Positions 1-64,000 of a stretch of DNA of 64,000 nucleotides are shown here, in pieces. Made by a program: the position numbers and the translations under genes. The notes beneath the pieces are model-generated. The model searched no databases. It was not told where the DNA came from and saw nothing but the letters and a program-made list of their open reading frames with translations. The DNA comes from Klebsiella phage KMI11. Positions within the stretch are counted from its first letter, which is position 1; each line of letters begins with the position of its first letter. The stretch is taken from sequence record MN101225.1; one strand, given 5' to 3'.

Positions 1-449
1 ACTTTACTCAATTGCATAAGTATCCTAATGTTAAGCAATGGTCACCAATGCAGAAGAAACTGGTAAAATCTAAAACCGGTTCTCCTGCTTTAGACTGCAT
101 GGTTAAAATTATTAAAGGTGACAAGAAAGATAACGTCGCTTCTATTAAAGTTCGTTCAGATTTTTGGTACACCCATGTTGATGGCGAGCGCACTCCTTCA
201 ACGAAAATGACGTTTGTTGAAGAATGTCTTGATGCTGGCGAAAACATCAAAGATTTGCTTACTGAAGAACAGTATAAGCGTTTCTTAGAAAACCGTGTGT
301 TAATCGATTTTGATTATATCCGTGAAGACATTGTTGCTAACATTTTAGATTGTTATAATAACTATCAACTACCGGGTCGTGGTAAAATTTATAGCTACTT
401 TGTTAAATCCGGTCTGTCTAAATTAATGAAAGAAATAAACAACTTTTAA
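1..449 (+). CDS. rnh: RNase H (rnh), 3' partial; frame is open to the window edge (the track start is a TTG)
   Basis: Open from base 3. Sits upstream of dsbA-33-59-32 as in T4. C-terminal region resembles the T4 Rnh tail. Confidence 0.6.
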   Translation, partial: FTQLHKYPNVKQWSPMQKKLVKSKTGSPALDCMVKIIKGDKKDNVASIKVRSDFWYTHVDGERTPSTKMTFVEECLDAGENIKDLLTEEQYKRFLENRVLIDFDYIREDIVANILDCYNNYQLPGRGKIYSYFVKSGLSKLMKEINNF

Positions 450-450
450 G

Positions 451-732
451 GTGAATATAATGGCTAAGAAAGAAAAAGAGCAAGTAGTATTTGATGAAGC
501 AGTACACGGACAGGCTCTGCGAGATATGATTAAGGAAGCCTCAGGTAATAAGCTAAAAGCAGAAAGCTATCTTGAGCTTAACAAAGACATTAAAGACCGC
601 GCCAAGAAAGAACTTGGCGTAGAAGGAAAACTGTTTAATCAACTGCTTGCTCTGTTCCATAAAGGCACACGCGATCGTTTTGAAACTGAAAAAGATGAAG
701 TGGTAGAAGCTTATGACTCTATTTTCGCTTAA
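451..732 (+). CDS. dsbA: dsDNA-binding protein DsbA (late transcription enhancer)
   Basis: 93 aa with strong similarity to T4 DsbA (MAKKE...FDEA.HG...LGV.GK.FN.LLAL.HK). Position matches T4 synteny. Confidence 0.85.
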   Translation: MNIMAKKEKEQVVFDEAVHGQALRDMIKEASGNKLKAESYLELNKDIKDRAKKELGVEGKLFNQLLALFHKGTRDRFETEKDEVVEAYDSIFA

Positions 733-1012
733 AGACGAGGGGGATACCTCCCCCTCTGAATCCATTAATCAGCTGTTAGATAAGCAAGCTAACGGATTTA
801 CTATTGAGTCTATGGTAACAGAACTTGGAATGGGGTATCTTGAAGCAACAACTCAGTGGTTAGAAGAAAATTCTATTCCTGAGGGAAACTTCAATAGATA
901 TATTCCTCCAGCAATCATAGAAAAAATTATGTCAGAAGCATTGGAAGAAAATATGCTTCGTCCATCATTTAGTCAAACACACAAAACGAATAGTCTGGAC
1001 TTTTTATTATGA
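713..1012 (+). CDS. 33: gp33 late transcription co-activator
   Basis: 99 aa. MTxFSL...ENGF.IE.MV.E.GM.YLEATT.(W/F)LEENSIPE...NTLDFLL matches T4 gp33. Synteny. Confidence 0.85.
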   Translation: MTLFSLKDEGDTSPSESINQLLDKQANGFTIESMVTELGMGYLEATTQWLEENSIPEGNFNRYIPPAIIEKIMSEALEENMLRPSFSQTHKTNSLDFLL

Positions 1013-1671
1013 TTCGTCTCCGCATGCCTAGAAATAATAACAGATACGTTAACGGTAAGAGCGTTTATCTTTTATATTTAATGCTCAAACAACACTTTGC
1101 CGGTCGATATGACGTTGTTAAGTATAACTGGGTTATGCGGGTCTCTGATAAAGCTTATCAAAAGCGTAGAGACAAATATTTCTTTGAGAAACTCGCTGAG
1201 AAATATACATTAAAAGAGTTAACACTGATATTCATGAGTAACCTCGTAGCTAATCAAGATGCATGGATTGGCGATATCAGTGATGCTGATGCCCTCGTGT
1301 TTTATCGTGAATATATAGGTAAATTGAAGCAGATTAAAACAACGTTCTCGGAAGATGTAAAGAACATTTACTATTTTGCCAAGAAAGTTAATGTAGATAA
1401 GCTTCATGATATTTTTGAATATAATGAGAAAGTCGGAACATCTTATGTGTTCAAACTTCTGCAGTCAAACGTTATATCTTTCGAGACATTCATCATGCTT
1501 GACTCGTTTTTAGATATAATAAATACACATGATACTGCAACGGATAACTTAGTTTGGAGTAATTACTCTACTAAATTAAAAGCTTATAAAAAACTTTTAA
1601 ACGTTGACGGTGCTGAAGCTAAGAAACTCTTTATTAGCATAATCAAATCTTGTAAAGAAATTAGTATATAA
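1009..1671 (+). CDS. 59: gp59 helicase loader
   Basis: 220 aa, near-identical motifs to T4 gp59 (MIRLRMP...GKSVYLLYLM...KYNWVMRVSD.AYQKRRDKYFF...WIGDISDADALVFYREY). Confidence 0.95.
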   Translation: MIRLRMPRNNNRYVNGKSVYLLYLMLKQHFAGRYDVVKYNWVMRVSDKAYQKRRDKYFFEKLAEKYTLKELTLIFMSNLVANQDAWIGDISDADALVFYREYIGKLKQIKTTFSEDVKNIYYFAKKVNVDKLHDIFEYNEKVGTSYVFKLLQSNVISFETFIMLDSFLDIINTHDTATDNLVWSNYSTKLKAYKKLLNVDGAEAKKLFISIIKSCKEISI

Positions 1672-1683
1672 TTAATCTATCGT

Positions 1684-1739
1684 CCAGTTGCAAGGACCCA
1701 TGTTGCAACAACAACTGTTAAATTTAAAAAGGTAATCAT
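1684..1739 (+). promoter_or_regulatory. gene 32 translational operator: overlapping hairpin/pseudoknot-forming repeats followed by an unstructured A/U-rich leader
   Basis: cagttg (1685-1690) pairs with caactg (1712-1717). gttgcaa (1687-1693) pairs with ttgcaac (1703-1709). Then gttaaatttaaaaaggtaatcatATG. In T4 this arrangement is the gp32 autoregulatory site. Confidence 0.5.
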
Positions 1740-2657
1740 ATGTTTAAGCGTAAAAATCCTGCTCAACTTCAACAACAACTGGCTGGTCTGAAAGGTGGTT
1801 CTTCTTTCTCTAATGAAGATAAAAACGAATGGAAACTGAAGACCGATAATGCTGGTAATGGTCAAGCAGTAATTCGCTTCCTGCCTGGTAAAGATGAAAA
1901 CTCTCTGCCGTTTGTAAAACTGATCAATCACGGTTTCAAACACGGCGGTAAATGGTACATTGAAAATTGTACTTCTACTCACGGTGATTTTGATTCTTGC
2001 CCGGTTTGTGCTCATCTGAGTAAAAACGATTCTTATAACAGCAACCCGGCTGAATATAAGCTTCTGAAACGTAAAACCTCTTTCTGGTCTAACATCCTGG
2101 TTATTAAAGACCCGGCTAACCCAGAAAACGAAGGTAAAGTATTCAAATTCCGTTTCGGTCAGAAAATTATGGACAAAATCAACGCGATGGTTGAAGTCGA
2201 TGTTGATATGGGTGAAACTCCGGTTGATGTAACTTGTGTGTATGAAGGTGCAAACTTCGTCATGAAAGTTAAGAAAGTCGGTGGTTTCCAGAACTATGAT
2301 GAATGTAAATTCCTTGGTCAGTCCGAGATTGCAAACATCAATGATGAAGAAACTCAGAAATTCCTGACCGAAAATATGGCTGACCTCAGCGAAATTGTTG
2401 CTCCATCTCAGTTTAAATCGTTTGAAGTTAACGAAGCCAAATTTAAACAGATTATGGGTACAGCAGCTCTTGGTGGTGCCGCGGCCAAAGCAGCAGCTCA
2501 AGCCGATAAAATTGGTGATGACCTGGATTCCTTTGACAAAGACCTGTCTGATTTTGAATCCAAACCGACCTCTTCTCGTTCCGCAGACGATATCATGGGC
2601 GATGCTGGTGACAGTGTTGGCGATGACGATCTGAATGATATTTTGAACGACCTCTAA
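1740..2657 (+). CDS. 32: gp32 ssDNA-binding protein
   Basis: 305 aa. [15 protein letters not shown]...[11 protein letters not shown]...[15 protein letters not shown] (zinc site) plus acidic C-terminus. Essentially T4 gp32. Confidence 0.97.
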
Positions 2658-2660
2658 TAT

Positions 2661-2688
2661 AAAGGGACCTTCGGGTCCCTTTTTCTTT
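2661..2688 (+). terminator. rho-independent terminator after gene 32
   Basis: gggacc-ttcg-ggtccc hairpin (2664-2679) followed by a ttttt tract. Confidence 0.8.
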
Positions 2689-2716
2689 ATCCCTCCAAAA
2701 ATATTTTCACAAAATT

Positions 2717-2746
2717 GTTTACAAGCCAGTTGATGAGTGATACTAT
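2717..2746 (+). promoter_or_regulatory. T4 early-type promoter
   Basis: -35 GTTTAC (2717-2722), 18-nt spacer, TGaTACTAT extended -10 (2738-2746). A-rich upstream sequence. Confidence 0.6.
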
Positions 2747-2782
2747 ATCTACATCGAAACAAAACGAGTAGAGGAAAACATC

Positions 2783-3040
2783 ATGGGTAAATTAAACATT
2801 GATATCGTGGCAGAACCTTACATCAATAAATCAGGATTTTGTACTGATTTGATTTTTGAAGATGGTTCACGTTTTTATGACACTGACCATGGTATTGATT
2901 TTGATTTAGTTATTAAAGAAGGCCCTGGTGGTGGTTGGCCAAATATTGACCTCCGTGGTTCTAAAGAAGCAGTTCGTGCTTGGTTAGAAGCAAACGATTG
3001 GGAAGATATTGACCAAATGATGGAAGACTGGAAAGAGTAA
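2783..3040 (+). CDS. hypothetical early protein (frd.3-region ORF)
   Basis: 85 aa, SD gaggaaaacatcATG, co-directional and tightly packed. Confidence 0.6.
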   Translation: MGKLNIDIVAEPYINKSGFCTDLIFEDGSRFYDTDHGIDFDLVIKEGPGGGWPNIDLRGSKEAVRAWLEANDWEDIDQMMEDWKE

Positions 3041-3081
3041 TTACCTTTGGGGGCTTCGGTCCCCACTTTGAGGAAATGATA

Positions 3082-3303
3082 ATGGCACAGGTTACGGTAG
3101 AAACATATGATTATGAACATTTCATTGAAATCATTGAAAAATATGGTTTGATTGAAGTTAGTAACAAATCTGCCCCATGGGGAGGAAACGAAATCACGGT
3201 AGAAGGTGATACTCCTACTTTATGGTTATGGCTTGAACAAGAATATTTTCCTGGCATGGATGACGAATGCCGTGAAGACACATTAACGACTTTTAGTGAG
3301 TAA
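3082..3303 (+). CDS. hypothetical early protein
   Basis: 74 aa. The second ATG is chosen because it has better SD spacing (gaggaaatgataATG). Preceded by a UUCG hairpin. Confidence 0.55.
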   Translation: MAQVTVETYDYEHFIEIIEKYGLIEVSNKSAPWGGNEITVEGDTPTLWLWLEQEYFPGMDDECREDTLTTFSE

Positions 3304-3306
3304 ATT

Positions 3307-3672
3307 ATGAAACTGAACACAGAATATCGTATTATCCCAAGTCTTGCCGCTGAGTGGGACCTTTCATCTAGCGGAAATAATCGTATGCGCTTGATGATTG
3401 AAGAGCATGGTGGTTCGTTCTTTCCTACCAAAATGCTCGAAGAAGATAATAGTTTCATCACAGAAGTAAAATTTAAAGATGGAACAACTGCTGACGCTGA
3501 AGGATTCGGAGACGCATACTTTGAAATCGCTGATTACGAATTCAAATACTTTGAGCCAGTACATGGAATTGGTGGCGTAATCCAATCTGGTCCTACCCGC
3601 TTGGACTTGATCGTTACCCCAGAAAATACAGAAGAAATGATTGACTTGATCAAAAAAGTTTTCAAAAAGTAG
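3307..3672 (+). CDS. hypothetical early protein
   Basis: 121 aa ORF abutting the previous gene. Confidence 0.55.
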   Translation: MKLNTEYRIIPSLAAEWDLSSSGNNRMRLMIEEHGGSFFPTKMLEEDNSFITEVKFKDGTTADAEGFGDAYFEIADYEFKYFEPVHGIGGVIQSGPTRLDLIVTPENTEEMIDLIKKVFKK

Positions 3673-3701
3673 TTTACATGGAGCTATGCTTGTGATAGTA
3701 T
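3673..3701 (+). promoter_or_regulatory. T4 early-type promoter embedded in a 10-bp inverted repeat
   Basis: GTTTAC 3673-3678, 17-nt spacer, TGaTAGTAT 3693-3701. Inverted repeat atggagctat (3679-3688) / atagctccat (3700-3709). Confidence 0.6.
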
Positions 3702-3729
3702 AGCTCCATAATCTACTGGAGAATAAAAA

Positions 3730-4008
3730 ATGAAACTTCAACGTCAAAGCATTAAACTTGGTTCTGAATATCGTGGTAAATGGAATTTCTGCATTTGCGA
3801 TAAAAACCCAGAAGAATTAGAGCGTGTTGAAGAAGTACTGTGCCAAATGGAAGCTCCATTCACCATGGGTGGTGAAACTGTCTATTGGAATGATTACTGT
3901 GATAACTGCCCATGCTATGAAGATGGGTATGGCTCAGGCTTCTGGATTCCAGTTGAAGATGTTGAAGAATTCAAAAAAGCATTTAAACTTGCTAAGGCCA
4001 AGAAATGA
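3730..4008 (+). CDS. hypothetical Cys-rich small protein (possible zinc ribbon)
   Basis: 92 aa. CxC...C...CDNCPC pattern. SD ggag. Confidence 0.55.
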   Translation: MKLQRQSIKLGSEYRGKWNFCICDKNPEELERVEEVLCQMEAPFTMGGETVYWNDYCDNCPCYEDGYGSGFWIPVEDVEEFKKAFKLAKAKK

Positions 4009-4094
4009 TTGAGGCTGAATTAGTAGTTTTGTTAATTTCTGTTACTGCCGCTTTTATTAGCGGCATTATATTAGGATTATTTTTATATGTCTAA
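4005..4094 (+). CDS. putative 29-aa single-TM hydrophobic peptide
   Basis: MIEAELVVLLISVTAAFISGIILGLFLYV. ATGA overlap with the upstream stop. SD aagg 7 nt upstream. Below the ORF-track length cutoff. Confidence 0.3.
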   Translation: MIEAELVVLLISVTAAFISGIILGLFLYV

Positions 4095-4111
4095 ATTTTA
4101 TTGAGGTTTAA

Positions 4112-4711
4112 ATGATTCAAATAGTTTATGCCTTTGCTCCTACAAAAACTGTAGACGGCAAAAATGAAAATGCTTTCGGTTTAGGCGATGGCCTTCCATG
4201 GAAACATATTTCCCAGGACATGAAAAACTTTGCTAATCGTACTCGAGACACTATCTTGATTTGCGGAGCAAAGACTTTTATGAGTTTTCCTGAACCTCTT
4301 CCTGGTCGTAAGACAATCGTTGTCCAAGACATGAGTCGTGCGTTGGCAACAGCTAAAAACGGATTTTTTGCTGACGCGTATGCTAGTGAAGAAGAATTTA
4401 TGGAATTTTTAGGTGGTGAACACCTTGCTGGGCACACTTCATATAATAGCACGATTACTTTCAATCGCAGTGAAAAATATTCAGTGATAGGCGGTGCCGG
4501 AATCATCCAGAAGGCATATCCATACGCAGATAAGGTTATCCAAACAATCATCAGAAAAAGTCATAGAGTGAATTCTGATGTCACTCTGCCTATTGCGTTT
4601 GTGGTGGCTCCAACCTATGAAAACTCTGGGTTTAAAGTTATTGAAAATCACTGGTATCATATTGATGAAGTGACTAACATTTCAGAGGTGGTCTATGAGC
4701 GCAAACTATGA
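4112..4711 (+). CDS. frd: dihydrofolate reductase
   Basis: 199 aa. PTKTVDG.NE.AFGLGDGLPW...GAKTF.S.P..LPGR...HWY.IDEVT matches T4 Frd. Confidence 0.9.
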   Translation: MIQIVYAFAPTKTVDGKNENAFGLGDGLPWKHISQDMKNFANRTRDTILICGAKTFMSFPEPLPGRKTIVVQDMSRALATAKNGFFADAYASEEEFMEFLGGEHLAGHTSYNSTITFNRSEKYSVIGGAGIIQKAYPYADKVIQTIIRKSHRVNSDVTLPIAFVVAPTYENSGFKVIENHWYHIDEVTNISEVVYERKL

Positions 4712-5012
4712 TATCACTCAGCTATCAGAAGACAAAGTCCAAAAGAAGTGGAAAAGATTTCCATTTAAGCATGGTATTCATCTTCTAGTTTTCAGTTATA
4801 ATGGTCTTAGCACTTATAACGGTTCAACTACAGTATATAACCGAAATGGAAATATACCTATTGAAATTGAGCGTGATTATAAGAAGATGTTCATCGGAAT
4901 GTCACACGGTAATGTGACGGTTAACGATGATGTAGTGTCTATTATTGGGCGATTTGAAAAGCGTGGGAATCAGCTTTTCTTTACTCCTCTTCAGGAAAAA
5001 TTTAATGCGTGA
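4695..5012 (+). CDS. hypothetical protein inserted between frd and td
   Basis: 105 aa. SD gaggtgg 7 nt upstream of ATG. Overlaps the frd end and the td start (ATG of td at 5005 within taATGcgTGA). Confidence 0.5.
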   Translation: MSANYDITQLSEDKVQKKWKRFPFKHGIHLLVFSYNGLSTYNGSTTVYNRNGNIPIEIERDYKKMFIGMSHGNVTVNDDVVSIIGRFEKRGNQLFFTPLQEKFNA

Positions 5013-5880
5013 ATACCAAGAATTAATTAAAGACATTTTTGAAAACGGCTATGAGACTGATGACCGTACTGGTACCGGTACTATTGCAAAGTTTGGTACT
5101 CAACACCGGTTTGATTTACAAGAAGGATTTCCGGCAGTAACTACCAAGCGTCTTGCGTGGAAAGCGTGCATTGCGGAGCTGATTTGGTTCATGCGTGGGT
5201 CTACTAATGTGCATGAATTGCGTCTTATTCAGCATGATTCATTGCTCGAAGGCAAAACTGTCTGGGACGACAACTATGAAAACCAGGCAAAAGACATGGG
5301 GTATTCCGGAGGTGAACTGGGACCTGTGTATGGCAAGCAATGGCGAGATTTCATGGGTGTTGACCAACTGAAATTGATCATTGATCGTATCAAGCAACTT
5401 CCATATGACCGTCGTCAGATTGTGACTGCATGGAACCCGGTTGATTTGGACAAAATGGCATTACCTCCATGCCATTTACTGTATCAATTTAACGTTCGTC
5501 AGGGGCATCTTGACCTCCAGTGGTATCAGCGTTCTGTAGATGTATTCCTTGGCCTCCCCTTCAACATTGCGTCATACGCGGCACTAGTTCATATCATTGC
5601 TAAAATGACAAATCTTAAACCTGGGCATTTGGTATTCACTGGTGGTAATACTCATATTTACCTGAACCATATTGAGCAATGTAAAGAAATTCTTCGTCGA
5701 GAACCGAAAGAACTTTGTGAGCTTGAAATTAATTATTGGCCTCCAGTAAAAGATAAAGAATTTCATGAATTAGCAACAGAAGAACAATTAGCTTGGGTTA
5801 CAGGAATGATGAAACCATCTGACTTTGTTCTTAAAGGATATGAATCTCACCCAACAATTAAAGGAAAGATGGCAGTTTAG
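5005..5880 (+). CDS. td: thymidylate synthase, uninterrupted (no group I intron)
   Basis: 291 aa from MREYQELIKDIFENGYETDDRTGTGT. Colinear with T4 Td exon1+exon2, including ...QRSVDVFLGLPFNIASYA... and C-terminal HP.IKGKMAV. Confidence 0.93.
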   Translation: MREYQELIKDIFENGYETDDRTGTGTIAKFGTQHRFDLQEGFPAVTTKRLAWKACIAELIWFMRGSTNVHELRLIQHDSLLEGKTVWDDNYENQAKDMGYSGGELGPVYGKQWRDFMGVDQLKLIIDRIKQLPYDRRQIVTAWNPVDLDKMALPPCHLLYQFNVRQGHLDLQWYQRSVDVFLGLPFNIASYAALVHIIAKMTNLKPGHLVFTGGNTHIYLNHIEQCKEILRREPKELCELEINYWPPVKDKEFHELATEEQLAWVTGMMKPSDFVLKGYESHPTIKGKMAV

Positions 5881-6608
5881 CAGTATAAATATGTTTCCCA
5901 ACAATCAAGTGAGCATCGTTTAGTTATAAGCTTTCTGCTTATTCCGGTAAGCCTAACAGCTTCAGCAATTGTTGGATATTCTACCCCATCTATGCTTACT
6001 CTTAGATGGGGTTTCTTTTTACCCCGCTGCGAATCAGAAATTCGTTTTCTAACTTCATCGGTATGTGTCTTCCCATAATATGGATTATTATTACCTTTCA
6101 TGTTAAGTGCAGCGTTTCTTTCTTGGAACTTTTTGCTTATTTCTATGGCGCGGTCCATGCCATACTGCTCTTCTATAGTTTTACCTTTGATAGCGCTTGG
6201 CCTACCATGTTTATGCTTGAGTTCTTCTGGCGATAATTTTGAATTGTTCTCTTTTATCGCATTTGAAATTTTATTAAGGATTTCTTGCTTTCTTGGATGA
6301 TGAGATAAAGTATCCCCAAACGATGCGTCTGCTATATTATACCCATTTTCCTTTGAGTCATATTCACGCATCCAATAATTTTCACGTTCAATAATAATAG
6401 ATTTTTCGTATGGAAGTTCTTCTATGATTTTACATACGAAAGCATCTTTCCCATGCTTATTATAAGAACGCTGCAGCTTTATTGAATGATGATTTCCATT
6501 ATCTAAATCCTTAAAGTGCCGTTTCCAACGTTCTTCAAAATTAACTGCACTTCCTATATAGTGCTTATTAGTTTTAGTGTTTATAATAACATATATTCCA
6601 GATTCCAT
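5877..6608 (-). mobile_element. free-standing GIY-YIG homing endonuclease gene, I-TevI-like (catalytic domain + NUMOD3-like linker + C-terminal HTH)
   Basis: 243 aa. GIYVIINTKTNKHYIGSAVNFEERWKRHFKDL...SIKLQRSYNKHG...IIERENYW...NGYNIADASFGDT mirrors I-TevI. YYGKTHTDEVRKRISDSQRG and TIAEAVRLTGISRKLI. Antisense to flanking td/nrdA. Confidence 0.85.
5984..6020 (+). terminator. rho-independent terminator of td, lying inside the antisense HEG coding sequence
   Basis: ccccatcta-tgcttactct-tagatgggg hairpin followed by tttcttttt. Confidence 0.7.
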
Positions 6609-6631
6609 TATATTCTCCTATATAAAAATTA

Positions 6632-6639
6632 TATTTATA
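6632..6639 (-). promoter_or_regulatory. T4 late promoter (TATAAATA) for the GIY-YIG HEG
   Basis: Reverse complement of tatttata. Lies 24 nt upstream of the HEG ATG, with SD aggag in between. Confidence 0.7.
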
Positions 6640-6664
6640 TGGGGTAACTTACTACAGAGGACTT

Positions 6665-8911
6665 ATGCAAGTAATTAAGAGCTCAGGTGTTAGTCAAGAA
6701 TTTGACATGCAGAAAATCATTAAAGTCCTCGAATGGGCGTGCGAAGGAACTAAAGTAGACCCATACGAGTTGTATGAAATTATTAAATCCCATCTGCGTG
6801 ATGGCATGAGCACTGCAGATATCCAGAAGACTATCGTTAAGGTAGCGGCGAATAGCATTTCTATTGATGAACCGGATTACCAATATGTGGCTTCTAATGC
6901 AGCTATGTTTGAAATCCGTAAGCGTGTTTATGGACAGTTTGAGCCACCTGCTTTTATTGACCACATTTCTCGTTGTGTTAACGCAAATAAGTATGATAAA
7001 GAAATCCTGAGCAAATGGTCAGCAGAAGAAATTGCTTTGCTTGATTCTTATATTAAGCATGAGCGTGATTTCACTATGACTTACGCAGGAACAATGCAAC
7101 TTATCGAGAAGTATCTCGTAAAAGACCGTCACACTGGTGAATTGTATGAAACACCGCAGTTTGCCTTTATGTTGATCGGTATGTGCTTGCACCAAGATGA
7201 TGGCGAAAATCGTTTAGCAAACGTTATTCGTTTCTATGATGCAGTTTCTACTAAAAAGATTTCATTGCCAACACCAATTATGTCTGGTGTTCGTACTCCG
7301 ACACGCCAATTCAGTTCATGTGTGGTTATTGAAGGTGGTGATAGTCTTAATTCAATTAACGAAGCTGCTGCGTCAATTACGAAATACATCAGTAAGCGTG
7401 CAGGTATTGGTATTAATGCAGGTATGATTCGTGCAGAAGGTTCAAAAATTGGATTCGGTGAAGTCAAACATACTGGAGTTATTCCTTTCTGGAAACACTT
7501 CCAAACAGCAGTTAAATCCTGCTCCCAAGGTGGGGTCCGTGGTGGCGCGGCGACACTGTACTATCCAATCTGGCACTTGGAAGTTGAAAACCTCCTCGTA
7601 CTTAAGAACAACAAAGGTGTAGATGAAAACCGTATTCGTCATTTAGATTATGGCGTTCAGATTAATAACCTGATGATTGAACGTTTGATTAAGAATGATT
7701 ACATCACTCTGTTTAGTCCCGATGTATGCTTGGGGGCTTTGTACACAGAATACTTCCGTGATGCTCAAGCGTTCCGTACATTATATGAAGAACTGGAAAA
7801 GAACCCAGATATAAGAAAGAAACGTATTAAAGCTCGTGAACTGTTTGAGTTGTTCCTTACTGAACGTGCTGGTACTGCTCGAATTTACCCGTACATGGTA
7901 GATAACGTTGGTGAATATGGTCCTTTTATTCGTGATGTGGCTACGGTTAAGCAATCAAACCTCTGCCTCGAAATTGCGTTACCAACTTCGGATGTTGGCC
8001 AAGAAGATGGCGAAATCGCGCTCTGTACACTCGCAGCATTCGTACTCGACAACTTCAACTGGCAAGACCAAGAAGAAGTTAACGAAATCGCAGAAGTAAT
8101 GGTAAGGGCTTTGGATAACCTTTTGGATTACCAAGACTATCCTGTAGACAAAGCGTTAAAAGCTAAAGACCGTCGAGCACTAGGTGTTGGCATTACTAAC
8201 TATGCAGCTTGGTTAGCAAGCAACTTTGCTTCATACGCAGATGCTAATGATATTACTCACGAAATGATGGAACGTATTCAATATGCACTCATCAAAGCCT
8301 CCGTTAAACTTGCTAGCGAAAAAGGTCCGTGCACGCTTTACAAAGAAACACGATACGGACGTGGTGAACTGCCTATTGACTGGTACAACGAAAGAATTGA
8401 CCAACTCGCAGCTCCAAACTATGTCTGTGACTGGGAACTCCTGCGAGAAGACCTCAAGCGATACGGTATCCGAAATTCAACGTTATCTGCGCTTATGCCA
8501 TGCGAATCGTCTAGCCAGGTATCAAACTCTACCAACGGTATTGAACCACCACGTGGACCAGTGTCAGTTAAAGAATCAAAAGAAGGAAGCTTCAACCAAG
8601 TCGTTCCAAATGTTGAACACAACGCTTCCCTTTATGATTATGCCTGGCAGCTCGCGAAACAGGGTAATAAGCCTTATCTGAACCAGGTTCTGATTATGCA
8701 GAAATTTGTAGACCAGAGCATCTCTGCTAATACTTATTACGACCCGGCGAATTTCCCTAAAGGCAAAGTTGAAATGTCGGTAATGATGGACGACTTGCTT
8801 TATTTCTGGTACTTCGGTGGTAAGACTCTTTACTATCATAACACTCGTGATGGTTCTGGTAACGATGATATGATTCAAGATTCTGCTGACTGCGCGGCCT
8901 GTAAGCTTTAA
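6665..8911 (+). CDS. nrdA: ribonucleotide reductase large subunit
   Basis: 748 aa. Class Ia RNR alpha features (ATP cone, C-terminal CxxC...). Synteny td-nrdA-nrdB. Confidence 0.92.
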   Translation: MQVIKSSGVSQEFDMQKIIKVLEWACEGTKVDPYELYEIIKSHLRDGMSTADIQKTIVKVAANSISIDEPDYQYVASNAAMFEIRKRVYGQFEPPAFIDHISRCVNANKYDKEILSKWSAEEIALLDSYIKHERDFTMTYAGTMQLIEKYLVKDRHTGELYETPQFAFMLIGMCLHQDDGENRLANVIRFYDAVSTKKISLPTPIMSGVRTPTRQFSSCVVIEGGDSLNSINEAAASITKYISKRAGIGINAGMIRAEGSKIGFGEVKHTGVIPFWKHFQTAVKSCSQGGVRGGAATLYYPIWHLEVENLLVLKNNKGVDENRIRHLDYGVQINNLMIERLIKNDYITLFSPDVCLGALYTEYFRDAQAFRTLYEELEKNPDIRKKRIKARELFELFLTERAGTARIYPYMVDNVGEYGPFIRDVATVKQSNLCLEIALPTSDVGQEDGEIALCTLAAFVLDNFNWQDQEEVNEIAEVMVRALDNLLDYQDYPVDKALKAKDRRALGVGITNYAAWLASNFASYADANDITHEMMERIQYALIKASVKLASEKGPCTLYKETRYGRGELPIDWYNERIDQLAAPNYVCDWELLREDLKRYGIRNSTLSALMPCESSSQVSNSTNGIEPPRGPVSVKESKEGSFNQVVPNVEHNASLYDYAWQLAKQGNKPYLNQVLIMQKFVDQSISANTYYDPANFPKGKVEMSVMMDDLLYFWYFGGKTLYYHNTRDGSGNDDMIQDSADCAACKL

Positions 8912-8967
8912 TAAAAGGGAATTATAATTAGACCACGGATGGTTAACACCACAGAATAGGAAATAGA

Positions 8968-10110
8968 ATGAGTACAGTTTTTAATACCAAGCAAGTAGAT
9001 ATCATGACCGTGCCAATGTTCTTTGGTTCTGGCCTAGGAATTGCGCGTTATGATATTCAGCGTCATAAAGTATTCGAGGAACTCATTGAGAAGCAGTTGA
9101 GTTTCTTCTGGCGACCTGAAGAAGTAAACGTTATGATGGACCGTGGCCAGTTTGAAAAACTCCCAGAGCACCAGCGGAATATCTTTACTGATAACTTGAA
9201 GTATCAATCTCTTCTTGATTCAATTCAAGGACGTGCTCCTGCAGCGGTATTTGCACCACTGATTTCTGATCCAAGCCTTGATACTTGGTTCCAGACTTGG
9301 ACGTTCAGTGAAACCATTCACAGTCGTTCATACACGCATATCATGCGTAACCTATATGTAGACCCAGCTAAAATCTTTGATGAAATCGTTCTTGATGAAG
9401 CTATCATGAAACGTGCTGAATCTATCGGTGTTTACTATGATGCTGTTACAGAAGCTCACCGCAAATGGCTAAATGCTCAAGAACGCTGCTTTAATCCAGA
9501 TAACATTGAGATTAAACAAGCTAAGCATTATCTGATGAAGGCTATGTACCTTTGTTTACATGTTATTAACGCGTTAGAAGCCATTCGTTTCTATGTCAGT
9601 TTTGCATGTACCTTTAACTTCCATAAAAATATGGAAATCATGGAAGGTAATGCTAAAATCATGAAGTTCATTGCTCGTGATGAACAACTTCATTTGAAGG
9701 GCACACAGTACATTCTGCGTCAACTTCAAACTGGCACTGATGGCGAAGAATGGGTTGAGATTGCTAAAGAGTGTGAACAAGAAGCAATTGAAATCTTCAT
9801 GGAAGTTAACCGCCAAGAAAAAGATTGGGCTATTCATCTTTTCCGTAATGGCGGTCTTCCGGGACTGAACGTTAAAATTCTTCATGACTTCATTGACTAT
9901 CTGACAGTGTCACGTATGCGTAGTTGTGGTCTTCCTTGTCCGATTACTGACGCACCAACTCGACATCCTATTCCCTGGATTCGTGAATATCTTAACTCTG
10001 ATGCAGTCCAATCTGCTCCTCAGGAAGTTGAGATAAGTTCTTATCTGGTAGCTCAGATTGACAATGATGTCACTGATGATGTTCTAATTGGATTTAAAAA
10101 GTACTTATAA
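8968..10110 (+). CDS. nrdB: ribonucleotide reductase small subunit, uninterrupted (no intron)
   Basis: 380 aa. Diiron/tyrosyl motifs (E..H, FACTFNFH). Synteny. Confidence 0.9.
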   Translation: MSTVFNTKQVDIMTVPMFFGSGLGIARYDIQRHKVFEELIEKQLSFFWRPEEVNVMMDRGQFEKLPEHQRNIFTDNLKYQSLLDSIQGRAPAAVFAPLISDPSLDTWFQTWTFSETIHSRSYTHIMRNLYVDPAKIFDEIVLDEAIMKRAESIGVYYDAVTEAHRKWLNAQERCFNPDNIEIKQAKHYLMKAMYLCLHVINALEAIRFYVSFACTFNFHKNMEIMEGNAKIMKFIARDEQLHLKGTQYILRQLQTGTDGEEWVEIAKECEQEAIEIFMEVNRQEKDWAIHLFRNGGLPGLNVKILHDFIDYLTVSRMRSCGLPCPITDAPTRHPIPWIREYLNSDAVQSAPQEVEISSYLVAQIDNDVTDDVLIGFKKYL

Positions 10111-10114
10111 GGAA

Positions 10115-10136
10115 AGGGGCTTCGGCCCCTCTTTAT
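10115..10136 (+). terminator. UUCG-tetraloop hairpin after nrdB
   Basis: aggggc-ttcg-gcccct followed by ctttatt. Confidence 0.55.
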
Positions 10137-10137
10137 T

Positions 10138-10554
10138 ATGAATGATATTGCTAACGAGTTTTCTTTTATAAAATATGTTCAACTTGAGTTAGAACCTGAT
10201 TTCAGTATTAAACCCGTTTTGGTAGCAAACAAGTTGAATGTAGTTTATGCCATCGCAGTTGATGATGAGCTGGTTTATATCGGTAAGACAAAAAATCTTC
10301 GTAAACGTATAAATTATTATAGAACTGCTATTAATCGGAAAGACCAAACCTCTGATTCAGCTAAATCTGCTAAGATTTTTGAAGCACTAATGGCTGGCAA
10401 AAAAGTAGAGTTCTATGCTCGTCAGTGTTTTAATCTTTTGATTAATAATGAACTTGGCGAGATGTCAATATCCACTATGGACTTGGAAGAACCACTTCTG
10501 ATTAAGAAGTTCAATCCTCCATGGAACACACAACATAAGGTAAAGAAATGTTAG
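10138..10554 (+). CDS. denA: endonuclease II (GIY-YIG family nicking enzyme)
   Basis: 138 aa. ...YSFIKY..LEL......NVVYAIAVDDELVYIGKTKNLRKRINYYRTAINRKD.TSDS.KSA... near-identical to T4 DenA. Confidence 0.93.
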   Translation: MNDIANEFSFIKYVQLELEPDFSIKPVLVANKLNVVYAIAVDDELVYIGKTKNLRKRINYYRTAINRKDQTSDSAKSAKIFEALMAGKKVEFYARQCFNLLINNELGEMSISTMDLEEPLLIKKFNPPWNTQHKVKKC

Positions 10555-11699
10555 AGCTATATAAAAATTTAATGAATCTGTGTGAAAGCTCAGAAGTTGC
10601 AAAATTCTTTTATAAAGATTTTACCGGTCCTATGGATGGTAAGTTCAGAGTGTTTTCATATCATTACGCAAGTTATAGTGAGTGGTTAAAACCCGATGCT
10701 CTCGAATGCCGCGGTATCATGTTTGAGATGGATGGCGATACCCCAATTCGAATTGCTTCTCGTCCGATGGAAAAGTTCTTTAATTTGAATGAAAACCCAT
10801 TAACGATGGGAATTGATATTAGCGATGTAGAATACATTATGGATAAGGCTGATGGCTCTCTAGTATCATCTTATGTCGATGATGGGTATCTATACCTTAA
10901 GTCAAAAACATCTCTCTACAGTGACCAGGCAAGACAAGCTTCAGCTTTGCTTAACAGCGAAGAATATTCTTCGCTTCATCAAGTTATTCTTGAGCTAACG
11001 CTAGATGGTTATACGGTAAACATGGAATTTGTTTCACCTAATAATCGTGTTGTTTTAGCATATCAGGAGCCACAGCTGTTTGTGTTAAACGTCCGTAATA
11101 ACACAACTGGTGAGTATGTTAAGTATGATGATTTGTACGCTAATGCTAAAATTCGTCCTTATTTAATTAATGCTTACGGAATTTCTGACCCTACTACCTG
11201 GGTTGAAGGAGTTCGTGCGCTTGAAGGCGTAGAAGGATACATTGCAGTTCTAAACACTGGGCAGCGATTTAAGGTTAAAACCGAATGGTATTCTGCTCTT
11301 CATCACACTAAAGACTCAATAACGTCAAATGAAAGACTGTTTGCGTCTGTCGTATCTGCAAATTCCGACGATTTGCGTTCTCTTTTTGCTGGAGATGAAT
11401 ATGCAATTAAGAAAATTTCTGCATTTGAGCAAGCTTATCTAGATTACCTCGGAAAGTCACTTGAGCTATGTCAGTCGTTCTACGATGAATACAGAGGTCG
11501 TGCTCGTAAAGATTATGCTATTGCTGCGCAGAAAGCCACGGTTAATCAGCGCCATTTGTTTGGTGTTATCATGAACATGTACGAAGGAACTGTAGATGTA
11601 GATAAACTGCTTAAAGACCTCGAAAGGGTGTTCTTGAAGTACTGGGCAGGATATGTTCCAAAAGAGTACGAAAAAGAAATTGAAATTTCTGAAGAATAG
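10548..11699 (+). CDS. rnlA: RNA ligase 1
   Basis: 383 aa. FRVFSYHYASYSEWL.PDALECRGIMFEMDG..P.RIASRPMEKFFNLNENP matches T4 Rnl1 (gene 63). Confidence 0.93.
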   Translation: MLELYKNLMNLCESSEVAKFFYKDFTGPMDGKFRVFSYHYASYSEWLKPDALECRGIMFEMDGDTPIRIASRPMEKFFNLNENPLTMGIDISDVEYIMDKADGSLVSSYVDDGYLYLKSKTSLYSDQARQASALLNSEEYSSLHQVILELTLDGYTVNMEFVSPNNRVVLAYQEPQLFVLNVRNNTTGEYVKYDDLYANAKIRPYLINAYGISDPTTWVEGVRALEGVEGYIAVLNTGQRFKVKTEWYSALHHTKDSITSNERLFASVVSANSDDLRSLFAGDEYAIKKISAFEQAYLDYLGKSLELCQSFYDEYRGRARKDYAIAAQKATVNQRHLFGVIMNMYEGTVDVDKLLKDLERVFLKYWAGYVPKEYEKEIEISEE

Positions 11700-11701
11700 T
11701 T

Positions 11702-11731
11702 GTTTACATCCTCATCAGAGTGTGATACTAT
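11702..11731 (+). promoter_or_regulatory. T4 early-type promoter for alc, embedded in an 11-bp perfect inverted repeat
   Basis: GTTTAC 11702-11707, 18-nt spacer, TGaTACTAT 11723-11731. Inverted repeat atcctcatcag (11708-11718) / ctgatgaggat (11745-11755); the right arm holds the SD. Confidence 0.6.
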
Positions 11732-11761
11732 AGACTTATATCAACTGATGAGGATATTGAA

Positions 11762-12271
11762 ATGGATATGCAAGCAATTACTTTAGATATGGTTGTTAAC
11801 AAATATGGTACTCATTCTGATGGGATTTTTGTGTGGAATGGTACCAAGAAGGTGGGCTTCGTCACTGACCTACGGACGCACATGGCGCGCAAGGAAGCTG
11901 CTCGTAAGAAGCAAAAAGAGTACACTAATCGTGTGAACGAGCAGCGTGCCGAAGCCCTTCCTGAAGCCGTAGATGAAATGATTGATTTCCTAGATAATCA
12001 TCTCGCGAAGTATGGTGCAGAGGTGTTCAAGAACATCACCCAGCCAAACGTTCATGCTAACGGATGCAAATGCTATGTAATCGTTGACCCGATTTATGGC
12101 AAGCATCGTCTTGGCATTATGCATCGCGAGCTGAATTATTCTGAGATGGCAGAATATGTAGAAGCTTGCTTCAAGTGTTCTCCTTCGGAAAGTTCTGATC
12201 GTCACATCCTCATTTCGGGATTATCCCGTGATGATATCGTAGAGGTTATCCTTAAACTATGCTCAAAATAA
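11762..12271 (+). CDS. alc: Alc (host transcription elongation inhibitor)
   Basis: 169 aa (T4 Alc is about 167 aa). Position between rnlA and the pseT cluster. Confidence 0.7.
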   Translation: MDMQAITLDMVVNKYGTHSDGIFVWNGTKKVGFVTDLRTHMARKEAARKKQKEYTNRVNEQRAEALPEAVDEMIDFLDNHLAKYGAEVFKNITQPNVHANGCKCYVIVDPIYGKHRLGIMHRELNYSEMAEYVEACFKCSPSESSDRHILISGLSRDDIVEVILKLCSK

Positions 12272-12612
12272 ACACAACTTGGTTGATGATTGGAGTGTTA
12301 GCATTATCCGCAGGCGGATTGAAATATCTTTCGTGGCGGGTAGAAAATCTTAAAGCTGACCTCAAAGTCGTCCAAGATGAATCTGATCGACAAGCAAAAG
12401 AAATAGAAAATATCGGTGTTTCTATAAAAAATCTGCAGACAACATATAAAGGCTATCAGGAAAACCGAGCAGCTCGTGATACTTCTAACGCTAAGATGAA
12501 TAAAGATTCTAAGCGCGGAAACGTAGTTGCAGCTAAACCTGGGTTAGTTGAAAAACAGATTAATGCAAGCTTCAATAAGTTTGCAGAAGATATCCAGGAG
12601 GCTACCAGATGA
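12259..12612 (+). CDS. i-spanin (inner-membrane spanin; PseT.3-like)
   Basis: 117 aa. N-terminal TM helix (WLMIGVLALSAGGL) then a coiled-coil periplasmic domain. Immediately followed by a lipoprotein gene. Confidence 0.7.
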   Translation: MLKINTTWLMIGVLALSAGGLKYLSWRVENLKADLKVVQDESDRQAKEIENIGVSIKNLQTTYKGYQENRAARDTSNAKMNKDSKRGNVVAAKPGLVEKQINASFNKFAEDIQEATR

Positions 12613-12896
12613 AACGAAGTCTATTAGCCATGGGTATTATCAGCCTACTTGTTGGATGTTCTTCTAGTGCACCGGATGTCCCGGTTTTGCATCCTGATTG
12701 GCCAGACCCAATTCAAAAATGGGAAGGACATTGGGAAGTAAAAGTAATTGACGGTAAAGCCTGGGTTGGTATGCCGTTTGAAGAGTCTCAAGAGTATCGC
12801 ATCTGGATGAATGACATTTTACGTTATACTAAAGATGCTAACGGAATGATATGTTATTATCGTTCTGACCTTAAAGAACCTCGTTGCGTTAAGTAA
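12609..12896 (+). CDS. o-spanin (outer-membrane lipoprotein spanin; PseT.2-like)
   Basis: 95 aa. Lipobox LLVGC at MKRSLLAMGIISLLVGCSS. Adjacent to the i-spanin. Confidence 0.7.
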   Translation: MKRSLLAMGIISLLVGCSSSAPDVPVLHPDWPDPIQKWEGHWEVKVIDGKAWVGMPFEESQEYRIWMNDILRYTKDANGMICYYRSDLKEPRCVK

Positions 12897-12917
12897 ACTA
12901 AACAAGAGGAAAATATT

Positions 12918-13403
12918 ATGGAACCGTCACACCTTCATTCTTACTTCGTAAAAGACGCATCACATCTTTTATCGATTAAAAAGACACAACTTAGGAATAT
13001 GCTAGCTGTTGGTTCGTGTCAGTTAACTCCTCTTGTTAAGAAAGCTATTGCTGTACCAGAAAATATTTCTAATGGATATGTTTATACAGTCCGTGTTAGT
13101 GTGCCTGGAGCTTTAAAAGAAAGAGTGTTTGAGCTTAATGACCAAACACGAATTTCATTTGATGTGTGGTTTAAACTATTCATGGCAGAATTTATGTATC
13201 CCGATTTTTTGGAGTTTGTTCAGCGTAAAGAGGCACTGAAGGAAGCAATTTCTGAATTGGAAGATGCCTCAATTGAATTCGGTAAGGCACTCCAATTTGT
13301 AGAAAGTGGCGGTGTAGAGCAAGATGAAGTTAACAATTTTTTGAAGAAACATGGAAAGCGTCGCTCATTGGCGCATCGCAACCTTTCTAAAATGGTGATG
13401 TAG
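12918..13403 (+). CDS. hypothetical protein
   Basis: 161 aa, SD gaggaaaatattATG. Confidence 0.55.
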   Translation: MEPSHLHSYFVKDASHLLSIKKTQLRNMLAVGSCQLTPLVKKAIAVPENISNGYVYTVRVSVPGALKERVFELNDQTRISFDVWFKLFMAEFMYPDFLEFVQRKEALKEAISELEDASIEFGKALQFVESGGVEQDEVNNFLKKHGKRRSLAHRNLSKMVM

Positions 13404-13615
13404 TGAATCAAGAACAGTATGAAACACTTAAAGGGTTAATTGCTGAAAATGAATTGGCGTGCATCGTGTTTGGACGCGCAGCTGAAAATTATGACAAAAA
13501 TGATATACTGTCAATGAATAAGCCATTGCGAGCAATTAAAGAAAAATATCGTGCTAATTGGGGTGAAAAGTCTAAGGCTCTTCATGATTTTATTGACACT
13601 CTTAAGGATGTATAA
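13403..13615 (+). CDS. hypothetical protein
   Basis: 70 aa, overlapping start/stop (TGAtg). Confidence 0.5.
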   Translation: MNQEQYETLKGLIAENELACIVFGRAAENYDKNDILSMNKPLRAIKEKYRANWGEKSKALHDFIDTLKDV

Positions 13616-14508
13616 TGAAAAAATTGGTTTTGACACAAGGGGCTCCAGGCTCTGGTAAAACAACCTGGGCTAACGAATACGTAGCAGCTAATCCCGGTTG
13701 GTATGTTTTGTCTCGTGATGATTTGCGTGAAGGCATCTTTGGCCTTGATAAACGTAATGATTACAAATATTCTAAGCTTCATGAGAAGTCAGTATCTGTA
13801 TGTCAGTTTTCTATGGCGAAGACTCTACTCGAGATGGAAACCACTAATGGTGTCATCATTGCTGATACTAACCTTAATCCAACGACTATCAAGAAGTGGC
13901 AAGAGTTGGCATACGAAATTGATGGTGTCAAGTGGGAAATTAAACGCTTTGACGTTCCTTGGACTGAATTGCTTAATCGTAACCTCTATCGTGGCGCGAA
14001 TGCAGTTCCTATTGAAGTGCTCCGTAGCTTCTACTCTAAGATGCATCCATATGATTTGTACATTCCAGATGAATCATTGCCAAAAGCAGTTATCTTTGAC
14101 CTTGACGGCACGTTAGCAGATAACAATCATCGTTCTCCTTATGACTTGGCCAAATGTGGTAAAGACCATCCAAAGGAAATGGTAATTGAATTTCTTAAAA
14201 TGCTTCGTAACAAAGGATATAAAATTCTTACTGTTTCCGGCAGAGAGTCTGGTACTAAAGAAGACCCTACTGTTTATCAACGCATTACGAAGAAATGGTT
14301 GTTGGACCATGTTGGCGAAACAGGCGAACACTTCCAACGTAAGCAAGGCGATTCACGCAAAGACGATGTGGTAAAAGAAGAAATCTTCTGGGACCGAATT
14401 GCTGATCGTTATAATGTCAAACTTGCAGTAGATGACCGAGCACAGGTAGTTGAAATGTGGCGTCGTATTGGTGTTGAATGCTGGCAAGTAGCCCACGGTG
14501 ATTTTTAG
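13615..14508 (+). CDS. pseT: polynucleotide 5'-kinase / 3'-phosphatase
   Basis: 297 aa. P-loop GAPGSGKTTWA then HAD phosphatase motif DLDGTLA. Confidence 0.93.
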   Translation: MKKLVLTQGAPGSGKTTWANEYVAANPGWYVLSRDDLREGIFGLDKRNDYKYSKLHEKSVSVCQFSMAKTLLEMETTNGVIIADTNLNPTTIKKWQELAYEIDGVKWEIKRFDVPWTELLNRNLYRGANAVPIEVLRSFYSKMHPYDLYIPDESLPKAVIFDLDGTLADNNHRSPYDLAKCGKDHPKEMVIEFLKMLRNKGYKILTVSGRESGTKEDPTVYQRITKKWLLDHVGETGEHFQRKQGDSRKDDVVKEEIFWDRIADRYNVKLAVDDRAQVVEMWRRIGVECWQVAHGDF

Positions 14509-14519
14509 AGGAAAGTATA

Positions 14520-14804
14520 ATGTTTCCAAAGTATTCCGAAGTAGTAAAAGTATCATTTACGCAAGTTGTTGCTAATCATTTAACAGATGAGTTTACTCCG
14601 GCTGAAGTAGCCAAAATGCATGCAGAGTTTTTATCTGCAATGAATGCACTTATTCCAAACGGCGAAGTTATTAAATTTTCTATTGACCGGTCAGGCGGTT
14701 CATCTGAAGTTAAAATTTCTTGTGGCGAAGGTGAACACGACTGGTTTATCGTTGGAATTATTGCTAATTTTGAAACCCAACAGGTTATGACTTATGTTGT
14801 CTGA
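14520..14804 (+). CDS. hypothetical protein (cd.x region)
   Basis: 94 aa, SD gaggaaagtataATG. Confidence 0.5.
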   Translation: MFPKYSEVVKVSFTQVVANHLTDEFTPAEVAKMHAEFLSAMNALIPNGEVIKFSIDRSGGSSEVKISCGEGEHDWFIVGIIANFETQQVMTYVV

Positions 14805-15030
14805 CGCTAAATTTTCACATGATGAATTTATTTCGAAGGTTAAAATCTTCGCACAGGAAGTAGCAAACCGGGTTCCTGGAAGTAAAGTGACTCTCCGACG
14901 AGAGTCATCCTTTAACTATGTTGATGCTTATATCATTACAGTTAATAATGGAAAGAGCAATCAACACACTCAATTGGCTTTAACCGGAACAGGCCAAGTT
15001 GAAATGACTAACATTTTAGGACATATCTAA
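14794..15030 (+). CDS. hypothetical protein (cd.x region)
   Basis: 78 aa, overlaps the upstream gene. Confidence 0.45.
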   Translation: MLSDAKFSHDEFISKVKIFAQEVANRVPGSKVTLRRESSFNYVDAYIITVNNGKSNQHTQLALTGTGQVEMTNILGHI

Positions 15031-15374
15031 TGACTTTACGTGAGGCTGTAGAAGCTCTTTTAATTGAACATGCTCGTGGCATTAAAGCAGAAATTAGCCA
15101 AAATGGTATTCGTCTAATTAATGCTGTTATTGGTTCTGACCAAGGTGTTTGGTCAATTCCACGCGAAGAATATGATGCTATTTTGTACAGTAACGTTGAT
15201 GTTAAGGAAGGCCAACCTCTTTATGGCTATGTCTTTTCCGATGTTCTTGAACGAGGAAATCATCCGTTTCCAGATGGTACAGGCATTCGTACTTCTCGAG
15301 TAGAGAGTTTTGCTTCTCCTACCGACGAGTTAAAATTGGTTAAAACAAATAACACAACTTATCTGGTGATTTAA
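15030..15374 (+). CDS. hypothetical protein (cd.x region)
   Basis: 114 aa, ATGA coupling. Confidence 0.5.
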   Translation: MTLREAVEALLIEHARGIKAEISQNGIRLINAVIGSDQGVWSIPREEYDAILYSNVDVKEGQPLYGYVFSDVLERGNHPFPDGTGIRTSRVESFASPTDELKLVKTNNTTYLVI

Positions 15375-15944
15375 ATGAAAGCGTCGACAGTACTACAAAT
15401 TGCGTATCTCGTATCTCAAGAGTCAAAATGCTGCTCGTGGAAAGTCGGCGCAGTAATTGAAAAGAACGGACGAATTATTTCTACTGGCTATAACGGTTCA
15501 CCTTCTGGCGGCGTGAACTGTTGTGACCATGCAGCAGAACAAGGTTGGATTGGTGAAATTCCTTACAAATCTACAGGATTGCGTCAAGACGGATTCCAAG
15601 TCAAAAAAGTCGGATTGCTCAAAGAACATCGAGCAGCCCACTCTGCATGGTCTAAAGTCAATGAAATCCATGCTGAGCTTAATGCTATTCTTTTTGCTGC
15701 CAGGAACGGCAGTAGTATTGATGGAGCAACAATGTATGTCACACTGTCTCCATGTCCAGATTGTGCAAAAGCCATCGCTCAGTCTGGTATTAAAAAATTA
15801 GTATACTGTGAAACATACGACAAGAACGAACCTGGCTGGGACGATATTCTTCGTTCGGCTGGAATTGAGGTGTTCAATGTTCCAAAACGCAATTTGGATA
15901 AGTTGAACTGGTATAACATTAAAGAATTCTGTGGAATTGAATAA
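15375..15944 (+). CDS. cd: dCMP deaminase
   Basis: 189 aa. KCCSWKVGAVIEKNGRIISTGYNG... HAE.NAI....PC..C zinc-dependent deaminase motifs, like T4 Cd. Confidence 0.93.
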   Translation: MKASTVLQIAYLVSQESKCCSWKVGAVIEKNGRIISTGYNGSPSGGVNCCDHAAEQGWIGEIPYKSTGLRQDGFQVKKVGLLKEHRAAHSAWSKVNEIHAELNAILFAARNGSSIDGATMYVTLSPCPDCAKAIAQSGIKKLVYCETYDKNEPGWDDILRSAGIEVFNVPKRNLDKLNWYNIKEFCGIE

Positions 15945-16144
15945 TGAAACTTAGAATTGTTGAAATTAATAAACTTAATCTAAGTGGTGATGTTGTTATA
16001 TCATACTCAGTAGAACGCTGGTATTGGTTTAAATGGAAGCCATTAGCAACATTTAAATTTGAAGATCAAGCAGTTCGATTATTAAAAGAATTATCCAAGC
16101 GCAAATCTGTAATTATCAAAACTATTAAAGAGACATCAAAATGA
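15944..16144 (+). CDS. hypothetical protein (31.2 position)
   Basis: 66 aa, translationally coupled. Confidence 0.5.
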   Translation: MKLRIVEINKLNLSGDVVISYSVERWYWFKWKPLATFKFEDQAVRLLKELSKRKSVIIKTIKETSK

Positions 16145-16449
16145 AACTGACTACTGAACAAAACATCCATATCCGTGAAACCCTTAAAGCTGTGCTGAGC
16201 ATGGGTGAATCCCAGATTGTGTTTGAAAAAGCTGATGGTACTATTCGTACTCTGCGCTGTACTCGTGATAAAGATATTATTCCATCTGATTTGGTAGAAA
16301 GTACTACTAAATCTGCCCGAGCAGAAAGCACTACTTCACTTCCGGTATATGATACCGAGAAAGAAGGTTGGCGCTCATTTACCTTTGATAAACTGATCTC
16401 GGTAAATGGTATGAAAGTTGAGCATCTGCTGCAGATGATCGGTAAGTAA
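16141..16449 (+). CDS. hypothetical protein (31.1 position)
   Basis: 102 aa, ATGA coupling. Confidence 0.55.
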   Translation: MKLTTEQNIHIRETLKAVLSMGESQIVFEKADGTIRTLRCTRDKDIIPSDLVESTTKSARAESTTSLPVYDTEKEGWRSFTFDKLISVNGMKVEHLLQMIGK

Positions 16450-16451
16450 TT

Positions 16452-16477
16452 TGCTTTAAACTGACCATGTTAATATA
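16452..16477 (+). promoter_or_regulatory. T4 middle (MotA-dependent) promoter for gene 31
   Basis: MotA box tTGCTTTA 16451-16458, then -10 TAATAT/AATATA about 20 nt downstream. A palindrome tgaccatg...catggtca follows. Confidence 0.55.
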
Positions 16478-16506
16478 ACTACATGGTCAAACAATAAAGG
16501 TAACAC

Positions 16507-16830
16507 ATGGAACTTCCAATTAAAGCTCTAGGCGAGTATGTAATTCTCGTATCTGAACCTGCACAGCAAGGTGATGAAATTGTTTCTCCTTCCGGTATTA
16601 TTCTTGGAAAAGAAGAACAAGGACAACTGCCGGATATGTGTGAAATCTATTCTATCGGTGATGATGTACCGAAAGGATTTGTTGAGGTAGGCGATTTGAC
16701 TCCGTTGCCTGTTGGTAATATCAGAAACGTACCTCATCCGTTGGTAGCAGCAGGTGTGAAGAAACCTAAAGAAATCCGGCAGAAGTTTGTGACTTGTCAT
16801 TATAAGTCCCTGGCGTGCGTATATAAATAA
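16507..16830 (+). CDS. 31: gp31 co-chaperonin (GroES analogue)
   Basis: 107 aa. [25 protein letters not shown]...G..P..C...[41 protein letters not shown] as in T4 gp31. Confidence 0.93.
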
Positions 16831-16945
16831 TAATATGAATTGGGCGTCGGACAATTAGTTACCCGAGCAATTCTACGCGGTGGATGCCCGAGCTAAACCT
16901 CGGTTACCGTCCACCAAATTTTAACCTCATTTGAGGAATGTTTCA

Positions 16946-17194
16946 ATGAACAAACAACTTACTAAAGCTCTGGAACTCCAACGTAATGCATGGAATTCCG
17001 GTCACGAAAACTACGGTGCTTCCATCGATATCTATGCAGAAGCACTGGAAGTTCTGAAAGGTTTTAAACATCTGAACCCAGCACAAGCTGAATTTCGTGA
17101 TACTTTAGAAGCGATGGATGAACTGAAGTATGCTAAGCATCTTGGTTCTGCTGCTCGCAAAGCTGTTCGCCACTTTGTGGTAACGCTGAAGTAA
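16946..17194 (+). CDS. rIII: rIII lysis-inhibition accessory protein
   Basis: 82 aa from MNKQLTKALELQRNAWNSGHENYGASIDIYAEALE. T4 rIII is 82 aa. SD gagg. Confidence 0.85.
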   Translation: MNKQLTKALELQRNAWNSGHENYGASIDIYAEALEVLKGFKHLNPAQAEFRDTLEAMDELKYAKHLGSAARKAVRHFVVTLK

Positions 17195-17532
17195 TTTGTA
17201 CGCCCACCATGTGTACGCATGGGTAACGTATGATGTGGACGTTGTTGGTTATCCCCACGTAAAACATCCGAAACCATCGGTGATTTGCTACCAAAGTGCA
17301 GCTAGAAAATAAACGGCAAGTGCATGCTACCCCGAGGCGATGGCCAATCGGGAGTACGCCTCAAGGCCTATACATCCATCGGTGTATATCTTATCCCCGA
17401 GAAATCGGACCCGGAACCTTTAAGCTAACGGTGTGCAACAGATAAGAGTTTAAACGTACCCCTTGAGGGCTTGCGGGAGCTACAACCGAAAGAACTGTCG
17501 AAAGAAGTTGAACCTCGGAAGAACGTGCTCCC
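17195..17532. other. GC-rich (about 50%) ORF-less, hairpin-rich segment; candidate structured ncRNA or foreign insert
   Basis: Stops in all frames. Stems gaggcg/cgcctc (17334-17366) and gggagc/gctccc (17476/17527). ccatcggtg repeated. cgRaagaaS repeated three times. Confidence 0.3.
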
Positions 17533-17562
17533 ATGTATTTCTCCAAAATGGAAGATGATAAA

Positions 17563-17739
17563 ATGGCTAAACAAGCTAAAGCAAAAACTGCAGTAAAAGA
17601 AGTTGTTGGTACCTCTAAACGCGCTGGCTACAAGCGTGGGTCGAACAAGCGTATCAATCAGACGGTTGAGAAAATCATGCGTCGAGCTCGTGCGGTTCTT
17701 CGCGATGATGCTTCTCGTTTTGGTAAGCCGAAAGCATAA
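17563..17739 (+). CDS. small basic protein (Lys/Arg-rich), hypothetical
   Basis: 58 aa, MAKQAKAKTAVKEVVGTSKRAGYKRGSNKRINQ... SD ggaaga 8 nt upstream. The track start at 17533 lacks an SD. Confidence 0.5.
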   Translation: MAKQAKAKTAVKEVVGTSKRAGYKRGSNKRINQTVEKIMRRARAVLRDDASRFGKPKA

Positions 17740-17742
17740 GTT

Positions 17743-17772
17743 CAGGGACTCCTTCGGGAGTCCCTTTTTTAT
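17743..17772 (+). terminator. rho-independent terminator
   Basis: gggactcc-ttcg-ggagtccc followed by ttttttatttt. Confidence 0.85.
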
Positions 17773-17794
17773 TTTCCACAGAATGAAAAAAGTT

Positions 17795-17824
17795 GTTTAC
17801 TTCTAAGTTCAACAAGGTTACTAT
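17795..17824 (+). promoter_or_regulatory. T4 early-type promoter
   Basis: GTTTAC 17795-17800, 18-nt spacer, TACTAT 17819-17824. A-tract upstream (gaatgaaaaaa). Confidence 0.55.
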
Positions 17825-17860
17825 AGACCTGTACCACCCAAACGGACAACGGAGAATAAA

Positions 17861-18220
17861 ATGAACTTCACTAACTTCAACCGCAAATACGTACAGAACA
17901 ATGCTTGGGACGTTTCTACTACTTTACTTTGGGAACATAACAATGGTACAGTAGCTCAAATTGATATGTACTGGGAAGATAACTACGTATTCTTTAGCTT
18001 TGAAAATGGTCCTACTCTGGATATTCAGTTCAACGGTTCTGAAATCAAAGTTGGATTCCATGATGAAGTTCGTAAACGTGATTTATCTTCACACCCGTCT
18101 TGGAACACAAATCGTCAGCTGCTTGTTAAAATTTATCTGCGCCACATCCTCGGTCGTAAAACAACCGAAGAACAACGTGAAGCAATCTGGGATATCGTTT
18201 CAAACGAAATCAAGTTTTAA
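17861..18220 (+). CDS. hypothetical early protein (30.x region)
   Basis: 119 aa, SD ggagaataaaATG. Confidence 0.6.
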   Translation: MNFTNFNRKYVQNNAWDVSTTLLWEHNNGTVAQIDMYWEDNYVFFSFENGPTLDIQFNGSEIKVGFHDEVRKRDLSSHPSWNTNRQLLVKIYLRHILGRKTTEEQREAIWDIVSNEIKF

Positions 18221-18259
18221 CTAACTCGAGGCTTCGGCCCCACTATTGAGGAAATGATA

Positions 18260-18742
18260 ATGGAAAAAGGTAAATTCTATAAGCTTAAAAAGACTCCAAG
18301 CTTGTCTCCAGGCGCTCTTATCAAGGGTGTTTTTGAGCAAATCGGTAATAATCCAATTAAAATTACCAGAACCTTTAAATATGCGGAAAACACTGGATTA
18401 GTTGAATTTGAAATCATTAAGCCCGATGGAGAATACAAACGCGTTAGTGTAGATGAAGTTCGCTTTTCTCACATGTGGTGTATTATTACTAATCAAGAGT
18501 TTCAGCATTATTTTGAAGAAACCATCTACAAAGAACTTGAACCGAAGACCGATGATGGAAGCAATGATTGGGGCGTTTGGACCTCAAATAAAGGAAATGA
18601 TACCTACAAGGGTGGATTGACAAAGGAAGAAGCTGTTAATCTTGCAAAAGTACAACGCCTGAATGCAACTAAAGATACAAAAGTTGTAATCATGCAACCT
18701 TTTGCTGTCCCTGTGGTTCACGTTAATATTCGTCCGTTTTAA
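18260..18742 (+). CDS. hypothetical protein (30.x region)
   Basis: 161 aa. Second ATG of gaggaaatgataATGg. Preceded by a UUCG hairpin. Confidence 0.55.
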   Translation: MEKGKFYKLKKTPSLSPGALIKGVFEQIGNNPIKITRTFKYAENTGLVEFEIIKPDGEYKRVSVDEVRFSHMWCIITNQEFQHYFEETIYKELEPKTDDGSNDWGVWTSNKGNDTYKGGLTKEEAVNLAKVQRLNATKDTKVVIMQPFAVPVVHVNIRPF

Positions 18743-18754
18743 GAGGAAATTGAA

Positions 18755-19033
18755 ATGATTGTATCATCTTTCTATGATTCACGAAAGAAAAAAGTTGAAA
18801 CCATTATCAGCGATACTCGCGATGGTACACCTGCCAATAAAAATGGTGTGAAAGCATACATTGATAAGTATTGCCCTCCTGAATTTCGTATGGTTGATGG
18901 CGTAGATTCTCTGAGCATTAATGTTATAAATGCTAAAATTGAATTCATTAATGCAACTATGCCAATTGGGTATTCTGACAGTGATGGCTCAAATGCCAAA
19001 ATGCCGAAAGAAAAATTCATAACTAAATTTTGA
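18755..19033 (+). CDS. hypothetical protein (30.x region)
   Basis: 92 aa, SD gaggaaattgaaATG. Confidence 0.55.
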   Translation: MIVSSFYDSRKKKVETIISDTRDGTPANKNGVKAYIDKYCPPEFRMVDGVDSLSINVINAKIEFINATMPIGYSDSDGSNAKMPKEKFITKF

Positions 19034-19043
19034 GGAAATCATC

Positions 19044-19214
19044 ATGATTGTATCCGTGCCTAAATCTAAAGCTGGTATTTTTTCTTGCAGTTTGAAAACC
19101 CACCCAATGGTTGATATCATGTCAGCTGATGTTAAACAACACACCGTTGAGTATGAAATTGATGCTCCGGATTTCTTTGAATTGCCCGAATGGGCAGTGA
19201 GACTTGATGCATGA
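19044..19214 (+). CDS. hypothetical small protein (30.x region)
   Basis: 56 aa, SD gaggaaatcatcATG. ATGA coupling with the next ORF. Below the track cutoff. Confidence 0.4.
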   Translation: MIVSVPKSKAGIFSCSLKTHPMVDIMSADVKQHTVEYEIDAPDFFELPEWAVRLDA

Positions 19215-19411
19215 AATATCATATCTTTAGTACAGTAAGATTAGCAAATGGAATTCCTGGAGTTGTATGTGACACGGCTCCAGCCATTAAAGCCTACTCA
19301 GTTGAACCGTGGTATGAAGTTAATTGGGTTGATGGCAATCGTTCAATCCATGCAGAATCCGAGCTTTATCCAATTACTCAATTAAGGGCTGCTAACGACG
19401 ATGTCTATTAA
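19211..19411 (+). CDS. hypothetical protein (30.x region)
   Basis: 66 aa, coupled. Confidence 0.45.
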   Translation: MKYHIFSTVRLANGIPGVVCDTAPAIKAYSVEPWYEVNWVDGNRSIHAESELYPITQLRAANDDVY

Positions 19412-19610
19412 TCCTCACTTCGGTCATATGGTTGCCCGACGTATCACCAGGGAAATGCTAAAGACTGCTGAGTATTATAATATAGAATTAATTGATATAG
19501 AACCCGCGGACGCTCCAGGGTTAATCTGGTTCAATTTCACCGGTGCCGCAAATAGCGTCGCCAAATTTAAACAAGCATTGAGGAATTTCCCCGAATGTCA
19601 AAACCAGTAA
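19401..19610 (+). CDS. hypothetical protein (30.x region)
   Basis: 69 aa, overlapping neighbours. Confidence 0.45.
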   Translation: MSINPHFGHMVARRITREMLKTAEYYNIELIDIEPADAPGLIWFNFTGAANSVAKFKQALRNFPECQNQ

Positions 19611-20452
19611 TCGCAACCGATGTTGATGGAATCATCGTTAAGTGGCAAAGTGGTCTGCCTTACTTTGCCCAAAAATATAACCTTCCGGTAGAGCATATCC
19701 TTGATATGATGACTACTGAAAAATTCATTAAACCCGCTGAGCTGTTTGATTGTGAAGAAGAACTAGCTGTTAAGCTGCTTCTGAAGTACAACAACAGCGA
19801 TTTTATTCGTTATCTTGCTCCGTATGCTGATGCTTTAGCTACAGTTAATAAGCTCAAAGAAAAATACGATTTTGTCGCTATCACGGCTCTTGGCAACTCA
19901 GTAGATGCTAACCTTAATCGTCGTTTCAATCTGAATGCTTTGTTCCCTGATGCATTTACAGAAATCATGGTCTGCGATTATGATGAATCCAAAGATGCTT
20001 TACTGGAAAAGGCTAAAGTAAAATACGGCGATCGCATCGTCTGTTATGTAGATGATTTGCCTAAACATATTGCTGCAGCCAGCAAAGTATTTGAAGACAC
20101 TGAAACCCGTGTGTTCTATATGCCTCGTGGTGAGCGAGAGGGTTCAGTGACTGCTCCCGGAATTATGGTTGAAGATTGGCATCAAATTGTAACTTGCCTG
20201 GAATCTTTGGAATCTGTTAAGAAACCGCAGAAGTCTCTTTCTAGGAAGTCTCTTTCTAGATTGTGGGAAGAAGCTATCAAAGACCAAATTCGTAAAGAGC
20301 AACATCCTTTTAATTGGCCTCCACGACAAGTTCCAGGAGATTGGTGGAAACAACCTATCATTCCGTTTAGTCCTGGTCCGCATGTTCCTCCTGGAAACGA
20401 CTGGTGGAATAACGGTCGTATTACATGTGATAACCACCAGATTAATTGCTAA
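19595..20452 (+). CDS. HAD-superfamily-like hydrolase with a Trp/Pro-rich C-terminal tail (30.2 position)
   Basis: 285 aa. N-terminal TDVDGII (DxDG HAD motif I). C-terminus has PPRQVPGDWWKQP...PGNDWWNNG. Contains a 15-bp tandem repeat. Confidence 0.55.
   Translation: MSKPVIATDVDGIIVKWQSGLPYFAQKYNLPVEHILDMMTTEKFIKPAELFDCEEELAVKLLLKYNNSDFIRYLAPYADALATVNKLKEKYDFVAITALGNSVDANLNRRFNLNALFPDAFTEIMVCDYDESKDALLEKAKVKYGDRIVCYVDDLPKHIAAASKVFEDTETRVFYMPRGEREGSVTAPGIMVEDWHQIVTCLESLESVKKPQKSLSRKSLSRLWEEAIKDQIRKEQHPFNWPPRQVPGDWWKQPIIPFSPGPHVPPGNDWWNNGRITCDNHQINC
20231..20263 (+). repeat. 15-bp direct tandem repeat (gaagtctctttctag x2) inside the HAD-like ORF, encoding KSLSRKSLSR
   Basis: Read directly from the sequence. 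Confidence 0.7.
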
Positions 20453-20472
20453 CACACTGGGTATGGTATAAT
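20447..20472 (+). promoter_or_regulatory. probable middle promoter (degenerate MotA box + extended -10) inside an 8-bp perfect palindrome
   Basis: tTGCTAA 20446-20452. TGgTATAAT 20464-20472 lies in the loop of gggtatgg (20459-20466) / ccataccc (20475-20482). Same 20-nt box-to-(-10) spacing as at 37461. Confidence 0.45.
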
Positions 20473-20493
20473 GGCCATACCCTAGGAGGAAAC

Positions 20494-20700
20494 ATGTTTG
20501 TAGTTCATACTAAAGTAGGTAAACGTTGGTTATCATGTGATTATGGCCATGTTAATCAGTTTTATCGTTGGAATCCAATTTGGCGTGAAGCAAAGTCGTG
20601 CCCGATTTGGAATGAATGCATCAATAACGGGTTTGTTTATATTGATGGATTAACTTATCATCGTAGCGTAAGCGAACTTTCAAAAGAATTAGGTGAATAA
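20494..20700 (+). CDS. hypothetical Cys/His-containing small protein (30.1 position)
   Basis: 68 aa from MFVVHTKVGKRW. SD aggagga. The track start at 20446 lacks an SD. Confidence 0.5.
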   Translation: MFVVHTKVGKRWLSCDYGHVNQFYRWNPIWREAKSCPIWNECINNGFVYIDGLTYHRSVSELSKELGE

Positions 20701-22172
20701 TGATTTTTGATATCATCAAAGCAATTGAAGATGCTAAGGGTTCTAAAGCCAAAACCCAAATTCTCGTTGACAATAAAGATAACGTTGATTTAAAACGAGC
20801 TTATCTGCTGGCATATTCCGGACGATTTAAGTTCTTTATTAAGAAAGTTCCAGAATATACTCCCGTTAAATATCCAAATGTTCCTTCAAAGACGTTTTCT
20901 GATGGTCTAGATTACCTCCAAGACATTCTGGCAGCACGAGTACTTACTGGTAATATGGCAATCCAGGGGCTAGTAGATTTGCTCTCTAAGATGAACGAGG
21001 GTGATGCTAGTGTACTGGTACGGGTTCTTCTTAAGGATATGCGTTGCGGCGCTTCAGGTTCTATTGCTAATAAGGTATGGAAGAAGCTAATTCCTGAGAT
21101 GCCACAGATGTTAGCATCAGCTTATTCTGAGAAAGCGCTATCGTATATTAAGTTCCCTGCATTTGCTCAGCTTAAAGCCGATGGAGCTCGATGCTTCGCT
21201 GAAATCCGCGGAGATGATTTAGATGATGTAACTCTTCTTACTCGTTCCGGTAATGAATACCTGGGTCTAGATAAACTTAAGCGTCAACTTATCGAGATGA
21301 CCAAAGAAGCCCGAGAGCGTCATCCTAATGGTGTGATGATTGATGGCGAGTTGGTATATCATGTCGAAGTGAAAGAAGAAGAAAACGACCTGTTTGATAT
21401 GTTTAAAGAGCCTGAGCTTCCTGAGCTAAGTAAAGCTAAGGAATTCCAACAGACGGCTCGTACAGAATCAAACGGCTTGGCTAATAAGGCCATTAAAGGA
21501 ACAATCTCTGCTGAAGAAGCGGAAGGTATGAGATTCCAAGTTTGGGATTATGTTCCGCTTGATGTAGTATATTCCGAAGGTAAAGTTCCTGGATTTGCTT
21601 ATGATGTACGCTTCCGTGCACTGGAAATGATGAGCAAAGGCTATGACAAGGTTATTCTAATTGAAAACCATGTCGTACATAACATCCATGAAGCTCGGGC
21701 TATCTATAAGACATATGTAGACAAAGGTCTCGAAGGTATCATCCTTAAAAATATCGGTGCTTATTGGGAAGATAAGCGTTCTAAGAACCTCGTCAAATTT
21801 AAAGAGGTTATCACCGTAGATTTGAAATGTGTCGGTTCATACGAGCATAGGAAACAACCTGGTAAAATGGGCGGCTTAATGTTCGTATCAGAATGTGGTC
21901 GTATTCGTGTTAACGCTGGGTCAGGTCTTAAAGATAAGCCCGAAGAACTGCACGAGCTTGACCGTACTCATCTATGGAAAATTAGAGATTCTCTTCCAGG
22001 AACTATCTGGGAACTTGAATGCAATGGTTGGGTAACTGCTGAAGGCCGTGATGATGGTACAGTAGGATTATTCTTACCTATCATTAAACAACGTAGATAT
22101 GATAAAGAAGTGGCTAATACATTCGAAGCCGCGTTTGGTGTTAACTTTACTGAGGCAACAGGAATAAAATGA
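20700..22172 (+). CDS. 30: ATP-dependent DNA ligase
   Basis: 490 aa. Adenylation motif FPAFAQLKADGARCFAE (KxDG). Colinear with T4 gp30. Confidence 0.95.
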   Translation: MIFDIIKAIEDAKGSKAKTQILVDNKDNVDLKRAYLLAYSGRFKFFIKKVPEYTPVKYPNVPSKTFSDGLDYLQDILAARVLTGNMAIQGLVDLLSKMNEGDASVLVRVLLKDMRCGASGSIANKVWKKLIPEMPQMLASAYSEKALSYIKFPAFAQLKADGARCFAEIRGDDLDDVTLLTRSGNEYLGLDKLKRQLIEMTKEARERHPNGVMIDGELVYHVEVKEEENDLFDMFKEPELPELSKAKEFQQTARTESNGLANKAIKGTISAEEAEGMRFQVWDYVPLDVVYSEGKVPGFAYDVRFRALEMMSKGYDKVILIENHVVHNIHEARAIYKTYVDKGLEGIILKNIGAYWEDKRSKNLVKFKEVITVDLKCVGSYEHRKQPGKMGGLMFVSECGRIRVNAGSGLKDKPEELHELDRTHLWKIRDSLPGTIWELECNGWVTAEGRDDGTVGLFLPIIKQRRYDKEVANTFEAAFGVNFTEATGIK

Positions 22173-22348
22173 AAGTATTATACGAAGTAATTGCTAAAAC
22201 TGATGATGGGCGTGGAGGTATTTCTGTTCACACCGAAGTTCTTGAGTTTAATAGCATTAATACATTAAGAAACTTCAAAGAAAACATCGAAGCGTATGAA
22301 TCAGTAAATGGATTACAGGTTTGGCGTACAGTAACAATAATTAATTAA
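22169..22348 (+). CDS. hypothetical small protein
   Basis: 59 aa, ATGA overlap with the ligase stop. Below the track cutoff. Confidence 0.4.
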   Translation: MKVLYEVIAKTDDGRGGISVHTEVLEFNSINTLRNFKENIEAYESVNGLQVWRTVTIIN

Positions 22349-22354
22349 TTAATT

Positions 22355-22376
22355 AAAGGCCTTCGGGCCTTTTTTC
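22355..22376 (+). terminator. rho-independent terminator
   Basis: aggcc-ttcg-ggcct followed by tttttt. Confidence 0.8.
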
Positions 22377-22377
22377 G

Positions 22378-22385
22378 TATAAATA
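22378..22385 (+). promoter_or_regulatory. T4 late promoter TATAAATA upstream of alt
   Basis: Exact TATAAATA, 24 nt before the alt ATG. SD gagga. Confidence 0.7.
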
Positions 22386-22408
22386 GAATAAACAAACGAG
22401 GATATGTC

Positions 22409-24535
22409 ATGGAACTTTTAAATGAAGTTTTCGATGAAGAGAATAGTAAAATCTATCCTGTCGAGAACGTTAAACCAAAACTAAAGGTGCCTCAGGTCTT
22501 TTTGATTAAGGTGCCGGGTAATAACAATTTAATGATTCGGTTAGTACAAGGGTCAGGTCAAGGTGATGCAGTTAAGAACATCAAGATGGGTGATAAATTC
22601 ATCCAGGTCTACGTGTTCTCTGTGTCGGAAAAAGGTAACATCGGTGCGCTTAAAGGTGGTTTAGGCCAAGACCCGATTGGTGCTATCAATACCATTTTTG
22701 AGACCGTCAACAAAGTAGTTAAGCAAATTAAAGCTGATGCGGTAATGTTCCGCTTTAATCCGAAGAAAATGCAAGGACAAGATAAAGCCATTCAACGCAT
22801 TCTTGCTCGGTTGATTACTACTCGCACAGGTGGTCGTTTCAATCTAATGAAAGATATGGCTTACTACAAAGGTAAGTATGCTTATTCTATTATGGTTCGT
22901 AAAGGTAAGAAACTTGAAGAGATTGAAGGAATTCCTGAAATTTCAGAAGAACTTTACACCAAAGTAGATTCCAAAGTAGGCGAAGTTTATGTGTCTAAAG
23001 AAACCGGCGAAAACGTTACCAAAGCCGAAGCATTGGCTAATTCCATTGGCGAAAAAGAAGACAAGAAATCTGAACTCGCTGTAATGAGTAAAATGAAAGT
23101 GTCTCGAAAAGATTTAATCCGAGCACAGTACGGCAAATTTGTTTCATATGTTGATGAAGATTGGCCAGAAAATAAACGTGAACGCTGGTACGAATTAACT
23201 ACTAACACTCCGGTATTAAACGCAGAAGGCGATACGGTAGACCTCCAAAAAGATATCAAAGCCGGATTAGAAAAATCAATTCCTTTTTATGTTGATGATA
23301 TTAAGCACTATCGAGTTCGTGGCGGATATGGAAGTAATTTTGGTGATGCAGTTGAGAGATTATTTGTAGGCCAAATGTCTAGAATGCATGACGACTGGAA
23401 GGTTTTCATTCCTTCAGGTTCAGACAAAATGAAAATCGCTGAACAACGAATTTCAGACGTTGCTGACGTTATTGCTCAAGCTAAAAATCCTGCATCTATG
23501 GAAACAATGCGTAAAATCGTTGAAGTAGCTACTCGTGGATTTGATATGCCTCCAGCTGACGATTTCGGAGCTTTGCGTCAATACCAAAATCTTGTCAATT
23601 ATATGATATCCGCTTATGTGTCAATTGTTGGCGATTCTATATCCAAAGCAATTGAATATAACCGTGAAATGCAATCTCGTTTAAGCGAAGAAGAAAGAGA
23701 TGCAATACATCATTACTGTGGTTCTGGCTATTCATTTGTTAATAACTATCTTATTGGTATGGAAAGCTTAGGCGATCCGATTATTGACAAGAAAATTCGT
23801 CCGCTCGATTCTGCCTTTGAAAAAGGTTTGCGTCTTGAACCAGGCACTCTTTTGTATCGTGGTCAGCGAGGAAAATATGAAGACTTTAAAGATAACATTG
23901 AGTCTAAAATGTTTTATTTCCAGAACTATGTTTCTACTTCGTTAAGTCCAATTATCTTTGGTGCTTATTCAAATGCTGGTGATTCATTAATGCCAGATGC
24001 GCCTAGTTCTGATTTAGAAAACCAAGAAACAACTGCTAATGCGGTATCTTCCGTTATTGGAACAGACAACTTGGAAAGAGTTGATAGAGGCGAGGAAGTT
24101 GCCTATGGCGATGAGTTTAAGTTTGGATTCGTTATTCATGGGGCCGATAAAGTTAAGGTAGTTATCCCGGGTGTCTTGTCAAGCTTTAGCGATGAGGCTG
24201 AAGTTATTCTTCCTCGCGGGTTGGCAATGAAAGTCAACAAAGTATGGGGAACTCCTTTTAGAAATGGGGTTGGTGTAGCGAATAACAAGACATTCATGGT
24301 AGAAATGACGGTAGTTCCTCCAGAGCAAATCGATGAATCCGTTCATCTCTATGATGGTGACATCTTGATGGAACAAGGCAAAGTGGAACCTCTTGAAGAA
24401 AGCAAGTTCAAAGGCTTTTTAAATGAGATTTACTTTTCGCCAGACCGTTCTACAGATAAGGTTAGCTACACACGTACCATGGAGCTACTGGCTGGTGCTA
24501 TCAACCTGGATGGTATTCCAGAAAAACTTGCATAA
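22409..24535 (+). CDS. alt: Alt ADP-ribosyltransferase (packaged head protein)
   Basis: 708 aa. ART R-S-ExE signature: LLYRGQRG ... YVSTSLS ... DEAEVILPRG. Position after gene 30 as in T4. Confidence 0.85.
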   Translation: MELLNEVFDEENSKIYPVENVKPKLKVPQVFLIKVPGNNNLMIRLVQGSGQGDAVKNIKMGDKFIQVYVFSVSEKGNIGALKGGLGQDPIGAINTIFETVNKVVKQIKADAVMFRFNPKKMQGQDKAIQRILARLITTRTGGRFNLMKDMAYYKGKYAYSIMVRKGKKLEEIEGIPEISEELYTKVDSKVGEVYVSKETGENVTKAEALANSIGEKEDKKSELAVMSKMKVSRKDLIRAQYGKFVSYVDEDWPENKRERWYELTTNTPVLNAEGDTVDLQKDIKAGLEKSIPFYVDDIKHYRVRGGYGSNFGDAVERLFVGQMSRMHDDWKVFIPSGSDKMKIAEQRISDVADVIAQAKNPASMETMRKIVEVATRGFDMPPADDFGALRQYQNLVNYMISAYVSIVGDSISKAIEYNREMQSRLSEEERDAIHHYCGSGYSFVNNYLIGMESLGDPIIDKKIRPLDSAFEKGLRLEPGTLLYRGQRGKYEDFKDNIESKMFYFQNYVSTSLSPIIFGAYSNAGDSLMPDAPSSDLENQETTANAVSSVIGTDNLERVDRGEEVAYGDEFKFGFVIHGADKVKVVIPGVLSSFSDEAEVILPRGLAMKVNKVWGTPFRNGVGVANNKTFMVEMTVVPPEQIDESVHLYDGDILMEQGKVEPLEESKFKGFLNEIYFSPDRSTDKVSYTRTMELLAGAINLDGIPEKLA

Positions 24536-24539
24536 AGTT

Positions 24540-24568
24540 GTTTACTTATCACAAGGACGTGATACTAT
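24540..24568 (+). promoter_or_regulatory. T4 early-type promoter
   Basis: GTTTAC 24540-24545, 17-nt spacer, TGaTACTATagactta. Shares the 17-nt block gtgatactatagactta with the alc promoter. Confidence 0.55.
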
Positions 24569-24598
24569 AGACTTACACAAACCAATGAGGAAATTGAT

Positions 24599-24877
24599 AT
24601 GAAACATGTATTCCGCTTTAACGGTATTGAATGGTCTGCTGATGTTAAAGATGCAGAGAAGTTCAATGAAGAAGTTCTTATCATGCTTGAAGGGTTTAAC
24701 GAAGGTACTCCGACGGTTCTTATTCAAGATATCTTCCGTAAGCCAACTGAACCATCGTTTGTTGAAGCGGTTCTTAACGGTAAAGCAGAAGGTATTATTC
24801 CGGTCAAAGTGGTTTGGACTACTGAAGAAATGAAACTTCTTCGTACTGAGCCAGGGTTTATTGGCTGCATTGCATAA
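24599..24877 (+). CDS. hypothetical protein (alt.-1 position)
   Basis: 92 aa, SD gagg. Confidence 0.55.
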   Translation: MKHVFRFNGIEWSADVKDAEKFNEEVLIMLEGFNEGTPTVLIQDIFRKPTEPSFVEAVLNGKAEGIIPVKVVWTTEEMKLLRTEPGFIGCIA

Positions 24878-24882
24878 AACAA

Positions 24883-24900
24883 AGGGGCCAAATGGCCCCT
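24883..24900. terminator. hairpin at convergent junction (24599..24877 ORF versus gene 54)
   Basis: aggggcca-aat-ggcccct. Confidence 0.5.
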
Positions 24901-25825
24901 AAATTATTCTACTTGTTGTAGTAGTGATATTAGAAAGTCCTCCGCCTGCACCTCCTAAACGCGATAATCTTGAAGCAGACGCACTCAAGCCCTGATTTGG
25001 ATTAATCGTCTCAATTTTCTGAATAGCCTTATCTTCTAACCAATCCATTGCGGCTTGTTTTCCAACTGAACCTGTTTGCATGCTACGGTAAGCAAACGTG
25101 ACATCAAACACTGCTATCGTGTTTTCTCCATCATATGTAAATTCAGGAGCTCCACATGCTACAGGCATAGCCCCTGAGAACAAGCATACAGTATGCGGTA
25201 ATCCATTTCTAGCATGAAGGTTAACTTGGATATCACATTCTACGTCTTGTGGCAATCCTCGCAGACCAGTCACCGGGTCTTCAACTGCATTTACCCAATC
25301 TTGCATTGCCCGGTAGTTGCTTGCTTCTGGGTCCATCCTAAACGAAAGAACCAACGGTTCCATATCTCTTCCTGTGATTTTTATATTAGGAGCGTTATGG
25401 AACTTATCCATTTCATATGATAATCTGTTCTCTGGTATTTTAGCAGAATAAACCATCAATCCTGCTGTTGGAAATGCCATATTAAAGAAATCAAGCAGAT
25501 AAGTACCTACTGTAAATTCACCTAACAACGACTGTACAACACGCTGTGTCATTGCGCCAATCATAAATGTATTCACACCTGATTTGCGAACAACTTGTCG
25601 AGTTCCTTGTGTCACTATGGTTGTTATACCCTGATTGAATTCACCTGGGGTCAATCCAAGCCAATTTCCATCTAAACCCATATTATTATACAGCTCTCCG
25701 CCAAAGTCGTTTAGAAGAGCCTGGGTTTTACTAGAGGGTACAGTAGCGAATACAACAGAGAACATATTAGTTCTCTGGAAATCGATGTCAGCCGCTTGAC
25801 TCTTAAATTCTTCGAGAGTAAACAT
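24899..25825 (-). CDS. 54: gp54 baseplate tail-tube initiator
   Basis: 308 aa. MFTLEEFKSQA..DFQR.NMFS.VFAT.PS.K colinear with T4 gp54. Synteny 54-48-29-28-27-51. Confidence 0.9.
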   Translation of the reverse strand: MFTLEEFKSQAADIDFQRTNMFSVVFATVPSSKTQALLNDFGGELYNNMGLDGNWLGLTPGEFNQGITTIVTQGTRQVVRKSGVNTFMIGAMTQRVVQSLLGEFTVGTYLLDFFNMAFPTAGLMVYSAKIPENRLSYEMDKFHNAPNIKITGRDMEPLVLSFRMDPEASNYRAMQDWVNAVEDPVTGLRGLPQDVECDIQVNLHARNGLPHTVCLFSGAMPVACGAPEFTYDGENTIAVFDVTFAYRSMQTGSVGKQAAMDWLEDKAIQKIETINPNQGLSASASRLSRLGGAGGGLSNITTTTSRII

Positions 25826-26877
25826 TATTCAATACCTCCGATATAAACGTTCCCTCTATTAAGAGTAAGTATTTCACGCATAGTAATTTCAAGCGTAAAT
25901 GTGCTTGGAAGGTTAGGAGCGATTGCTAACCCATTAAAATGACCGTTCGGTGTTTTATCAAAGCGGATGCTCTGAATTTGGCATGGACCAAATATATCCT
26001 CTCTACCATCCATTGATGTAGAATATCCAAAATTACGAACAGTCCAAATCGTTGGGTTAGAAACTACAATAACATTGCTTAAAAACGATGTTATTTGCTC
26101 AAACACAGTGTTTTCTACTTTAGCTCCTTCTGGTGCTGCCGATTTAAGTGTTCCTTTATACCATTCATCAATAGCAGCTTTAACTTCTTTTGCATATGAT
26201 GAATTCCCCGTCACACCGTAAGAATAATAATTAAAAATTTCATAGATGCGAATAATTTGTATAAGGTCATCTGCAGACCTAGGAGTTAAATCCCAAGTAA
26301 ACACTTTCGTTCTATTATCAGGCCCGGCATACATACTACGGGCAGTGTTATAAATTTGCTCACCATTATCGGCCATTAATCCCTGTGTTAAAGATTCTAT
26401 CGACCCAAACACCGCAGTAGAAGCCACGTTGCTTAATACGCCAGTAGCAGTACCGCCACCGCGCGTAACAAGAGAATCCCCAACATCATTAAATTTATGG
26501 CTAACTGAATCAACGTCTGACTTAGACCGCGGTAATAGAATATTAGCTACTGGTGCAGTACTAGTGGTAGAACTTGATGAATTAGCCAATGCTGACATTG
26601 GTGAATCGAATACAGACGATAACATTACATCTCGTCTAAATGAACGCAAATCAGGAGTGGTTCTTCCTTTAAAATCATATGCTGTGAATAATAATCCGTT
26701 ACGATACAAGTCGTGTACTCTCATATCTTGCGCGGAATCGTTTCCGGCTGAGCGTTCGGCCGGAAACTGCGCCACCTTAGTGGTAGGCGCATTCGTTAGT
26801 TTAGATTTACCTTGGGAAATTCGAGTTCCTGATTTTTTGATGTTTTCAAGGCCATCGGCCAGTTCTTCAAAAATCAT
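25825..26877 (-). CDS. 48: gp48 baseplate tail-tube junction protein
   Basis: 350 aa (T4 364 aa). Synteny. Confidence 0.8.
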   Translation of the reverse strand: MIFEELADGLENIKKSGTRISQGKSKLTNAPTTKVAQFPAERSAGNDSAQDMRVHDLYRNGLLFTAYDFKGRTTPDLRSFRRDVMLSSVFDSPMSALANSSSSTTSTAPVANILLPRSKSDVDSVSHKFNDVGDSLVTRGGGTATGVLSNVASTAVFGSIESLTQGLMADNGEQIYNTARSMYAGPDNRTKVFTWDLTPRSADDLIQIIRIYEIFNYYSYGVTGNSSYAKEVKAAIDEWYKGTLKSAAPEGAKVENTVFEQITSFLSNVIVVSNPTIWTVRNFGYSTSMDGREDIFGPCQIQSIRFDKTPNGHFNGLAIAPNLPSTFTLEITMREILTLNRGNVYIGGIE

Positions 26878-26886
26878 TGTTTTTCC

Positions 26887-28620
26887 TTAAGAGGTTTTCA
26901 TAGCGCCTTGCATTCCAGGAGCAGCTGTCGAAGTCTGTGGAGGCATTCTATAAACATGTGTGCTATTCTTATTTACAGCGGTATTAACCTGGATAGGTTG
27001 TGACTGTGTATTAGATTCACGTGTACGAGCAGCTTCACGACTATCCGCGGCGGCTTTAATAGAAGCAGACTGTTTAACCTCAGGTTGTTCTGCTGCAGGT
27101 ATAGCTTCGGCAGTTGGAGCAGGTTCTGATATTTTAGAATCAAGAAGCTTTTGCAATTGGTCTAATTCAACCTTTAAATCTTTTGCAACTTCTGGAGATA
27201 ATTTCTCCAATTCTTTATATCTGGTGGTTGTGCTTTGTACTGCATCCTTAGCAGAGTCTAATCGAGTGGAATCAGATGCGTCAGTTTTTTCTACATACGC
27301 TTTTGTTCTCTTCATTTCTGCTTCAGCATTATTACGAGCTGTGATGATTTTGAGGCGTTCGTCTTCTGGCAAGTCTGCATACGCTGACTGCTTTTTCTCT
27401 CCGCTCAGCAGTTTGTTATATTCATCGTCATCAATCTGACCGGTGAATTTTTGGAACTTAGCAGAAAGCTTTCTTTTCCATTCAGGTTGTTCGTCATATT
27501 CTCTTTCTTGACGGTCAACATATTTTGCTCTCATTTTAGCATCTTCTTCATCGAGTTCTGCTCCAGTAACAGTTTGAAATCTGTCTAAAGCAGCACCTTC
27601 AATGTTATCTGCCGAATCATTGAATCCTAATGCGCGTAACATTCCAGCAAGAAGCTTACTCATTCCGAGCATAATGGTTTCTCCGAGCTTATCAATTACA
27701 TCAACCAAACCCGAGCCAATGGCTTTTGCTAATCCACCCCAATCTCCTTTGACGAATGATTTTACTATTTCATTCGACATCTCGCTTATTGCAGTTAATA
27801 GCGGACCCCATTCTTTAGCCTGCTTGTTAAATTCAACAAAGTTCTTTTCGAATAATTTAGTCCAATAATTAAAATGAACTTTAATTAAATCTATAAGCAT
27901 TATCACACCCAAAACCATGGCGGCAGTTTTCGCCATTTGGGCCAAAGCGCTAACAGTATAACTAAACAGCATACTGCTAATTTTATCTGTTAATGAAATA
28001 GTTTTTCCAAAACCAGATTTAACGCTTTTAATTAATTCTCCAAATTTTAGGTCAAGAAACTTTTTATTCTTGTCCTCAGTTTCCTTTTTAGGCTCAGCTT
28101 TTTCCTCTTGCTCTTCTGTGCTAGGAAAGAAATCCGCGTCAGGACGTCTGTCATCCTGAGGAGGAATAAGCCTTTCAAGTAATTCCTCCAATGGCTGCTG
28201 AGTAGGAGCATCCGGGACTTGTTCTGTTATCGTTTCTAATGATGTTCCAGTACCAGTTTTTTGGACATCTTGTTGAACATCATGCTTTTTAGATAACAAG
28301 TCGGCAAGTTTCGTGAGCTTATCATTAATTAACGATGCAGTATCATTTAATTTCGAGACAGCATCTGTTGTGCGTTCTGAAGCTTCTGCGGTCAATTCGA
28401 CACCAGCTGAAACATCTTCTACTGATTTGATAATTTCGTTTGATTTAGTTTCTATTACATCCGAAATTAAATCAGTAGACGCTTGCTGGTCGTCTAAGCG
28501 ACGACCAATATCTTCTAGCGTATTAATCTGAGCATCAGCTTGAGACTCAGCCTTTTTCTGTGGAGCCGAGTCAGCAATAACTCTTCTACGCATTGAATTC
28601 ATTTCTGATTTCTTAGTCAT
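26887..28620 (-). CDS. 29: gp29 baseplate hub / tail length determinator
   Basis: 577 aa (T4 590 aa). Long coiled-coil/charged central region. Synteny. Confidence 0.8.
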   Translation of the reverse strand: MTKKSEMNSMRRRVIADSAPQKKAESQADAQINTLEDIGRRLDDQQASTDLISDVIETKSNEIIKSVEDVSAGVELTAEASERTTDAVSKLNDTASLINDKLTKLADLLSKKHDVQQDVQKTGTGTSLETITEQVPDAPTQQPLEELLERLIPPQDDRRPDADFFPSTEEQEEKAEPKKETEDKNKKFLDLKFGELIKSVKSGFGKTISLTDKISSMLFSYTVSALAQMAKTAAMVLGVIMLIDLIKVHFNYWTKLFEKNFVEFNKQAKEWGPLLTAISEMSNEIVKSFVKGDWGGLAKAIGSGLVDVIDKLGETIMLGMSKLLAGMLRALGFNDSADNIEGAALDRFQTVTGAELDEEDAKMRAKYVDRQEREYDEQPEWKRKLSAKFQKFTGQIDDDEYNKLLSGEKKQSAYADLPEDERLKIITARNNAEAEMKRTKAYVEKTDASDSTRLDSAKDAVQSTTTRYKELEKLSPEVAKDLKVELDQLQKLLDSKISEPAPTAEAIPAAEQPEVKQSASIKAAADSREAARTRESNTQSQPIQVNTAVNKNSTHVYRMPPQTSTAAPGMQGAMKTS

Positions 28621-29144
28621 TCAAATATTTCCATTACGTTAAGCATGCCTTTGATTGGTCCTTCAGGTCCATCAATGGCTATAGTGTTTACTAAGTCATC
28701 AGCCCACTTTGTCACAAAAGCTGGAAGCTTCATAAAGTTTATATCCATTGGTTTTCCATCTACTGATTCAAGAAATTCGCTCAAAATTGAATCTACTGAA
28801 CCTAATTTGGAATAACGAGGAGGAGCTCTGAATTTGAATTCTTTACCATCTAACCTTTGAGTTAATCGCTGGCAAATGTAAACCTTATTCAAATCGTAGG
28901 TAAAATCATCTTTAACAACAGTTTCTTTTATTCTGTTGTTAAATGCTAATAAATGTAATACAACAATATCAGATTCGGCTGCTGTTAATCCTGGACAAAT
29001 TGAATCCAAAAGAAGATTCATGTTTTCATCTGGGCCCTTAACATCTTTCATCAGATTATGGTGCTTTAACCCCAGTTTTGGAATTGATATCGTCTTTTCA
29101 TTTATTACTATTTTCTTAATAGGAAGAATCACGTTTAAGTTCAT
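28617..29144 (-). CDS. 28: gp28 baseplate hub distal subunit
   Basis: 175 aa (T4 177 aa). Synteny. Confidence 0.8.
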
Positions 29145-30258
29145 TTTTCACCTTAATCAAATCTACAGGTTCAAGGGCAGAGCCGTTTGTGAACATATAT
29201 AAGTTAGTTATAGATGTGTTATTTGATATTTCATGGATAACTTCATCTATATAAAAGTCAGTTCTGAACTGGTCCTTTAAATCAACAAAGTTGATTTTCA
29301 TTCCTGGAGTTAGTTCAAAATTACCGTAACACTTAGTTTGAGCATACCCGTCATATTGAGCCATCGTAGAAATGCGTAAGGCTTCTTCATAGCCATTCCT
29401 AAAAATCATGTCAGAATATCCGCCTGATCTATTAATGAATACGCTGTTTTGGCCTTCTCCATTAATAATTCGGGTAACATCTTTATCAACAAATGAGTGT
29501 GCATAAAACGTTGCATTTTTCATGGGATTTCTATTATATCTATTTGATTTAACAAGCCATTCAAAATCCCATGCTAATGGATATTTTAATCCTGCAGCAA
29601 ACTGACCTATTGTTTGAGGAGCCCCGAACATGAATACATTTGGATCCTGGGATATCATTGATTCATAATCCATCATGTTAATTCCGGTGATATCTTCCCA
29701 CGCAAAAATAAATTGGTCGTTGTCTGTAGAAATGCCTACATTTCTAACATATCGTAAGTAATCTTTGAGGGTACTAGTCCAGGGAACCCGTGGGACGTAA
29801 GCGTTAATTCCGTTGATAGGAGGAGCAATCAATGGTTGGTCAACATACATTGCACCTATCATTTCTTTTATAGTTTCATATGCAGAACTAAAAAACGCTC
29901 TGCTGAACTTGAGATTCATTATGTCATGCAGCGTTCCAAGCTGAAGAGTAATAATGCTATCACCTTTATCATCAACACCAACTGTAAAGTGTTTAATCCC
30001 ATAAATTCGGGTTTGTGTTCTCGATGTGTTACTGTTTGCAACAGATATTTGAACTAGTTCATCGCCATTCATACGCGTGTGCATGTTTTTTGCGTCATAA
30101 AATTGAAGCAATCCTTCATTAGTCCCGCGTAATGAATCTCTCATTGTTAATGTAATAAATGTAGCAGCTAATTCAACAAATCTATTAGCTAGCCATGCAT
30201 CATATCCAGAATATAATTTTATGCTTATATTAGGATATCCTAATCTTTGTGTTGTCAT
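29116..30258 (-). CDS. 27: gp27 baseplate hub
   Basis: 380 aa. GYPN.S.KL...[30 protein letters not shown] colinear with T4 gp27. Confidence 0.9.
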
Positions 30259-31013
30259 GATTTAAGGTCCTTTTCAATAAGCGATAAGGTTATGCCACGC
30301 TCAATAGGCAGCATCTTCATTATAGAGTTCAAGTCATATTTACCTTGAGAAACCAATCTATGGTTAATTTGGTAAAATGTGAAAATCTCGTCAGGATGTA
30401 GCAATAGCTTAAAGATATCAACAATGTTATCATATTTTAATACTATCGTGGTATCACAGCACGATGTCTTTAGCTCAAAGTTAAACGGCTTCATCTGCGA
30501 TAAAATCTTTTCCAAGGTTTCAACATCTATAGCATCGATAACTGTCAATTTATTACTATCGCTTAATTCATTCCACTGGTATTCCCCAGATGAATCCTTC
30601 ACAGATATAATGTTGTCTAAAATCATTTTACCTGTATCATCAATTATTTCTATAGGTTTTTTGAACTTAAGCGTTAATCCTGCAACCTCTACTTTCGGAT
30701 TTGTCAACGGAGGCTGATTAAGATTAAAAAGATACTGCTTGTATTTTCCGCATTTTGGGCACTTCATTCTGACTGGTATTTTAGTTTTACCAATACTTGA
30801 CAAAAATACTTTAAGAAATATATAAGGACGATACTCGACAGGATGGTCATGAAAATAATCATCCATTAATTCTGCTATAAGCTGTTTTTGGTCTTCTTCA
30901 GACTTGGTGTTCATGTCGTTTCTAACCAATAAAAGGTCTCTATAATCTTCTACGGTAAATGGCTTAAAACGTTGGACACCATCTGGTAATTCGCATCTAA
31001 CTATGTTGGCCAT
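30255..31013 (-). CDS. 51: gp51 baseplate hub assembly catalyst
   Basis: 252 aa (T4 249 aa). Synteny. Confidence 0.8.
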
Positions 31014-31034
31014 AAGGTAATCCTCTTTATACTC

Positions 31035-31046
31035 TATTTATAAATA
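31035..31046. promoter_or_regulatory. overlapping divergent T4 late promoters (TATTTATAAATA) for gene 51 (-) and gene 26 (+)
   Basis: tatttata 31035-31042 (= TATAAATA on the - strand) and tataaata 31039-31046 (+ strand). Confidence 0.65.
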
Positions 31047-31066
31047 ATTGAATAAGAGGAGTGGAT

Positions 31067-31696
31067 ATGAACATCACATATAAATTTGAAACAAGAATAA
31101 ATGGCAAGAATATCCAGTGCCGAGCTTTTACACTAGAAGAATACGCTAATTTAATTGCAGCGAAGAAAAACGGTACAATCGATGAATGTGTTAAAGCATT
31201 GCTCAGAGAATGTACTAATGCTACTGGGTTAAACAAACAAGAATCGGAATTACTTATAGTTATACTTTGGGCGCATAGTATAGGCGAGGTTAATCATGAG
31301 GTGACCTGGAATTGCACCTGTGGGCGTAAAATTCCTGTGCCATTAAATTATACACATGCGCAAATCGATCCTCCAGAAGACCTCTGGTATGACTTAAAGG
31401 GATTCAAGATAAAGTTTAAGTATCCTAATCTTTTTGACGATTCCGACATTCCAATGATGATATCAAAATGCATAGACTATATCGTAGTTGGAAATGAGCA
31501 GATTTACTTTAATGATTTAAACGATGCAGAAATCGATGATTTATATTCTGCTATTACAACCGAAGATGTAGTTAACATCAAAAATATGCTATTGAAGCCG
31601 CAGGTTCAATTGGCAGTTCCCATTACTTGTGAATGCGGAATTTCTCACATTCATGTAATTAAGGGGCTTAAAGAATTCTTTAAGATTATGTCATGA
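31067..31696 (+). CDS. 26: gp26 baseplate hub protein
   Basis: 209 aa from the ATG 6 nt after SD aagaggag (the track start at 31061 is a GTG). Synteny. Confidence 0.8.
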   Translation: MNITYKFETRINGKNIQCRAFTLEEYANLIAAKKNGTIDECVKALLRECTNATGLNKQESELLIVILWAHSIGEVNHEVTWNCTCGRKIPVPLNYTHAQIDPPEDLWYDLKGFKIKFKYPNLFDDSDIPMMISKCIDYIVVGNEQIYFNDLNDAEIDDLYSAITTEDVVNIKNMLLKPQVQLAVPITCECGISHIHVIKGLKEFFKIMS

Positions 31697-32103
31697 GCAA
31701 TATTGATAAACTATATTCTGACCTTGACCCAGAGATGCGACTTGCTTGGGATACCGATGTGTCAAAAACGGTAGGAGCACGATCGGTTAAAAATAGCCTT
31801 CTTGGAATAATAACCACAAGAAAGGGGTCTCGGCCATTTGACCCAGCGTTTGGTTGTGATATCACAAACGAATTATTTGAAAACATGACTCCATTAACTG
31901 GTGATACGATAAAGCGTAATATAGTCTCTGCCGTGCGTAATTATGAGCCTAGGATTAACCGTCTATCAGTTGATGTGCTTCCGTTATATGACGATAATGC
32001 TATAATTGTCACCGTGCAGTTTTCTATAGTAGACGACCCTGATACGCTAGAACGTATACGCATACAGATGCGTAGTAATGCTAACTCTAGCAGTAGAGTA
32101 TAA
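31693..32103 (+). CDS. 25: gp25 baseplate wedge protein
   Basis: 136 aa. NIDKLYSD.DPEM...W..DVS...G.RS.KNSLLGIITTRKGSRPFDP.FGCD as in T4 gp25. Confidence 0.92.
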   Translation: MSNIDKLYSDLDPEMRLAWDTDVSKTVGARSVKNSLLGIITTRKGSRPFDPAFGCDITNELFENMTPLTGDTIKRNIVSAVRNYEPRINRLSVDVLPLYDDNAIIVTVQFSIVDDPDTLERIRIQMRSNANSSSRV

Positions 32104-32144
32104 TGGGACTAGTCCTTCCCAAGAAACAGTAGAGTGGAGATAGA

Positions 32145-32561
32145 ATGAGATTAGAAGAATTACAAGATGAATTGGATAATGATTTGATTATCGACCAGAC
32201 TAAACTACAGTATGAAGCGGCTAATAACCCCGTTCTGTATGGTAAATGGGTGCGTAAGCACTCGACTTGTCGAAAAGAGATGTTAAGATTAGATGCCCTC
32301 AAAAAGCAAAATCTTAAAGCACGATTGGATTATTACACTGGCCGTGGCGAGGTTGGTGGTGAAGTATGCATGGATGTATATGAAAAATCAGAAATGAAAA
32401 CTGTTTTAAGCGCTGATAAAGAAATCTTGGGTGTAGATACTAAATTGCAATATTGGGGAATTCTTTTGGAGTTCTGTAGTGATGCAATGGATGCTATCAA
32501 GTCACGAGGTTTTAGCATTAAGCACATTATTGACCTTCGTCAGTTTGAAGCTGGCGCGTAA
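32145..32561 (+). CDS. uvsY: UvsY recombination mediator
   Basis: 138 aa. MRLE.LQ.EL......D.TKLQYEAANN..LY.KW..KHS....EMLR..A.KK..LKARLDYY.GRG colinear with T4 UvsY. Confidence 0.93.
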   Translation: MRLEELQDELDNDLIIDQTKLQYEAANNPVLYGKWVRKHSTCRKEMLRLDALKKQNLKARLDYYTGRGEVGGEVCMDVYEKSEMKTVLSADKEILGVDTKLQYWGILLEFCSDAMDAIKSRGFSIKHIIDLRQFEAGA

Positions 32562-32591
32562 TAAATAAACTTGTAAACTAAGGAGACAATC

Positions 32592-32759
32592 ATGTCGAAT
32601 ACGGTATGTGTCGTCTGTAAAGGACCAATCGATGAAGCATTGGTTGTCCAAACAGACAAAGGCCCGGTTCATCCCGGAGCTTGCTATAATTATGCGATTG
32701 AATTGCCTGTCACTGAAGACACAGAAGAGCAATTACAAGAAACGCAGCTTTTAATTTAG
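32592..32759 (+). CDS. hypothetical small protein (uvsY.-1/-2 position), CxxC-containing
   Basis: 55 aa. Strong SD aaggagacaatcATG. VCVVCKG...C. Below the track cutoff. Confidence 0.55.
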   Translation: MSNTVCVVCKGPIDEALVVQTDKGPVHPGACYNYAIELPVTEDTEEQLQETQLLI

Positions 32760-32786
32760 TCTAGTGTTGATGTAGCCAATTGGCTT

Positions 32787-32816
32787 TGCCCCTTCCTTTC
32801 GGTTGGGGCTTTTTTA
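32787..32816 (+). terminator. hairpin + T-tract terminator
   Basis: gcccc...ggggc stem followed by ttttttat. Confidence 0.6.
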
Positions 32817-32818
32817 TA

Positions 32819-33061
32819 TCAGAAGTCTTCGTCTTCGTCATCTTCAGAATCAGCTTCAAGAGCTTGTCTACGCCCCGCCAAAGCATCCCGCACAATGATA
32901 TCGTCAGAATCAGCAAGAGTAGTTTCTTTAGAGCGCTTATCGTAATACTTCTCGAGTTCTTCCAGACCATCTAAGGTCTGGCAAGCATTAATTTTACTCA
33001 TGAAGTTATCGATAGTAGCCTCACGAATTGTGGCTTCGTAAATATCTTCAAATTTAATCAT
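32819..33061 (-). CDS. uvsW.1: UvsW.1
   Basis: 80 aa with acidic C-terminus, directly downstream of uvsW (ATGA coupling). Confidence 0.7.
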   Translation of the reverse strand: MIKFEDIYEATIREATIDNFMSKINACQTLDGLEELEKYYDKRSKETTLADSDDIIVRDALAGRRQALEADSEDDEDEDF

Positions 33062-34560
33062 AGATTTACCGTTTTCATTACGTAGTTAAATTTTTCATCA
33101 GCATATCGTTGAATACGCTCTAATGCATGTTTTAAGCAATAATTCAAATGCGTGTATTTCTTTTTAGCATTGGCTGACTTCGGCTTTACACCCAGGTCGT
33201 CGCAAATATCCCAGACAGTAGCTAATGATTTATCTTTATGCTTACGAAGAACACGACCAATAGTTTGGAGTACGATAATCTTCGATTTAACTGGATGGGC
33301 TAAAATTACATGATGCAGGTTTTTAACAGAAATACCGGTAGAAAATACACCGTAACTTGCGACGATAATAATTCCCTTTCCGTTTTCTGCCATAGCCTTT
33401 AAAGCATTACGTGTTTCGGTATTAACTTCGCCTGACACATAATAGACATGCTCATGACCAGCAGCTTTAATCATCTCGAACAGCTCTTTACCATGAGCCA
33501 CATGTTTAAACATCACAAAGGCATTTTCGTCACGCGCTGCAAGTTTAGTAGCAAGATTAGCAATCCAACGATTTCTTTTCTTAACATTGGTGATGAATTT
33601 AATTTCTTCTTGATACGTTTTGCCTTTTAAAGCGTTTGCGGCTGCATCTGGATATCTTAAGAAGATTGTATTAATTTTAAGCTCAGTTACTTGTCCGTCT
33701 TCCATTAACTTAGAAGTTGATACTGGACGGAAGATTTCACCAAACATGCCAACATATTGCATGATATTAGCTTTGCCGTCTTTAAGAGAACCAGACAGTC
33801 CGTACTTAAACATGCAATTGGTGAGACCCGCAATGATTGTTGAAATTGACTTACCCGTTGCAAGATGGCATTCATCATTCATCATCATGCCGAATTGAGA
33901 AAACCATTCTTTAGGCTGCTTAACAGCGGTCTGCCAGGTAGATACATAAACTAATGCGTTGGAATCACGAGCAGTACCACCTCGAATACCCAACATAGCA
34001 TTGCGAGGAAATAAACGATAATCACAAAAATCATCAATCATCTGGTCAACTAACGCTGTAGTAGGAACGATGATAAGAACCTTGCCTTCGTAATTTTCTA
34101 CATAATAACGAGCAAGTAATGCCTGAATAAGAGACTTACCAGCAGATGTTGGAAGATTAAGAATTCTACGTCGATTAACTAGACCTTCATATACAGCATC
34201 TTTCTGATACCAGTGAGGTTCAATCTTAGTTAATCCTGAATAAATTTCTTTAGTTGATAACCAATTATCAAAATCCTCCCGCGAAAGAGTTTCTTGCTCG
34301 AATATAGCTGGATCGAAATAAACCTTATATCCGAATTGGTCAGCGAATTTTCTGATTTGGCCAACAAGACCAAACGGTAAGAGACGATTATAATCTAGCA
34401 GACGAATTCGTCCATCCCAATGTCCATAGCGATATTTCGGGTTGAATCTGTATCCATCGGCTTCGAAGCTAAAATAGTCTCTGAGTTCATAGAAAATCGA
34501 GTCATCACACTCAATATGAACATGACTAAAATCTTTAAATTTGACTTGGATGTCGTGCAC
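33058..34560 (-). CDS. uvsW: UvsW SF2 helicase. Probable GTG start at 34560, since the track's ATG at 34590 abuts the late promoter.
   Basis: Walker A NLPTSAGKS, DECH box, ...HPVKSKIIVLQTIGRVLRKH. From the GTG (MHDIQVKFKDFSHV) the N-terminus aligns with T4 MDIKVHFHDFSHV. SD gagga 6 nt upstream. Confidence 0.9.
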   Translation of the reverse strand: MHDIQVKFKDFSHVHIECDDSIFYELRDYFSFEADGYRFNPKYRYGHWDGRIRLLDYNRLLPFGLVGQIRKFADQFGYKVYFDPAIFEQETLSREDFDNWLSTKEIYSGLTKIEPHWYQKDAVYEGLVNRRRILNLPTSAGKSLIQALLARYYVENYEGKVLIIVPTTALVDQMIDDFCDYRLFPRNAMLGIRGGTARDSNALVYVSTWQTAVKQPKEWFSQFGMMMNDECHLATGKSISTIIAGLTNCMFKYGLSGSLKDGKANIMQYVGMFGEIFRPVSTSKLMEDGQVTELKINTIFLRYPDAAANALKGKTYQEEIKFITNVKKRNRWIANLATKLAARDENAFVMFKHVAHGKELFEMIKAAGHEHVYYVSGEVNTETRNALKAMAENGKGIIIVASYGVFSTGISVKNLHHVILAHPVKSKIIVLQTIGRVLRKHKDKSLATVWDICDDLGVKPKSANAKKKYTHLNYCLKHALERIQRYADEKFNYVMKTVNL

Positions 34561-34575
34561 TGTACTATCCTCAGT

Positions 34576-34597
34576 TATAAATACAATCATATTTATA
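34576..34597. promoter_or_regulatory. back-to-back late promoters: TATAAATA (+, 34576-34583) for inh and TATAAATA (-, 34597-34590) for uvsW
   Basis: Exact octamers on both strands in the divergent uvsW/inh region. Confidence 0.6.
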
Positions 34598-34617
34598 CAT
34601 CACACGAGGCACAACTA

Positions 34618-35412
34618 ATGCTAGATAAAGACTATATTAAAGAAATCCAGGCACTCGATAAAAAAGAAGCTAAAGACAAGCTCGACGAGTATGCCCAAAC
34701 TTTCGGTATTAAACTGAAAAAGACCCGTTCATTTGACAATATGGTTGCTGACTTAGAAAAAGAACTGGCTAAATTGGCTGATGAGCCTATGCCAGAAGAT
34801 AATGATGGGCTGTCAATTGCTGATTTAATCCAAGCAGATGATGAAATTGAGGGTAAAGCAGTATTTAAAGATGAAGCGTCTGATGAGGCAAAACTACTGT
34901 TTGACGCTCCAGTTAATGTTGGTATTAAAATTCATGATATTGACCCAGGTTTCTATAAAGAAACCCCTAAGGTAAATGACCCAGGGTTTGAAGTAAAAAC
35001 ACCTTCTATCAATGATAAAGGATTTTATGCTGAAGCTCCTATTGGAGACAGCGTTATTCATATAGATGATGAAGGACAAGTTACCAATATTCCGGTTAGT
35101 ATCACGGACCCCGAAGAATTTTTCAAAGCAATGGACAAAGTAGTTAAAATTGTTAAAACTGATGAAACCATTGAGCTTCCTAAAAACTTTAGTCCAAACA
35201 TGCAATTGCTAGGTAAGAACCCAGGATATATTACTCTTCCATGGTGGATTTACCAATGGATTAAAGATAACCCGGACTGGAAATCTCGGCCAACGTCGTT
35301 TGAACACCCATCAGCACACCAGACATTGTTTAGTTTAATCTATTACATCAAAAGAAACGGGTCTGTTATGATTCGTGAAACACGTAATTCTTCATTTGTA
35401 ACTTTAAAATAA
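34618..35412 (+). CDS. inh: Inh-like (prohead protease inhibitor) protein
   Basis: 264 aa. Position between uvsW and hoc. Internal 'DPGF' repeats. The track start at 34420 overlaps uvsW and was rejected. Confidence 0.55.
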   Translation: MLDKDYIKEIQALDKKEAKDKLDEYAQTFGIKLKKTRSFDNMVADLEKELAKLADEPMPEDNDGLSIADLIQADDEIEGKAVFKDEASDEAKLLFDAPVNVGIKIHDIDPGFYKETPKVNDPGFEVKTPSINDKGFYAEAPIGDSVIHIDDEGQVTNIPVSITDPEEFFKAMDKVVKIVKTDETIELPKNFSPNMQLLGKNPGYITLPWWIYQWIKDNPDWKSRPTSFEHPSAHQTLFSLIYYIKRNGSVMIRETRNSSFVTLK

Positions 35413-35421
35413 GGAACACCT

Positions 35422-36828
35422 ATGGCTTATAGCGTATCTATTGCTCCTTTGGCTGCTTCGGCAGTCATTGGAGCAACAACCAATTTTACTGCAACAACTT
35501 CTGGAGCCGCAGCTGAAGGCACAGAAACGTTTGTATGGACAGTAAATGGCGTAAAACAATCTTCTGTTACCGCAGCTATGAATTATGTTGCTGCAGGACC
35601 TGCCGGCAGTAAGACTGTTAAAGTAGTTGCTACTGTTACCCCAGCAGAGGGCGAGGCAGAAACTGCTGAGGCAGAAACCACTCTTACAGTTCAGAACAAA
35701 ACTATGCCTGCGATTACTTTAACTTTGAGCCCGACTTCTGTTTCTAAAGAAATTGGACAATCACAAGTAGTCACGGCTGATGTTACTGGCGCCCCGTCAG
35801 GAGCAAGCATTGCTTATGTTTGGAAACGCGGCTCTTCTGTTATTTCTGGCCAAACGGGTAAAACAATTACCATAACTGAACCTGCGGAAGCTAATTACAC
35901 ATTGAATTGTGAAGTCACAGTTTCTGCAGCAAATTACAACCCGGCTACTGCAACTAAAGGTATTGCTGTTGCTTTTACTAAAAAGACCATGAGCGGCGTT
36001 TCAGTTGCTCTGACACCTAGTTCAATTACCGCTGAAAAAGGAGCAGAAGCATCTTTTAAAGCCGATGTTACTGGAGCGCCGGCGGGAGCATCTGTAGCTT
36101 ACTCATGGACCAAAGACGGTTCTCCTGTAGAAGGCTCAACAAGCACTCTAGAAATTGATACATCCACTATCGGGTCTCAAGTAATTGAGGTTTCGGCTGT
36201 TGTTTCTGCTCCAGATTATAAACCTGTTACAGTTACTAAAACTGGTAATGTAACTATTACCAAAAAGACCATGAGCGGTGTTTCTGTTACTTTGACTCCT
36301 GAGTCTATTACGACCGAACAAGGGTCTGAAGCATCTTTTAAAGCCAACGTTATCGGTGCTCCAGAAGGTGCAACTGGGGTTTATTCTTGGACCAAAGACG
36401 GTTCTCCTGTAGAAGGCTCAACAAGCACGTTAGTGATTGACACGTCTGATATAGGGTCTCAAGTGATTGAGGTTTCTGTTGAGGTTTCCGCAGAAGATTA
36501 CACCCCGATTACAGTCACTAAAACTGGCGATGTAACCATTACTAAAAGGGTAGCCCCGGAGCCAGACGGAGAACTTCCGTATATTCATCCTCTACCGTTC
36601 CGTGGAACAGCCTATATCTGGTGTGGATGGTGGGTAATGGATGAAATCCAACGAATGACTGTTGAGGGCAAAGATTGGAAACTCGACGACCCTGATAGCG
36701 ATTATTACCTGCATCGGTATACTCTGGCTAAAATGCTAGATGATTATCCAGAAGTCGATGTACAAGAATCTAGAAATGGATACATTGTTCATCGTACTGC
36801 GCTGGAAGCAGGTATTATCTATCCTTAA
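35422..36828 (+). CDS. hoc: Hoc highly immunogenic outer capsid protein with four Ig-like domains
   Basis: 468 aa of tandem ~94-aa Ig-like (BIG2-type) repeats, Thr/Ser/Val-rich, with a C-terminal capsid-binding-like domain. Position as in T4. Confidence 0.8.
   Translation: MAYSVSIAPLAASAVIGATTNFTATTSGAAAEGTETFVWTVNGVKQSSVTAAMNYVAAGPAGSKTVKVVATVTPAEGEAETAEAETTLTVQNKTMPAITLTLSPTSVSKEIGQSQVVTADVTGAPSGASIAYVWKRGSSVISGQTGKTITITEPAEANYTLNCEVTVSAANYNPATATKGIAVAFTKKTMSGVSVALTPSSITAEKGAEASFKADVTGAPAGASVAYSWTKDGSPVEGSTSTLEIDTSTIGSQVIEVSAVVSAPDYKPVTVTKTGNVTITKKTMSGVSVTLTPESITTEQGSEASFKANVIGAPEGATGVYSWTKDGSPVEGSTSTLVIDTSDIGSQVIEVSVEVSAEDYTPITVTKTGDVTITKRVAPEPDGELPYIHPLPFRGTAYIWCGWWVMDEIQRMTVEGKDWKLDDPDSDYYLHRYTLAKMLDDYPEVDVQESRNGYIVHRTALEAGIIYP
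35977..36540 (+). repeat. 2 x 282-bp tandem duplication inside hoc (two Ig-like domains)
   Basis: Copy 1 35977-36258 and copy 2 36259-36540, both starting ac(t/c)aaaaagaccatgagcgg. A 41-nt identical block tggaccaaagacggttctcctgtagaaggctcaacaagcac. Confidence 0.85.
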
Positions 36829-36832
36829 TATT

Positions 36833-36858
36833 CGGGAGCCTTCGGGCTCCCTTTTTGC
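36833..36858 (+). terminator. rho-independent terminator after hoc
   Basis: gggagcc-ttcg-ggctccc followed by tttttg. Confidence 0.85.
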
Positions 36859-36906
36859 TATTCACGGATTGGTTTATTATGTCCTCGTCACATAGATGAG
36901 GTTATT

Positions 36907-37134
36907 ATGAAAGCATTACAAGCTCACTTGATGCATGAAAGCGGAAAAGATTTTCAAGAAATTGCAAGAGCGTTAGATATCACTCCAGCCGAAGCCGCTA
37001 AGCTGTGGGTCTCTGTTGAGAAAGCACATGAGCGGTTTAAACAAAAAGAGAAAGTTGTATATCGAAAACGCTTAACAAACGTTGATATAAAATCTCGTCA
37101 TAAGAAACTTGTTAAACACATGAGGACTTTATAA
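36907..37134 (+). CDS. hypothetical protein (24.3 position)
   Basis: 75 aa. SD gaggtt lies within hairpin cctcgtc...gatgagg (36883-36901). Confidence 0.55.
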   Translation: MKALQAHLMHESGKDFQEIARALDITPAEAAKLWVSVEKAHERFKQKEKVVYRKRLTNVDIKSRHKKLVKHMRTL

Positions 37135-37460
37135 TGTCTAAAGTAGATAAAAAGGTAGAAGAGAAACTTGAGATGTTCCTAGAGCGCAAGTTTGCTCCTG
37201 CGGCGAGCAATATTAATGATTGGCGTTCTGCATCAAGATTTGTTGATAATATGATGGCTCGAATATTCGATAGCACTTATTATAAAAATGGCGCACGCAA
37301 AATCTCAGATTTGATTAAAGAACGGTATGGAAAAATTGATTGGATGCTAATGGATGTAAATGTTCCGTTAGTATTAGAAGTTGGACCTAAAAACCAGTTT
37401 GAAATCATGCGAAATAAACACGACCAATTAATGTATCGCTTTGTTCCAAGCGGATATTAA
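37134..37460 (+). CDS. hypothetical protein (24.2 position)
   Basis: 108 aa, ATGA coupling. Confidence 0.55.
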   Translation: MSKVDKKVEEKLEMFLERKFAPAASNINDWRSASRFVDNMMARIFDSTYYKNGARKISDLIKERYGKIDWMLMDVNVPLVLEVGPKNQFEIMRNKHDQLMYRFVPSGY

Positions 37461-37486
37461 TTGCTTTAAAAATCGATGTGGTATAA
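37461..37486 (+). promoter_or_regulatory. T4 middle promoter (MotA box + extended -10)
   Basis: aaTTGCTTTAaaaatcgatgTGgTATAATggg. MotA box at 37460-37467, TGn at 37478-37480, TATAAT at 37481-37486. Confidence 0.65.
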
Positions 37487-37573
37487 TGGGCTCAGGGGAA
37501 ATCCTCTGATACCATTACCCTTGTCCAAAATAGATGGACTCCTGGTTTTATTTTATTTATTGAGAGAAAAATT

Positions 37574-37831
37574 ATGAACCTTGCCGATAGAATGGCTAAT
37601 ACAGCCATCAATATTGCTACAGAAGAATTGAGTGCAGCAAAAGAAGAAGTATTAACTCAGATTGAGAAAACCGCTTTAGCGGGTCAACGTGAGTTAATTA
37701 TGTATCCTAGCAGTTTAGTTAAAAAACACATCACAAACGTTCTTAATTATTTGCATGACGAAGGATTTGTTACAAATTATACCAGTGCCCAGCGTAATGG
37801 TGATACTGACTTTATGAAAATCACATTCTAA
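37574..37831 (+). CDS. hypothetical protein (extra ORF relative to T4 order, downstream of the middle promoter)
   Basis: 85 aa, gagagaaaaattATG. Confidence 0.5.
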   Translation: MNLADRMANTAINIATEELSAAKEEVLTQIEKTALAGQRELIMYPSSLVKKHITNVLNYLHDEGFVTNYTSAQRNGDTDFMKITF

Positions 37832-37841
37832 GGAAATTATA

Positions 37842-38849
37842 ATGTTTGCAAAATATTCTAGTCTCGAGAACCACTACAACAATAAGTTCATCGAGAAGAT
37901 TCGTGGTGCTGGTTTTGATATGCACACTGTTGAGTGGGTAGCTCGTGAGAAGATTCATGGCACTAACTTTAGTGTGATTATTACTCCTACCGAAATCGTT
38001 CCGGCTAAGCGTACTGGACCTATTTTAGAAAGTGAAAGTTTCTTTGGTCATGATATTATCATGAAGAAGTATAAGGATTCTTTCGTTAAGATGCAGAACA
38101 TGCTGAACGCCATGGATTTAGTATCTGTTCAAATCTTCGGCGAATTTGCTGGCGGTGGTATTCAGAAAGGCGTAGATTATGGTGAGAAAGATTTCTACGT
38201 ATTTGATATCTTGTCGGATTCCGGTAACGAAAAAGTTTATTGGGACGATTATGTAGTAGAATCGTTTGCTACTGGTCTTGGTCTTAAATTGGCTCCACTG
38301 CTTGGTCGTGGTTCATTCGCTGAGCTATCTCAGTACGTAAATGACTTTAAATCTATTGTCAATTACTACAATGAACTTGTTGACACGACTGACCTTGAAC
38401 ATGCAAATAAACATGTGTTCGGTCCACAGGCTTCTTCTGAAACTGGCGTAGCTGAAGGCTATGTTCTTAAGCCGGTTCATCCTAAGTTCTTCAATAATGG
38501 TACTCGTGTTGCTATTAAGTGTAAGAACTCTAAGTTCAGTGAGAAGGCTAAATCCGATAAGCCTATTAAAGCGAAGGTTGAACTCACCGAGAATGATAAG
38601 CGTGTTCTGGAAATCTTTTCTGAATATGTAACCTGGAACCGTGTAAGTAACGTTCTGTCTCATATTGGTACTGTAACTGCTAAAGATTTCGGTCGTGTTA
38701 TGGGTCTGACTATGAAAGATATCATTAACGAAGCAGCACGTGAAGGTCATGACATGCTATTCGCTGATAATCCTTCTGCTGTTAAGAAAGAAATCACTAC
38801 TTTAATTCAAAACACTATTCGTAGTAAATGGCATGAGGTTTTAGAATAA
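37842..38849 (+). CDS. rnlB: RNA ligase 2
   Basis: 335 aa. MFAKYSSLENHYN.KFIEK...WVAREKIHGTNFS (KxHG adenylation motif)...RVAIKCKNSKFSEKAKSDKPIKAKVEL, essentially T4 Rnl2. Confidence 0.95.
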   Translation: MFAKYSSLENHYNNKFIEKIRGAGFDMHTVEWVAREKIHGTNFSVIITPTEIVPAKRTGPILESESFFGHDIIMKKYKDSFVKMQNMLNAMDLVSVQIFGEFAGGGIQKGVDYGEKDFYVFDILSDSGNEKVYWDDYVVESFATGLGLKLAPLLGRGSFAELSQYVNDFKSIVNYYNELVDTTDLEHANKHVFGPQASSETGVAEGYVLKPVHPKFFNNGTRVAIKCKNSKFSEKAKSDKPIKAKVELTENDKRVLEIFSEYVTWNRVSNVLSHIGTVTAKDFGRVMGLTMKDIINEAAREGHDMLFADNPSAVKKEITTLIQNTIRSKWHEVLE

Positions 38850-39397
38850 TGAGATTGGCGCTTATTGGTTCACGAGAAGCGCCACGCAGAGTTCTGAGTC
38901 TAATGACTACAATAGGTCAACGCCTCTCGGAAGAGGGGCATTTTTCATATTCAGGTGGAGCTCCGGGTTCAGATGAAGCGTGGTTGGCGAAATACGATAG
39001 GTCAAATTCTTGTAGGATTATTCCTTATTCTGGCTTTTGTGGTCACTTTCCTGATACAGGTGTTGTTGTATGGTCTGAGTTATCAAACGAAGCCAAAATC
39101 AAAAGCATCATTAAGGCGAGAGAAGTTACGTCGTACTGGGATGAATGCTCGAAGATAGTGCAGACTTTATTCGCACGGAATTCTATGCAGGTATTGGGCC
39201 TAGAATGCACTGAGCCTGTAGATAAGGTATTATATTGGGCGCCTGAGAAAAGATGCGGGAGTGTATCTGGAGGGACGAGAGTAGCTGTTGATATAGCTCG
39301 CAGGCACGGGATAGAATGTGTTAATCTATATGATAAGAAAGTGTTTAAATCCCTCGAGGAGGAATACTCTCCGAAGTTTGACATATTTAGTTTATAG
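38849..39397 (+). CDS. DprA/Smf-like Rossmann-fold (SLOG superfamily) protein
   Basis: 182 aa. LALIGSREAP...GHFSYSGGAPGSDEAWL (cf. DprA IVGSR...VSGLAKGIDAA) and RNSMQVLGLE...CGSVSGGTRVAVDIARRHGIECV (cf. RNRIIAGLS...SGSLITA...GREVF). ATGA coupled to rnlB. Confidence 0.55.
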   Translation: MRLALIGSREAPRRVLSLMTTIGQRLSEEGHFSYSGGAPGSDEAWLAKYDRSNSCRIIPYSGFCGHFPDTGVVVWSELSNEAKIKSIIKAREVTSYWDECSKIVQTLFARNSMQVLGLECTEPVDKVLYWAPEKRCGSVSGGTRVAVDIARRHGIECVNLYDKKVFKSLEEEYSPKFDIFSL

Positions 39398-39400
39398 CAA

Positions 39401-39422
39401 AAAGGGAGCCCGAAGGCTCCCA
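39401..39422. terminator. bidirectional hairpin between convergent DprA-like ORF and gene 24; T-tract on the - strand side
   Basis: gggagcc-cgaa-ggctccc. The - strand reads ...ggctccc tttttg. Confidence 0.7.
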
Positions 39423-39426
39423 TAAA

Positions 39427-40707
39427 TTAGTCCGCAATCAGCTTAGGTAACTTAACACCGAGCATAACAGACATCTGACTTCTTCCTGCCATCTTATCCA
39501 TATCCGCAGCATTAATCACACGAGCTTCGTCCTCGTCCAATCCTACAGTATATGGGTTAACCGACAGCGCGTAACGAACCAGTAAAGCTACAGAAGGCTG
39601 CAAGCTAGCTGGGTCAACAATAACTTTAAATGCACCAACATGCTCAGGGTCGTCTAAATCAAGACCTTCGGTATACGGCGCATAGAATAATGAACCTACA
39701 GTTTCCTTCCCACCAAATTCTGCCTTAACACCAACAATAACGTAATCAATCGGACTGTTAGTATCACAATACAGTGGAAGGCCGTTATTCAGAATGCCAT
39801 ATGCGTTTTCTGGAATAGTCCCATCGTTCTTCTGCATTAACCAACCAGAAGCTGCCAGCACCGCCGCGCAACGAGTAGATGCTACTGCATAAGTACCAGA
39901 ATAAGAAGTATTACGTTGAACTGCTGAATTCATTTCACAAATGAAACGATACAGAGTACGACCTTGTTCCGGAGCAGAATCCTGCTTAGTTAAATCTAAT
40001 ACACCTTTATCGGATACACCAGTTACTTTAAACCGAGAAGAAACTGTAATCAATGATTGCAGGATGTCTTTATTAATGTCTTCTGCCATTTCAGTAGCAA
40101 GTAAATCATCAATAAGCTCTGGAGCATCGAACCCGTTAGCTTCTAAGTCTTGAGCTAATTCTACAGTTAAATCCGTTTTAAGCTTACGCGATTTAACAGC
40201 TGTTTGCCATTTATCAATTTTAAAACTGGCTTCGGTGATTGGGTCTGAATCAGGTCCTTCGAATTTTTCAGTGACTGCAGCATCTGACATCATACGAATA
40301 TTATTAGCTGCTACTGCTTCAGATACAATTCCAAATTCGTCGGTTTCAGCTGTACCAGTAAACGGCCCGTCTTTAAGTACTTTAAAGACTACGTTCTGGT
40401 ACTTAAACATGTCATCTTTATTAAAAGAATCTTTATTCGCCATAGTGAGTTCTTCAATTGACTCACGTTCCGGGGCGCCGATTTGACCTGCATAGGTTGC
40501 ACCTGTATTAAACGTCAGGTCACCATTAGGGTTAAGATATTTAATACCATACAGTGCTGCTACAGGCTGTTTAGTACGCTGTGTAGCAACAAGATCGGTA
40601 TAGATTAATTTAGTGGTTGCGCGCGTTAATGCAACGAGATTAGGGCGACCAATTAAGTTGCTACTCGTTGTAGTTGACTCGCGCAGAAGTTCGTTGATTT
40701 TAGCCAT
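39427..40707 (-). CDS. 24: gp24 capsid vertex protein
   Basis: 426 aa (T4 427 aa). Paralog-like to gp23. Synteny. Confidence 0.9.
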   Translation of the reverse strand: MAKINELLRESTTTSSNLIGRPNLVALTRATTKLIYTDLVATQRTKQPVAALYGIKYLNPNGDLTFNTGATYAGQIGAPERESIEELTMANKDSFNKDDMFKYQNVVFKVLKDGPFTGTAETDEFGIVSEAVAANNIRMMSDAAVTEKFEGPDSDPITEASFKIDKWQTAVKSRKLKTDLTVELAQDLEANGFDAPELIDDLLATEMAEDINKDILQSLITVSSRFKVTGVSDKGVLDLTKQDSAPEQGRTLYRFICEMNSAVQRNTSYSGTYAVASTRCAAVLAASGWLMQKNDGTIPENAYGILNNGLPLYCDTNSPIDYVIVGVKAEFGGKETVGSLFYAPYTEGLDLDDPEHVGAFKVIVDPASLQPSVALLVRYALSVNPYTVGLDEDEARVINAADMDKMAGRSQMSVMLGVKLPKLIAD

Positions 40708-40735
40708 TGCGCTTTCCTCTGTGGATTTATAAGTT

Positions 40736-40743
40736 TATTTATA
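40736..40743 (-). promoter_or_regulatory. late promoter TATAAATA for gene 24
   Basis: + strand tatttata, 29 nt upstream of the gene 24 start. Confidence 0.65.
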
Positions 40744-40760
40744 TCCATTAAAACAACTAA

Positions 40761-40780
40761 AGGGAGCCCGAAGGCTCCCT
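40761..40780 (-). terminator. hairpin downstream of gene 23
   Basis: agggagcc-cgaa-ggctccct. Confidence 0.6.
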
Positions 40781-40788
40781 TATTGGTA

Positions 40789-42348
40789 TTAGATACCTTT
40801 AACCCATACACGACGGAAGTAAGCATTCTTACCAACAGAGTTGACGATAGAAGGCATACCAGAGGTAATACGACCTTTCGGCTGTTGAGCAGCAGAATCG
40901 GCGAACGGGTTAATACCGATACCGTAACGGGTTTTGAACCCCATGACCGGTTGGAAGTTCTTCGGATCGGAACCACGCAGCGGGGTCAGTGCAACATACG
41001 GAGCATAGTAGATACCAGCATCCATTTCGTTAGCACCTTTATAACCGATGGTGAAGTAATCCTGACGAGCATACTGGTCGATGTATACACGGTAGCGACC
41101 ACCCAGAACACCAGCAAATACTGCTTTAGTGGTGTCGGTATTATAACCACGACCCAGACCCTGAGCTGCCGGAGATACGTTGGTATCAACAGCTGCCAGT
41201 ACGTTAACTACGTTACGGGAAGCGATAATGAAGTTACCTTCACCGCGACCGGTCTGACGAGCGATTTCAGCGGATTCTTTGTCAATCTGGAACAGCAGAG
41301 CTTTAAAGCTTTCACCTGCCCAACGAGCACCGCGGATATCAATCGGGTCTTGGAAGTCGAATACACCGGCTTTAGAACCAATAGTCTGGGTCATACCAGA
41401 TTTACCAACCTGAGCGGAGTAGTTAATCCAGTCAACAACTTCACGGTTGATTTCCAGCATAATTTCGGTAGCCAGGATTGAACTCAGTTCAGCATCAGCG
41501 TCCATGCCATGAACAGCACGGAGGTCCTGAGCCAGTTCGATGGAATACTGTGCTTTCAGCTGACGAGATTTCGCTTCGATAGTTTGTTTATCGATACGGA
41601 AGCCCATTTCATTCCATGGGTTATCTTTAGAACCGTTAAATGCTTCTTGCAGTTCAGCAACGGAAGTAGCCATACCTTCGGCGATTTCAACTACTTTACC
41701 AGCTTCCAGAGCAGCAGTAACTGCAGCGTCCAGTTTAGCAGCATCAGTAGCGCCAGCGTCTACAGTGAAATCTTCAACAACCTGCAGATGAGCACGACCG
41801 GTCTGTGCGAAATCGTGAACAACGATATCACCAACAGTCAGAGCATCACCAGCTTTAACTGCTTCGAACTTCTCAGTTGCACCCTGACCGGAGAACATTG
41901 CATCCGGAGCGTACATCGGATGGAAAGCTTCTTTAGCACCAGCAGCCAGAGGGTCTTTGCCGTAAACAGCGCGGAGAGCGAATACCTGACCGGTTGGGTT
42001 AGACATCGGCTGTACACCACAGATATCGAAAGCAATCAGGTTAGGGATAGCACGACGAACCATACCCATAACTGCCGGGCCAATCTGGGTTACAGCACCA
42101 GAGGTCTGACCAGCTGCGATGTTCTGTGCATCATAACCATGGTCACCGCCAATTTCTGCTTCAGACAGGAAAGAACCAAATGCTTCAGCGATTTTTTCAT
42201 CGCGGTATTCCGGAGCCTGATTAATATCAGCTTCCTGGTTTTCAAAAATCTTAGCGATCAGAGCTTTTTTGCTAGCGCCAACAATTTCCGGCAGAGCTTC
42301 GTTCTCAAGCAGCGGCTGCCATTTTTCGATAAGTTTATTCTTTTTCAT
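40789..42348 (-). CDS. 23: gp23 major capsid protein precursor
   Basis: 519 aa. ...IAKIFENQE...GDHGY.A.NIAAGQTSGAVTQIGPAVMGMVRRAIPNLIAFDICGVQPM..PTGQVFALRAVYGKDP..., essentially T4 gp23. Confidence 0.97.
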   Translation of the reverse strand: MKKNKLIEKWQPLLENEALPEIVGASKKALIAKIFENQEADINQAPEYRDEKIAEAFGSFLSEAEIGGDHGYDAQNIAAGQTSGAVTQIGPAVMGMVRRAIPNLIAFDICGVQPMSNPTGQVFALRAVYGKDPLAAGAKEAFHPMYAPDAMFSGQGATEKFEAVKAGDALTVGDIVVHDFAQTGRAHLQVVEDFTVDAGATDAAKLDAAVTAALEAGKVVEIAEGMATSVAELQEAFNGSKDNPWNEMGFRIDKQTIEAKSRQLKAQYSIELAQDLRAVHGMDADAELSSILATEIMLEINREVVDWINYSAQVGKSGMTQTIGSKAGVFDFQDPIDIRGARWAGESFKALLFQIDKESAEIARQTGRGEGNFIIASRNVVNVLAAVDTNVSPAAQGLGRGYNTDTTKAVFAGVLGGRYRVYIDQYARQDYFTIGYKGANEMDAGIYYAPYVALTPLRGSDPKNFQPVMGFKTRYGIGINPFADSAAQQPKGRITSGMPSIVNSVGKNAYFRRVWVKGI

Positions 42349-42368
42349 GTGTTGTATAACCTTTTAAA

Positions 42369-43181
42369 TTAAGAAAGACGAGCCGCTTGGGCCACATAAG
42401 CATCCATAACGGATGGGGTTTTAGTCGCAGGAGTTTCTTCTACTGCTTCAGTTGTGAAGTTTAAACCGTCTGCTTCTTTGTCGATAGTATTTATATCGGC
42501 AGATTCCGTTACAGACTGCTCTACAGAACCCTGCACCATTTCAACAATAGCTTTCAGCTTAGTTGAAAATGCGTCAGAATAATCCATGCCCTCTGTCAGA
42601 GAAACTACTTTCTCTTTTTGGGTATCAGTCAGTTCACGGGTTGCTTCTTGAATAGCATACTCGCGTTGGGCGTAATTGATATAAGCATCACGCTTAGAAA
42701 CTTCTTCAAATAAACGAGCAGTTTCTTCTTTTTGCTCAGCAAGTTCTTCTTCCATTTCAGCGACCACGTCTACTGATTCTTCAGGAATTACAACATTGTG
42801 CTCAACAAACAGTTCTTTCATACCGCTAAACATGGATTCAAACAGGTCAGCTTTAATACCGCGGTCAACCGCCAGCTGGTTTTCTGCCATCCATTCTGCA
42901 GCGATATGGTCAAAGTATTTAGAAGCAGCTTCTTTCAGCTCTTCACGAGCTTCTTCTTTAGCTTTTTCTTTTTCTTCTTCTACTTTTTCTTCTGCTTTCT
43001 CAGCAATCTTTTCAATGTGAGATTCTGCCAGAGCTACGGCGTGTTTTTTGACTGTTGCTTCGAATACAGTGCTGAAGTTAGCTTTAGCTTCCGGAGAAAG
43101 CTGAACTGATTCGAAAATACTGTCAAGAGCGACGGAAGCATCGATAGTTTTAGCTTCGGTCATTAAAAGTTCTTTAAGCAT
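42369..43181 (-). CDS. 22: gp22 prohead core scaffold protein
   Basis: 270 aa, highly acidic/coiled-coil (T4 269 aa). Synteny. Confidence 0.88.
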   Translation of the reverse strand: MLKELLMTEAKTIDASVALDSIFESVQLSPEAKANFSTVFEATVKKHAVALAESHIEKIAEKAEEKVEEEKEKAKEEAREELKEAASKYFDHIAAEWMAENQLAVDRGIKADLFESMFSGMKELFVEHNVVIPEESVDVVAEMEEELAEQKEETARLFEEVSKRDAYINYAQREYAIQEATRELTDTQKEKVVSLTEGMDYSDAFSTKLKAIVEMVQGSVEQSVTESADINTIDKEADGLNFTTEAVEETPATKTPSVMDAYVAQAARLS

Positions 43182-43210
43182 TTTTGATGTCCTGTGTTAA
43201 GTTACATAAT

Positions 43211-43218
43211 TATTTATA
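43211..43218 (-). promoter_or_regulatory. late promoter TATAAATA for gene 22
   Basis: + strand tatttata, 30 nt upstream of the gene 22 start. Confidence 0.6.
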
Positions 43219-43864
43219 ACGCTTTTAACTTCTCTGCGAGAGCCATAAAAGCATCATCAGCACTATTGGCAACTTGTGCCGAGGTATTTTCCGAAATTTG
43301 TTTCGGTTGTACCCATGCATCCGGAGCACTAGGACCCCAAACTGCGTCTACACCAACAGTCAGGCGAAAGCCTTCTTGTACGATGTTATATCCTTTTCCT
43401 GAGTCTTTTAAAGAACCGAGTCCACGGCTTGATACACCAGGAATCCAACCAGCACGGATGTTAGCGGCTAATTTATCACCTGGACCGTGGTCTCCTTCGA
43501 TGATTCTTGCACGCCCATAAACATCGTTGCCTTTCCACCACATATCTTCGATAATGATTGCGGCTTGCATCGGGTCAACATTTGCGCGAGGTGGATGGTT
43601 TAATTCTCCTAGAGCCTGACGAGTAGCAACCTGCTCCTTAATATAACGACTTACCGCAGTCTCAAGAATGCGTTTTGGATAAAGACGTTTATTACGGTTT
43701 ACTACTTCTGCCTGCATAAAAACACCTTCAATATACAGACCAGGTTTTAAGCCAGATTCATTTTCGCCTTCAACGATAATAGATTCTAGCATTGGTTTAC
43801 CATCAATTACATCGCCCGGTTGACCCCAATGCTCAATTAAAAGTTGTTCATTGAGGTTTTCCAT
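43214..43864 (-). CDS. 21: gp21 prohead protease
   Basis: 216 aa (T4 212 aa). Synteny with 22 and 68. Confidence 0.88.
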   Translation of the reverse strand: MENLNEQLLIEHWGQPGDVIDGKPMLESIIVEGENESGLKPGLYIEGVFMQAEVVNRNKRLYPKRILETAVSRYIKEQVATRQALGELNHPPRANVDPMQAAIIIEDMWWKGNDVYGRARIIEGDHGPGDKLAANIRAGWIPGVSSRGLGSLKDSGKGYNIVQEGFRLTVGVDAVWGPSAPDAWVQPKQISENTSAQVANSADDAFMALAEKLKAL

Positions 43865-44289
43865 TAACTTAGCCCCAGAGCCTGACGGCGTTTAAGTGCT
43901 TTCTTACGTTTACGTAATCCACGAGTTTGAGCCGATGGATTAGCACGTTTTGATTTTACTGCTTTACGCGCGATTTGACGGCGTTTAGCTTTAGAAAGTC
44001 CAGTTGTTTGGAACGCGTTACGCTCACGTGTTTTACGATCCTTAGTACGTGTAATAGTACCTTTAGAATCAACATGTTTAACGATAAATTCATTTAGTTG
44101 TAGAGATTCATTGATTGAACCTAAAGCAATTGCTAAATCAGGCTCAGAAACAACAAGATTCTCTACAATTTTATTTATATCATCTTTAGAGAGCGCTGCG
44201 GACAACTTATCAAAACGTGCCTGGGCTTCAGGAAGAAGAGCTTCGACAGTGTCGATAACTAATTCATGATTTTCAGGCAGTATAAGCAT
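43864..44289 (-). CDS. 68: gp68 prohead core protein
   Basis: 141 aa (T4 141 aa), basic C-terminus. Confidence 0.8.
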
Positions 44290-44513
44290 TACTCGTCCTC
44301 TTCGTCGTCTTCGTCTTTATCAGACTTATCTTCGTCTTCGTCGTCTTCATCTTCGTCCTCATCGGGCTCTTCACCCTCAATCATGACAGACGCTGCGATA
44401 ATTTTTTTGCGCTCTTCAATTAAACCAGATGTCCGTTCAGCCATAATTGCACCAAAAGCTTTTTTGGCTGCTACGAGGTCTCTGGATTCAATTGCGGAAA
44501 TATAATTTTCCAT
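44289..44513 (-). CDS. 67: gp67 prohead core protein (acidic)
   Basis: 74 aa with a poly-Asp/Glu tail. Confidence 0.75.
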
Positions 44514-46081
44514 TAGAAATCCTCTTCATTTTCTTGGTCTTGGAAGCGAGCCTCTTTAGACTCTAATTCAATTTGCTTGGCTTCTTGTTCAATTTCTTCA
44601 TCTGACATCTGAAGGAAATCTTTCATTGCTGTCTTATGAGAAATATACTTGCCGATAAACTGTTCAGCCATTGTGAGCATATTGATTCTACGCTCCATAA
44701 CTTCAGCATCTTTCAACTCGGTGAAATATGAATCTTTATGGAACACAATCTTAATATTATTTATTTCGTCTTCCCACTCATCTTTAGACAAAACTTTTTT
44801 AAGAATTAGATTAGTGCGAAGTGGATCAAGCATAATCTCTTCAAATTTATGCTGTAATCTACGAATAAATTTGGCAAAATCAAGTTCATCACGTGTGATT
44901 GATGTACCAGCATCAAACTGCACACCACCTTGATTATTTGCATCTGGCATGCGCGAAAGAGGAACTCGCAATGCCATGTATAACGCTGTTCTAAAGTAAC
45001 GGACGTCATCCATATCACTCATACCGGACATACCAGGAAGAGTATCTACTTCAGTAACTGCTTTACCATCTCTACGCTGCAACCAATAGTCTTCTGTCAT
45101 TGACATATTATGTTGCTGATTTTTAATCTTACCGGTTGATGCATCATATACAACGCGATTTTTCATCGTGTTCATAATATGTTGCATATGAGCTGCCGCT
45201 TTACGAGAAGGCATATTACCAGTGTCAATGTAAAACACACGACGGTCAGGAGCACGAGTAATACGATAAATTACCAACGCATCTTCTAATAGCTTTAACT
45301 GGTTGGCGGGTTTAACGGCTCGGTGTAAATAACCGATGATGTTTTGACCTGAACAATCAACTAGTCCAGAATGTGCATATACGATAGCATCGCGTGGAAT
45401 TTTAATTTTCGTTCCGGCGGAATATAATCTGCCATCTGCGTAATAACTTTCTTTGCCAGTATCGTAAATGAAATACTCTTTGTACCCCTTAACGATTTTA
45501 GTACCAGCGTCATCAGCGGTAACGATTTCACGGATGAATTGTAAGTTGCGCGGGTCAAGACGTCTCAGTTCCTGAATTCCGTCTTTCATTTTCTTTGTGT
45601 TGACGATTTTATGGAAGAATATTCTTGAGTCAACATACCAACGGCGGAAATGGTCGGCTCCTTTTCGCTCGAAATTAAGGCATGTTAAAACTATATTAAA
45701 TTCTTCAAGAATGCGGTCTTTAATTGCTTGACTGAAGTCGGTAGAATCTAAATCAAGAGAAACTACTGGATGACCGTCTTCGTATACAACTGCGTCAGAA
45801 ACTATTTCTTCAACAGCATTGTCAACTTCGTAGTTATTCATTAAACTACGATAAGTGTTGATTAAATCAGCAGTTGTTTTCATTCCAGGTTCATTGGAAC
45901 CAAACATCATTTGGTTGAATGAATTGTACTGGATTTCGTTTTCGTTTGATTCAACTTCACGAGCTCCATCATCAAATTTTGGAGCAGTGATTGACTCTAG
46001 GTCATTGTTGATTTGTTGCTTATATTCAGCTTCGTCGCGTTTTTCCCACGGAGCGAATAAGTCCAAAATATGAAAGGCCAT
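44513..46081 (-). CDS. 20: gp20 portal protein
   Basis: 522 aa. ...[19 protein letters not shown]...[94 protein letters not shown] as in T4. Confidence 0.95.
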
Positions 46082-46108
46082 TGGAGTCTCCGAAATTATC
46101 TATAAGTA

Positions 46109-46116
46109 TATTTATA
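46109..46116 (-). promoter_or_regulatory. late promoter TATAAATA for gene 20
   Basis: + strand tatttata, 28 nt upstream. Confidence 0.6.
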
Positions 46117-46185
46117 TCGAAGTTTTGTCAGATATTTAAGCAAATAACTCACAGAACTTCGATACGGGGCCGAAGCCCCATAGCA

Positions 46186-46677
46186 TTATTCCCACCAGTC
46201 GATGGCAAAGGTAGTTTCGAACGTTTCTACCTCATTATTACTGTCCCAGTCCATCTGTACTTCACCAACGTTAGTTGGCCACAGACCGGTAATGGTGTGT
46301 TCATTTGTGATAGTTTTGCCATCACGACTAAACTGGCGTACCGTAGCAACCTTTTTGTAATCGGCTGGAGTCATACCAGAGATATCATTGCCTTGAGCGT
46401 GGGCCTGAGCCTGCCAAGCAATAATTGCCTTACGTACTTCATGTTTATCATCGTTATAGATGGTAACAGTCCAGTCGTCATAAGTACGGTCACCGGCGAC
46501 GTTAATCTTACGGTTCATATACCCGACTGGAACTTTTTCTACGATACCTGCCGGCATCGGTGCTGCTTTACATTTGAAACTGAAGTTACGACCCAGATAA
46601 GGAATTTCTACCTCAAACAGGTTAGGACGCGCAAAGTCACCAGATTCAAACGCACGAGTGATGTCTGTTAATTCCAT
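46186..46677 (-). CDS. 19: gp19 tail tube protein
   Basis: 163 aa. TRAFESGDFARPNLF.VEI.YLG.NF.F.CKA...PAGIVEK.PVG.MNRKINVAGDRT.DDWTVT. T4 gp19 is 163 aa. Confidence 0.95.
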   Translation of the reverse strand: MELTDITRAFESGDFARPNLFEVEIPYLGRNFSFKCKAAPMPAGIVEKVPVGYMNRKINVAGDRTYDDWTVTIYNDDKHEVRKAIIAWQAQAHAQGNDISGMTPADYKKVATVRQFSRDGKTITNEHTITGLWPTNVGEVQMDWDSNNEVETFETTFAIDWWE

Positions 46678-46694
46678 CGTTGTTTCCTATAGAT

Positions 46695-46702
46695 ATTTAT
46701 AT
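46695..46702 (-). promoter_or_regulatory. late promoter TATAAATA for gene 19
   Basis: + strand tatttata. Then SD agga, then ATG. Confidence 0.6.
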
Positions 46703-46803
46703 AGCCTCTCGATTGACTACATCATCGTAGAGGCTATTAAAGTGTGCGGTAATATAATTTATCATCTAAAGGTTAGATGACCCAGAATGTCCTGGGGTTC
46801 ATA

Positions 46804-48777
46804 TTACTGTGGTCCGATTAACTCATCGAAATCTGCACCAGTTGCCGTAGCAACGAAGTTCAGAGTGATATAGTTAATTGAACGTGCCGGCTTGATGTAG
46901 AAGCTCGCTACAAACTCGTTGCGGTCGATAACTGCTGGAGTGTTGTTCGTGGTATCACATACAACTCGGAAGTCATATACACCACCCAGAGCTTTAATAC
47001 CTGCGAGGTATTGGCTGGTTTCCATACGGAAAGAACTACGGGTAAAGTTATCGTTTAATTCAAACAGCTGCCACTTAGAAGAATCACCGATGTTGTTCTT
47101 CAGCATGTTAAACAAGCGACGAACGTTAATTCGGTCAAACGGAGTTGGAACAGTGGTTGCAGTCTTATCACCAAACAGAATGAAACCTTCACCTGTACCT
47201 TGACCAGTCACTGGGTTAATACCTGCTTGGTACATGCGGTCACGATGTGCCTGACGCGGTTCAATTGCCAATTTGATGCAATTTAAAATCTGACCACGAC
47301 GATATCCAGCCGGTGACATCCAAGGCTGAGCAATATCATCAGTACGAGCACACAGGCCTGCAATATCAGCAGCTAACGGAACCCAACGGTTTACGTCGTT
47401 ATATTTATCATACTGATATTTATAGTTACCATCAATTGCCGCGTACGTGGTATTAATGTTCATATTGGCAGAATCATAAGTTCCATCGCCTTGACGCCAG
47501 TCGATTAAATTATCAACAGCACGAGTCAGAGGAATATTTACAATCGTTGACCTTGGAGGCGAAATGAGTGCTAAACAGTCTTGACGCTCATCTGCAATAG
47601 ACGAAACGTGTTTTTGTACTGTGCTTGCGATTTCATCTGTTTCACCGGCACAAGCACCAGCAATCAGAAGGTTTACACGCAATGCTTCACGGTCACCAAA
47701 TAAATCCCAACCTTGAATTAAATCGCCAGCAGTAACTGATTCATTAGCTGAAACCCCACCACCCAGACGAATAACACCGGAAAATCCTTCAGGCCATCCT
47801 TGCGCAGTAGCAAATATATAACGTGAAGAACCTTTGGAGAAATAATCGTCCATAAAGATGTTATTTCCGTAGATGTCTTTATCTTGACGGTTTGTTGATA
47901 ACACCGTTGATTCAACTACCGCGCCATCTCTACGAACAATGATAGCGTACTGAGTATCGGACTGAGGACCATATCCAAATACGGCTTTTGCGGTTGATGC
48001 ACGCTGTCCACCACTCGGATAAATCGTCAGTTGTTCGCCTTTATCAAAAGCGGCTTTTGATACAATTTCAATTTCCAGTTGGTTTCCGAGCTCGCCCGGA
48101 TACGCAGCTACAATTCCAGGCATTTTATATTGCGCAAGCGCAGTCTGGAATTCGGTTTTTGTCATTTCTTCATGGGCAGTTTCATGCTCAGTCAGTAAAA
48201 CTGTAGACTCAGAAATAATTTTACCTAAAGTAATGACAGCGGAAACACCAGAACTCTGTGAAGTAATGGTAGTTGTCCACGAAGACCCTAAATCTGGGTA
48301 CTGATTAATGCTTTTTGCATATGCAATAATCTTCGATGTCGGAATGAACACCGACTTAATTTTTCCGTCACTATCTACTTCAGTAACTGAACCGGTGTCA
48401 TCTACAGTTTGGTCTGCATATTTAACCGTAATTTTATCACCAACTTCATAGTTACTACCAGCAGTAGTGATAGTCCATTCAATATTATCAACCAGCGGAG
48501 ATGCGTTTTTAGCAGCTTCACGGTTAACTACACGGACGGTGCGTAGATCATTACCATATTGCAGAAAGTTCATTGCTGACATAAAGTAATCAGCAGTTTG
48601 GTTATTAGGGCCGCCAAACATATCAACCAGTTCAACTTCATTAGTGATTTGAGTAACTTGATATGCAGGACCCCATTGGAACTTCCCGACAATTGCGGCA
48701 CGACCTGTAGCGTTAAGTACTACCGTGCTCTGTACGCTCGTTTCTTTGAGCTCAATTCCAGGAGAGACTAAAGGCAT
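46804..48777 (-). CDS. 18: gp18 contractile tail sheath
   Basis: 657 aa. M.L.SPGIELKET.VQSTVV (T4 659 aa). Confidence 0.93.
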   Translation of the reverse strand: MPLVSPGIELKETSVQSTVVLNATGRAAIVGKFQWGPAYQVTQITNEVELVDMFGGPNNQTADYFMSAMNFLQYGNDLRTVRVVNREAAKNASPLVDNIEWTITTAGSNYEVGDKITVKYADQTVDDTGSVTEVDSDGKIKSVFIPTSKIIAYAKSINQYPDLGSSWTTTITSQSSGVSAVITLGKIISESTVLLTEHETAHEEMTKTEFQTALAQYKMPGIVAAYPGELGNQLEIEIVSKAAFDKGEQLTIYPSGGQRASTAKAVFGYGPQSDTQYAIIVRRDGAVVESTVLSTNRQDKDIYGNNIFMDDYFSKGSSRYIFATAQGWPEGFSGVIRLGGGVSANESVTAGDLIQGWDLFGDREALRVNLLIAGACAGETDEIASTVQKHVSSIADERQDCLALISPPRSTIVNIPLTRAVDNLIDWRQGDGTYDSANMNINTTYAAIDGNYKYQYDKYNDVNRWVPLAADIAGLCARTDDIAQPWMSPAGYRRGQILNCIKLAIEPRQAHRDRMYQAGINPVTGQGTGEGFILFGDKTATTVPTPFDRINVRRLFNMLKNNIGDSSKWQLFELNDNFTRSSFRMETSQYLAGIKALGGVYDFRVVCDTTNNTPAVIDRNEFVASFYIKPARSINYITLNFVATATGADFDELIGPQ

Positions 48778-48808
48778 GATATATCCTCAATGTTGTTTGC
48801 TTTTTATT

Positions 48809-51132
<2,324 letters not shown>

Positions 51133-51136
<4 letters not shown>

Positions 51137-51957
51137 TTTTCACCTCTCGGTCCAGGAGCCTCCGGATTTACCGGAATAGGAATATCGTGAGAATAAGTTT
51201 GTTTACTAGAACCGTCCCAATTTTCGTGTTGAACATCTCGTGGAGTAACTTCGCTATCCACAGATTCAAAGTTTCCTTCTGGTGTTAATTCTTTACTATT
51301 AGCGAAGAAATCCAAATAAATGGTTCTAATTTCGCCGTCAACCTCGGCAACAGGAGGATATAGCCATCCGTTGACTTCAAACATCAATGACCATTCTAAT
51401 CTACGACGAGTAATATTATCTCCGTCAACAGCTTCATCCTGAGAAAATGATTGTAATACAATTCTAACATCACGGTTAAAGCTCGTGTCTTTGTCGTAAA
51501 GTTCAGTTATAGTCGTGTTAAAATGCGGCTGAAAATAAGGAACGATTTGCTCGATGATTTGATACATATCATCTTGGTTCCGTGTATAAATCCCCAACTC
51601 AAAAATCATCTTAATCGGAGTAGGATTATACTGAGATGTAATTTTTGAAGGGGTTTTATATGATTTGGTTCTGTTTAATTGTGATGTTTTATACATCGCG
51701 TTGTATTGCATATCAACCAAGTGCAAATTCATTCTTGGCAAAACAGTTTCTATTTTTGCTTTATTCTCGGTAGACTGAATAGCAGTCCATTTTCCGAGTT
51801 GAGAAAGGAACTTTTCCTTTGAAGCGTAAGTGATAGGTACTTTAATATATTTTAGTCCAGTGTCTTCACGCCAGCGTGCGATTTGTATATGAGAAAACAA
51901 GTCTCCCATCAGCACGATGTATCGGCGTAAGGACGAATTATACCAATGTCCAAACAT
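51133..51957 (-). CDS. 15: gp15 tail sheath stabiliser/terminator. Start moved to the second Met; the upstream part of the track ORF is an intergenic hairpin.
   Basis: 274 aa from MFGHWYNSS (T4: MFGYFYNSS, 272 aa). SD aggag. The track's extra 10 codons MGPLGPLGEI encode the palindrome gggacctttgggtccc. Confidence 0.85.
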
Positions 51958-51998
51958 GATTTCTCCTAAGGGACCCAAAGGTCCCATCTTTATTTTAT

Positions 51999-52775
51999 TT
52001 ATTCGAAGAACCCGTCATCAAACGAATCTGCTTTAGGAGGAGACTCAAGTCCTCTTCCGTTATTAACATAATACGGATGAACATATTCAGCGGCTTCTTT
52101 ATTGATTGCGTCGCTTTCTGCGTATTGCACGTCAGAAATATCAGCAAGAGAATCAATGTTTTTGATTGGTTCTAAATCAAGCTCAGAAAATTCAGGAATA
52201 TTAATGCCTTCATTACGTTGCAATTCTGGCTGAAGCTGCTCACCAGAATAAATGTATTTCTGCGCAGTAATCTTGCGCTGAACATTTTGACCTAACTGAT
52301 AAAATGGATCGTATGGCTGAACCCAGTTAATTTCGAATAATGAGTTATCCATAGGAAAATAAATTAGGTCACCGGCTTTTGGTTCAGAATTATTAGTTTG
52401 ATGCTTGAATAAATTAGGATTAATAGTCAGATTGACTTCATCATTAACCATCATACCAAACTTACTAAAGAATGTATTATCACCAGAATAACCGTCAAAG
52501 GAATCTAAGTAAGCTGCAAATTTCCAAGCCTTGGTGAATTTACTTGATGGGTCTTCTCCAAAAAGCAAATCTGGGTTGTTGTATTCACGAGGAAGGAAAT
52601 AAAACTCAATTCCTCTCATTTGAATAGCCTCAGCTGATAAAACATCTGCCAGGGTTTGGCTATTTCTGTGATTATAAAAATTCACATAAGGATTGAGAAT
52701 TTCGGTTTCATTAGTTTTATTGTATCCTCGATAATCTTCGAGTTTAGCGAAGAGCCTAGAATCAAATGTAGTCAT
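51999..52775 (-). CDS. 14: gp14 neck protein
   Basis: 258 aa. M.T.D..LFAKLE...[15 protein letters not shown] colinear with T4 gp14. Confidence 0.9.
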
Positions 52776-52778
52776 CTT

Positions 52779-53720
52779 TTACCCCAACAGAATAGGACAA
52801 CCCGGGTCAAGTAAATCAAGTTCCTCTCGGAGCTTCTCGATTTCTTCTTGGGCCTCTACTTTAAGTGTTTGACCATCAACTGTAACGCCGCCGGCTAATT
52901 GTAGCCCTTGGTGTTTAAACAGAATTTCACCCCACAATTTTTTAGTCAGTGCTGTAGCATAATCTTTTACCCAACGATTATTATAAGCACCTTCTCTATT
53001 TGTATTACCTTCACCTGCATATTGGCCGTTATTGCGAAGGTTAGGATTCTGATACCTATCTCCTAAGCCCCAATGGTCGGAAGTTTGTTCACCAGCGAAG
53101 CCGTAACCTGCCGTATTGCCTACCATCACATCTGTATTCATAAATGATTTGGTCCAGCATTCACAGACAATGATGTCTCCCTTCATGAAGTTGCCCATTA
53201 CTTTAAGCATTTCATTATCAGAGTTATACCAATAGTCTGGAAGTGGGGCAAGCAAATCCTGCATCATTGACCAATAAGTCATTAATTGAGTAAAATAGCC
53301 CAGGTCAGCACCGAAAGCGTTTGGTCCATAACTCTTATTACAGCTTGACCCCATTCCGCCATTAATTCCGGCCATTCCCATTAAAAAGTCAGTAAACCAC
53401 GGATAGGTAGCATTACCATCCATTGAAGTTAATGAACCTACATTTGTTCTAACGATTTGAGTGACAGCAAATACATTACGACCACGCAAATCAAACACAC
53501 CATTTAAAAATCTTGCGTTGTCAGCTTCATCTTTTCCAATATAAAAAACTTGATAGCCTTTATTCAATCCGTTAAAGTGGTATTCACCATACAACTCTAA
53601 TGCTCGTTGAATACAATCATAAATTTGGTCTTCAGTTACTTCGACATTAATTACCGGCGCTCCTAGACGTCGAAGTATAGCGTCTTTAAGCGTTTTTGGG
53701 TTGTATGTGTTGTATGACAT
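52779..53720 (-). CDS. 13: gp13 neck protein
   Basis: 313 aa. ...[40 protein letters not shown] as in T4 gp13. Confidence 0.92.
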
Positions 53721-53740
53721 ATAAGCTCCTCTTTATATTC

Positions 53741-53748
53741 TATTTATA
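53741..53748 (-). promoter_or_regulatory. late promoter TATAAATA for gene 13
   Basis: + strand tatttata, 21 nt upstream of the gene 13 start. Confidence 0.6.
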
Positions 53749-53755
53749 CGAAAAA

Positions 53756-53771
53756 GGGACCCGAAGGTCCC
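53756..53771 (-). terminator. terminator hairpin after wac
   Basis: - strand gggacc-ttcg-ggtccc followed by tttttcg. Confidence 0.75.
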
Positions 53772-53776
53772 TTTCA

Positions 53777-55543
53777 TTATACTGCTGGATGAATAGTAAT
53801 ATCCAATGATTTAATACTAACAGGAACTTTTGATTCTTCTGAAGCAGCTCTATACACAATTTTGATTGCATCGCCAGACGAAAACTTAATAAGTTTCTTG
53901 GTTTTCAACAGTTTCTCGCCGGTTACTGCTTTAACACCTAGGCTATAAGTAAACACCTCAATGTTATTGACGAGAATAACAATTTGGACGGCTTTATCTG
54001 AATCAGAAGCTTCGATAACTGTATCAGTTTCTACACAAAATACGCCATCGTCATCAACAATAATATCATCAACAATACGAATGCCAGCATTAAATGAAGC
54101 AGCGACCAATGAGTTAGGATTTACCAATGCATCAGAACTTAAATCAACAGTGAAATCTTCTTTACTGAATTCACCTATTGATGAAGGCTTCTTAAACCAT
54201 TCGCCCCGTTTACGGAGGTATGCTCCATCTTGTTCTACGTCAGTAACTGCAGTAACAAATTTATCCTGTAATTCTACTACAGTGGCATACACACCATCCC
54301 GCTGAACCGGATTTTCTGATGAAAAATCACCGTTCATTTGAGTCTGCAATGTAAATACAGAACCCTTTAGGCCTTCACTGTTATTACCAAGTTCTACTTG
54401 AATGTCCTGGATAGCAGACTGCTGAGAGTTTTGCATCCCTTCAACATTGGTCATTCTCGCTAAAATTGACCCCGGAGGAATCGGCTGTCCGCCAGGAACA
54501 ATACCAACTTGCTGATTTATCCATGCTACTTGACCCTGAAGCCCTGATGAAGTATCACGTCCTACAACATCAGAAATGTATCCTTGGTCAGTTGAAAGAG
54601 AACTAATTTTTCCTTCAATAGTATCAGGCTTATCAGAAGACCCCAAACGAGCATCAATATTATTGACACGAGGAACTAACCCGGTTTGTGCAGAGTTAAG
54701 TGTTGCGTCAACTATACGATAATCGTTTTCTAATTTAGTAGTACGAGCTCCAATTTTTACCGGATTGGTAAAATCAATGGCCTGGTTAATAGCAAAGATT
54801 TCATTATTAGCTGCGGAAATAGCATCAGCGTTATTCACAAGCCTTGCATAAATTGAAGCTGACGTAGCTCCGGATTTAGGACCAACTTCTTTACGCAGGT
54901 CATTTACTTCAATAGTCAGAGAACCTACGTCTGAATCATTATATGCATCCTCTAGCGCTTGAATACGCTCGTCATGTTTTACTATAGCTGACGCGTTATT
55001 AATGATTCGGTATTTCATACCAGAACCTGGAGCGTCTTGCTTAGGCTGTCCGTTAACATCTTGCCCAGGATATGCCCCAATTTCCCGTTTAACCCAAACT
55101 ATATTATCACGAACTGTTCTGTAATAGTCATCTTTACTAGAATCATAAACACCTACATCCTCTTCGAGAAAATCAAGGTCAGTTCGAAGTTTTTCGGTGT
55201 CTTCTTCTAATTTAAGAATTTGTCCATCATGCTTTTCAATATTCTTTTTATTGATATAAACCTGCTCAATGGCGTCAGAAGAACCTGTAATTTCTAACGA
55301 TTTTTTGATTTGGTCTACATCTACTTGAATATTTTCTACAGCAGTTCCAACGTTGTTCAAATCGTTATGTACCTGAACCACATTTTTCTGAATCTGCACA
55401 GAAGCTCTATTCAGTTCTCCATCATTTCCATAGCGGGTTGAAGCCCCATTAAGAGGCTCTGTATTTTTTATCCAGTTAATTCTCTGTTGAAAATCGTCTG
55501 GAATTCCGTCTACAAACGGAAGCGAATCTACTAGTTTGGTCAT
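53777..55543 (-). CDS. wac: fibritin (whisker antigen control), about 100 aa longer than in T4
   Basis: 588 aa. Long heptad-rich coiled coil ending in the foldon-like ...GEW...KDG.WV. Position between 13 and 12. Confidence 0.8.
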   Translation of the reverse strand: MTKLVDSLPFVDGIPDDFQQRINWIKNTEPLNGASTRYGNDGELNRASVQIQKNVVQVHNDLNNVGTAVENIQVDVDQIKKSLEITGSSDAIEQVYINKKNIEKHDGQILKLEEDTEKLRTDLDFLEEDVGVYDSSKDDYYRTVRDNIVWVKREIGAYPGQDVNGQPKQDAPGSGMKYRIINNASAIVKHDERIQALEDAYNDSDVGSLTIEVNDLRKEVGPKSGATSASIYARLVNNADAISAANNEIFAINQAIDFTNPVKIGARTTKLENDYRIVDATLNSAQTGLVPRVNNIDARLGSSDKPDTIEGKISSLSTDQGYISDVVGRDTSSGLQGQVAWINQQVGIVPGGQPIPPGSILARMTNVEGMQNSQQSAIQDIQVELGNNSEGLKGSVFTLQTQMNGDFSSENPVQRDGVYATVVELQDKFVTAVTDVEQDGAYLRKRGEWFKKPSSIGEFSKEDFTVDLSSDALVNPNSLVAASFNAGIRIVDDIIVDDDGVFCVETDTVIEASDSDKAVQIVILVNNIEVFTYSLGVKAVTGEKLLKTKKLIKFSSGDAIKIVYRAASEESKVPVSIKSLDITIHPAV

Positions 55544-55551
55544 ATTATTCC

Positions 55552-56898
55552 TTACGGTCTATTTGTACAGAATGTAAGCATGCAGTCATAAAATATAATA
55601 CGACTGTCTTCTGTTGGTCTTATTTGAACAGTGGCATTTGGAGGAATGTTATTGAAGAAAAAGTTGCTAGATGCGTAAGCTTCAAATCTCCATGAATGAC
55701 CATTTCGTCCGCCTTTAGTATTTTCGATGTTAAGAGTAAGTTCACCGCCCCATTGGGAACCGTTAACTATTAAAACAAATTTGAAAATACGATTGTCATA
55801 TCCGTCGTTGTTACGCTCAAATTTTACATTAACATTTAGAGCTAATCTACTAGAAGCTTCCCATGGTGCATTACATGTAAACGTTGCACCTCGACTAATC
55901 CAAGATTGTCCTTCAACCCAAGTAACATTACCTACTCTGGTTCCAGCTGGCATGTAACGCCCGTCAGATTCTTGTCTTGTATAACAATTAATATCATTAT
56001 TAGTAATTGTTATGTCATTGTCAAGAGTTTTTCCGTTTATTCTACGGGTTTTAAAAACAGCATCTGTTGCCGCAGCTGCCAGTGAAGCATCAGTAGTTGG
56101 AGAACCTGATAATCTGGTTAATCCATATTTATCCTTGGTGGATTTTAGCGCTTGAAGACTTTTTGGAGTAACAGCCAAATTGTTAGAAGTAGCTGAAGCC
56201 ACATCTGAGTCTTTAGCAAATTTTACTATACCAAATACACTGTCAGACGCTTTTGATGCCATGAAGGTTTTTGGAGTTACTGCGTATCCATCGTGAACAG
56301 CACCTGCTGCTACCTGGGCTTGGGTTGCGACACGAACTAATCCCAAGTTGCTTTCTGTCGCAGAGGTATAACTAGGAGGACTGACACTGAACTTTCCAAT
56401 CATTTCTACAACACGCTTAGGAGTTACTGCGGTAGTTTCGTCAGTTCCTGCTTGTGCTTGAGCCGCAGTAGTTAACCTAACAGTTCCATCTACGTTTTCT
56501 TGGGCTTTCACAGTTTTAAACACATGACCGAGAGCCGCCGCGGTAATAGTTCTATTTCCTGCAGTTAATGCTGCGGCTTCAGTATTAGTAGCATACCGTG
56601 TTAAGCCAAGAATTGCTGTAGTTGCTTCAGGACGGGTAACTGTGGATTTTAATGTAGCAGGAGTTACCGCAGCATTACCAATAGTTCCAGCATCAACTTC
56701 AGCCTGTGTTGCTGTGCGAATTACACCGGCTACTGTAGGAGATGCTACAGGTAATCCAGTATCAGTTCTTGCCCAGCTTCCAATCAGCGCTAGCGCTGAT
56801 TGGACGTCTTTTGTAGCAACTGGCCATTGTGTATTTGTTGGGTCAAATATCGTATATTTGGCCAAATCACTGTAGTGATTATAGTTATTCTGGGCCAT
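55552..56898 (-). CDS. 12: gp12 short tail fibre
   Basis: 448 aa (T4 527 aa). Ala/Thr-rich repeats, C-terminal receptor-binding domain. Synteny. Confidence 0.8.
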   Translation of the reverse strand: MAQNNYNHYSDLAKYTIFDPTNTQWPVATKDVQSALALIGSWARTDTGLPVASPTVAGVIRTATQAEVDAGTIGNAAVTPATLKSTVTRPEATTAILGLTRYATNTEAAALTAGNRTITAAALGHVFKTVKAQENVDGTVRLTTAAQAQAGTDETTAVTPKRVVEMIGKFSVSPPSYTSATESNLGLVRVATQAQVAAGAVHDGYAVTPKTFMASKASDSVFGIVKFAKDSDVASATSNNLAVTPKSLQALKSTKDKYGLTRLSGSPTTDASLAAAATDAVFKTRRINGKTLDNDITITNNDINCYTRQESDGRYMPAGTRVGNVTWVEGQSWISRGATFTCNAPWEASSRLALNVNVKFERNNDGYDNRIFKFVLIVNGSQWGGELTLNIENTKGGRNGHSWRFEAYASSNFFFNNIPPNATVQIRPTEDSRIIFYDCMLTFCTNRP

Positions 56899-57569
56899 TA
56901 TCCCATCCTTCTAAAATAGTGGAATGTAAATGTGTTTGCACCGAAGGTTTTAGTTTCGTTACCAATAGCGTCCCATTGTCCATAACCCGCTTTAGCAGGT
57001 GAAGTAACAGTAAACTCAACAGTTAAACCATATTTTTTATATGTTTCAAAATTATGGTTCTGATAATCCAGATGAATAATATCAACATACTGAGGAGTTG
57101 CAGGTGATTGAGTAACCTGTTGAACCACCTTTCCAACAGCTTCTAATTCTTTTACCTTATCATACCACCTGGTAGCTACAGCTGCGAAGTCATCACCATT
57201 CGCAATTCTAATCGGCAATCCGAGAATATGAATTATTACTGGGTCACCATCAGAACCGTCTTCTTTAGGTTCTAACGAAACTACGCCTGAAAAAGTAGCA
57301 CGCGTAATTTGCTGTGCTGGTTGTGGAGATATTCCGGTGTCATTACAAATAATAGTTCCAATTTCTGCTGACTGTAATGACATTAAATCATTAATAGCAG
57401 CTTCTGCGTTTGGATACCAAACACCTAAATCCATTTGTTCAAAGGTTAGGCTCCCTATAGGAGCCTTATTTCCCACAGCGATATTCTGCGGGTCTACACG
57501 ATATTCTGAAAAAGCAGTTAATCTTGAATTAACTTTAGCTCCTTCACGAGTTTTAGTTTCAATAGTCAT
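56898..57569 (-). CDS. 11: gp11 baseplate wedge/STF attachment protein
   Basis: 223 aa (T4 219 aa). Synteny. Confidence 0.8.
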   Translation of the reverse strand: MTIETKTREGAKVNSRLTAFSEYRVDPQNIAVGNKAPIGSLTFEQMDLGVWYPNAEAAINDLMSLQSAEIGTIICNDTGISPQPAQQITRATFSGVVSLEPKEDGSDGDPVIIHILGLPIRIANGDDFAAVATRWYDKVKELEAVGKVVQQVTQSPATPQYVDIIHLDYQNHNFETYKKYGLTVEFTVTSPAKAGYGQWDAIGNETKTFGANTFTFHYFRRMG

Positions 57570-57570
57570 T

Positions 57571-59394
57571 TTAACCTACCCTAATCCAACGATAAACGGT
57601 GATTGTTGGCTGAATTTTAGTGATGTCATTTGGAACTACACCATTGTTTACTGCAACAGTGTCTTCACGGTATTTAGAATAACCTGGACCTTGTGCATCT
57701 GGGTCTAATTGACATCCGCCAATAACTACGCTGCCATGTTCAGGGTCTGAAATTAGAACTTTGTCCCTTGACATTAACTCAGGAATGTGTTCTTTTCCTA
57801 ATGTAAATGTCAAATCACCAACTGTTCCACCTGCTGTTAACGATGGTTGCCCGTTTTCGTTTAGGTTATTATTGTTACGCGCAAAATAAGGGTCAGATGA
57901 ATCATTATTCCAACCCGCAGTAACACGACCCTGAGAGTAAAGCTTCCATACACCAAATCCCATGTAATCGGCAGGGTTTGCATGGTTATGAGCGTTTTCA
58001 TAAATCGTACCAATCGGATAAATTACGTCAAAGAATGCTGCAATGTTATTGACTTTAATCATAACATCATCAGCGACAGGACGCATATTTTTCTGATTTG
58101 GTTCATCATAGTTAGTGTATTCAATGCGATTTTTTAGAGTTACTAATTGCTCAGCATTCATATACACTTGGTCGGTTTCTGCCATGATATCATCGATGTT
58201 CATAGTAGTACCGATGTTGTTGTTGAACCAACGAACAGTAAGAAGGTCTTTATCCTCGAACGCTTCGCCAAAAATAATAGCTTCTACGTTAATACCAGTC
58301 GAGTCAAATTCCAGTCTGTAATCTTGGTTAGAATTTACCCATTGACCACCGTTGTTTATACAGTCTTCTGCATATCCGCCTTCCGCGCCTTCACAATAAA
58401 ATAAAGGAAGACCTGCAGTTCCAGCTTCGAGTAATTCCTTTCCGTTCAATGAAATTTCAAGCGAGTTAGGATTTACCCCTACGCCTGGAAGTACACCCAT
58501 GTCATCCAGAGTGATTCTGCGGAGAGTAGCAAGGTTATCTACTATCATTGACCCAGGAATCGTCTGGGATGCAGTCTGGGCTGAATCTCGTATCTGGATA
58601 GCTAACTTGTTGTATGAAGAACGATATACACCAATTCCATCTAAGAAGGTTTCAAATGTTATCACTTCCCCTTCAACACATGGAACTTTTAAACGAATGT
58701 CTTTACCGTTTAATTCTACCAATTGACCCGCTACCGTTCCAGGAGAACCGTAATCAGCATTGGCTTTATCCATAACGCTGGTTTCACCGTAATATAAAAT
58801 ATTACCACGACGATATACATTAAGCGAGTCTTCGTTATATTCTACGCCATCAAAAATGTTAAGAAAGTCAGTCTGACCCGCAGTAGCAATAATTGATTTT
58901 TTCGCTACAGTACTTAAGTTACCATTAGTTAGCTTATCTACAGTTTTATTTTCAATATATTCCCAGCGGCCAGGGGCGCAATAAACCAATTCCAAATCTT
59001 GGAAGTTAGTATTGAAAATTTTAGGAGAAGCTGAACCTTTTAATGTATCGCCTTGAGCAGGAATAACTGTGATTGGGCTTAATCGCCAGGTTGACCAAAC
59101 ATCACGAAGTTTAATAACTTTGTTATAGTCGTTGGCTGTACCCTTTGGAAGCTGAACGTTAACTCTTGCTGCCTGGGTATTAATAGCAAAGGCCTGACCA
59201 AACTTAGCATTTAAAGTAGTTCCAGTAGGGCTAGCTTTAAAAGTTTTCCATGCACCTGCTGCGAATGGAACTGAACCATCACCTAACTCTGAATATAAAT
59301 CATCAAAGTTGTTATTAATTTTAAGACCACCTTTACGGAGGTAATCACCAGACCCATCATCTACTGATTGGCCTACTATCAAATTTTGTTTCAT
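57571..59394 (-). CDS. 10: gp10 baseplate wedge protein
   Basis: 607 aa (T4 602 aa). Synteny. Confidence 0.8.
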   Translation of the reverse strand: MKQNLIVGQSVDDGSGDYLRKGGLKINNNFDDLYSELGDGSVPFAAGAWKTFKASPTGTTLNAKFGQAFAINTQAARVNVQLPKGTANDYNKVIKLRDVWSTWRLSPITVIPAQGDTLKGSASPKIFNTNFQDLELVYCAPGRWEYIENKTVDKLTNGNLSTVAKKSIIATAGQTDFLNIFDGVEYNEDSLNVYRRGNILYYGETSVMDKANADYGSPGTVAGQLVELNGKDIRLKVPCVEGEVITFETFLDGIGVYRSSYNKLAIQIRDSAQTASQTIPGSMIVDNLATLRRITLDDMGVLPGVGVNPNSLEISLNGKELLEAGTAGLPLFYCEGAEGGYAEDCINNGGQWVNSNQDYRLEFDSTGINVEAIIFGEAFEDKDLLTVRWFNNNIGTTMNIDDIMAETDQVYMNAEQLVTLKNRIEYTNYDEPNQKNMRPVADDVMIKVNNIAAFFDVIYPIGTIYENAHNHANPADYMGFGVWKLYSQGRVTAGWNNDSSDPYFARNNNNLNENGQPSLTAGGTVGDLTFTLGKEHIPELMSRDKVLISDPEHGSVVIGGCQLDPDAQGPGYSKYREDTVAVNNGVVPNDITKIQPTITVYRWIRVG

Positions 59395-60305
59395 TATTGA
59401 GATACCCCTACGGTCTGTGTAGCAATAACTTTAACTGCCAAACGTGCGTTTCCATAAGATGTTGAAGCTGTGCATATTAAATCTTTCTGCGCGTTAATAG
59501 AGTATGAAATAGAATACATCTTTTCATTTTCAGATGATTCACCGCTTCTTAACACTGCATATTCAGTGTCAAATACTCTTCCGTTTGGCGCTGATGAAGT
59601 AATAGTCGGATCAATCATAAGCATAACTTCAGATGATTGCCTTTTGATGGTTTGACCACCCGGATTTGCACTGAAGCTTAATAACAATTTAACGGTGGAG
59701 TAATCATCATTATATCCAATGCGGATATTAATAGGAGAACTTGTTAAATTATATGTAGCTTCTAATGGCGAATATGTGCTGCCAAACATACTTGAAATTG
59801 AATAATCCCAAACAGCAGCACCGTTAGCTTTTACCTCAACACACCATAGCTCAATTCTGCATCTTGGGGTATTAATAACTAACTCTCGCGATCCATCTTT
59901 AAATGCATCTGCTACGCCTTCACCATTTGTTGTTATTTTTATGGGTCTAGCTTTTGACGCTGATCCATTACTATTTACAATGAATACAGCTTCTCCCGCT
60001 TTACCCTTTGAAAGACGTATTTGAACTGCACCTTCTGAACAATCTGCGTCTAAACATGCTCCCATTGGAACTGTTCCTGCAGAGTTAGCATCACCAAATT
60101 TTACCTTTTGATAATAGCTTGTTGCATGAATTTTTTGACTTCCTTTTCCAGACCCTGCAGCAAATAACCTTTGATCTCCAAATGCGTTATAAATGGCGTC
60201 ATAGTTTTGATTTATTTTGACGCCGCCAGCATATAAAATGTCGCCCGTAGAAGCATTACCTACTTCACCGACGTCAATAACCTTTTTACCTTCATCTACA
60301 TACAT
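59394..60305 (-). CDS. 9: gp9 baseplate wedge / long tail fibre socket
   Basis: 303 aa. ...IDTGE.GNASTGDIL..GG.KIN..(F/Y).AIYNAFGDQ... and C-terminal ...AAVKVIATQ..GV.Q as in T4 gp9. Confidence 0.9.
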   Translation of the reverse strand: MYVDEGKKVIDVGEVGNASTGDILYAGGVKINQNYDAIYNAFGDQRLFAAGSGKGSQKIHATSYYQKVKFGDANSAGTVPMGACLDADCSEGAVQIRLSKGKAGEAVFIVNSNGSASKARPIKITTNGEGVADAFKDGSRELVINTPRCRIELWCVEVKANGAAVWDYSISSMFGSTYSPLEATYNLTSSPINIRIGYNDDYSTVKLLLSFSANPGGQTIKRQSSEVMLMIDPTITSSAPNGRVFDTEYAVLRSGESSENEKMYSISYSINAQKDLICTASTSYGNARLAVKVIATQTVGVSQ

Positions 60306-60332
60306 AGTAGTAACCTCTTATCAAAGTATAGT

Positions 60333-60340
60333 CCTATTTA
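60333..60340 (-). promoter_or_regulatory. late promoter TATAAATA for the gene 9 operon
   Basis: + strand tatttata, 28 nt upstream of the gene 9 start. Confidence 0.6.
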
Positions 60341-60347
60341 TATAAAA

Positions 60348-60366
60348 ATGGGGAGCCGAAGGCTCC
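60348..60366 (-). terminator. terminator hairpin after gene 8
   Basis: - strand ggggagcc-ttc-ggctcccc followed by atttttat. Confidence 0.7.
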
Positions 60367-60372
60367 CCATAA

Positions 60373-61401
60373 TTAAAACTCGAAAATTAAGTTTAATTCT
60401 TCCGTTTGGTCCATTGAACGAATAATAGGTTGCCGATTTTCCATGTAAATCATTTCACCTGACTGTCTTTCAAGACCAGAAGCACTATACCAGCCTTTTT
60501 CAGCCTTAACGTTAGGAGAATTTGGCATTGGCTTAACTTCAAGCGGATTAGTTATAATTGATAGCTGTCTAAATCCGGTATTTCCTGGAAGACTGAACTC
60601 CGGAAAATAAACCGCATCAAGATACGCTTTAAATCTAATCGTATTACACTTCATACGATAGATTAGGTTAAAGTCGTTTTGTTGCCAAGTTAAGTTGTTT
60701 TGAAATCCCCATCGAGCTGGAGATTCTTGAATCTCTTCTGGCCAAGGAACTACAATATATTCATTTGTGCATCTATTGATTGATACATCAGCTGGGATTT
60801 CATATAGATATTCCCAAAGATATCCATCACCTAAATCGACAGTACCATTTGCATCACCACGACCACGAGGAGCTGAACCTGAAATAGCTGATGGTGTCCA
60901 TTTACCCCCAAGCTTAATACATTCGTCTTTGCTTGTAAGATTTCCAATTGAACACATTCCGTCTTTTGGAACATCAATACATCTATATACCATCCATCCA
61001 AATCCAGCGTCAGTTCTGTTATATGGCGCAGAGTTAGCAACAACAATGTCGCCAATCAAAAATGTACGCGGGTTAGGATATCTAGTATCACCCCAGTCTC
61101 TTCTTGGAACAACACAATCAAGCATTGATGATTCAATTTTGACCGCGCCCATCATATTTGTCCAAACATCAACCACACCGTCTTCATTATCGGCCGGGTA
61201 TGGAGGTGCAAATCCGGGTTCAGATTCGTTATCTGACCACGGAGTGCTTTTACCAAATGAAACATACAACGTGTTTTGGTCCGTTCCCGGACCAATTGAT
61301 TTATAAAATGTGTACATCTTTTCAGTTCTAAACTTAGATGTAATGATAGCACGATAAATCGTGCTACGCGTTGAACTTGCTCTTGTTGAATTACTCATCA
61401 A
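60373..61401 (-). CDS. 8: gp8 baseplate wedge protein
   Basis: 342 aa (T4 334 aa). Synteny. Confidence 0.8.
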   Translation of the reverse strand: MMSNSTRASSTRSTIYRAIITSKFRTEKMYTFYKSIGPGTDQNTLYVSFGKSTPWSDNESEPGFAPPYPADNEDGVVDVWTNMMGAVKIESSMLDCVVPRRDWGDTRYPNPRTFLIGDIVVANSAPYNRTDAGFGWMVYRCIDVPKDGMCSIGNLTSKDECIKLGGKWTPSAISGSAPRGRGDANGTVDLGDGYLWEYLYEIPADVSINRCTNEYIVVPWPEEIQESPARWGFQNNLTWQQNDFNLIYRMKCNTIRFKAYLDAVYFPEFSLPGNTGFRQLSIITNPLEVKPMPNSPNVKAEKGWYSASGLERQSGEMIYMENRQPIIRSMDQTEELNLIFEF

Positions 61402-64000
61402 TTTTTACCTGTGTCGGATTTTCAGGATCGCGAGGATTACCTGCATCGTCTTTAAGACGTTGGTTAACTAAATCGCGATAATTAGCAAACGTTACTGCTG
61501 ATTGGTCAAACGTAGGACTTAACGGTTTACGTCGTTGTCCAGGGTTTTGTCCAGCGATAACACTATTGTTATTTTCTTGATTATAGTTAGCAGGTAACGG
61601 GAAAGGTTCACCAGCTTGAGTCCGTGAAGAATACCTAGGCTCATTGGTTATTGGGTCTCTTTCTATTGTATCATCTGAAGCGATAATAGCAACTCTATCA
61701 GGATAAACTGATGGCAGTCCTGCATCCCATTTATAGTTCTTGAGTTTATTTATGATAGTCTCAACATGCTTCATATTTAAGCCACTATTGATAAACATTG
61801 TCAGCAATGTTATACCAATGAAACCGAAACCTACCGGATGAACAAACCTTAATACATCGTCGCGGAAACGAGAAGTAGGAAGCTGAGACTTAATTTTCAT
61901 AACATAGTAAGAACGGCTGCGGTTTATATAATCAATGTTATTACTCAACATATCCTTTCCGCGGACACCTTGAACTATAATACCCTCAAAGTCCGTACGC
62001 TCTGATTTAATTTCCTGGCCTTCAATGAACCGTCCTGATAAGTTATGAATAGTAATACGCCATAACAGACGACCATCCCAGTATTCTCTCTCGATATAAG
62101 TCACATTGCTACGACCGGAAGCAGTATAAATCGTACGACCAACTAAATCGTCAGAAATATTTGTGCTTTCAACAATAATGTCATATTCGGTAGTGTTCTT
62201 TGACTCAATATCGATTTCAACATCTTCGTTATAAAGAAGCTTAAACAGGAACTTATATGAGTCTTCAATTCCTTTAGTAGCATAGAAATCATTCTTGCGT
62301 GCTTCAAAGAAACGGACGACAGCGTCACGAGCGTCTTTACTCAGATAAATGTTGCGTTTATAAACTTCTGACCACAGATATTCCCATGCATTTTCTTCGC
62401 GAGGATATTTGTTCTTAACAAGATTAACGAGACTGTTGTAATGTGTTCCATTTCCATCTGAAAGGAATTGGAGATAGTACTTACAAAAGTGTTCAAAATT
62501 ACTATCTTGTAGCAAGTAACTATCCGGCATCATTTTAGTAAGATACGGACGTAAATCTGGGTCACGTAAGCCTGGAGTATGTTCAGGTGTCCAGTCTTCT
62601 TCCCGTGTTTGGTTCTGTAGAAATGCCTTAAACATTACATCAGTTGGTTTCCAGTTAAGCGTTACCTGGTCACGAACACGGTAGTCAAATGCGTAATAGC
62701 CTATCAGTTTTCCGTCTGGTTCGTGAAACATGATGCCAGAAGCATACTGCAAAAATCCATTAAATGAAACTGGAGGGCAATAAAACGTTGCGTCACCTTT
62801 ATCCCACACTTCCGATAGAATACGCTCGGTAGTTCCCTGCGCCGCTGCATCTACTCTTTTTTGATAAAGAATATCATTATAAATGACAACTGCATGGTCA
62901 GCTGTACTTATCCAGCATCTGTTGCCTTCACGAGCCATCCAGACAAACCAAGGTTCAGCATAAAACCTCATAGGTCCAGGAACAAATGTTTCCCATCTTG
63001 AAAATTCATCTGCTCTGAAACTCATCATGTGATAATGCTTATCAGAGTGATACTGAATTGGGTTAACATTTTTAACTGCGGTAGAAATTAGTTCTGGATA
63101 TTTCGTCTCAAGCTCAATATCCTGAGCGTACTCTGTTGTCTTAAAATTAGCTGATGAAAAGAATATTTCCTTTCCGTCAGTTGACATAGAAGTCCATAAA
63201 TGCTCTATACGACGTTTTTCTTCATCTGTATTACCGAATACACGTTTCCATTTATTTGTGTCTTCCTGGTAAACATAGACGCCTTTAGTTGCAGAATCCA
63301 CAACGTTCCTTGGGTCTGTTGGGTCTAATCCTAAGGTTTTAACTTCCCCGGTAATAAGGGCAAAGATTTTGCCTCCAACGGAATCCATTTTAAAGCATAC
63401 AGATTTAGGATTGCCTGTTATATGAGATACTTCCTTTTCAAACACCTTTTCACCAAATGTAGGACTTAAAGGGTCAGTATCTATTGGAGCATCTTTTAAT
63501 TTAACTTTACGGACAGTGTCTTTTGCAACAACGTACAAATAGTCATCATTACATGTAAACGCTTCAGCATATTTGGTAACGTCAGCGGGCAATGATGCAT
63601 ACGTTCCGAATAACTCTACTTCAAAGCCAAGCTTTAACTGGTCTCCCAATTTAGCAAATGTAACTTCGTTATCGCTAAACTTAACCTCGTTTGATGACCA
63701 GCGTACGTCAGATGATTTCCTTCCGTAAAAGATTTTATCATATCCTAAAACATAAGAAGTAGTTTTAGATTGATAAATGACTACTCGTGAAACCGGATTT
63801 CCGACGCGGTCATTAAATAACTGAACGTATTGCCAATTCTGTCCTTTGTCATTTGATACTTTAACCATATGTTGGAATCTTTCAAACAGATACAAAATTC
63901 CGTCTATTTCTCCCAGCATAGTTCTATTTTTATCAACACACACTGCTTCAATAGGTCCCTGAATTTCATGATATCCAGATTCACCTACAACGAAGTTTTC
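61391..64000 (-). CDS. 7: gp7 baseplate wedge protein, 5'-truncated by the window edge
   Basis: Frame open to position 64000 (the track start is a GTG). At least 870 aa here; T4 gp7 is 1032 aa. Synteny 7-8-9. Confidence 0.8.
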   Translation of the reverse strand, partial: ENFVVGESGYHEIQGPIEAVCVDKNRTMLGEIDGILYLFERFQHMVKVSNDKGQNWQYVQLFNDRVGNPVSRVVIYQSKTTSYVLGYDKIFYGRKSSDVRWSSNEVKFSDNEVTFAKLGDQLKLGFEVELFGTYASLPADVTKYAEAFTCNDDYLYVVAKDTVRKVKLKDAPIDTDPLSPTFGEKVFEKEVSHITGNPKSVCFKMDSVGGKIFALITGEVKTLGLDPTDPRNVVDSATKGVYVYQEDTNKWKRVFGNTDEEKRRIEHLWTSMSTDGKEIFFSSANFKTTEYAQDIELETKYPELISTAVKNVNPIQYHSDKHYHMMSFRADEFSRWETFVPGPMRFYAEPWFVWMAREGNRCWISTADHAVVIYNDILYQKRVDAAAQGTTERILSEVWDKGDATFYCPPVSFNGFLQYASGIMFHEPDGKLIGYYAFDYRVRDQVTLNWKPTDVMFKAFLQNQTREEDWTPEHTPGLRDPDLRPYLTKMMPDSYLLQDSNFEHFCKYYLQFLSDGNGTHYNSLVNLVKNKYPREENAWEYLWSEVYKRNIYLSKDARDAVVRFFEARKNDFYATKGIEDSYKFLFKLLYNEDVEIDIESKNTTEYDIIVESTNISDDLVGRTIYTASGRSNVTYIEREYWDGRLLWRITIHNLSGRFIEGQEIKSERTDFEGIIVQGVRGKDMLSNNIDYINRSRSYYVMKIKSQLPTSRFRDDVLRFVHPVGFGFIGITLLTMFINSGLNMKHVETIINKLKNYKWDAGLPSVYPDRVAIIASDDTIERDPITNEPRYSSRTQAGEPFPLPANYNQENNNSVIAGQNPGQRRKPLSPTFDQSAVTFANYRDLVNQRLKDDAGNPRDPENPTQVKIDE

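Follow-up and report, generated by a model that had tools for sequence, protein, structure and literature searches.

A free-standing relative of I-TevI encoded antisense between td and nrdA of a Klebsiella phage lies on a cassette that replaces nrdA.1

Results

We analyzed a 64,000-nucleotide stretch of the genome of Klebsiella phage KMI11 (record MN101225.1), referred to as the window throughout. Between td and nrdA, outside any intron or intein, it carries a free-standing GIY-YIG homing endonuclease gene (HEG) that is convergent with td (Table 1). The td ORF matched the Pfam model Thymidylat_synt end to end (2-266/266, E 2e-95), and an Rfam scan found no group I intron in the whole 64-kb window, while the same scan did detect the ORF-less td intron of phage N2. 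A reading made earlier from the letters alone (the sequence-only reading) had called td continuous and intronless, and on this it was right. It had also described the stop codons of the two genes as overlapping by 4 nt. The convergent arrangement stands, but it is the ORFs that overlap by 4 nt (5877-5880), and the stop codons themselves, TAG at 5878-5880 on the plus strand and TAA at 5879-5877 on the minus strand, have 2 nt in common.

Table 1. Features of the td-nrdA region of the window and domains of the HEG product.
Feature	Position	Strand	Details
td (thymidylate synthase), intronless, convergent with HEG	5005..5880	+	ORF, Pfam, Rfam, alignments
Equivalent of the I-TevI homing site in td	5527..5564	+	CAGCG (CNNNG) at 5527-5531; intron-insertion-site equivalent after 5553
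Exchange tract relative to the nearest HEG-negative relative, KMI13	4871..6655		ends exactly at the right junction of the cassette
Putative mobile cassette, ~780 bp	5874..6655		segment differing between HEG-positive and HEG-negative Jiaodavirus genomes
Free-standing GIY-YIG homing endonuclease gene (HEG)	5877..6608	-	243 aa, ATG start
Predicted catalytic domain, I-TevI type	aa 1-98 of HEG protein		PDB 1mk0/1ln0
Predicted linker with degenerate NUMOD3-like repeat, without zinc finger	aa ~99-161 of HEG protein		
NUMOD3	aa 171-191 of HEG protein		Pfam E 8e-8
HTH	aa 201-240 of HEG protein		Pfam I-TevI_DNA-bd, PDB 1i3j
Shine-Dalgarno sequence AGGAG	6615..6619	-	6 nt before the ATG at 6608-6606
Putative T4-type late promoter TATAAATA	6632..6639	-	23 nt upstream of the HEG start codon
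nrdA ribosome-binding region AGAGGACTT	6656..6664	+	invariant right junction of the cassette
nrdA start	6665	+	right neighbor of the cassette

Database searches bore out the relationship to I-TevI and to GIY-YIG enzymes that had been claimed for the 243-aa product. The Pfam GIY-YIG model matched aa 3-91 (E 1.7e-15), the I-TevI catalytic domain structures 1mk0 and 1ln0 matched at E 1e-39, and the I-TevI DNA-binding domain structure 1i3j matched aa 162-240 (E 1.5e-8); the corresponding Pfam model, I-TevI_DNA-bd, matched aa 201-238 with an E value of 4.6e-4, which falls below Pfam's cut-off. Pfam also placed a second, weaker stretch of NUMOD3 in addition to the one listed in Table 1. The Pfam and PDB matches suffice to establish the fold. 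When the protein was searched against the T4 genome by tblastn, I-TevI was returned at E 6e-60, and no second locus (SegA-G) was found at E<=1e-5. Both proteins belong to phrog_314. The GIY-YIG motif reads G4-I5-Y6 and Y17-I18-G19 with 10 residues between, and the protein keeps R and E at the positions of R27 and E75, which are replaced by Ala in 1ln0 and 1mk0, respectively. By alignment, the equivalents of H31, H40, and N90 of I-TevI are kept as well, the N within GYNIADA.

Overall identity to T4 I-TevI was 45.9% across 99% of the length, with 69% in the catalytic domain and only ~30% in the linker and DNA-binding domain. I-TevI relies on its Cys4 zinc finger as the distance determinant for cleavage. 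None of the finger's cysteines (C151, C153, C164, C167) has a counterpart in the window protein, which has zero cysteines between aa 60 and 231 and in which a second, NUMOD3-like repeat is predicted to stand where I-TevI has the finger. The claim of a full I-TevI architecture thus holds for the GIY-YIG domain, NUMOD3, and the C-terminal HTH, but not for the Cys4 zinc finger. The same difference separated the two classes of enzyme, the finger being found in 0 of 7 free-standing representatives versus 3 of 3 intron-encoded ones. Identity in the catalytic domain was flat over the free-standing and intron-borne arms (60-76%), and the linker and DNA-binding domain sorted clearly by where the gene lies, those of the free-standing enzymes forming a cluster separate from the intron-encoded ones. 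At the DNA level, the catalytic domain was 70-73% identical to intron I-TevI genes and the DNA-binding domain did not align. The flat identity, the split by location type, and the unalignable DNA of the DNA-binding domain are hints of a history of two interacting arms, to which we return below.

We also examined the signals upstream of the gene. The sequence TATAAATA occurs 18 times in the window against 5.3 expected, and 11 of the 18 copies lie 16-30 nt upstream of ATG-initiated ORFs of at least 160 aa, so that the spacing found at the HEG is typical of late genes in the window. The earlier assignment of an own late promoter and Shine-Dalgarno sequence to the gene therefore held. TATAAATA stood upstream of the HEG in 11 of 11 HEG-positive loci from seven genera, in surroundings that had diverged, and was found nowhere between td and nrdA in 3 HEG-negative loci; the GGAG of the Shine-Dalgarno sequence was conserved in homologous loci. 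Because the HEG is the sole minus-strand gene within a ~24-kb block of plus-strand early and middle genes, we expect no expression before the late stage of infection, at which point the phage late sigma factor would start transcription at TATAAATA and yield a message with a leader of ~17 nt and a strong Shine-Dalgarno sequence. We weighed and rejected a further, convergent late promoter at 5884-5891, where TATAAATA occurs on the plus strand; this copy is probably fortuitous, since no ORF starts within 100 nt of it and it is not conserved beyond the close cassette family.

To place the gene among T4-like phages, we relied on GenBank phage records. An antisense HEG with the same promoter was present between td and nrdA in the 11 lineages examined, which fall into seven T4-like genera: Jiaodavirus, Tequatrovirus (N2, LH2), Tegunavirus (phiR1-RT), Kagamiyamavirus (EcS1), Winklervirus (Gravdalen), and the Acinetobacter genera Lazarusvirus and Hadassahvirus. 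The distance from the HEG to the nrdA start was 52-82 bp across these genera. As an alternative, the sequence-only reading had taken the locus for a possible snapshot of HEG evolution, either ahead of intron association or following intron loss, and either may apply. The free-standing form is an old, widespread lineage of the Tevenvirinae and Twarogvirinae and not a one-off. The td introns of T4, Ursula, and Aes508 hold an intron-encoded homologue; LH2 has both forms, about 1 kb apart, and N2 has an ORF-less td intron together with the free-standing HEG. A search of IMG/VR returned no close relatives of the protein and only three distant ones. In all, the cassette was found in 26 phage records, ~17 of them from Klebsiella phages, compared with 123 Klebsiella-phage records that carry nrdA.1 at >=99% identity. 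Its frequency is ~12% among Jiaodavirus records and a few per cent among those of Tequatrovirus, a rarity that counts against efficient homing, which one might expect to have made the element more common.

The boundaries of the cassette were determined by aligning 7 HEG-positive and 6 HEG-negative Jiaodavirus genomes, and they fell at 5874 and 6655, so that the last two codons of td are part of the junction. In HEG-negative Jiaodavirus genomes the slot contains a 68-aa ORF and nrdA.1 (DUF4326, 101 aa). nrdA.1 was present in 9 of 9 loci without a free-standing HEG and in 0 of 14 with one, the two genes being mutually exclusive in the loci examined, and the segment that the cassette replaces in Tequatrovirus corresponds almost exactly to nrdA.1. 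The right junction was identical in Jiaodavirus and Tequatrovirus and was the same in phiR1-RT. When the window was compared with Escherichia coli phage N2, the cassette was 92.1% identical, while nrdA, td, and frd were 70.1%, 67.3%, and 55.8% identical, respectively. These alignments indicate that the cassette has moved horizontally between genera, independent of its flanking genes. Intronless homing had been proposed for this locus, and the presence/absence polymorphism, the identical junctions in two genera, and the 92% identity of the cassette against 70% for nrdA all agree with it.

A closer view of the exchange came from KMI13. Within a 9.6-kb block (324-9905), the window and KMI13 were 100% identical at 324-4870 and 6656-9905, and all differences lay in between. 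The tract points to a recent exchange; it fits equally well a loss of the HEG from KMI13 by ordinary recombination, or a break inside td. Other HEG-positive/HEG-negative pairs of Jiaodavirus were too mosaic for exchange tracts to be mapped, and a search for a near-identical HEG-negative partner of N2 that might yield a second tract found nothing in this region closer than ~96%, all of it mosaic. The asymmetric divergence around the cassette is itself weak evidence, because td is generally more polymorphic than nrdA in the Jiaodavirus population.

We then considered whether the gene is still in use. The ORF was full-length in all nine close alleles with its catalytic residues intact, and dN/dS was 0.05-0.15 at dS values of up to 0.67, indicating purifying selection that maintains HEG function. 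The gene is real, and the enzyme it encodes is probably active. An inactive relic of a past invasion, drifting to loss, would fit the life-cycle theory of HEGs, which predicts decay after fixation, and the Gravdalen copy, which is split into two ORFs, tells us that the free-standing lineage does decay. Set against the intact alleles, the low dN/dS, the conserved promoter and Shine-Dalgarno sequence, and the recent movement of the cassette between genera, a relic is extremely improbable as an account of the window gene.

The same selection could instead reflect domestication, in which the gene would no longer home and its product would serve the phage, for example as a late repressor acting on the control region between the divergent HEG and nrdA genes, or as a nuclease put to some other use. 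I-TevI autorepresses its own late promoter (PMC2988022), the head-to-head position with nrdA is conserved in two subfamilies, and a 9-nt motif, TTACCCCAY, recurs beside the promoter or the start codon in divergent lineages; purifying selection across so substantial a divergence would also be in keeping with a function for the phage. Yet the gene is patchy and infrequent among close relatives and at least one copy is a pseudogene, which is the pattern of a selfish element and not of a useful gene, and the retention of all catalytic residues and the transfer of the cassette alone between genera speak against this reading too. We regard domestication as very unlikely.

To locate the target, we turned first to td, at which the sequence-only reading had supposed the enzyme to be aimed. 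The equivalent of the homing site was placed by comparison with the T4 exon junction. An I-TevI isoschizomer would cleave the intronless gene close to or directly at the point of intron insertion, which is ~345 bp from the cassette, would spread or exclude td markers by long-tract repair, and could mobilize an ORF-less td intron in trans where a phage has one. Much about the locus is compatible with such an enzyme: the closeness of the catalytic domain to that of I-TevI and the homologous NUMOD3 and HTH modules, a HEG that is always within ~0-300 bp of td, a window td that retains the CNNNG motif at the I-TevI spacing, an exchange tract with KMI13 that covers the td site, and the pairing in N2 of an ORF-less td intron with the HEG. 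There is also precedent for a free-standing HEG that cuts a neighboring intron-insertion site, in collaborative homing (PMC2988022).

Against this, a 72-nt td segment matching the I-TevI homing site was identical in the HEG-positive and HEG-negative members of three pairs (Merci/JD18, KpV477/Roth51, and Boboto/KMI13), and an enzyme acting there could not discriminate self from target. Across the 7 HEG-positive and 6 HEG-negative aligned genomes, fixed HEG-linked differences were confined to 5874-5880 and 6646-6651, with none at 4116-5873 (1.75 kb) and none at 6656-8905 (2.25 kb, nrdA); the absence of HEG-linked "immunity" substitutions is evidence against both td and nrdA as the target. Each of the td 3' alleles (876 and 861 nt) was seen with and without the cassette, and the cassettes of the window and Nispero are 99.8% identical and yet sit on different td alleles, which indicates that the cassette is not linked to a td segment requiring co-conversion. 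The divergent linker and DNA-binding domain, without a zinc finger and in a cluster of their own, point the same way, as does Tequatrovirus, in which nrdA.2 separates the cassette from td. We conclude that td is probably not the target and that an isoschizomer of I-TevI is unlikely.

A second possibility puts the target beyond the replaced segment, in conserved coding DNA at the 5' region of nrdA, for instance, or at a distant locus. HEG-positive and HEG-negative genomes would then be cut alike or weakly discriminated, and the gene would owe its spread to biased repair, or to marker exclusion directed at phages less closely related. Weak discrimination has been reported for some T4 Seg enzymes. 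The right junction of the cassette and its 52-56-bp spacing from the nrdA start do not vary between genera, and the free-standing endonucleases of T4 usually cleave hundreds to thousands of bp from their own gene (PMC2988022). This reading does not sit well with the lack of any immunizing polymorphism in the 2.25 kb of nrdA or the 1.75 kb to the left, nor with a HEG under purifying selection, because late self-cleavage would be costly, and we think it quite unlikely.

By elimination, we tentatively assign the target to the conserved 3' part of nrdA.1 or to the nrdA.1/nrdA junction, somewhat short of an even judgment; it is the sole sequence that was absent from every HEG-positive genome and present in every HEG-negative one. 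The promoter of I-TevI itself contains a look-alike of its homing site. By this operator logic, we compared the 56-bp HEG-nrdA intergenic region of the window, and those of phiR1-RT, EcS1, Kimel, and AbTZA1, with td-nrdA DNA of HEG-negative phages, using ungapped 20-mers and gapped local alignment with shuffles. Apart from the shared nrdA ribosome-binding segment nothing scored above chance, and the resemblance of TGGGGTAACTTAC / TGGGGAAATTAC to nrdA.1 was not significant. Nor did the replaced segment of T4 and JD18 contain a sequence resembling the T4 td homing site, the best match being 15/27 and no better than shuffled.

Discussion

Taken together, these data make it likely that the gene is a free-standing, "seg-like" HEG from the I-TevI lineage that resides on a ~780-bp cassette replacing nrdA.1 upstream of nrdA. 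The late timing, the cleavage activity, and the target are what we infer. The cassette occupies a slot just upstream of nrdA, taking the place of nrdA.1 and, in Jiaodavirus, of the neighboring 68-aa ORF. By homology, the protein would act as a monomer, anchored on a long asymmetric site by the C-terminal HTH and two NUMOD3-type minor-groove elements, and the tethered GIY-YIG domain, with its catalytic residues intact, would cut both strands at a distance from that site. When a HEG-less relative infects the same cell, the break would be repaired from the HEG-positive genome, and the repair would copy the cassette in, remove nrdA.1, and co-convert adjacent td sequence.

The closest point of comparison is I-TevI of the T4 td intron, which shares the modular plan of catalytic domain, long linker, NUMOD3 minor-groove element, and C-terminal HTH, as well as a late promoter of the TATAAATA type, the td locus, PHROG 314, and equivalents of R27, H31, H40, E75, and N90. 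The two differ in that I-TevI is intron-borne and in the sense orientation whereas the window HEG is on the opposite strand beside an intronless td, and in that the I-TevI linker has a Cys4 finger where ours has a degenerate NUMOD3-like repeat. A cluster of residues that governs the cleavage preference of I-TevI (R30, K33, E36, and C39) is described in PMC12774661. Positions 36 and 39 are D and N in the window protein, so its CNNNG preference may differ.

The intron-encoded GIY-YIG endonuclease I-BmoI resides in the thyA intron of Bacillus mojavensis and cuts thyA. Its case tells us that low identity in the DNA-binding domain alone does not exclude recognition of a thymidylate synthase site. 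Compared by description only, it resembles the window protein in its modular plan and in being a diverged relative of I-TevI (PMC12774661), and it differs in that our gene is free-standing.

Among free-standing genes, SegA-G of T4 are likewise GIY-YIG genes of sporadic distribution between conserved genes of a T4-like phage, with middle- or late-type promoters of their own and expected co-conversion of flanking markers (PMC2988022). The window HEG differs in having similarity to the T4 Seg genes only below the tblastn threshold of E 1e-5, in being antisense to its neighbors, and in replacing a resident gene, while Seg genes sit in intergenic gaps; segD is the sole antisense Seg gene in T4 and is without its own promoter (PMC2988022).

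Replacement within one slot of the nucleotide-metabolism cluster has a parallel in SegH/Hef versus mobC/mobE, where one HEG reportedly replaces another (Sandegren, Nord & Sjoberg 2005; cited in PMC2988022). There, too, alternative occupants share a single position, as the HEG cassette and nrdA.1 do upstream of nrdA, but the gene replaced here encodes a DUF4326 protein without a nuclease signature.

Collaborative homing by cyanophage F-CphI at psbA (Bonocora & Shub 2009; reviewed in PMC2988022) and trans homing by T4 mobE (PMC2790892) also involve a free-standing HEG whose neighboring gene is interrupted, in related phages, by a group I intron encoding a homologous endonuclease. The td-site alleles and SNP data of the present locus argue against the td site as target, which sets it apart from collaborative homing. 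It is conceivable, and in our estimation quite improbable, that the zinc-finger-less free-standing lineage and the intron-borne I-TevI are two interacting arms of one td-locus endonuclease family, which would exchange catalytic modules in phages that have both, such as LH2, and that the free-standing enzyme would mobilize the ORF-less td intron in trans in phages such as N2. If this were true, the td locus would show, for the GIY-YIG enzyme that has been studied best, collaborative homing at work today as a route by which introns become mobile.

The HEG is an ordinary kind of mobile element, already annotated in public records, and this member of the family is uncharacterized; our literature searches found no description of the antisense td-nrdA endonuclease lineage. 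GenBank labels the gene "homing endonuclease/I-TevI," and in many records the "I-TevI" label misleads, as the gene lies outside any intron and its target is probably different. Among GIY-YIG homing endonucleases I-TevI serves as the reference, and it is also a scaffold for genome editing. The seg-like HEG described here provides a natural, widespread, extra-intronic paralogue with the same type of catalytic domain, a second NUMOD3 repeat for the zinc-finger "ruler," and a different DNA-binding domain, and comparison of the two would be useful for relating linker architecture to cleavage distance and for understanding target switching. Intronless homing and gene replacement could also be studied cleanly in a natural setting at this locus: the flanks of the window phage and KMI13 are identical for kilobases in either direction, and the differences between the two are limited to the cassette, nrdA.1, and part of td.

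An antisense endonuclease gene between td and nrdA

The window belongs to a T4-like Klebsiella phage (genus Jiaodavirus), whose top DNA matches are KP179 (96%) and KMI13 (99.2%). The sequence-only reading had described an intronless td followed by an antisense gene for a 243-aa GIY-YIG protein, and both points held: td matches its profile end to end, the 64 kb gave no Rfam hit for a group I intron, by a method that detects the ORF-less td intron of phage N2, and the ORF is present with Pfam and PDB matches. The promoter and Shine-Dalgarno sequence proposed for this homing endonuclease gene (HEG) were also found. The 4-nt overlap is right for the convergent ORFs but not for the stop codons themselves, which share 2 nt. 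The HEG is the sole - strand gene within a ~24-kb block of + strand genes.

Features of the td-nrdA region in the window and in comparison loci (L-numbers) from other phages
Feature	Genome	Coordinates	Strand	Remarks
frd, then 105-aa ORF	window			5' of td in gene order
td	window	5005-5880	+	uninterrupted; thymidylate synthase profile matched over entire length
HEG	window	5877-6608	-	ORF, 243 aa
TATAAATA (second copy)	window	5884-5891	+	within last HEG codons (Y-L-Y), facing nrdA
AGGAG	window	6619-6615	-	upstream of HEG
TATAAATA	window	6639-6632	-	upstream of HEG
TTACCCCAY	window	6643-6651	-	directly upstream of TATAAATA, as in N2
TTACCCCAY	L011; L012	~3600; ~3623		
nrdA	window	6665-8911	+	then nrdB
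nrdB	window	8968-10110		after nrdA in gene order
76-aa ORF	KP179 (L003)	3064-3294	+	no Pfam match; between HEG promoter and nrdA
HEG homologue at td-nrdA	other Jiaodavirus phages			
HEG homologue at td-nrdA	Tequatrovirus N2, LH2			93% protein identity
HEG homologue at td-nrdA	Yersinia phage phiR1-RT (Tegunavirus)			
HEG homologue at td-nrdA	Escherichia phage EcS1 (Kagamiyamavirus)			
HEG homologue at td-nrdA	Erwinia phage Gravdalen (Winklervirus; L013)	2892-3619		two ORFs
HEG homologue at td-nrdA	Acinetobacter phages Kimel, AbTZA1 (Twarogvirinae)			
nrdA-nrdB slot	L004; L011; L018; L008	1-664; 5932-6597; 4998-5191; 8016-8714		second endonuclease slot

A free-standing relative of I-TevI

The search confirmed similarity to I-TevI, the endonuclease of the T4 td intron: full-length identity is 45.9%, and among solved structures the protein matched the I-TevI catalytic domain (1e-39) and DNA-binding domain (1.5e-8). 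Pfam returned GIY-YIG (E 1.7e-15), NUMOD3 (8e-8) and, weakly, the I-TevI DNA-binding domain. Arg and Glu are found at the positions of R27 and E75, which are alanine in the I-TevI crystal forms. Recent work (PMC12774661) shows that R30, K33, E36 and C39 tune the CNNNG preference of I-TevI; of these four, the HEG protein differs at two (D36 and N39).

Identity is uneven: the catalytic domain reaches 69%, the linker and the DNA-binding domain ~30% each. The "full I-TevI architecture" claimed earlier survives for the GIY-YIG, NUMOD3 and C-terminal DNA-binding parts but fails for the zinc finger, whose four cysteines have no counterpart in the HEG protein. The stretch in its place resembles a degenerate extra NUMOD3 repeat, and clear repeats occupy it in the Kimel homologue. 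None of the 7 free-standing representatives has the finger, and S-R/I-K/S-x-I-x-x-R-C is their common C-terminal motif, while the 3 intron-encoded ones (T4, Ursula, Aes508) have the finger and carry SSGLVTYRVKS. Location type cleanly divides the linker and DNA-binding domain identities, whereas catalytic-domain identities are 60-76% throughout and undivided. Apart from the zinc finger and the location within an intron, the sequence-level features of the I-TevI lineage are present, and the fitting name for the gene is free-standing, finger-less paralogue, not "I-TevI". By analogy, the enzyme should work like I-TevI, as a monomer with a tethered GIY-YIG domain and late expression, and should spread as T4 Seg enzymes do, by intronless homing.

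The same arrangement, with the antisense HEG 52-82 bp from the nrdA start, recurs across several T4-like phages. GenBank labels these homologues "homing endonuclease", "endonuclease I-TevI" or "I-TevI-like", and our literature search found no paper analysing the antisense td-nrdA gene. The Gravdalen homologue, in two pieces with TATAAATA still upstream, is apparently a pseudogene. Since the T4 endonuclease genes are all co-oriented with their neighbours except segD, itself without its own promoter (2010 review of T4 mobile elements, PMC2988022), it is unusual, although not unprecedented in kind, for such a gene to be antisense and to have a late promoter to itself.

In the nrdA-nrdB gap, N2 has a Hef-like gene and T4 has mobE, while phiR1-RT and Boboto have further endonuclease genes; in the window the gap is 56 bp only.

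Cassette boundaries and mobility

Alignment of 7 Jiaodavirus genomes with the free-standing HEG (HEG+) and 6 without it (HEG-) showed that the two groups differ only from 5874, in the last two td codons, to 6655, directly 5' of the nrdA ribosome-binding site. In HEG- genomes the slot of this cassette holds two + strand genes, a 68-aa ORF and nrdA.1, which encodes a DUF4326 protein. The right junction in Tequatrovirus is identical base for base; there the cassette takes the place of nrdA.1, beginning at the third codon of that gene and stopping 10 nt short of the nrdA ATG, and nrdA.2 is kept. All 9 loci without a free-standing HEG have nrdA.1 and none of the 14 with one does, the whole window included. 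In the phage collection, the cassette occurs in 26 records (17 Klebsiella, 9 Escherichia/Shigella), nrdA.1 at at least 99% identity in 123 Klebsiella-phage records and an nrdA.1 homologue in 1452 records. The NrdA.1 protein is 99-100% identical in the 6 HEG- Jiaodavirus genomes despite visibly mosaic td and nrdA, a remarkably high degree of conservation for a small gene without known function.

The window and E. coli phage N2 are 92.1% identical in the cassette versus 70.1% in nrdA, 67.3% in td and 55.8% in frd, so the cassette has moved between genera. Values of dN/dS among cassette alleles are 0.05-0.15 (~0.04 for td), at dS up to 0.67; the protein is being maintained in working order.

A recent exchange tract could be read in the pair formed with KMI13, the nearest HEG- relative, other HEG+/HEG- pairs being too mosaic. 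The two are 100% identical over 324-4870 and 6656-9905, and all differences lie within 4871-6655: td differs by two clusters of SNPs and by its dimorphic 3' segment, and the cassette stands in place of an nrdA.2-like gene and nrdA.1. The tract ends exactly at the right cassette junction and extends ~1 kb into td. It is consistent with the expected look of cassette gain through break repair, but is not decisive, as cassette loss in KMI13 via ordinary recombination would explain it equally.

The td 3' part (5731-5840) is dimorphic in Jiaodavirus, with an 876-nt td allele and a strongly divergent 861-nt one, each found with and without the cassette. KMI13 also lacks 7.1 kb of the window (9906-17031; L026 ~35350); its nrdB appears truncated, since this deletion begins inside the gene, and no gene is annotated at that point in its record.

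A conserved late promoter

There are 18 copies of TATAAATA in the window versus 5.3 expected, and 11 of them are followed 16-30 nt further on by an ORF that has at least 160 aa and begins with ATG; for the HEG copy this distance is 23 nt. More telling of a real promoter than these counts is its placement: TATAAATA stands at the same place 5' of the homologous HEG in 11 of 11 HEG-carrying loci examined, even in lineages where identity of the cassette DNA falls to ~67% or alignment works for protein only, and is absent across the entire td-to-nrdA interval in 3 genomes without the HEG. Early and middle promoters cannot drive the HEG, a lone - strand gene in a + strand block, and it is therefore most naturally read as a gene expressed only late. 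With no intrinsic terminator predicted beyond the HEG on the - strand, late transcription may run on into td, antisense to it.

The second copy, facing nrdA, is probably fortuitous: its conservation stops at the close cassette family, and no ORF starts within 100 nt of it. In divergent cassettes the 9-nt motif TTACCCCAY recurs within the short leader/promoter region, at varying positions, lying between Shine-Dalgarno sequence and ATG in phiR1-RT, EcS1 and Gravdalen, and might be a binding site. The extra 76-aa ORF of KP179, absent from the window, is apparently present in PKO111, judged by match coordinates; a stretch lost or gained between two AGAG(G)A ribosome-binding-like repeats distinguishes the forms with and without it.

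Likely target and significance

The suggestion that the enzyme is aimed at td was not supported by the comparison. Over the 72 nt of td matching the I-TevI homing site, HEG+ and HEG- phages share alleles (Merci with JD18; KpV477 with Roth51 and VMC02; Boboto with KMI13), and no position separates the 7 HEG+ from the 6 HEG- Jiaodavirus genomes in 4116-5873 or 6656-8905, so that a td-aimed enzyme would have no means of sparing the genome that encodes it. Cutting in td should, moreover, transfer the td 3' allele together with the cassette; instead, different td 3' alleles carry nearly identical cassettes.

In N2 (L004 4350-4565) the td group I intron is ORF-less (Rfam 72.6 bits) and the antisense, free-standing paralogue follows ~600 bp downstream, and LH2 (L005 4449-5186) has both an intron-encoded I-TevI and the paralogue. 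A free-standing gene with an intron-borne homologue in a neighbouring gene is reminiscent of the cases of collaborative homing and trans-homing (PMC2988022, PMC2790892), but their defining property, cleavage at the intron-insertion site, is indirectly disfavoured for the HEG enzyme.

By elimination, we tentatively favour the 3' part of nrdA.1 or the nrdA.1/nrdA junction as target, at slightly under an even chance, since nrdA.1 with its nrdA junction is the only DNA in every HEG- genome and missing from every HEG+ genome. Between T4 and JD18, conservation of the nrdA.1 DNA is good and includes blocks of 19-24 identical nt. Attempts to locate the target by sequence resemblance had no success.

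Annotated already in public genomes, the HEG is an uncharacterised representative of a well-known kind, and its cassette is a real mobile homing-endonuclease cassette that is probably active. It matters mainly as a natural I-TevI variant having another linker and DNA-binding domain, and the locus is a clean system in which to test intronless homing.

Follow-up and report, generated by a model that had tools for sequence, protein, structure and literature searches.

The spacer between rIII and 30.9 in Klebsiella phage KMI11 (sequence record MN101225.1) very probably consists of non-coding sequence made up of at least six reshuffled RNA modules, one of which, a core of about 145 nt, is a folded sense-strand RNA exchanged as a cassette. 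The window analyzed is a stretch of 64,000 nucleotides, and coordinates refer to its first letter. Within it, 17195–17562 is an intercistronic non-coding spacer of the rIII–30.9 transcription unit of this Klebsiella T4-like phage (Jiaodavirus), and the core constitutes a new, previously undescribed RNA family.

Composition and Modular Organization of the Spacer

A first-pass annotation of the sequence had singled out 17195–17562 as GC-rich, free of open reading frames and dense in hairpins, and all three observations were borne out. The GC content of the interval is 47.8%, and 50.0% at 17281–17400, against 39.6% for the whole window, where sliding composition analysis found just 2% of 368-nt windows to be equally GC-rich. 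No ORF longer than 53 aa was detected in any frame, and conserved structural modules occupy the entire spacer. The same annotation expected only small 30.x ORFs here by T4 gene order, which is incorrect: in T4 itself rIII and 30.9 are separated by 244 nt of non-coding sequence. The transcription unit contains the following features.

16822..16829, + strand: T4-type late-promoter motif TATAAATA, upstream of rIII (exact sequence match)
16946..17194, + strand: rIII, lysis-inhibition accessory protein, upstream cistron (phrog_1457, E = 1.6e-40)
17195..17232, + strand: module A, small hairpin ccaug-uguacg-caugg, directly 3' of the rIII stop codon
17233..17280, + strand: module B, hairpin with stem 17235-17238 / 17255-17258 (conserved; also in T4)
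17281..17309, + strand: module X, spacer segment common to other T4-like phages (alignment)
17310-17452, + strand: core element, structured RNA of ~145 nt (covariation, RNAalifold, minimum-free-energy fold, covariance model)
17453..17473, + strand: module S, small hairpin GUACCCCUUGAGGGCUUG (also in T4)
17474..17535, + strand: module C, long hairpin, gggagc 17475-17480 / gcuccc 17527-17532
17563..17739, + strand: gp30.9 homologue, 58-aa basic protein, downstream cistron (phrog_1427, unknown function)
17744..17775, + strand: intrinsic-terminator-like hairpin and U tract, end of the rIII–30.9 unit (sequence prediction)

The flanking proteins are close to those of T4 (76% amino-acid identity for rIII and 88% for the gp30.9 homologue, which has no Pfam match). 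The late-promoter motif occurs in 18 copies in the window, against 5.3 expected by chance. Between 16400 and 18000 the only terminator-like site is that at 17744–17775; none follows the core, and no sigma-70-like promoter was found on the core's strand. The core would thus be transcribed within the rIII–30.9 mRNA, from the late promoter at 16822 to the terminator at 17744.

The modules surrounding the core recur in other phages in different arrangements. Module A is 97% identical over 34 nt to a segment of Erwinia phage IT22, which has it on the downstream side of the core and not, as here, on the upstream side; direct reading shows an A-to-G change in the IT22 copy that leaves the stem paired as G·U. 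A palindrome reported near the rIII stop codon, ccaccatgtgtacgcatgg, was located at 17204. Module B combines a conserved GGUUAUC loop with a CGU(A/U)AAA...AAACC tail; its three stem pairs are intact in all 15 variants, and at two of them both partners have changed in a compensatory way (in 7 and 6 sequences). In other lineages module X comes after the rIII stop codon, and it is 100% identical in phage Marfa. A 15-nt stretch of module S recurs exactly in T4 and at many further loci, its placement relative to the core varying.

Module C contains purine-rich CGAAAGAA internal repeats and adjoins the 30.9 ribosome-binding site on its upstream side; the homologue in Tequatrovirus phages, T4 included, lies upstream of rIII rather than 30.9. 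The complementary gggagc and gctccc segments noticed in the first-pass annotation are the closing stem of this module, the former displaced by 1 nt, and the enclosed cgRaagaa motifs are present as cgaaagaa at 17487 and 17499 and cggaagaa at 17516. Covariation is seen in the closing stem (GGUAGUC/GACUACC; AGUAGCC/GGCUACU) and also in inner pairs (CGA/UCG versus UGA/UCA; AAC/GUU versus AUC/GAU). From end to end, and not just in its GC-rich part, the spacer is patched together from six or more conserved RNA modules, reshuffled by T4-like phages.

Architecture of the Core Element

The core folds into seven helices with a linker-free four-way junction and a 6-bp kissing loop. Its elements are listed below.

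17310-17314 / 17448-17452, + strand: P1, closing helix
17315-17317 / 17366-17368, + strand: P1a
17318-17325 / 17360-17365, + strand: conserved internal loop
17326-17335 / 17348-17359, + strand: P2
17338-17343, + strand: kissing loop, P2-loop strand CGAUGG (100% paired in 29 variants)
17369-17374 / 17383-17388, + strand: P3
17376-17381, + strand: kissing loop, P3-loop strand CCAUCG, pairing with 17338-17343
17389-17395 / 17441-17447, + strand: P4
17397-17400 / 17405-17408, + strand: P5, with a GAAA loop
17409-17413 / 17429-17434, + strand: P6
17435-17440, + strand: J6/4 (GCAACA)

The arms of the four-way junction are P1; P1a with the conserved internal loop and P2; P3; and P4, which leads into a three-way junction formed with P5 and P6. 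About 45% of core positions are invariant, unpaired nucleotides of the internal loop and junctions among them, while the stems drift and compensate; stretches of 12–20 nt, for the most part unpaired, show little or no variation. The tetraloop of P5 does not adhere strictly to GNRA, and inspection of the core revealed no convincing K-turn, loop E or 11-nt tetraloop-receptor motif. Additional pairings were considered, namely J2/3 AAGG with the P6-loop CCUU, GGCC with (A/G)GCU, and 5' GCAUGC with 3' GUGUGC; all were set aside, the informative variants being few and inconsistent.

This fold differs from the hairpins listed in the first-pass annotation and is far more elaborate. The gaggcg and cgcctc motifs do exist (at 17334 and, 4 nt from the reported 17361–17366, at 17357–17362), but the pairing proposed between them is not upheld: such a helix shows zero compensatory change and competes with the covarying P2 and the kissing loop. 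The two ccatcggtg copies at 17274 and 17376 are likewise correctly placed, but the second is not a repeat unit: it belongs to the kissing loop, as the P3 side that pairs with the loop of P2.

Covariation and Strand Evidence

Covariation across related T4-like phages, a comparison suggested in the first-pass annotation, revealed a conserved fold in 29 variants, and the proposed structured non-coding RNA was thereby substantiated: the core is a covariation-supported, sense-strand structured RNA. In 28–29 distinct variants, 95.2–96.7% of pair cells are paired and 23–25 pairs show compensatory double changes; for the 29 variants the figures are 96.7% and 25 of 45 pairs. None of 500 shuffles reached the observed pairing or covariation values, and slid controls were 29–43% paired. 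RNAalifold, applied to an unbiased MAFFT alignment, independently recovered the same core helices; the single-sequence minimum-free-energy fold agrees with the model, and the core covariance model gave one hit in the window, at 189 bits. In the kissing loop, three of the six pairs covary among the 29 variants (CG/UA; GC/UA/AU; GC/AU). As these pairs lie outside the covariance model, the alignment was not biased towards them.

The core helices contain 14 G·U cells and no A·C cells, an asymmetry that indicates a sense-strand RNA. From the covariation and this asymmetry we infer that the core would act at the RNA level. Folding energy showed a modest gain over shuffled sequences (z = -2.0 for the 151-nt core and likewise for the 381-nt spacer); this is weak thermodynamic support, and the comparative evidence carries the structural claim.

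The core variants are closely related, with a mean column identity of 82%, so part of the covariation signal traces to a handful of lineages (perhaps six to eight that are independent). No covariation information can be drawn from P1a or from most of P6, which do not vary, and P1 is 78–80% paired. The strong conservation of the core could partly stem from recent spread instead of constraint.

Distribution and Exchange of the Core

The core was detected in about 390–400 phage records, compared with 1,094 records bearing rIII (approximately a third), and occurs solely in Tevenvirinae of Enterobacterales. It is missing from T4 and from about 60% of related phages, and its covariance model produced no hit at 24 T4-like loci without the element, T4 included. 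Comparison of Shigella phage 113 with T4 shows a clean insertion of ~150 nt at the same point. Three states of the insertion site were observed: empty, occupied by the core, or occupied by an unrelated insert of ~50 nt. Insertions of 1–1.5 kb in some Klebsiella relatives are extra genes downstream of 30.8, unrelated to the core.

Where present, the core is a single copy per genome, in one orientation and at one locus, invariably between rIII and 30.9 (14–140 nt after rIII and 80–183 nt before 30.9). It is found on either side of module B, depending on the phage, and P1 is followed, according to lineage, by modules S and C, by module B, or by modules A and B. The core would thus behave as an autonomous folded domain, independent of its exact position in the spacer. 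It is 85–99% identical between genera whose rIII genes share 64–78% identity; the two identities are uncorrelated (Spearman 0.17) and the similarity trees disagree. To judge from these sequence comparisons, the core is an optional cassette, horizontally exchanged among phage genera.

The first-pass suggestion of a horizontally acquired insert therefore holds for a discrete exchanged cassette and fails for a foreign host or plasmid source, the donors being other T4-like phages. Sensitive blastn searches of E. coli genomes and plasmids with the core, a check the annotation had called for, returned no match, and an invariant 20-mer of the core had 0 matches in 185,579 bacterial and archaeal genomes. 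A metagenome scan recovered T4-like contigs along with five chance matches to an 18-mer, and a relaxed gapped pattern in IMG/VR added one contig, whose core copy is identical to that of Erwinia phage IT22.

Comparison with Known RNA Families and Elements

Rfam 15 (4,227 models, riboswitches, ribozymes, group I/II introns, small RNAs and leaders included) was run on the whole 64-kb window and gave no match at the gathering threshold. At E <= 10, the region 16700–17900 yielded a single weak overlap, with snoZ242, which at 11.6 bits against a threshold of 90 is noise. ARAGORN detected no tRNA or tmRNA in the window. A group I intron was also rejected: the core is ~145 nt long, intergenic and without a match to Intron_gpI, while the P3–P9 core of such introns usually measures at least 200 nt.

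Riboswitch aptamers that combine a junction with a kissing loop include the purine and lysine classes, with cobalamin and SAM-I as four-way-junction examples. As generally known, such aptamers share with the core a weak, variable P1, adjacent arms joined by a Watson-Crick loop–loop contact, strongly conserved unpaired positions close to the junction, a length of ~70–200 nt, and a sense-strand position upstream of one constant gene family. The covarying fold closed by P1 is necessary for an aptamer and is not specific to riboswitches. In contrast to them, the core has no Rfam riboswitch match and no recognisable expression platform, conserved and coupled to P1; the sequence after P1 varies by lineage, which argues against a classical cis riboswitch. 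It is also limited to one phage subfamily, whereas riboswitches occur in broad bacterial lineages, and the gene downstream, 30.9, is annotated as of unknown function.

The T4 RNAs rnaC and rnaD (species 1 and 2) resemble the core in being phage-encoded RNAs of ~120–140 nt in T-even phages. They differ in lying at the tRNA-cluster locus, where the T4 record annotates them as small stable RNAs, whereas T4 lacks the core; homology was rejected, the core covariance model scoring at most 7.6 bits in the T4 tRNA region with filters off. PeSLs are composites of an early promoter and a stem-loop that flank variable ORFs, as set out in the available text of Arbiol et al. (2010, PMC2839356) and Comeau et al. 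(2014, PMC4122927). As far as that text describes them, they are, like the core, short non-coding modules tied to the modular shuffling of T4-like genomes, the core for its part behaving as a cassette that is swapped within a mosaic intergenic stretch. The core, in contrast, is a multi-helix fold of ~145 nt with no sigma-70-like promoter on its strand, and a PeSL cassette was rejected, as the + strand has no promoter-like or terminator-like site within or next to it.

Possible Roles of the Core RNA

Invariant unpaired nucleotides combined with drifting, compensating stems make recognition of a specific partner the likeliest explanation. Our preferred reading, held tentatively, is that the core may be an aptamer-like domain that binds a ligand or protein and serves as a cis-regulator of its transcript, or as a decoy or sponge. 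The first-pass annotation also considered a leader for the downstream basic protein, a reading for which the evidence tips neither way. More speculatively, it may represent a new class of T-even-phage RNA, swappable among genera, in the form of a riboswitch-like sensor, a defence-disarming sponge or decoy, or a new ribozyme. A sensor could, for example, respond to a nucleotide or second messenger tied to lysis inhibition or host defence signalling.

An RNA released from the mRNA as a stable trans-acting decoy, sponge or small RNA against a host factor overlaps with the preferred reading, differing solely in trans versus cis action, and is rather unlikely. Such factors could include RNA-binding proteins and defence systems that sense RNA or are guided by it. 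An optional cassette exchanged between genera, with alternative inserts at one site, is the pattern of an arms-race locus; P1 would insulate the fold from its flanks, its position is immaterial, and transcription would be strong and late if the late promoter is used. Yet the core has no likeness to a host RNA and no extended complementarity to E. coli genomes, the complements of two conserved unpaired segments match the phage window at chance level, no processing signals were identified, and we know of no defence system that such an RNA inhibits. Quite unlikely, too, is a self-cleaving ribozyme or RNA-processing signal that would cut the transcript between the two cistrons and uncouple their stability or translation. 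Four-way-junction self-cleaving ribozymes are exemplified by the natural hairpin ribozyme and twister-sister, to which the type-dependent loop–loop contacts of hammerheads may be added. From general knowledge of these ribozymes, the core shares with them a compact multi-helix build, a perfect four-way junction with docked adjacent arms, conserved unpaired nucleotides in internal loop and junction, and an intergenic or intercistronic site in a phage genome, here between two cistrons; its positional freedom fits an autonomous catalytic module. However, the core has neither a covariance-model match, even at E <= 10 in Rfam, nor, by reading, the conserved core sequences of those ribozymes, and no cleavage site could be proposed. 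The self-cleaving classes known so far tend to be widespread and present in many copies, whereas the core is single-copy at one locus in one phage subfamily, and T4 and most of its relatives live without it. We regard as distinctly improbable that the core is a passive mRNA stabiliser, RNase barrier or translation-insulating spacer with no specific partner. Hairpins (modules A, B, S and C) do fill the whole spacer, that of T4 as well, suggesting a general RNA-level role, and many phages dispense with the core; but a barrier needs no kissing loop, linker-free four-way junction or near-invariant, largely unpaired stretches of 12–20 nt, and the core is more conserved than the neighbouring protein genes.

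Explanations at the DNA or protein level fare worse. A transposon- or MITE-like element, the target or relic of a homing endonuclease, a site of replication or recombination, or a host or plasmid insert would account for the sharp-bordered presence/absence polymorphism, the short inverted flanks and the GC-richness relative to the genome, but is very improbable. The inverted flanks are P1 and covary like an RNA stem, unlike conserved transposase-binding ends; filled and empty sites show no target-site duplication; copy number, orientation and locus are fixed; and G·U without A·C is a strand asymmetry that DNA duplex function does not explain. There is no adjacent endonuclease gene, the extra DNA of relatives sitting downstream of 30.8, and host, plasmid and bacterial genomes contain no match. 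We give next to no credence to a small protein-coding gene or decayed pseudogene, although several GenBank records annotate "hypothetical protein" ORFs of 34–49 aa across the core and a 34-aa ATG ORF, the only plausible one, lies at 17324–17428. A conserved protein across the interval, the finding that the first-pass annotation had named as counting against its own reading, did not emerge: 12 of 28 variants carry this ORF in disrupted form, and it has no match among PHROG families. Variable sites are spread over the codon positions as 18/20/19, with no third-position bias, indels among variants (1, 2, 3 and 9 nt) include frame-shifting ones, and the changes are instead compensatory in RNA helices. 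The core is non-coding.

Significance

Few biological systems have been studied as thoroughly as T4-type phages, and the core was probably overlooked because T4 itself lacks it. No account of an RNA in the rIII–30.9 spacer was found in the accessible literature, a scope that leaves aside a 2003 Biologija paper on rIII/30.9 expression (cited in PMC9409239). The PeSL papers (PMC2839356, PMC4122927) mention neither rIII nor 30.9, and T4-like phages and rIII are absent from the main text of a bulk survey of viral structured RNAs.

To our knowledge, a fold of such complexity is rarely seen outside riboswitches, ribozymes and RNAs dedicated to protein binding, and few such complex RNAs are known from virulent phages. 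Many spurious "hypothetical proteins" lie over the core in GenBank, and the covariance model would correct the annotation of about 400 genomes. Carrier, empty-site and alternative-insert phages coexist within single genera and provide natural comparison sets, and the kissing loop lends itself to clean disruptive and compensatory mutant pairs. A complex RNA carried as an exchangeable accessory cassette would represent a new kind of phage accessory function.

Genomic Context of the rIII–30.9 Spacer

A T4-like Klebsiella phage, the window phage shares 98–99% identity with members of Jiaodavirus, TNG87 and KP179 among them. The surrounding gene order, a promoter motif and a terminator-like hairpin, the only one of the region, identify the GC-rich gap after rIII as the intercistronic spacer of a plus-strand rIII–30.9 unit:

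16507–16830, gp31 (T4 gene order)
16822–16829, T4-type late-promoter motif TATAAATA (sequence motif match)
16946–17194, +, rIII (phrog_1457)
17195–17562, +, spacer between rIII and the gp30.9 homologue
17563–17739, +, gp30.9 homologue
17744–17775, terminator-like hairpin
17861–18220, gp30.7-family gene

The first-pass annotation had singled out the spacer as GC-rich and ORF-less; both properties were reproduced, with 47.8% GC against 39.6% for the window (top 2% among equal-size windows) and no ORF longer than 53 aa. Its expectation that T4 has only small 30.x ORFs here proved wrong, as the T4 spacer is also non-coding (244 nt); the spacer measures at least about 120 nt in the T4-like phages compared. 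The motifs it listed are all present, two of them displaced by 1–4 nt. The 115-nt stretch leading from the late-promoter motif to the start codon of rIII (16831–16945) is likewise GC-rich and hairpin-prone (e.g., gguggau...guccacc and cccgag...cucgg) and partly conserved with T4 (87% over 46 nt).

A Conserved RNA Fold within the Spacer

The GC-rich centre of the spacer (17310–17452, +; hereafter the element) has 50.3% GC over 143 nt, compared with 39.6% for the window. Its fold was initially worked out by eye from variant differences and tested afterwards:

17310–17314 / 17448–17452, +, P1
17315–17317 / 17366–17368, +, P1a
17318–17325 / 17360–17365, +, conserved 8 × 6-nt internal loop
17326–17335 / 17348–17359, +, P2
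17369–17374 / 17383–17388, +, P3
17389–17395 / 17441–17447, +, P4
17397–17400 / 17405–17408, +, P5, with GAAA loop
17409–17413 / 17429–17434, +, P6
17435–17440, +, J6/4 (GCAACA)
17338–17343 / 17376–17381, +, kissing helix of the P2 loop (CGAUGG) with the P3 loop (CCAUCG)

Tested on 28 distinct variants aligned with MAFFT (A3), the fold had standard pairs in 95.2% of its pair cells and changes on both sides in 23 of its 38 pairs. None of 500 shuffles scored as high, and controls with the 3′ partners slid by 1–3 columns were 29–43% paired. An independent RNAalifold run on A3 recovered the same helices and added the short helix P1a, with four arms joined without any linker nucleotide. For the extended structure, a model-guided alignment of 29 distinct rows (A4), in which the divergent EcS1 copy was correctly placed, gave 96.7% pairing with double changes in 25 of 45 pairs, each core helix being 99–100% paired. 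The kissing helix is paired in all variants through concerted changes (CGAUGG/CCAUCG, UGAUGG/CCAUCA, CUAUGG/CCAUAG, CAAUGA/UCAUUG); since these pairs were left out of the covariance model, A4 is not biased towards them. Weaker parts are P1 (78–80% paired, AU-rich, lineage-specific in sequence), P1a (wobble-compatible changes only) and P6 (one compensatory change, one mismatch).

The element is a conserved RNA domain of the sense strand that folds autonomously. The covariation in A3, A4 and RNAalifold bears out the earlier suggestion of a structured non-coding RNA. Folding energy alone is modest (z = −2.0). The element is of greater interest than an ordinary spacer rich in hairpins. A further copy of the P3-loop sequence, ccaucggug at 17274–17282, could in principle compete for the P2 loop; this match is probably coincidental, because the copy reads ccaacggug in three close relatives (L006, L007, L037).

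No Rfam 15 family matched anywhere in the window at the gathering threshold, and only noise appeared at E ≤ 10. ARAGORN predicted no tRNA or tmRNA. The covariance model of the element (R1) had a single hit in the window, at 189 bits, and no hit in either the T4 rnaC/rnaD region or 24 T4-like loci without the element, T4 included. The literature searched contained no description of the element, and the rIII–30.9 locus goes unmentioned in the papers on PeSL ‘mobile regulatory cassettes’. The element represents a structured-RNA family that is new and whose tertiary fold is complex.

Distribution and Cassette Behaviour

In sensitive blastn searches, only the middle 135 nt (17314–17448) aligned with many phages of Escherichia, Shigella and Yersinia, at ~95% identity; the flanks in those phages were unalignable. 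Comparison of T4 with the closely related Shigella phage 113 revealed a clean ~150-nt insertion between ‘cttgaatgt’ and ‘(g/a)atgatgacggg’. Across Tequatrovirus, Dhakavirus and a third group, this site is empty, holds the element or holds an unrelated ~50-nt insert; judging from these comparisons, it is a cassette-exchange hotspot. The alternative insert, uauuuuguacuaucacgcgucagaaaaagguuaucugucuaagucgugguugg, lies exactly at the element site in L016, L017, L019, L021 and L026 (about 1840–1900 in each locus) and shares with the element's 5′ flank its first ~9 nt alone.

All of the roughly 60 copies retrieved place the element between rIII and 30.9 in sense orientation, 14–140 nt after the former and 80–183 nt before the latter; a neighbouring module may precede or follow it. 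Between genera, its nucleotide identity is 85–99% versus 64–78% for rIII, and the two are uncorrelated (Spearman 0.17): for PG7 and a Karamvirus phage, identity is 96% in rIII and 87% in the element; for the window phage and Marfa, it is 70% and 99%. The element is therefore optional and horizontally exchanged, its place within the spacer being immaterial. Of the proposed horizontal insert, the exchanged cassette stands; a host or plasmid source does not, as sensitive blastn found no match in E. coli genomes or plasmids.

Carriers number about 390–400 of 50,697 phage records, an rIII homologue being present in 1,094; by host, they comprise nearly all Klebsiella phages and roughly a quarter of Escherichia phages. 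An invariant 20-mer had no match in 185,579 bacterial and archaeal genomes, and in metagenomes the matches were confined to T4-like contigs, five chance hits aside.

Some records deserve separate mention. In Klebsiella phage vB_KpnM_17-11 (L090, MW239157.1), the segment matching window 17392–17534, which starts within P4 and runs to the 3′ end of module C, lies in reverse orientation, so that the element is destroyed; the cause is either natural rearrangement or assembly error. The copy in Aeromonas phage PS49 (L083, PP212877.1) is identical to those of Enterobacter Karamvirus phage KMB20 (L085) and contig L008, and Enterobacter phage SonariX (L084, PQ898399.1) is a 248-kb ‘partial genome’ with a T4-like cd–31–rIII–30.9 block; the PS49 host label and the SonariX assembly may be worth a check.

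Other Modules of the Spacer

The rIII–30.9 spacer is a mosaic of modules; besides the element, these include:

17195–17232, +, module A, containing the palindrome noted near the rIII stop
17233–17280, +, module B, hairpin with conserved GGUUAUC loop, also in T4
17453–17473, +, module S, small hairpin common to T4
17474–17535, +, module C, ~60-nt hairpin, gggagc...gctccc stem around CGAAAGAA repeats

In Erwinia phage IT22, module A comes after the element. Module B, composed of AUGAUG, a covarying stem (GAC/GUC, GGC/GCC, GUC/GAC, GUG/CAC), the GGUUAUC loop and a CGUUAAAUA..AAACC tail, is kept in nearly all T4-like phages examined, including T4 (L005, about 4600–4660, minus strand). The gggagc...gctccc stem picked out earlier forms the closing pairs of module C, which covary together with the inner pairs. 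This module precedes 30.9 in the window phage, Merlin and PG7, but in T4 (L005, 5070–5117, minus strand) and other Tequatrovirus phages it is found upstream of rIII; from its placement, it looks like a relocatable 5′-leader module just before the ribosome-binding site.

Possible Roles of the Element

The core helices contain 14 G·U cells versus no A·C cells, which points to a plus-strand RNA, in the same sense as rIII and 30.9, and makes a DNA-level element very improbable. A coding sequence might be read from the 34-aa ORF annotated in many GenBank records, but 12 of 28 variants interrupt this ORF, the three codon positions have near-equal numbers of variable sites (18/20/19) and frame-breaking indels occur; we give this reading almost no credence. 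Relatives' records (e.g., PV402692, PP738764, PQ657785, PP597384) place up to four ‘hypothetical protein’ CDSs over the spacer, probably spurious calls by gene-finding software where the RNA is structured.

The element would be transcribed as part of the rIII–30.9 mRNA. About 45% of its positions are invariant, unpaired internal-loop and junction nucleotides among them, while the stems drift and compensate; this pattern is typical of partner-recognising or catalytic RNA, unlike simple stabilising hairpins, and renders a passive stabiliser or insulator quite unlikely. With its closing P1, a kissing loop that holds two neighbouring arms together and conserved nucleotides close to the junction, the element recalls junction-type aptamers, and we tentatively suggest that it may act as an aptamer-like, cis-regulatory domain binding a ligand or protein. 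No conserved expression platform was found after P1 across the lineages compared, so a classical cis riboswitch is unsupported. Action in trans, as a decoy or small RNA, appears rather doubtful, and a self-cleaving or processing element unlikely.

Together, the module mosaic and its shifting positions indicate that the two small genes rIII and 30.9 are surrounded by RNA modules which T4-like phages rearrange. The element's role is experimentally accessible. Its family, which T4 lacks, occurs solely in T-even-type phages of Enterobacterales and behaves like an exchangeable cassette.
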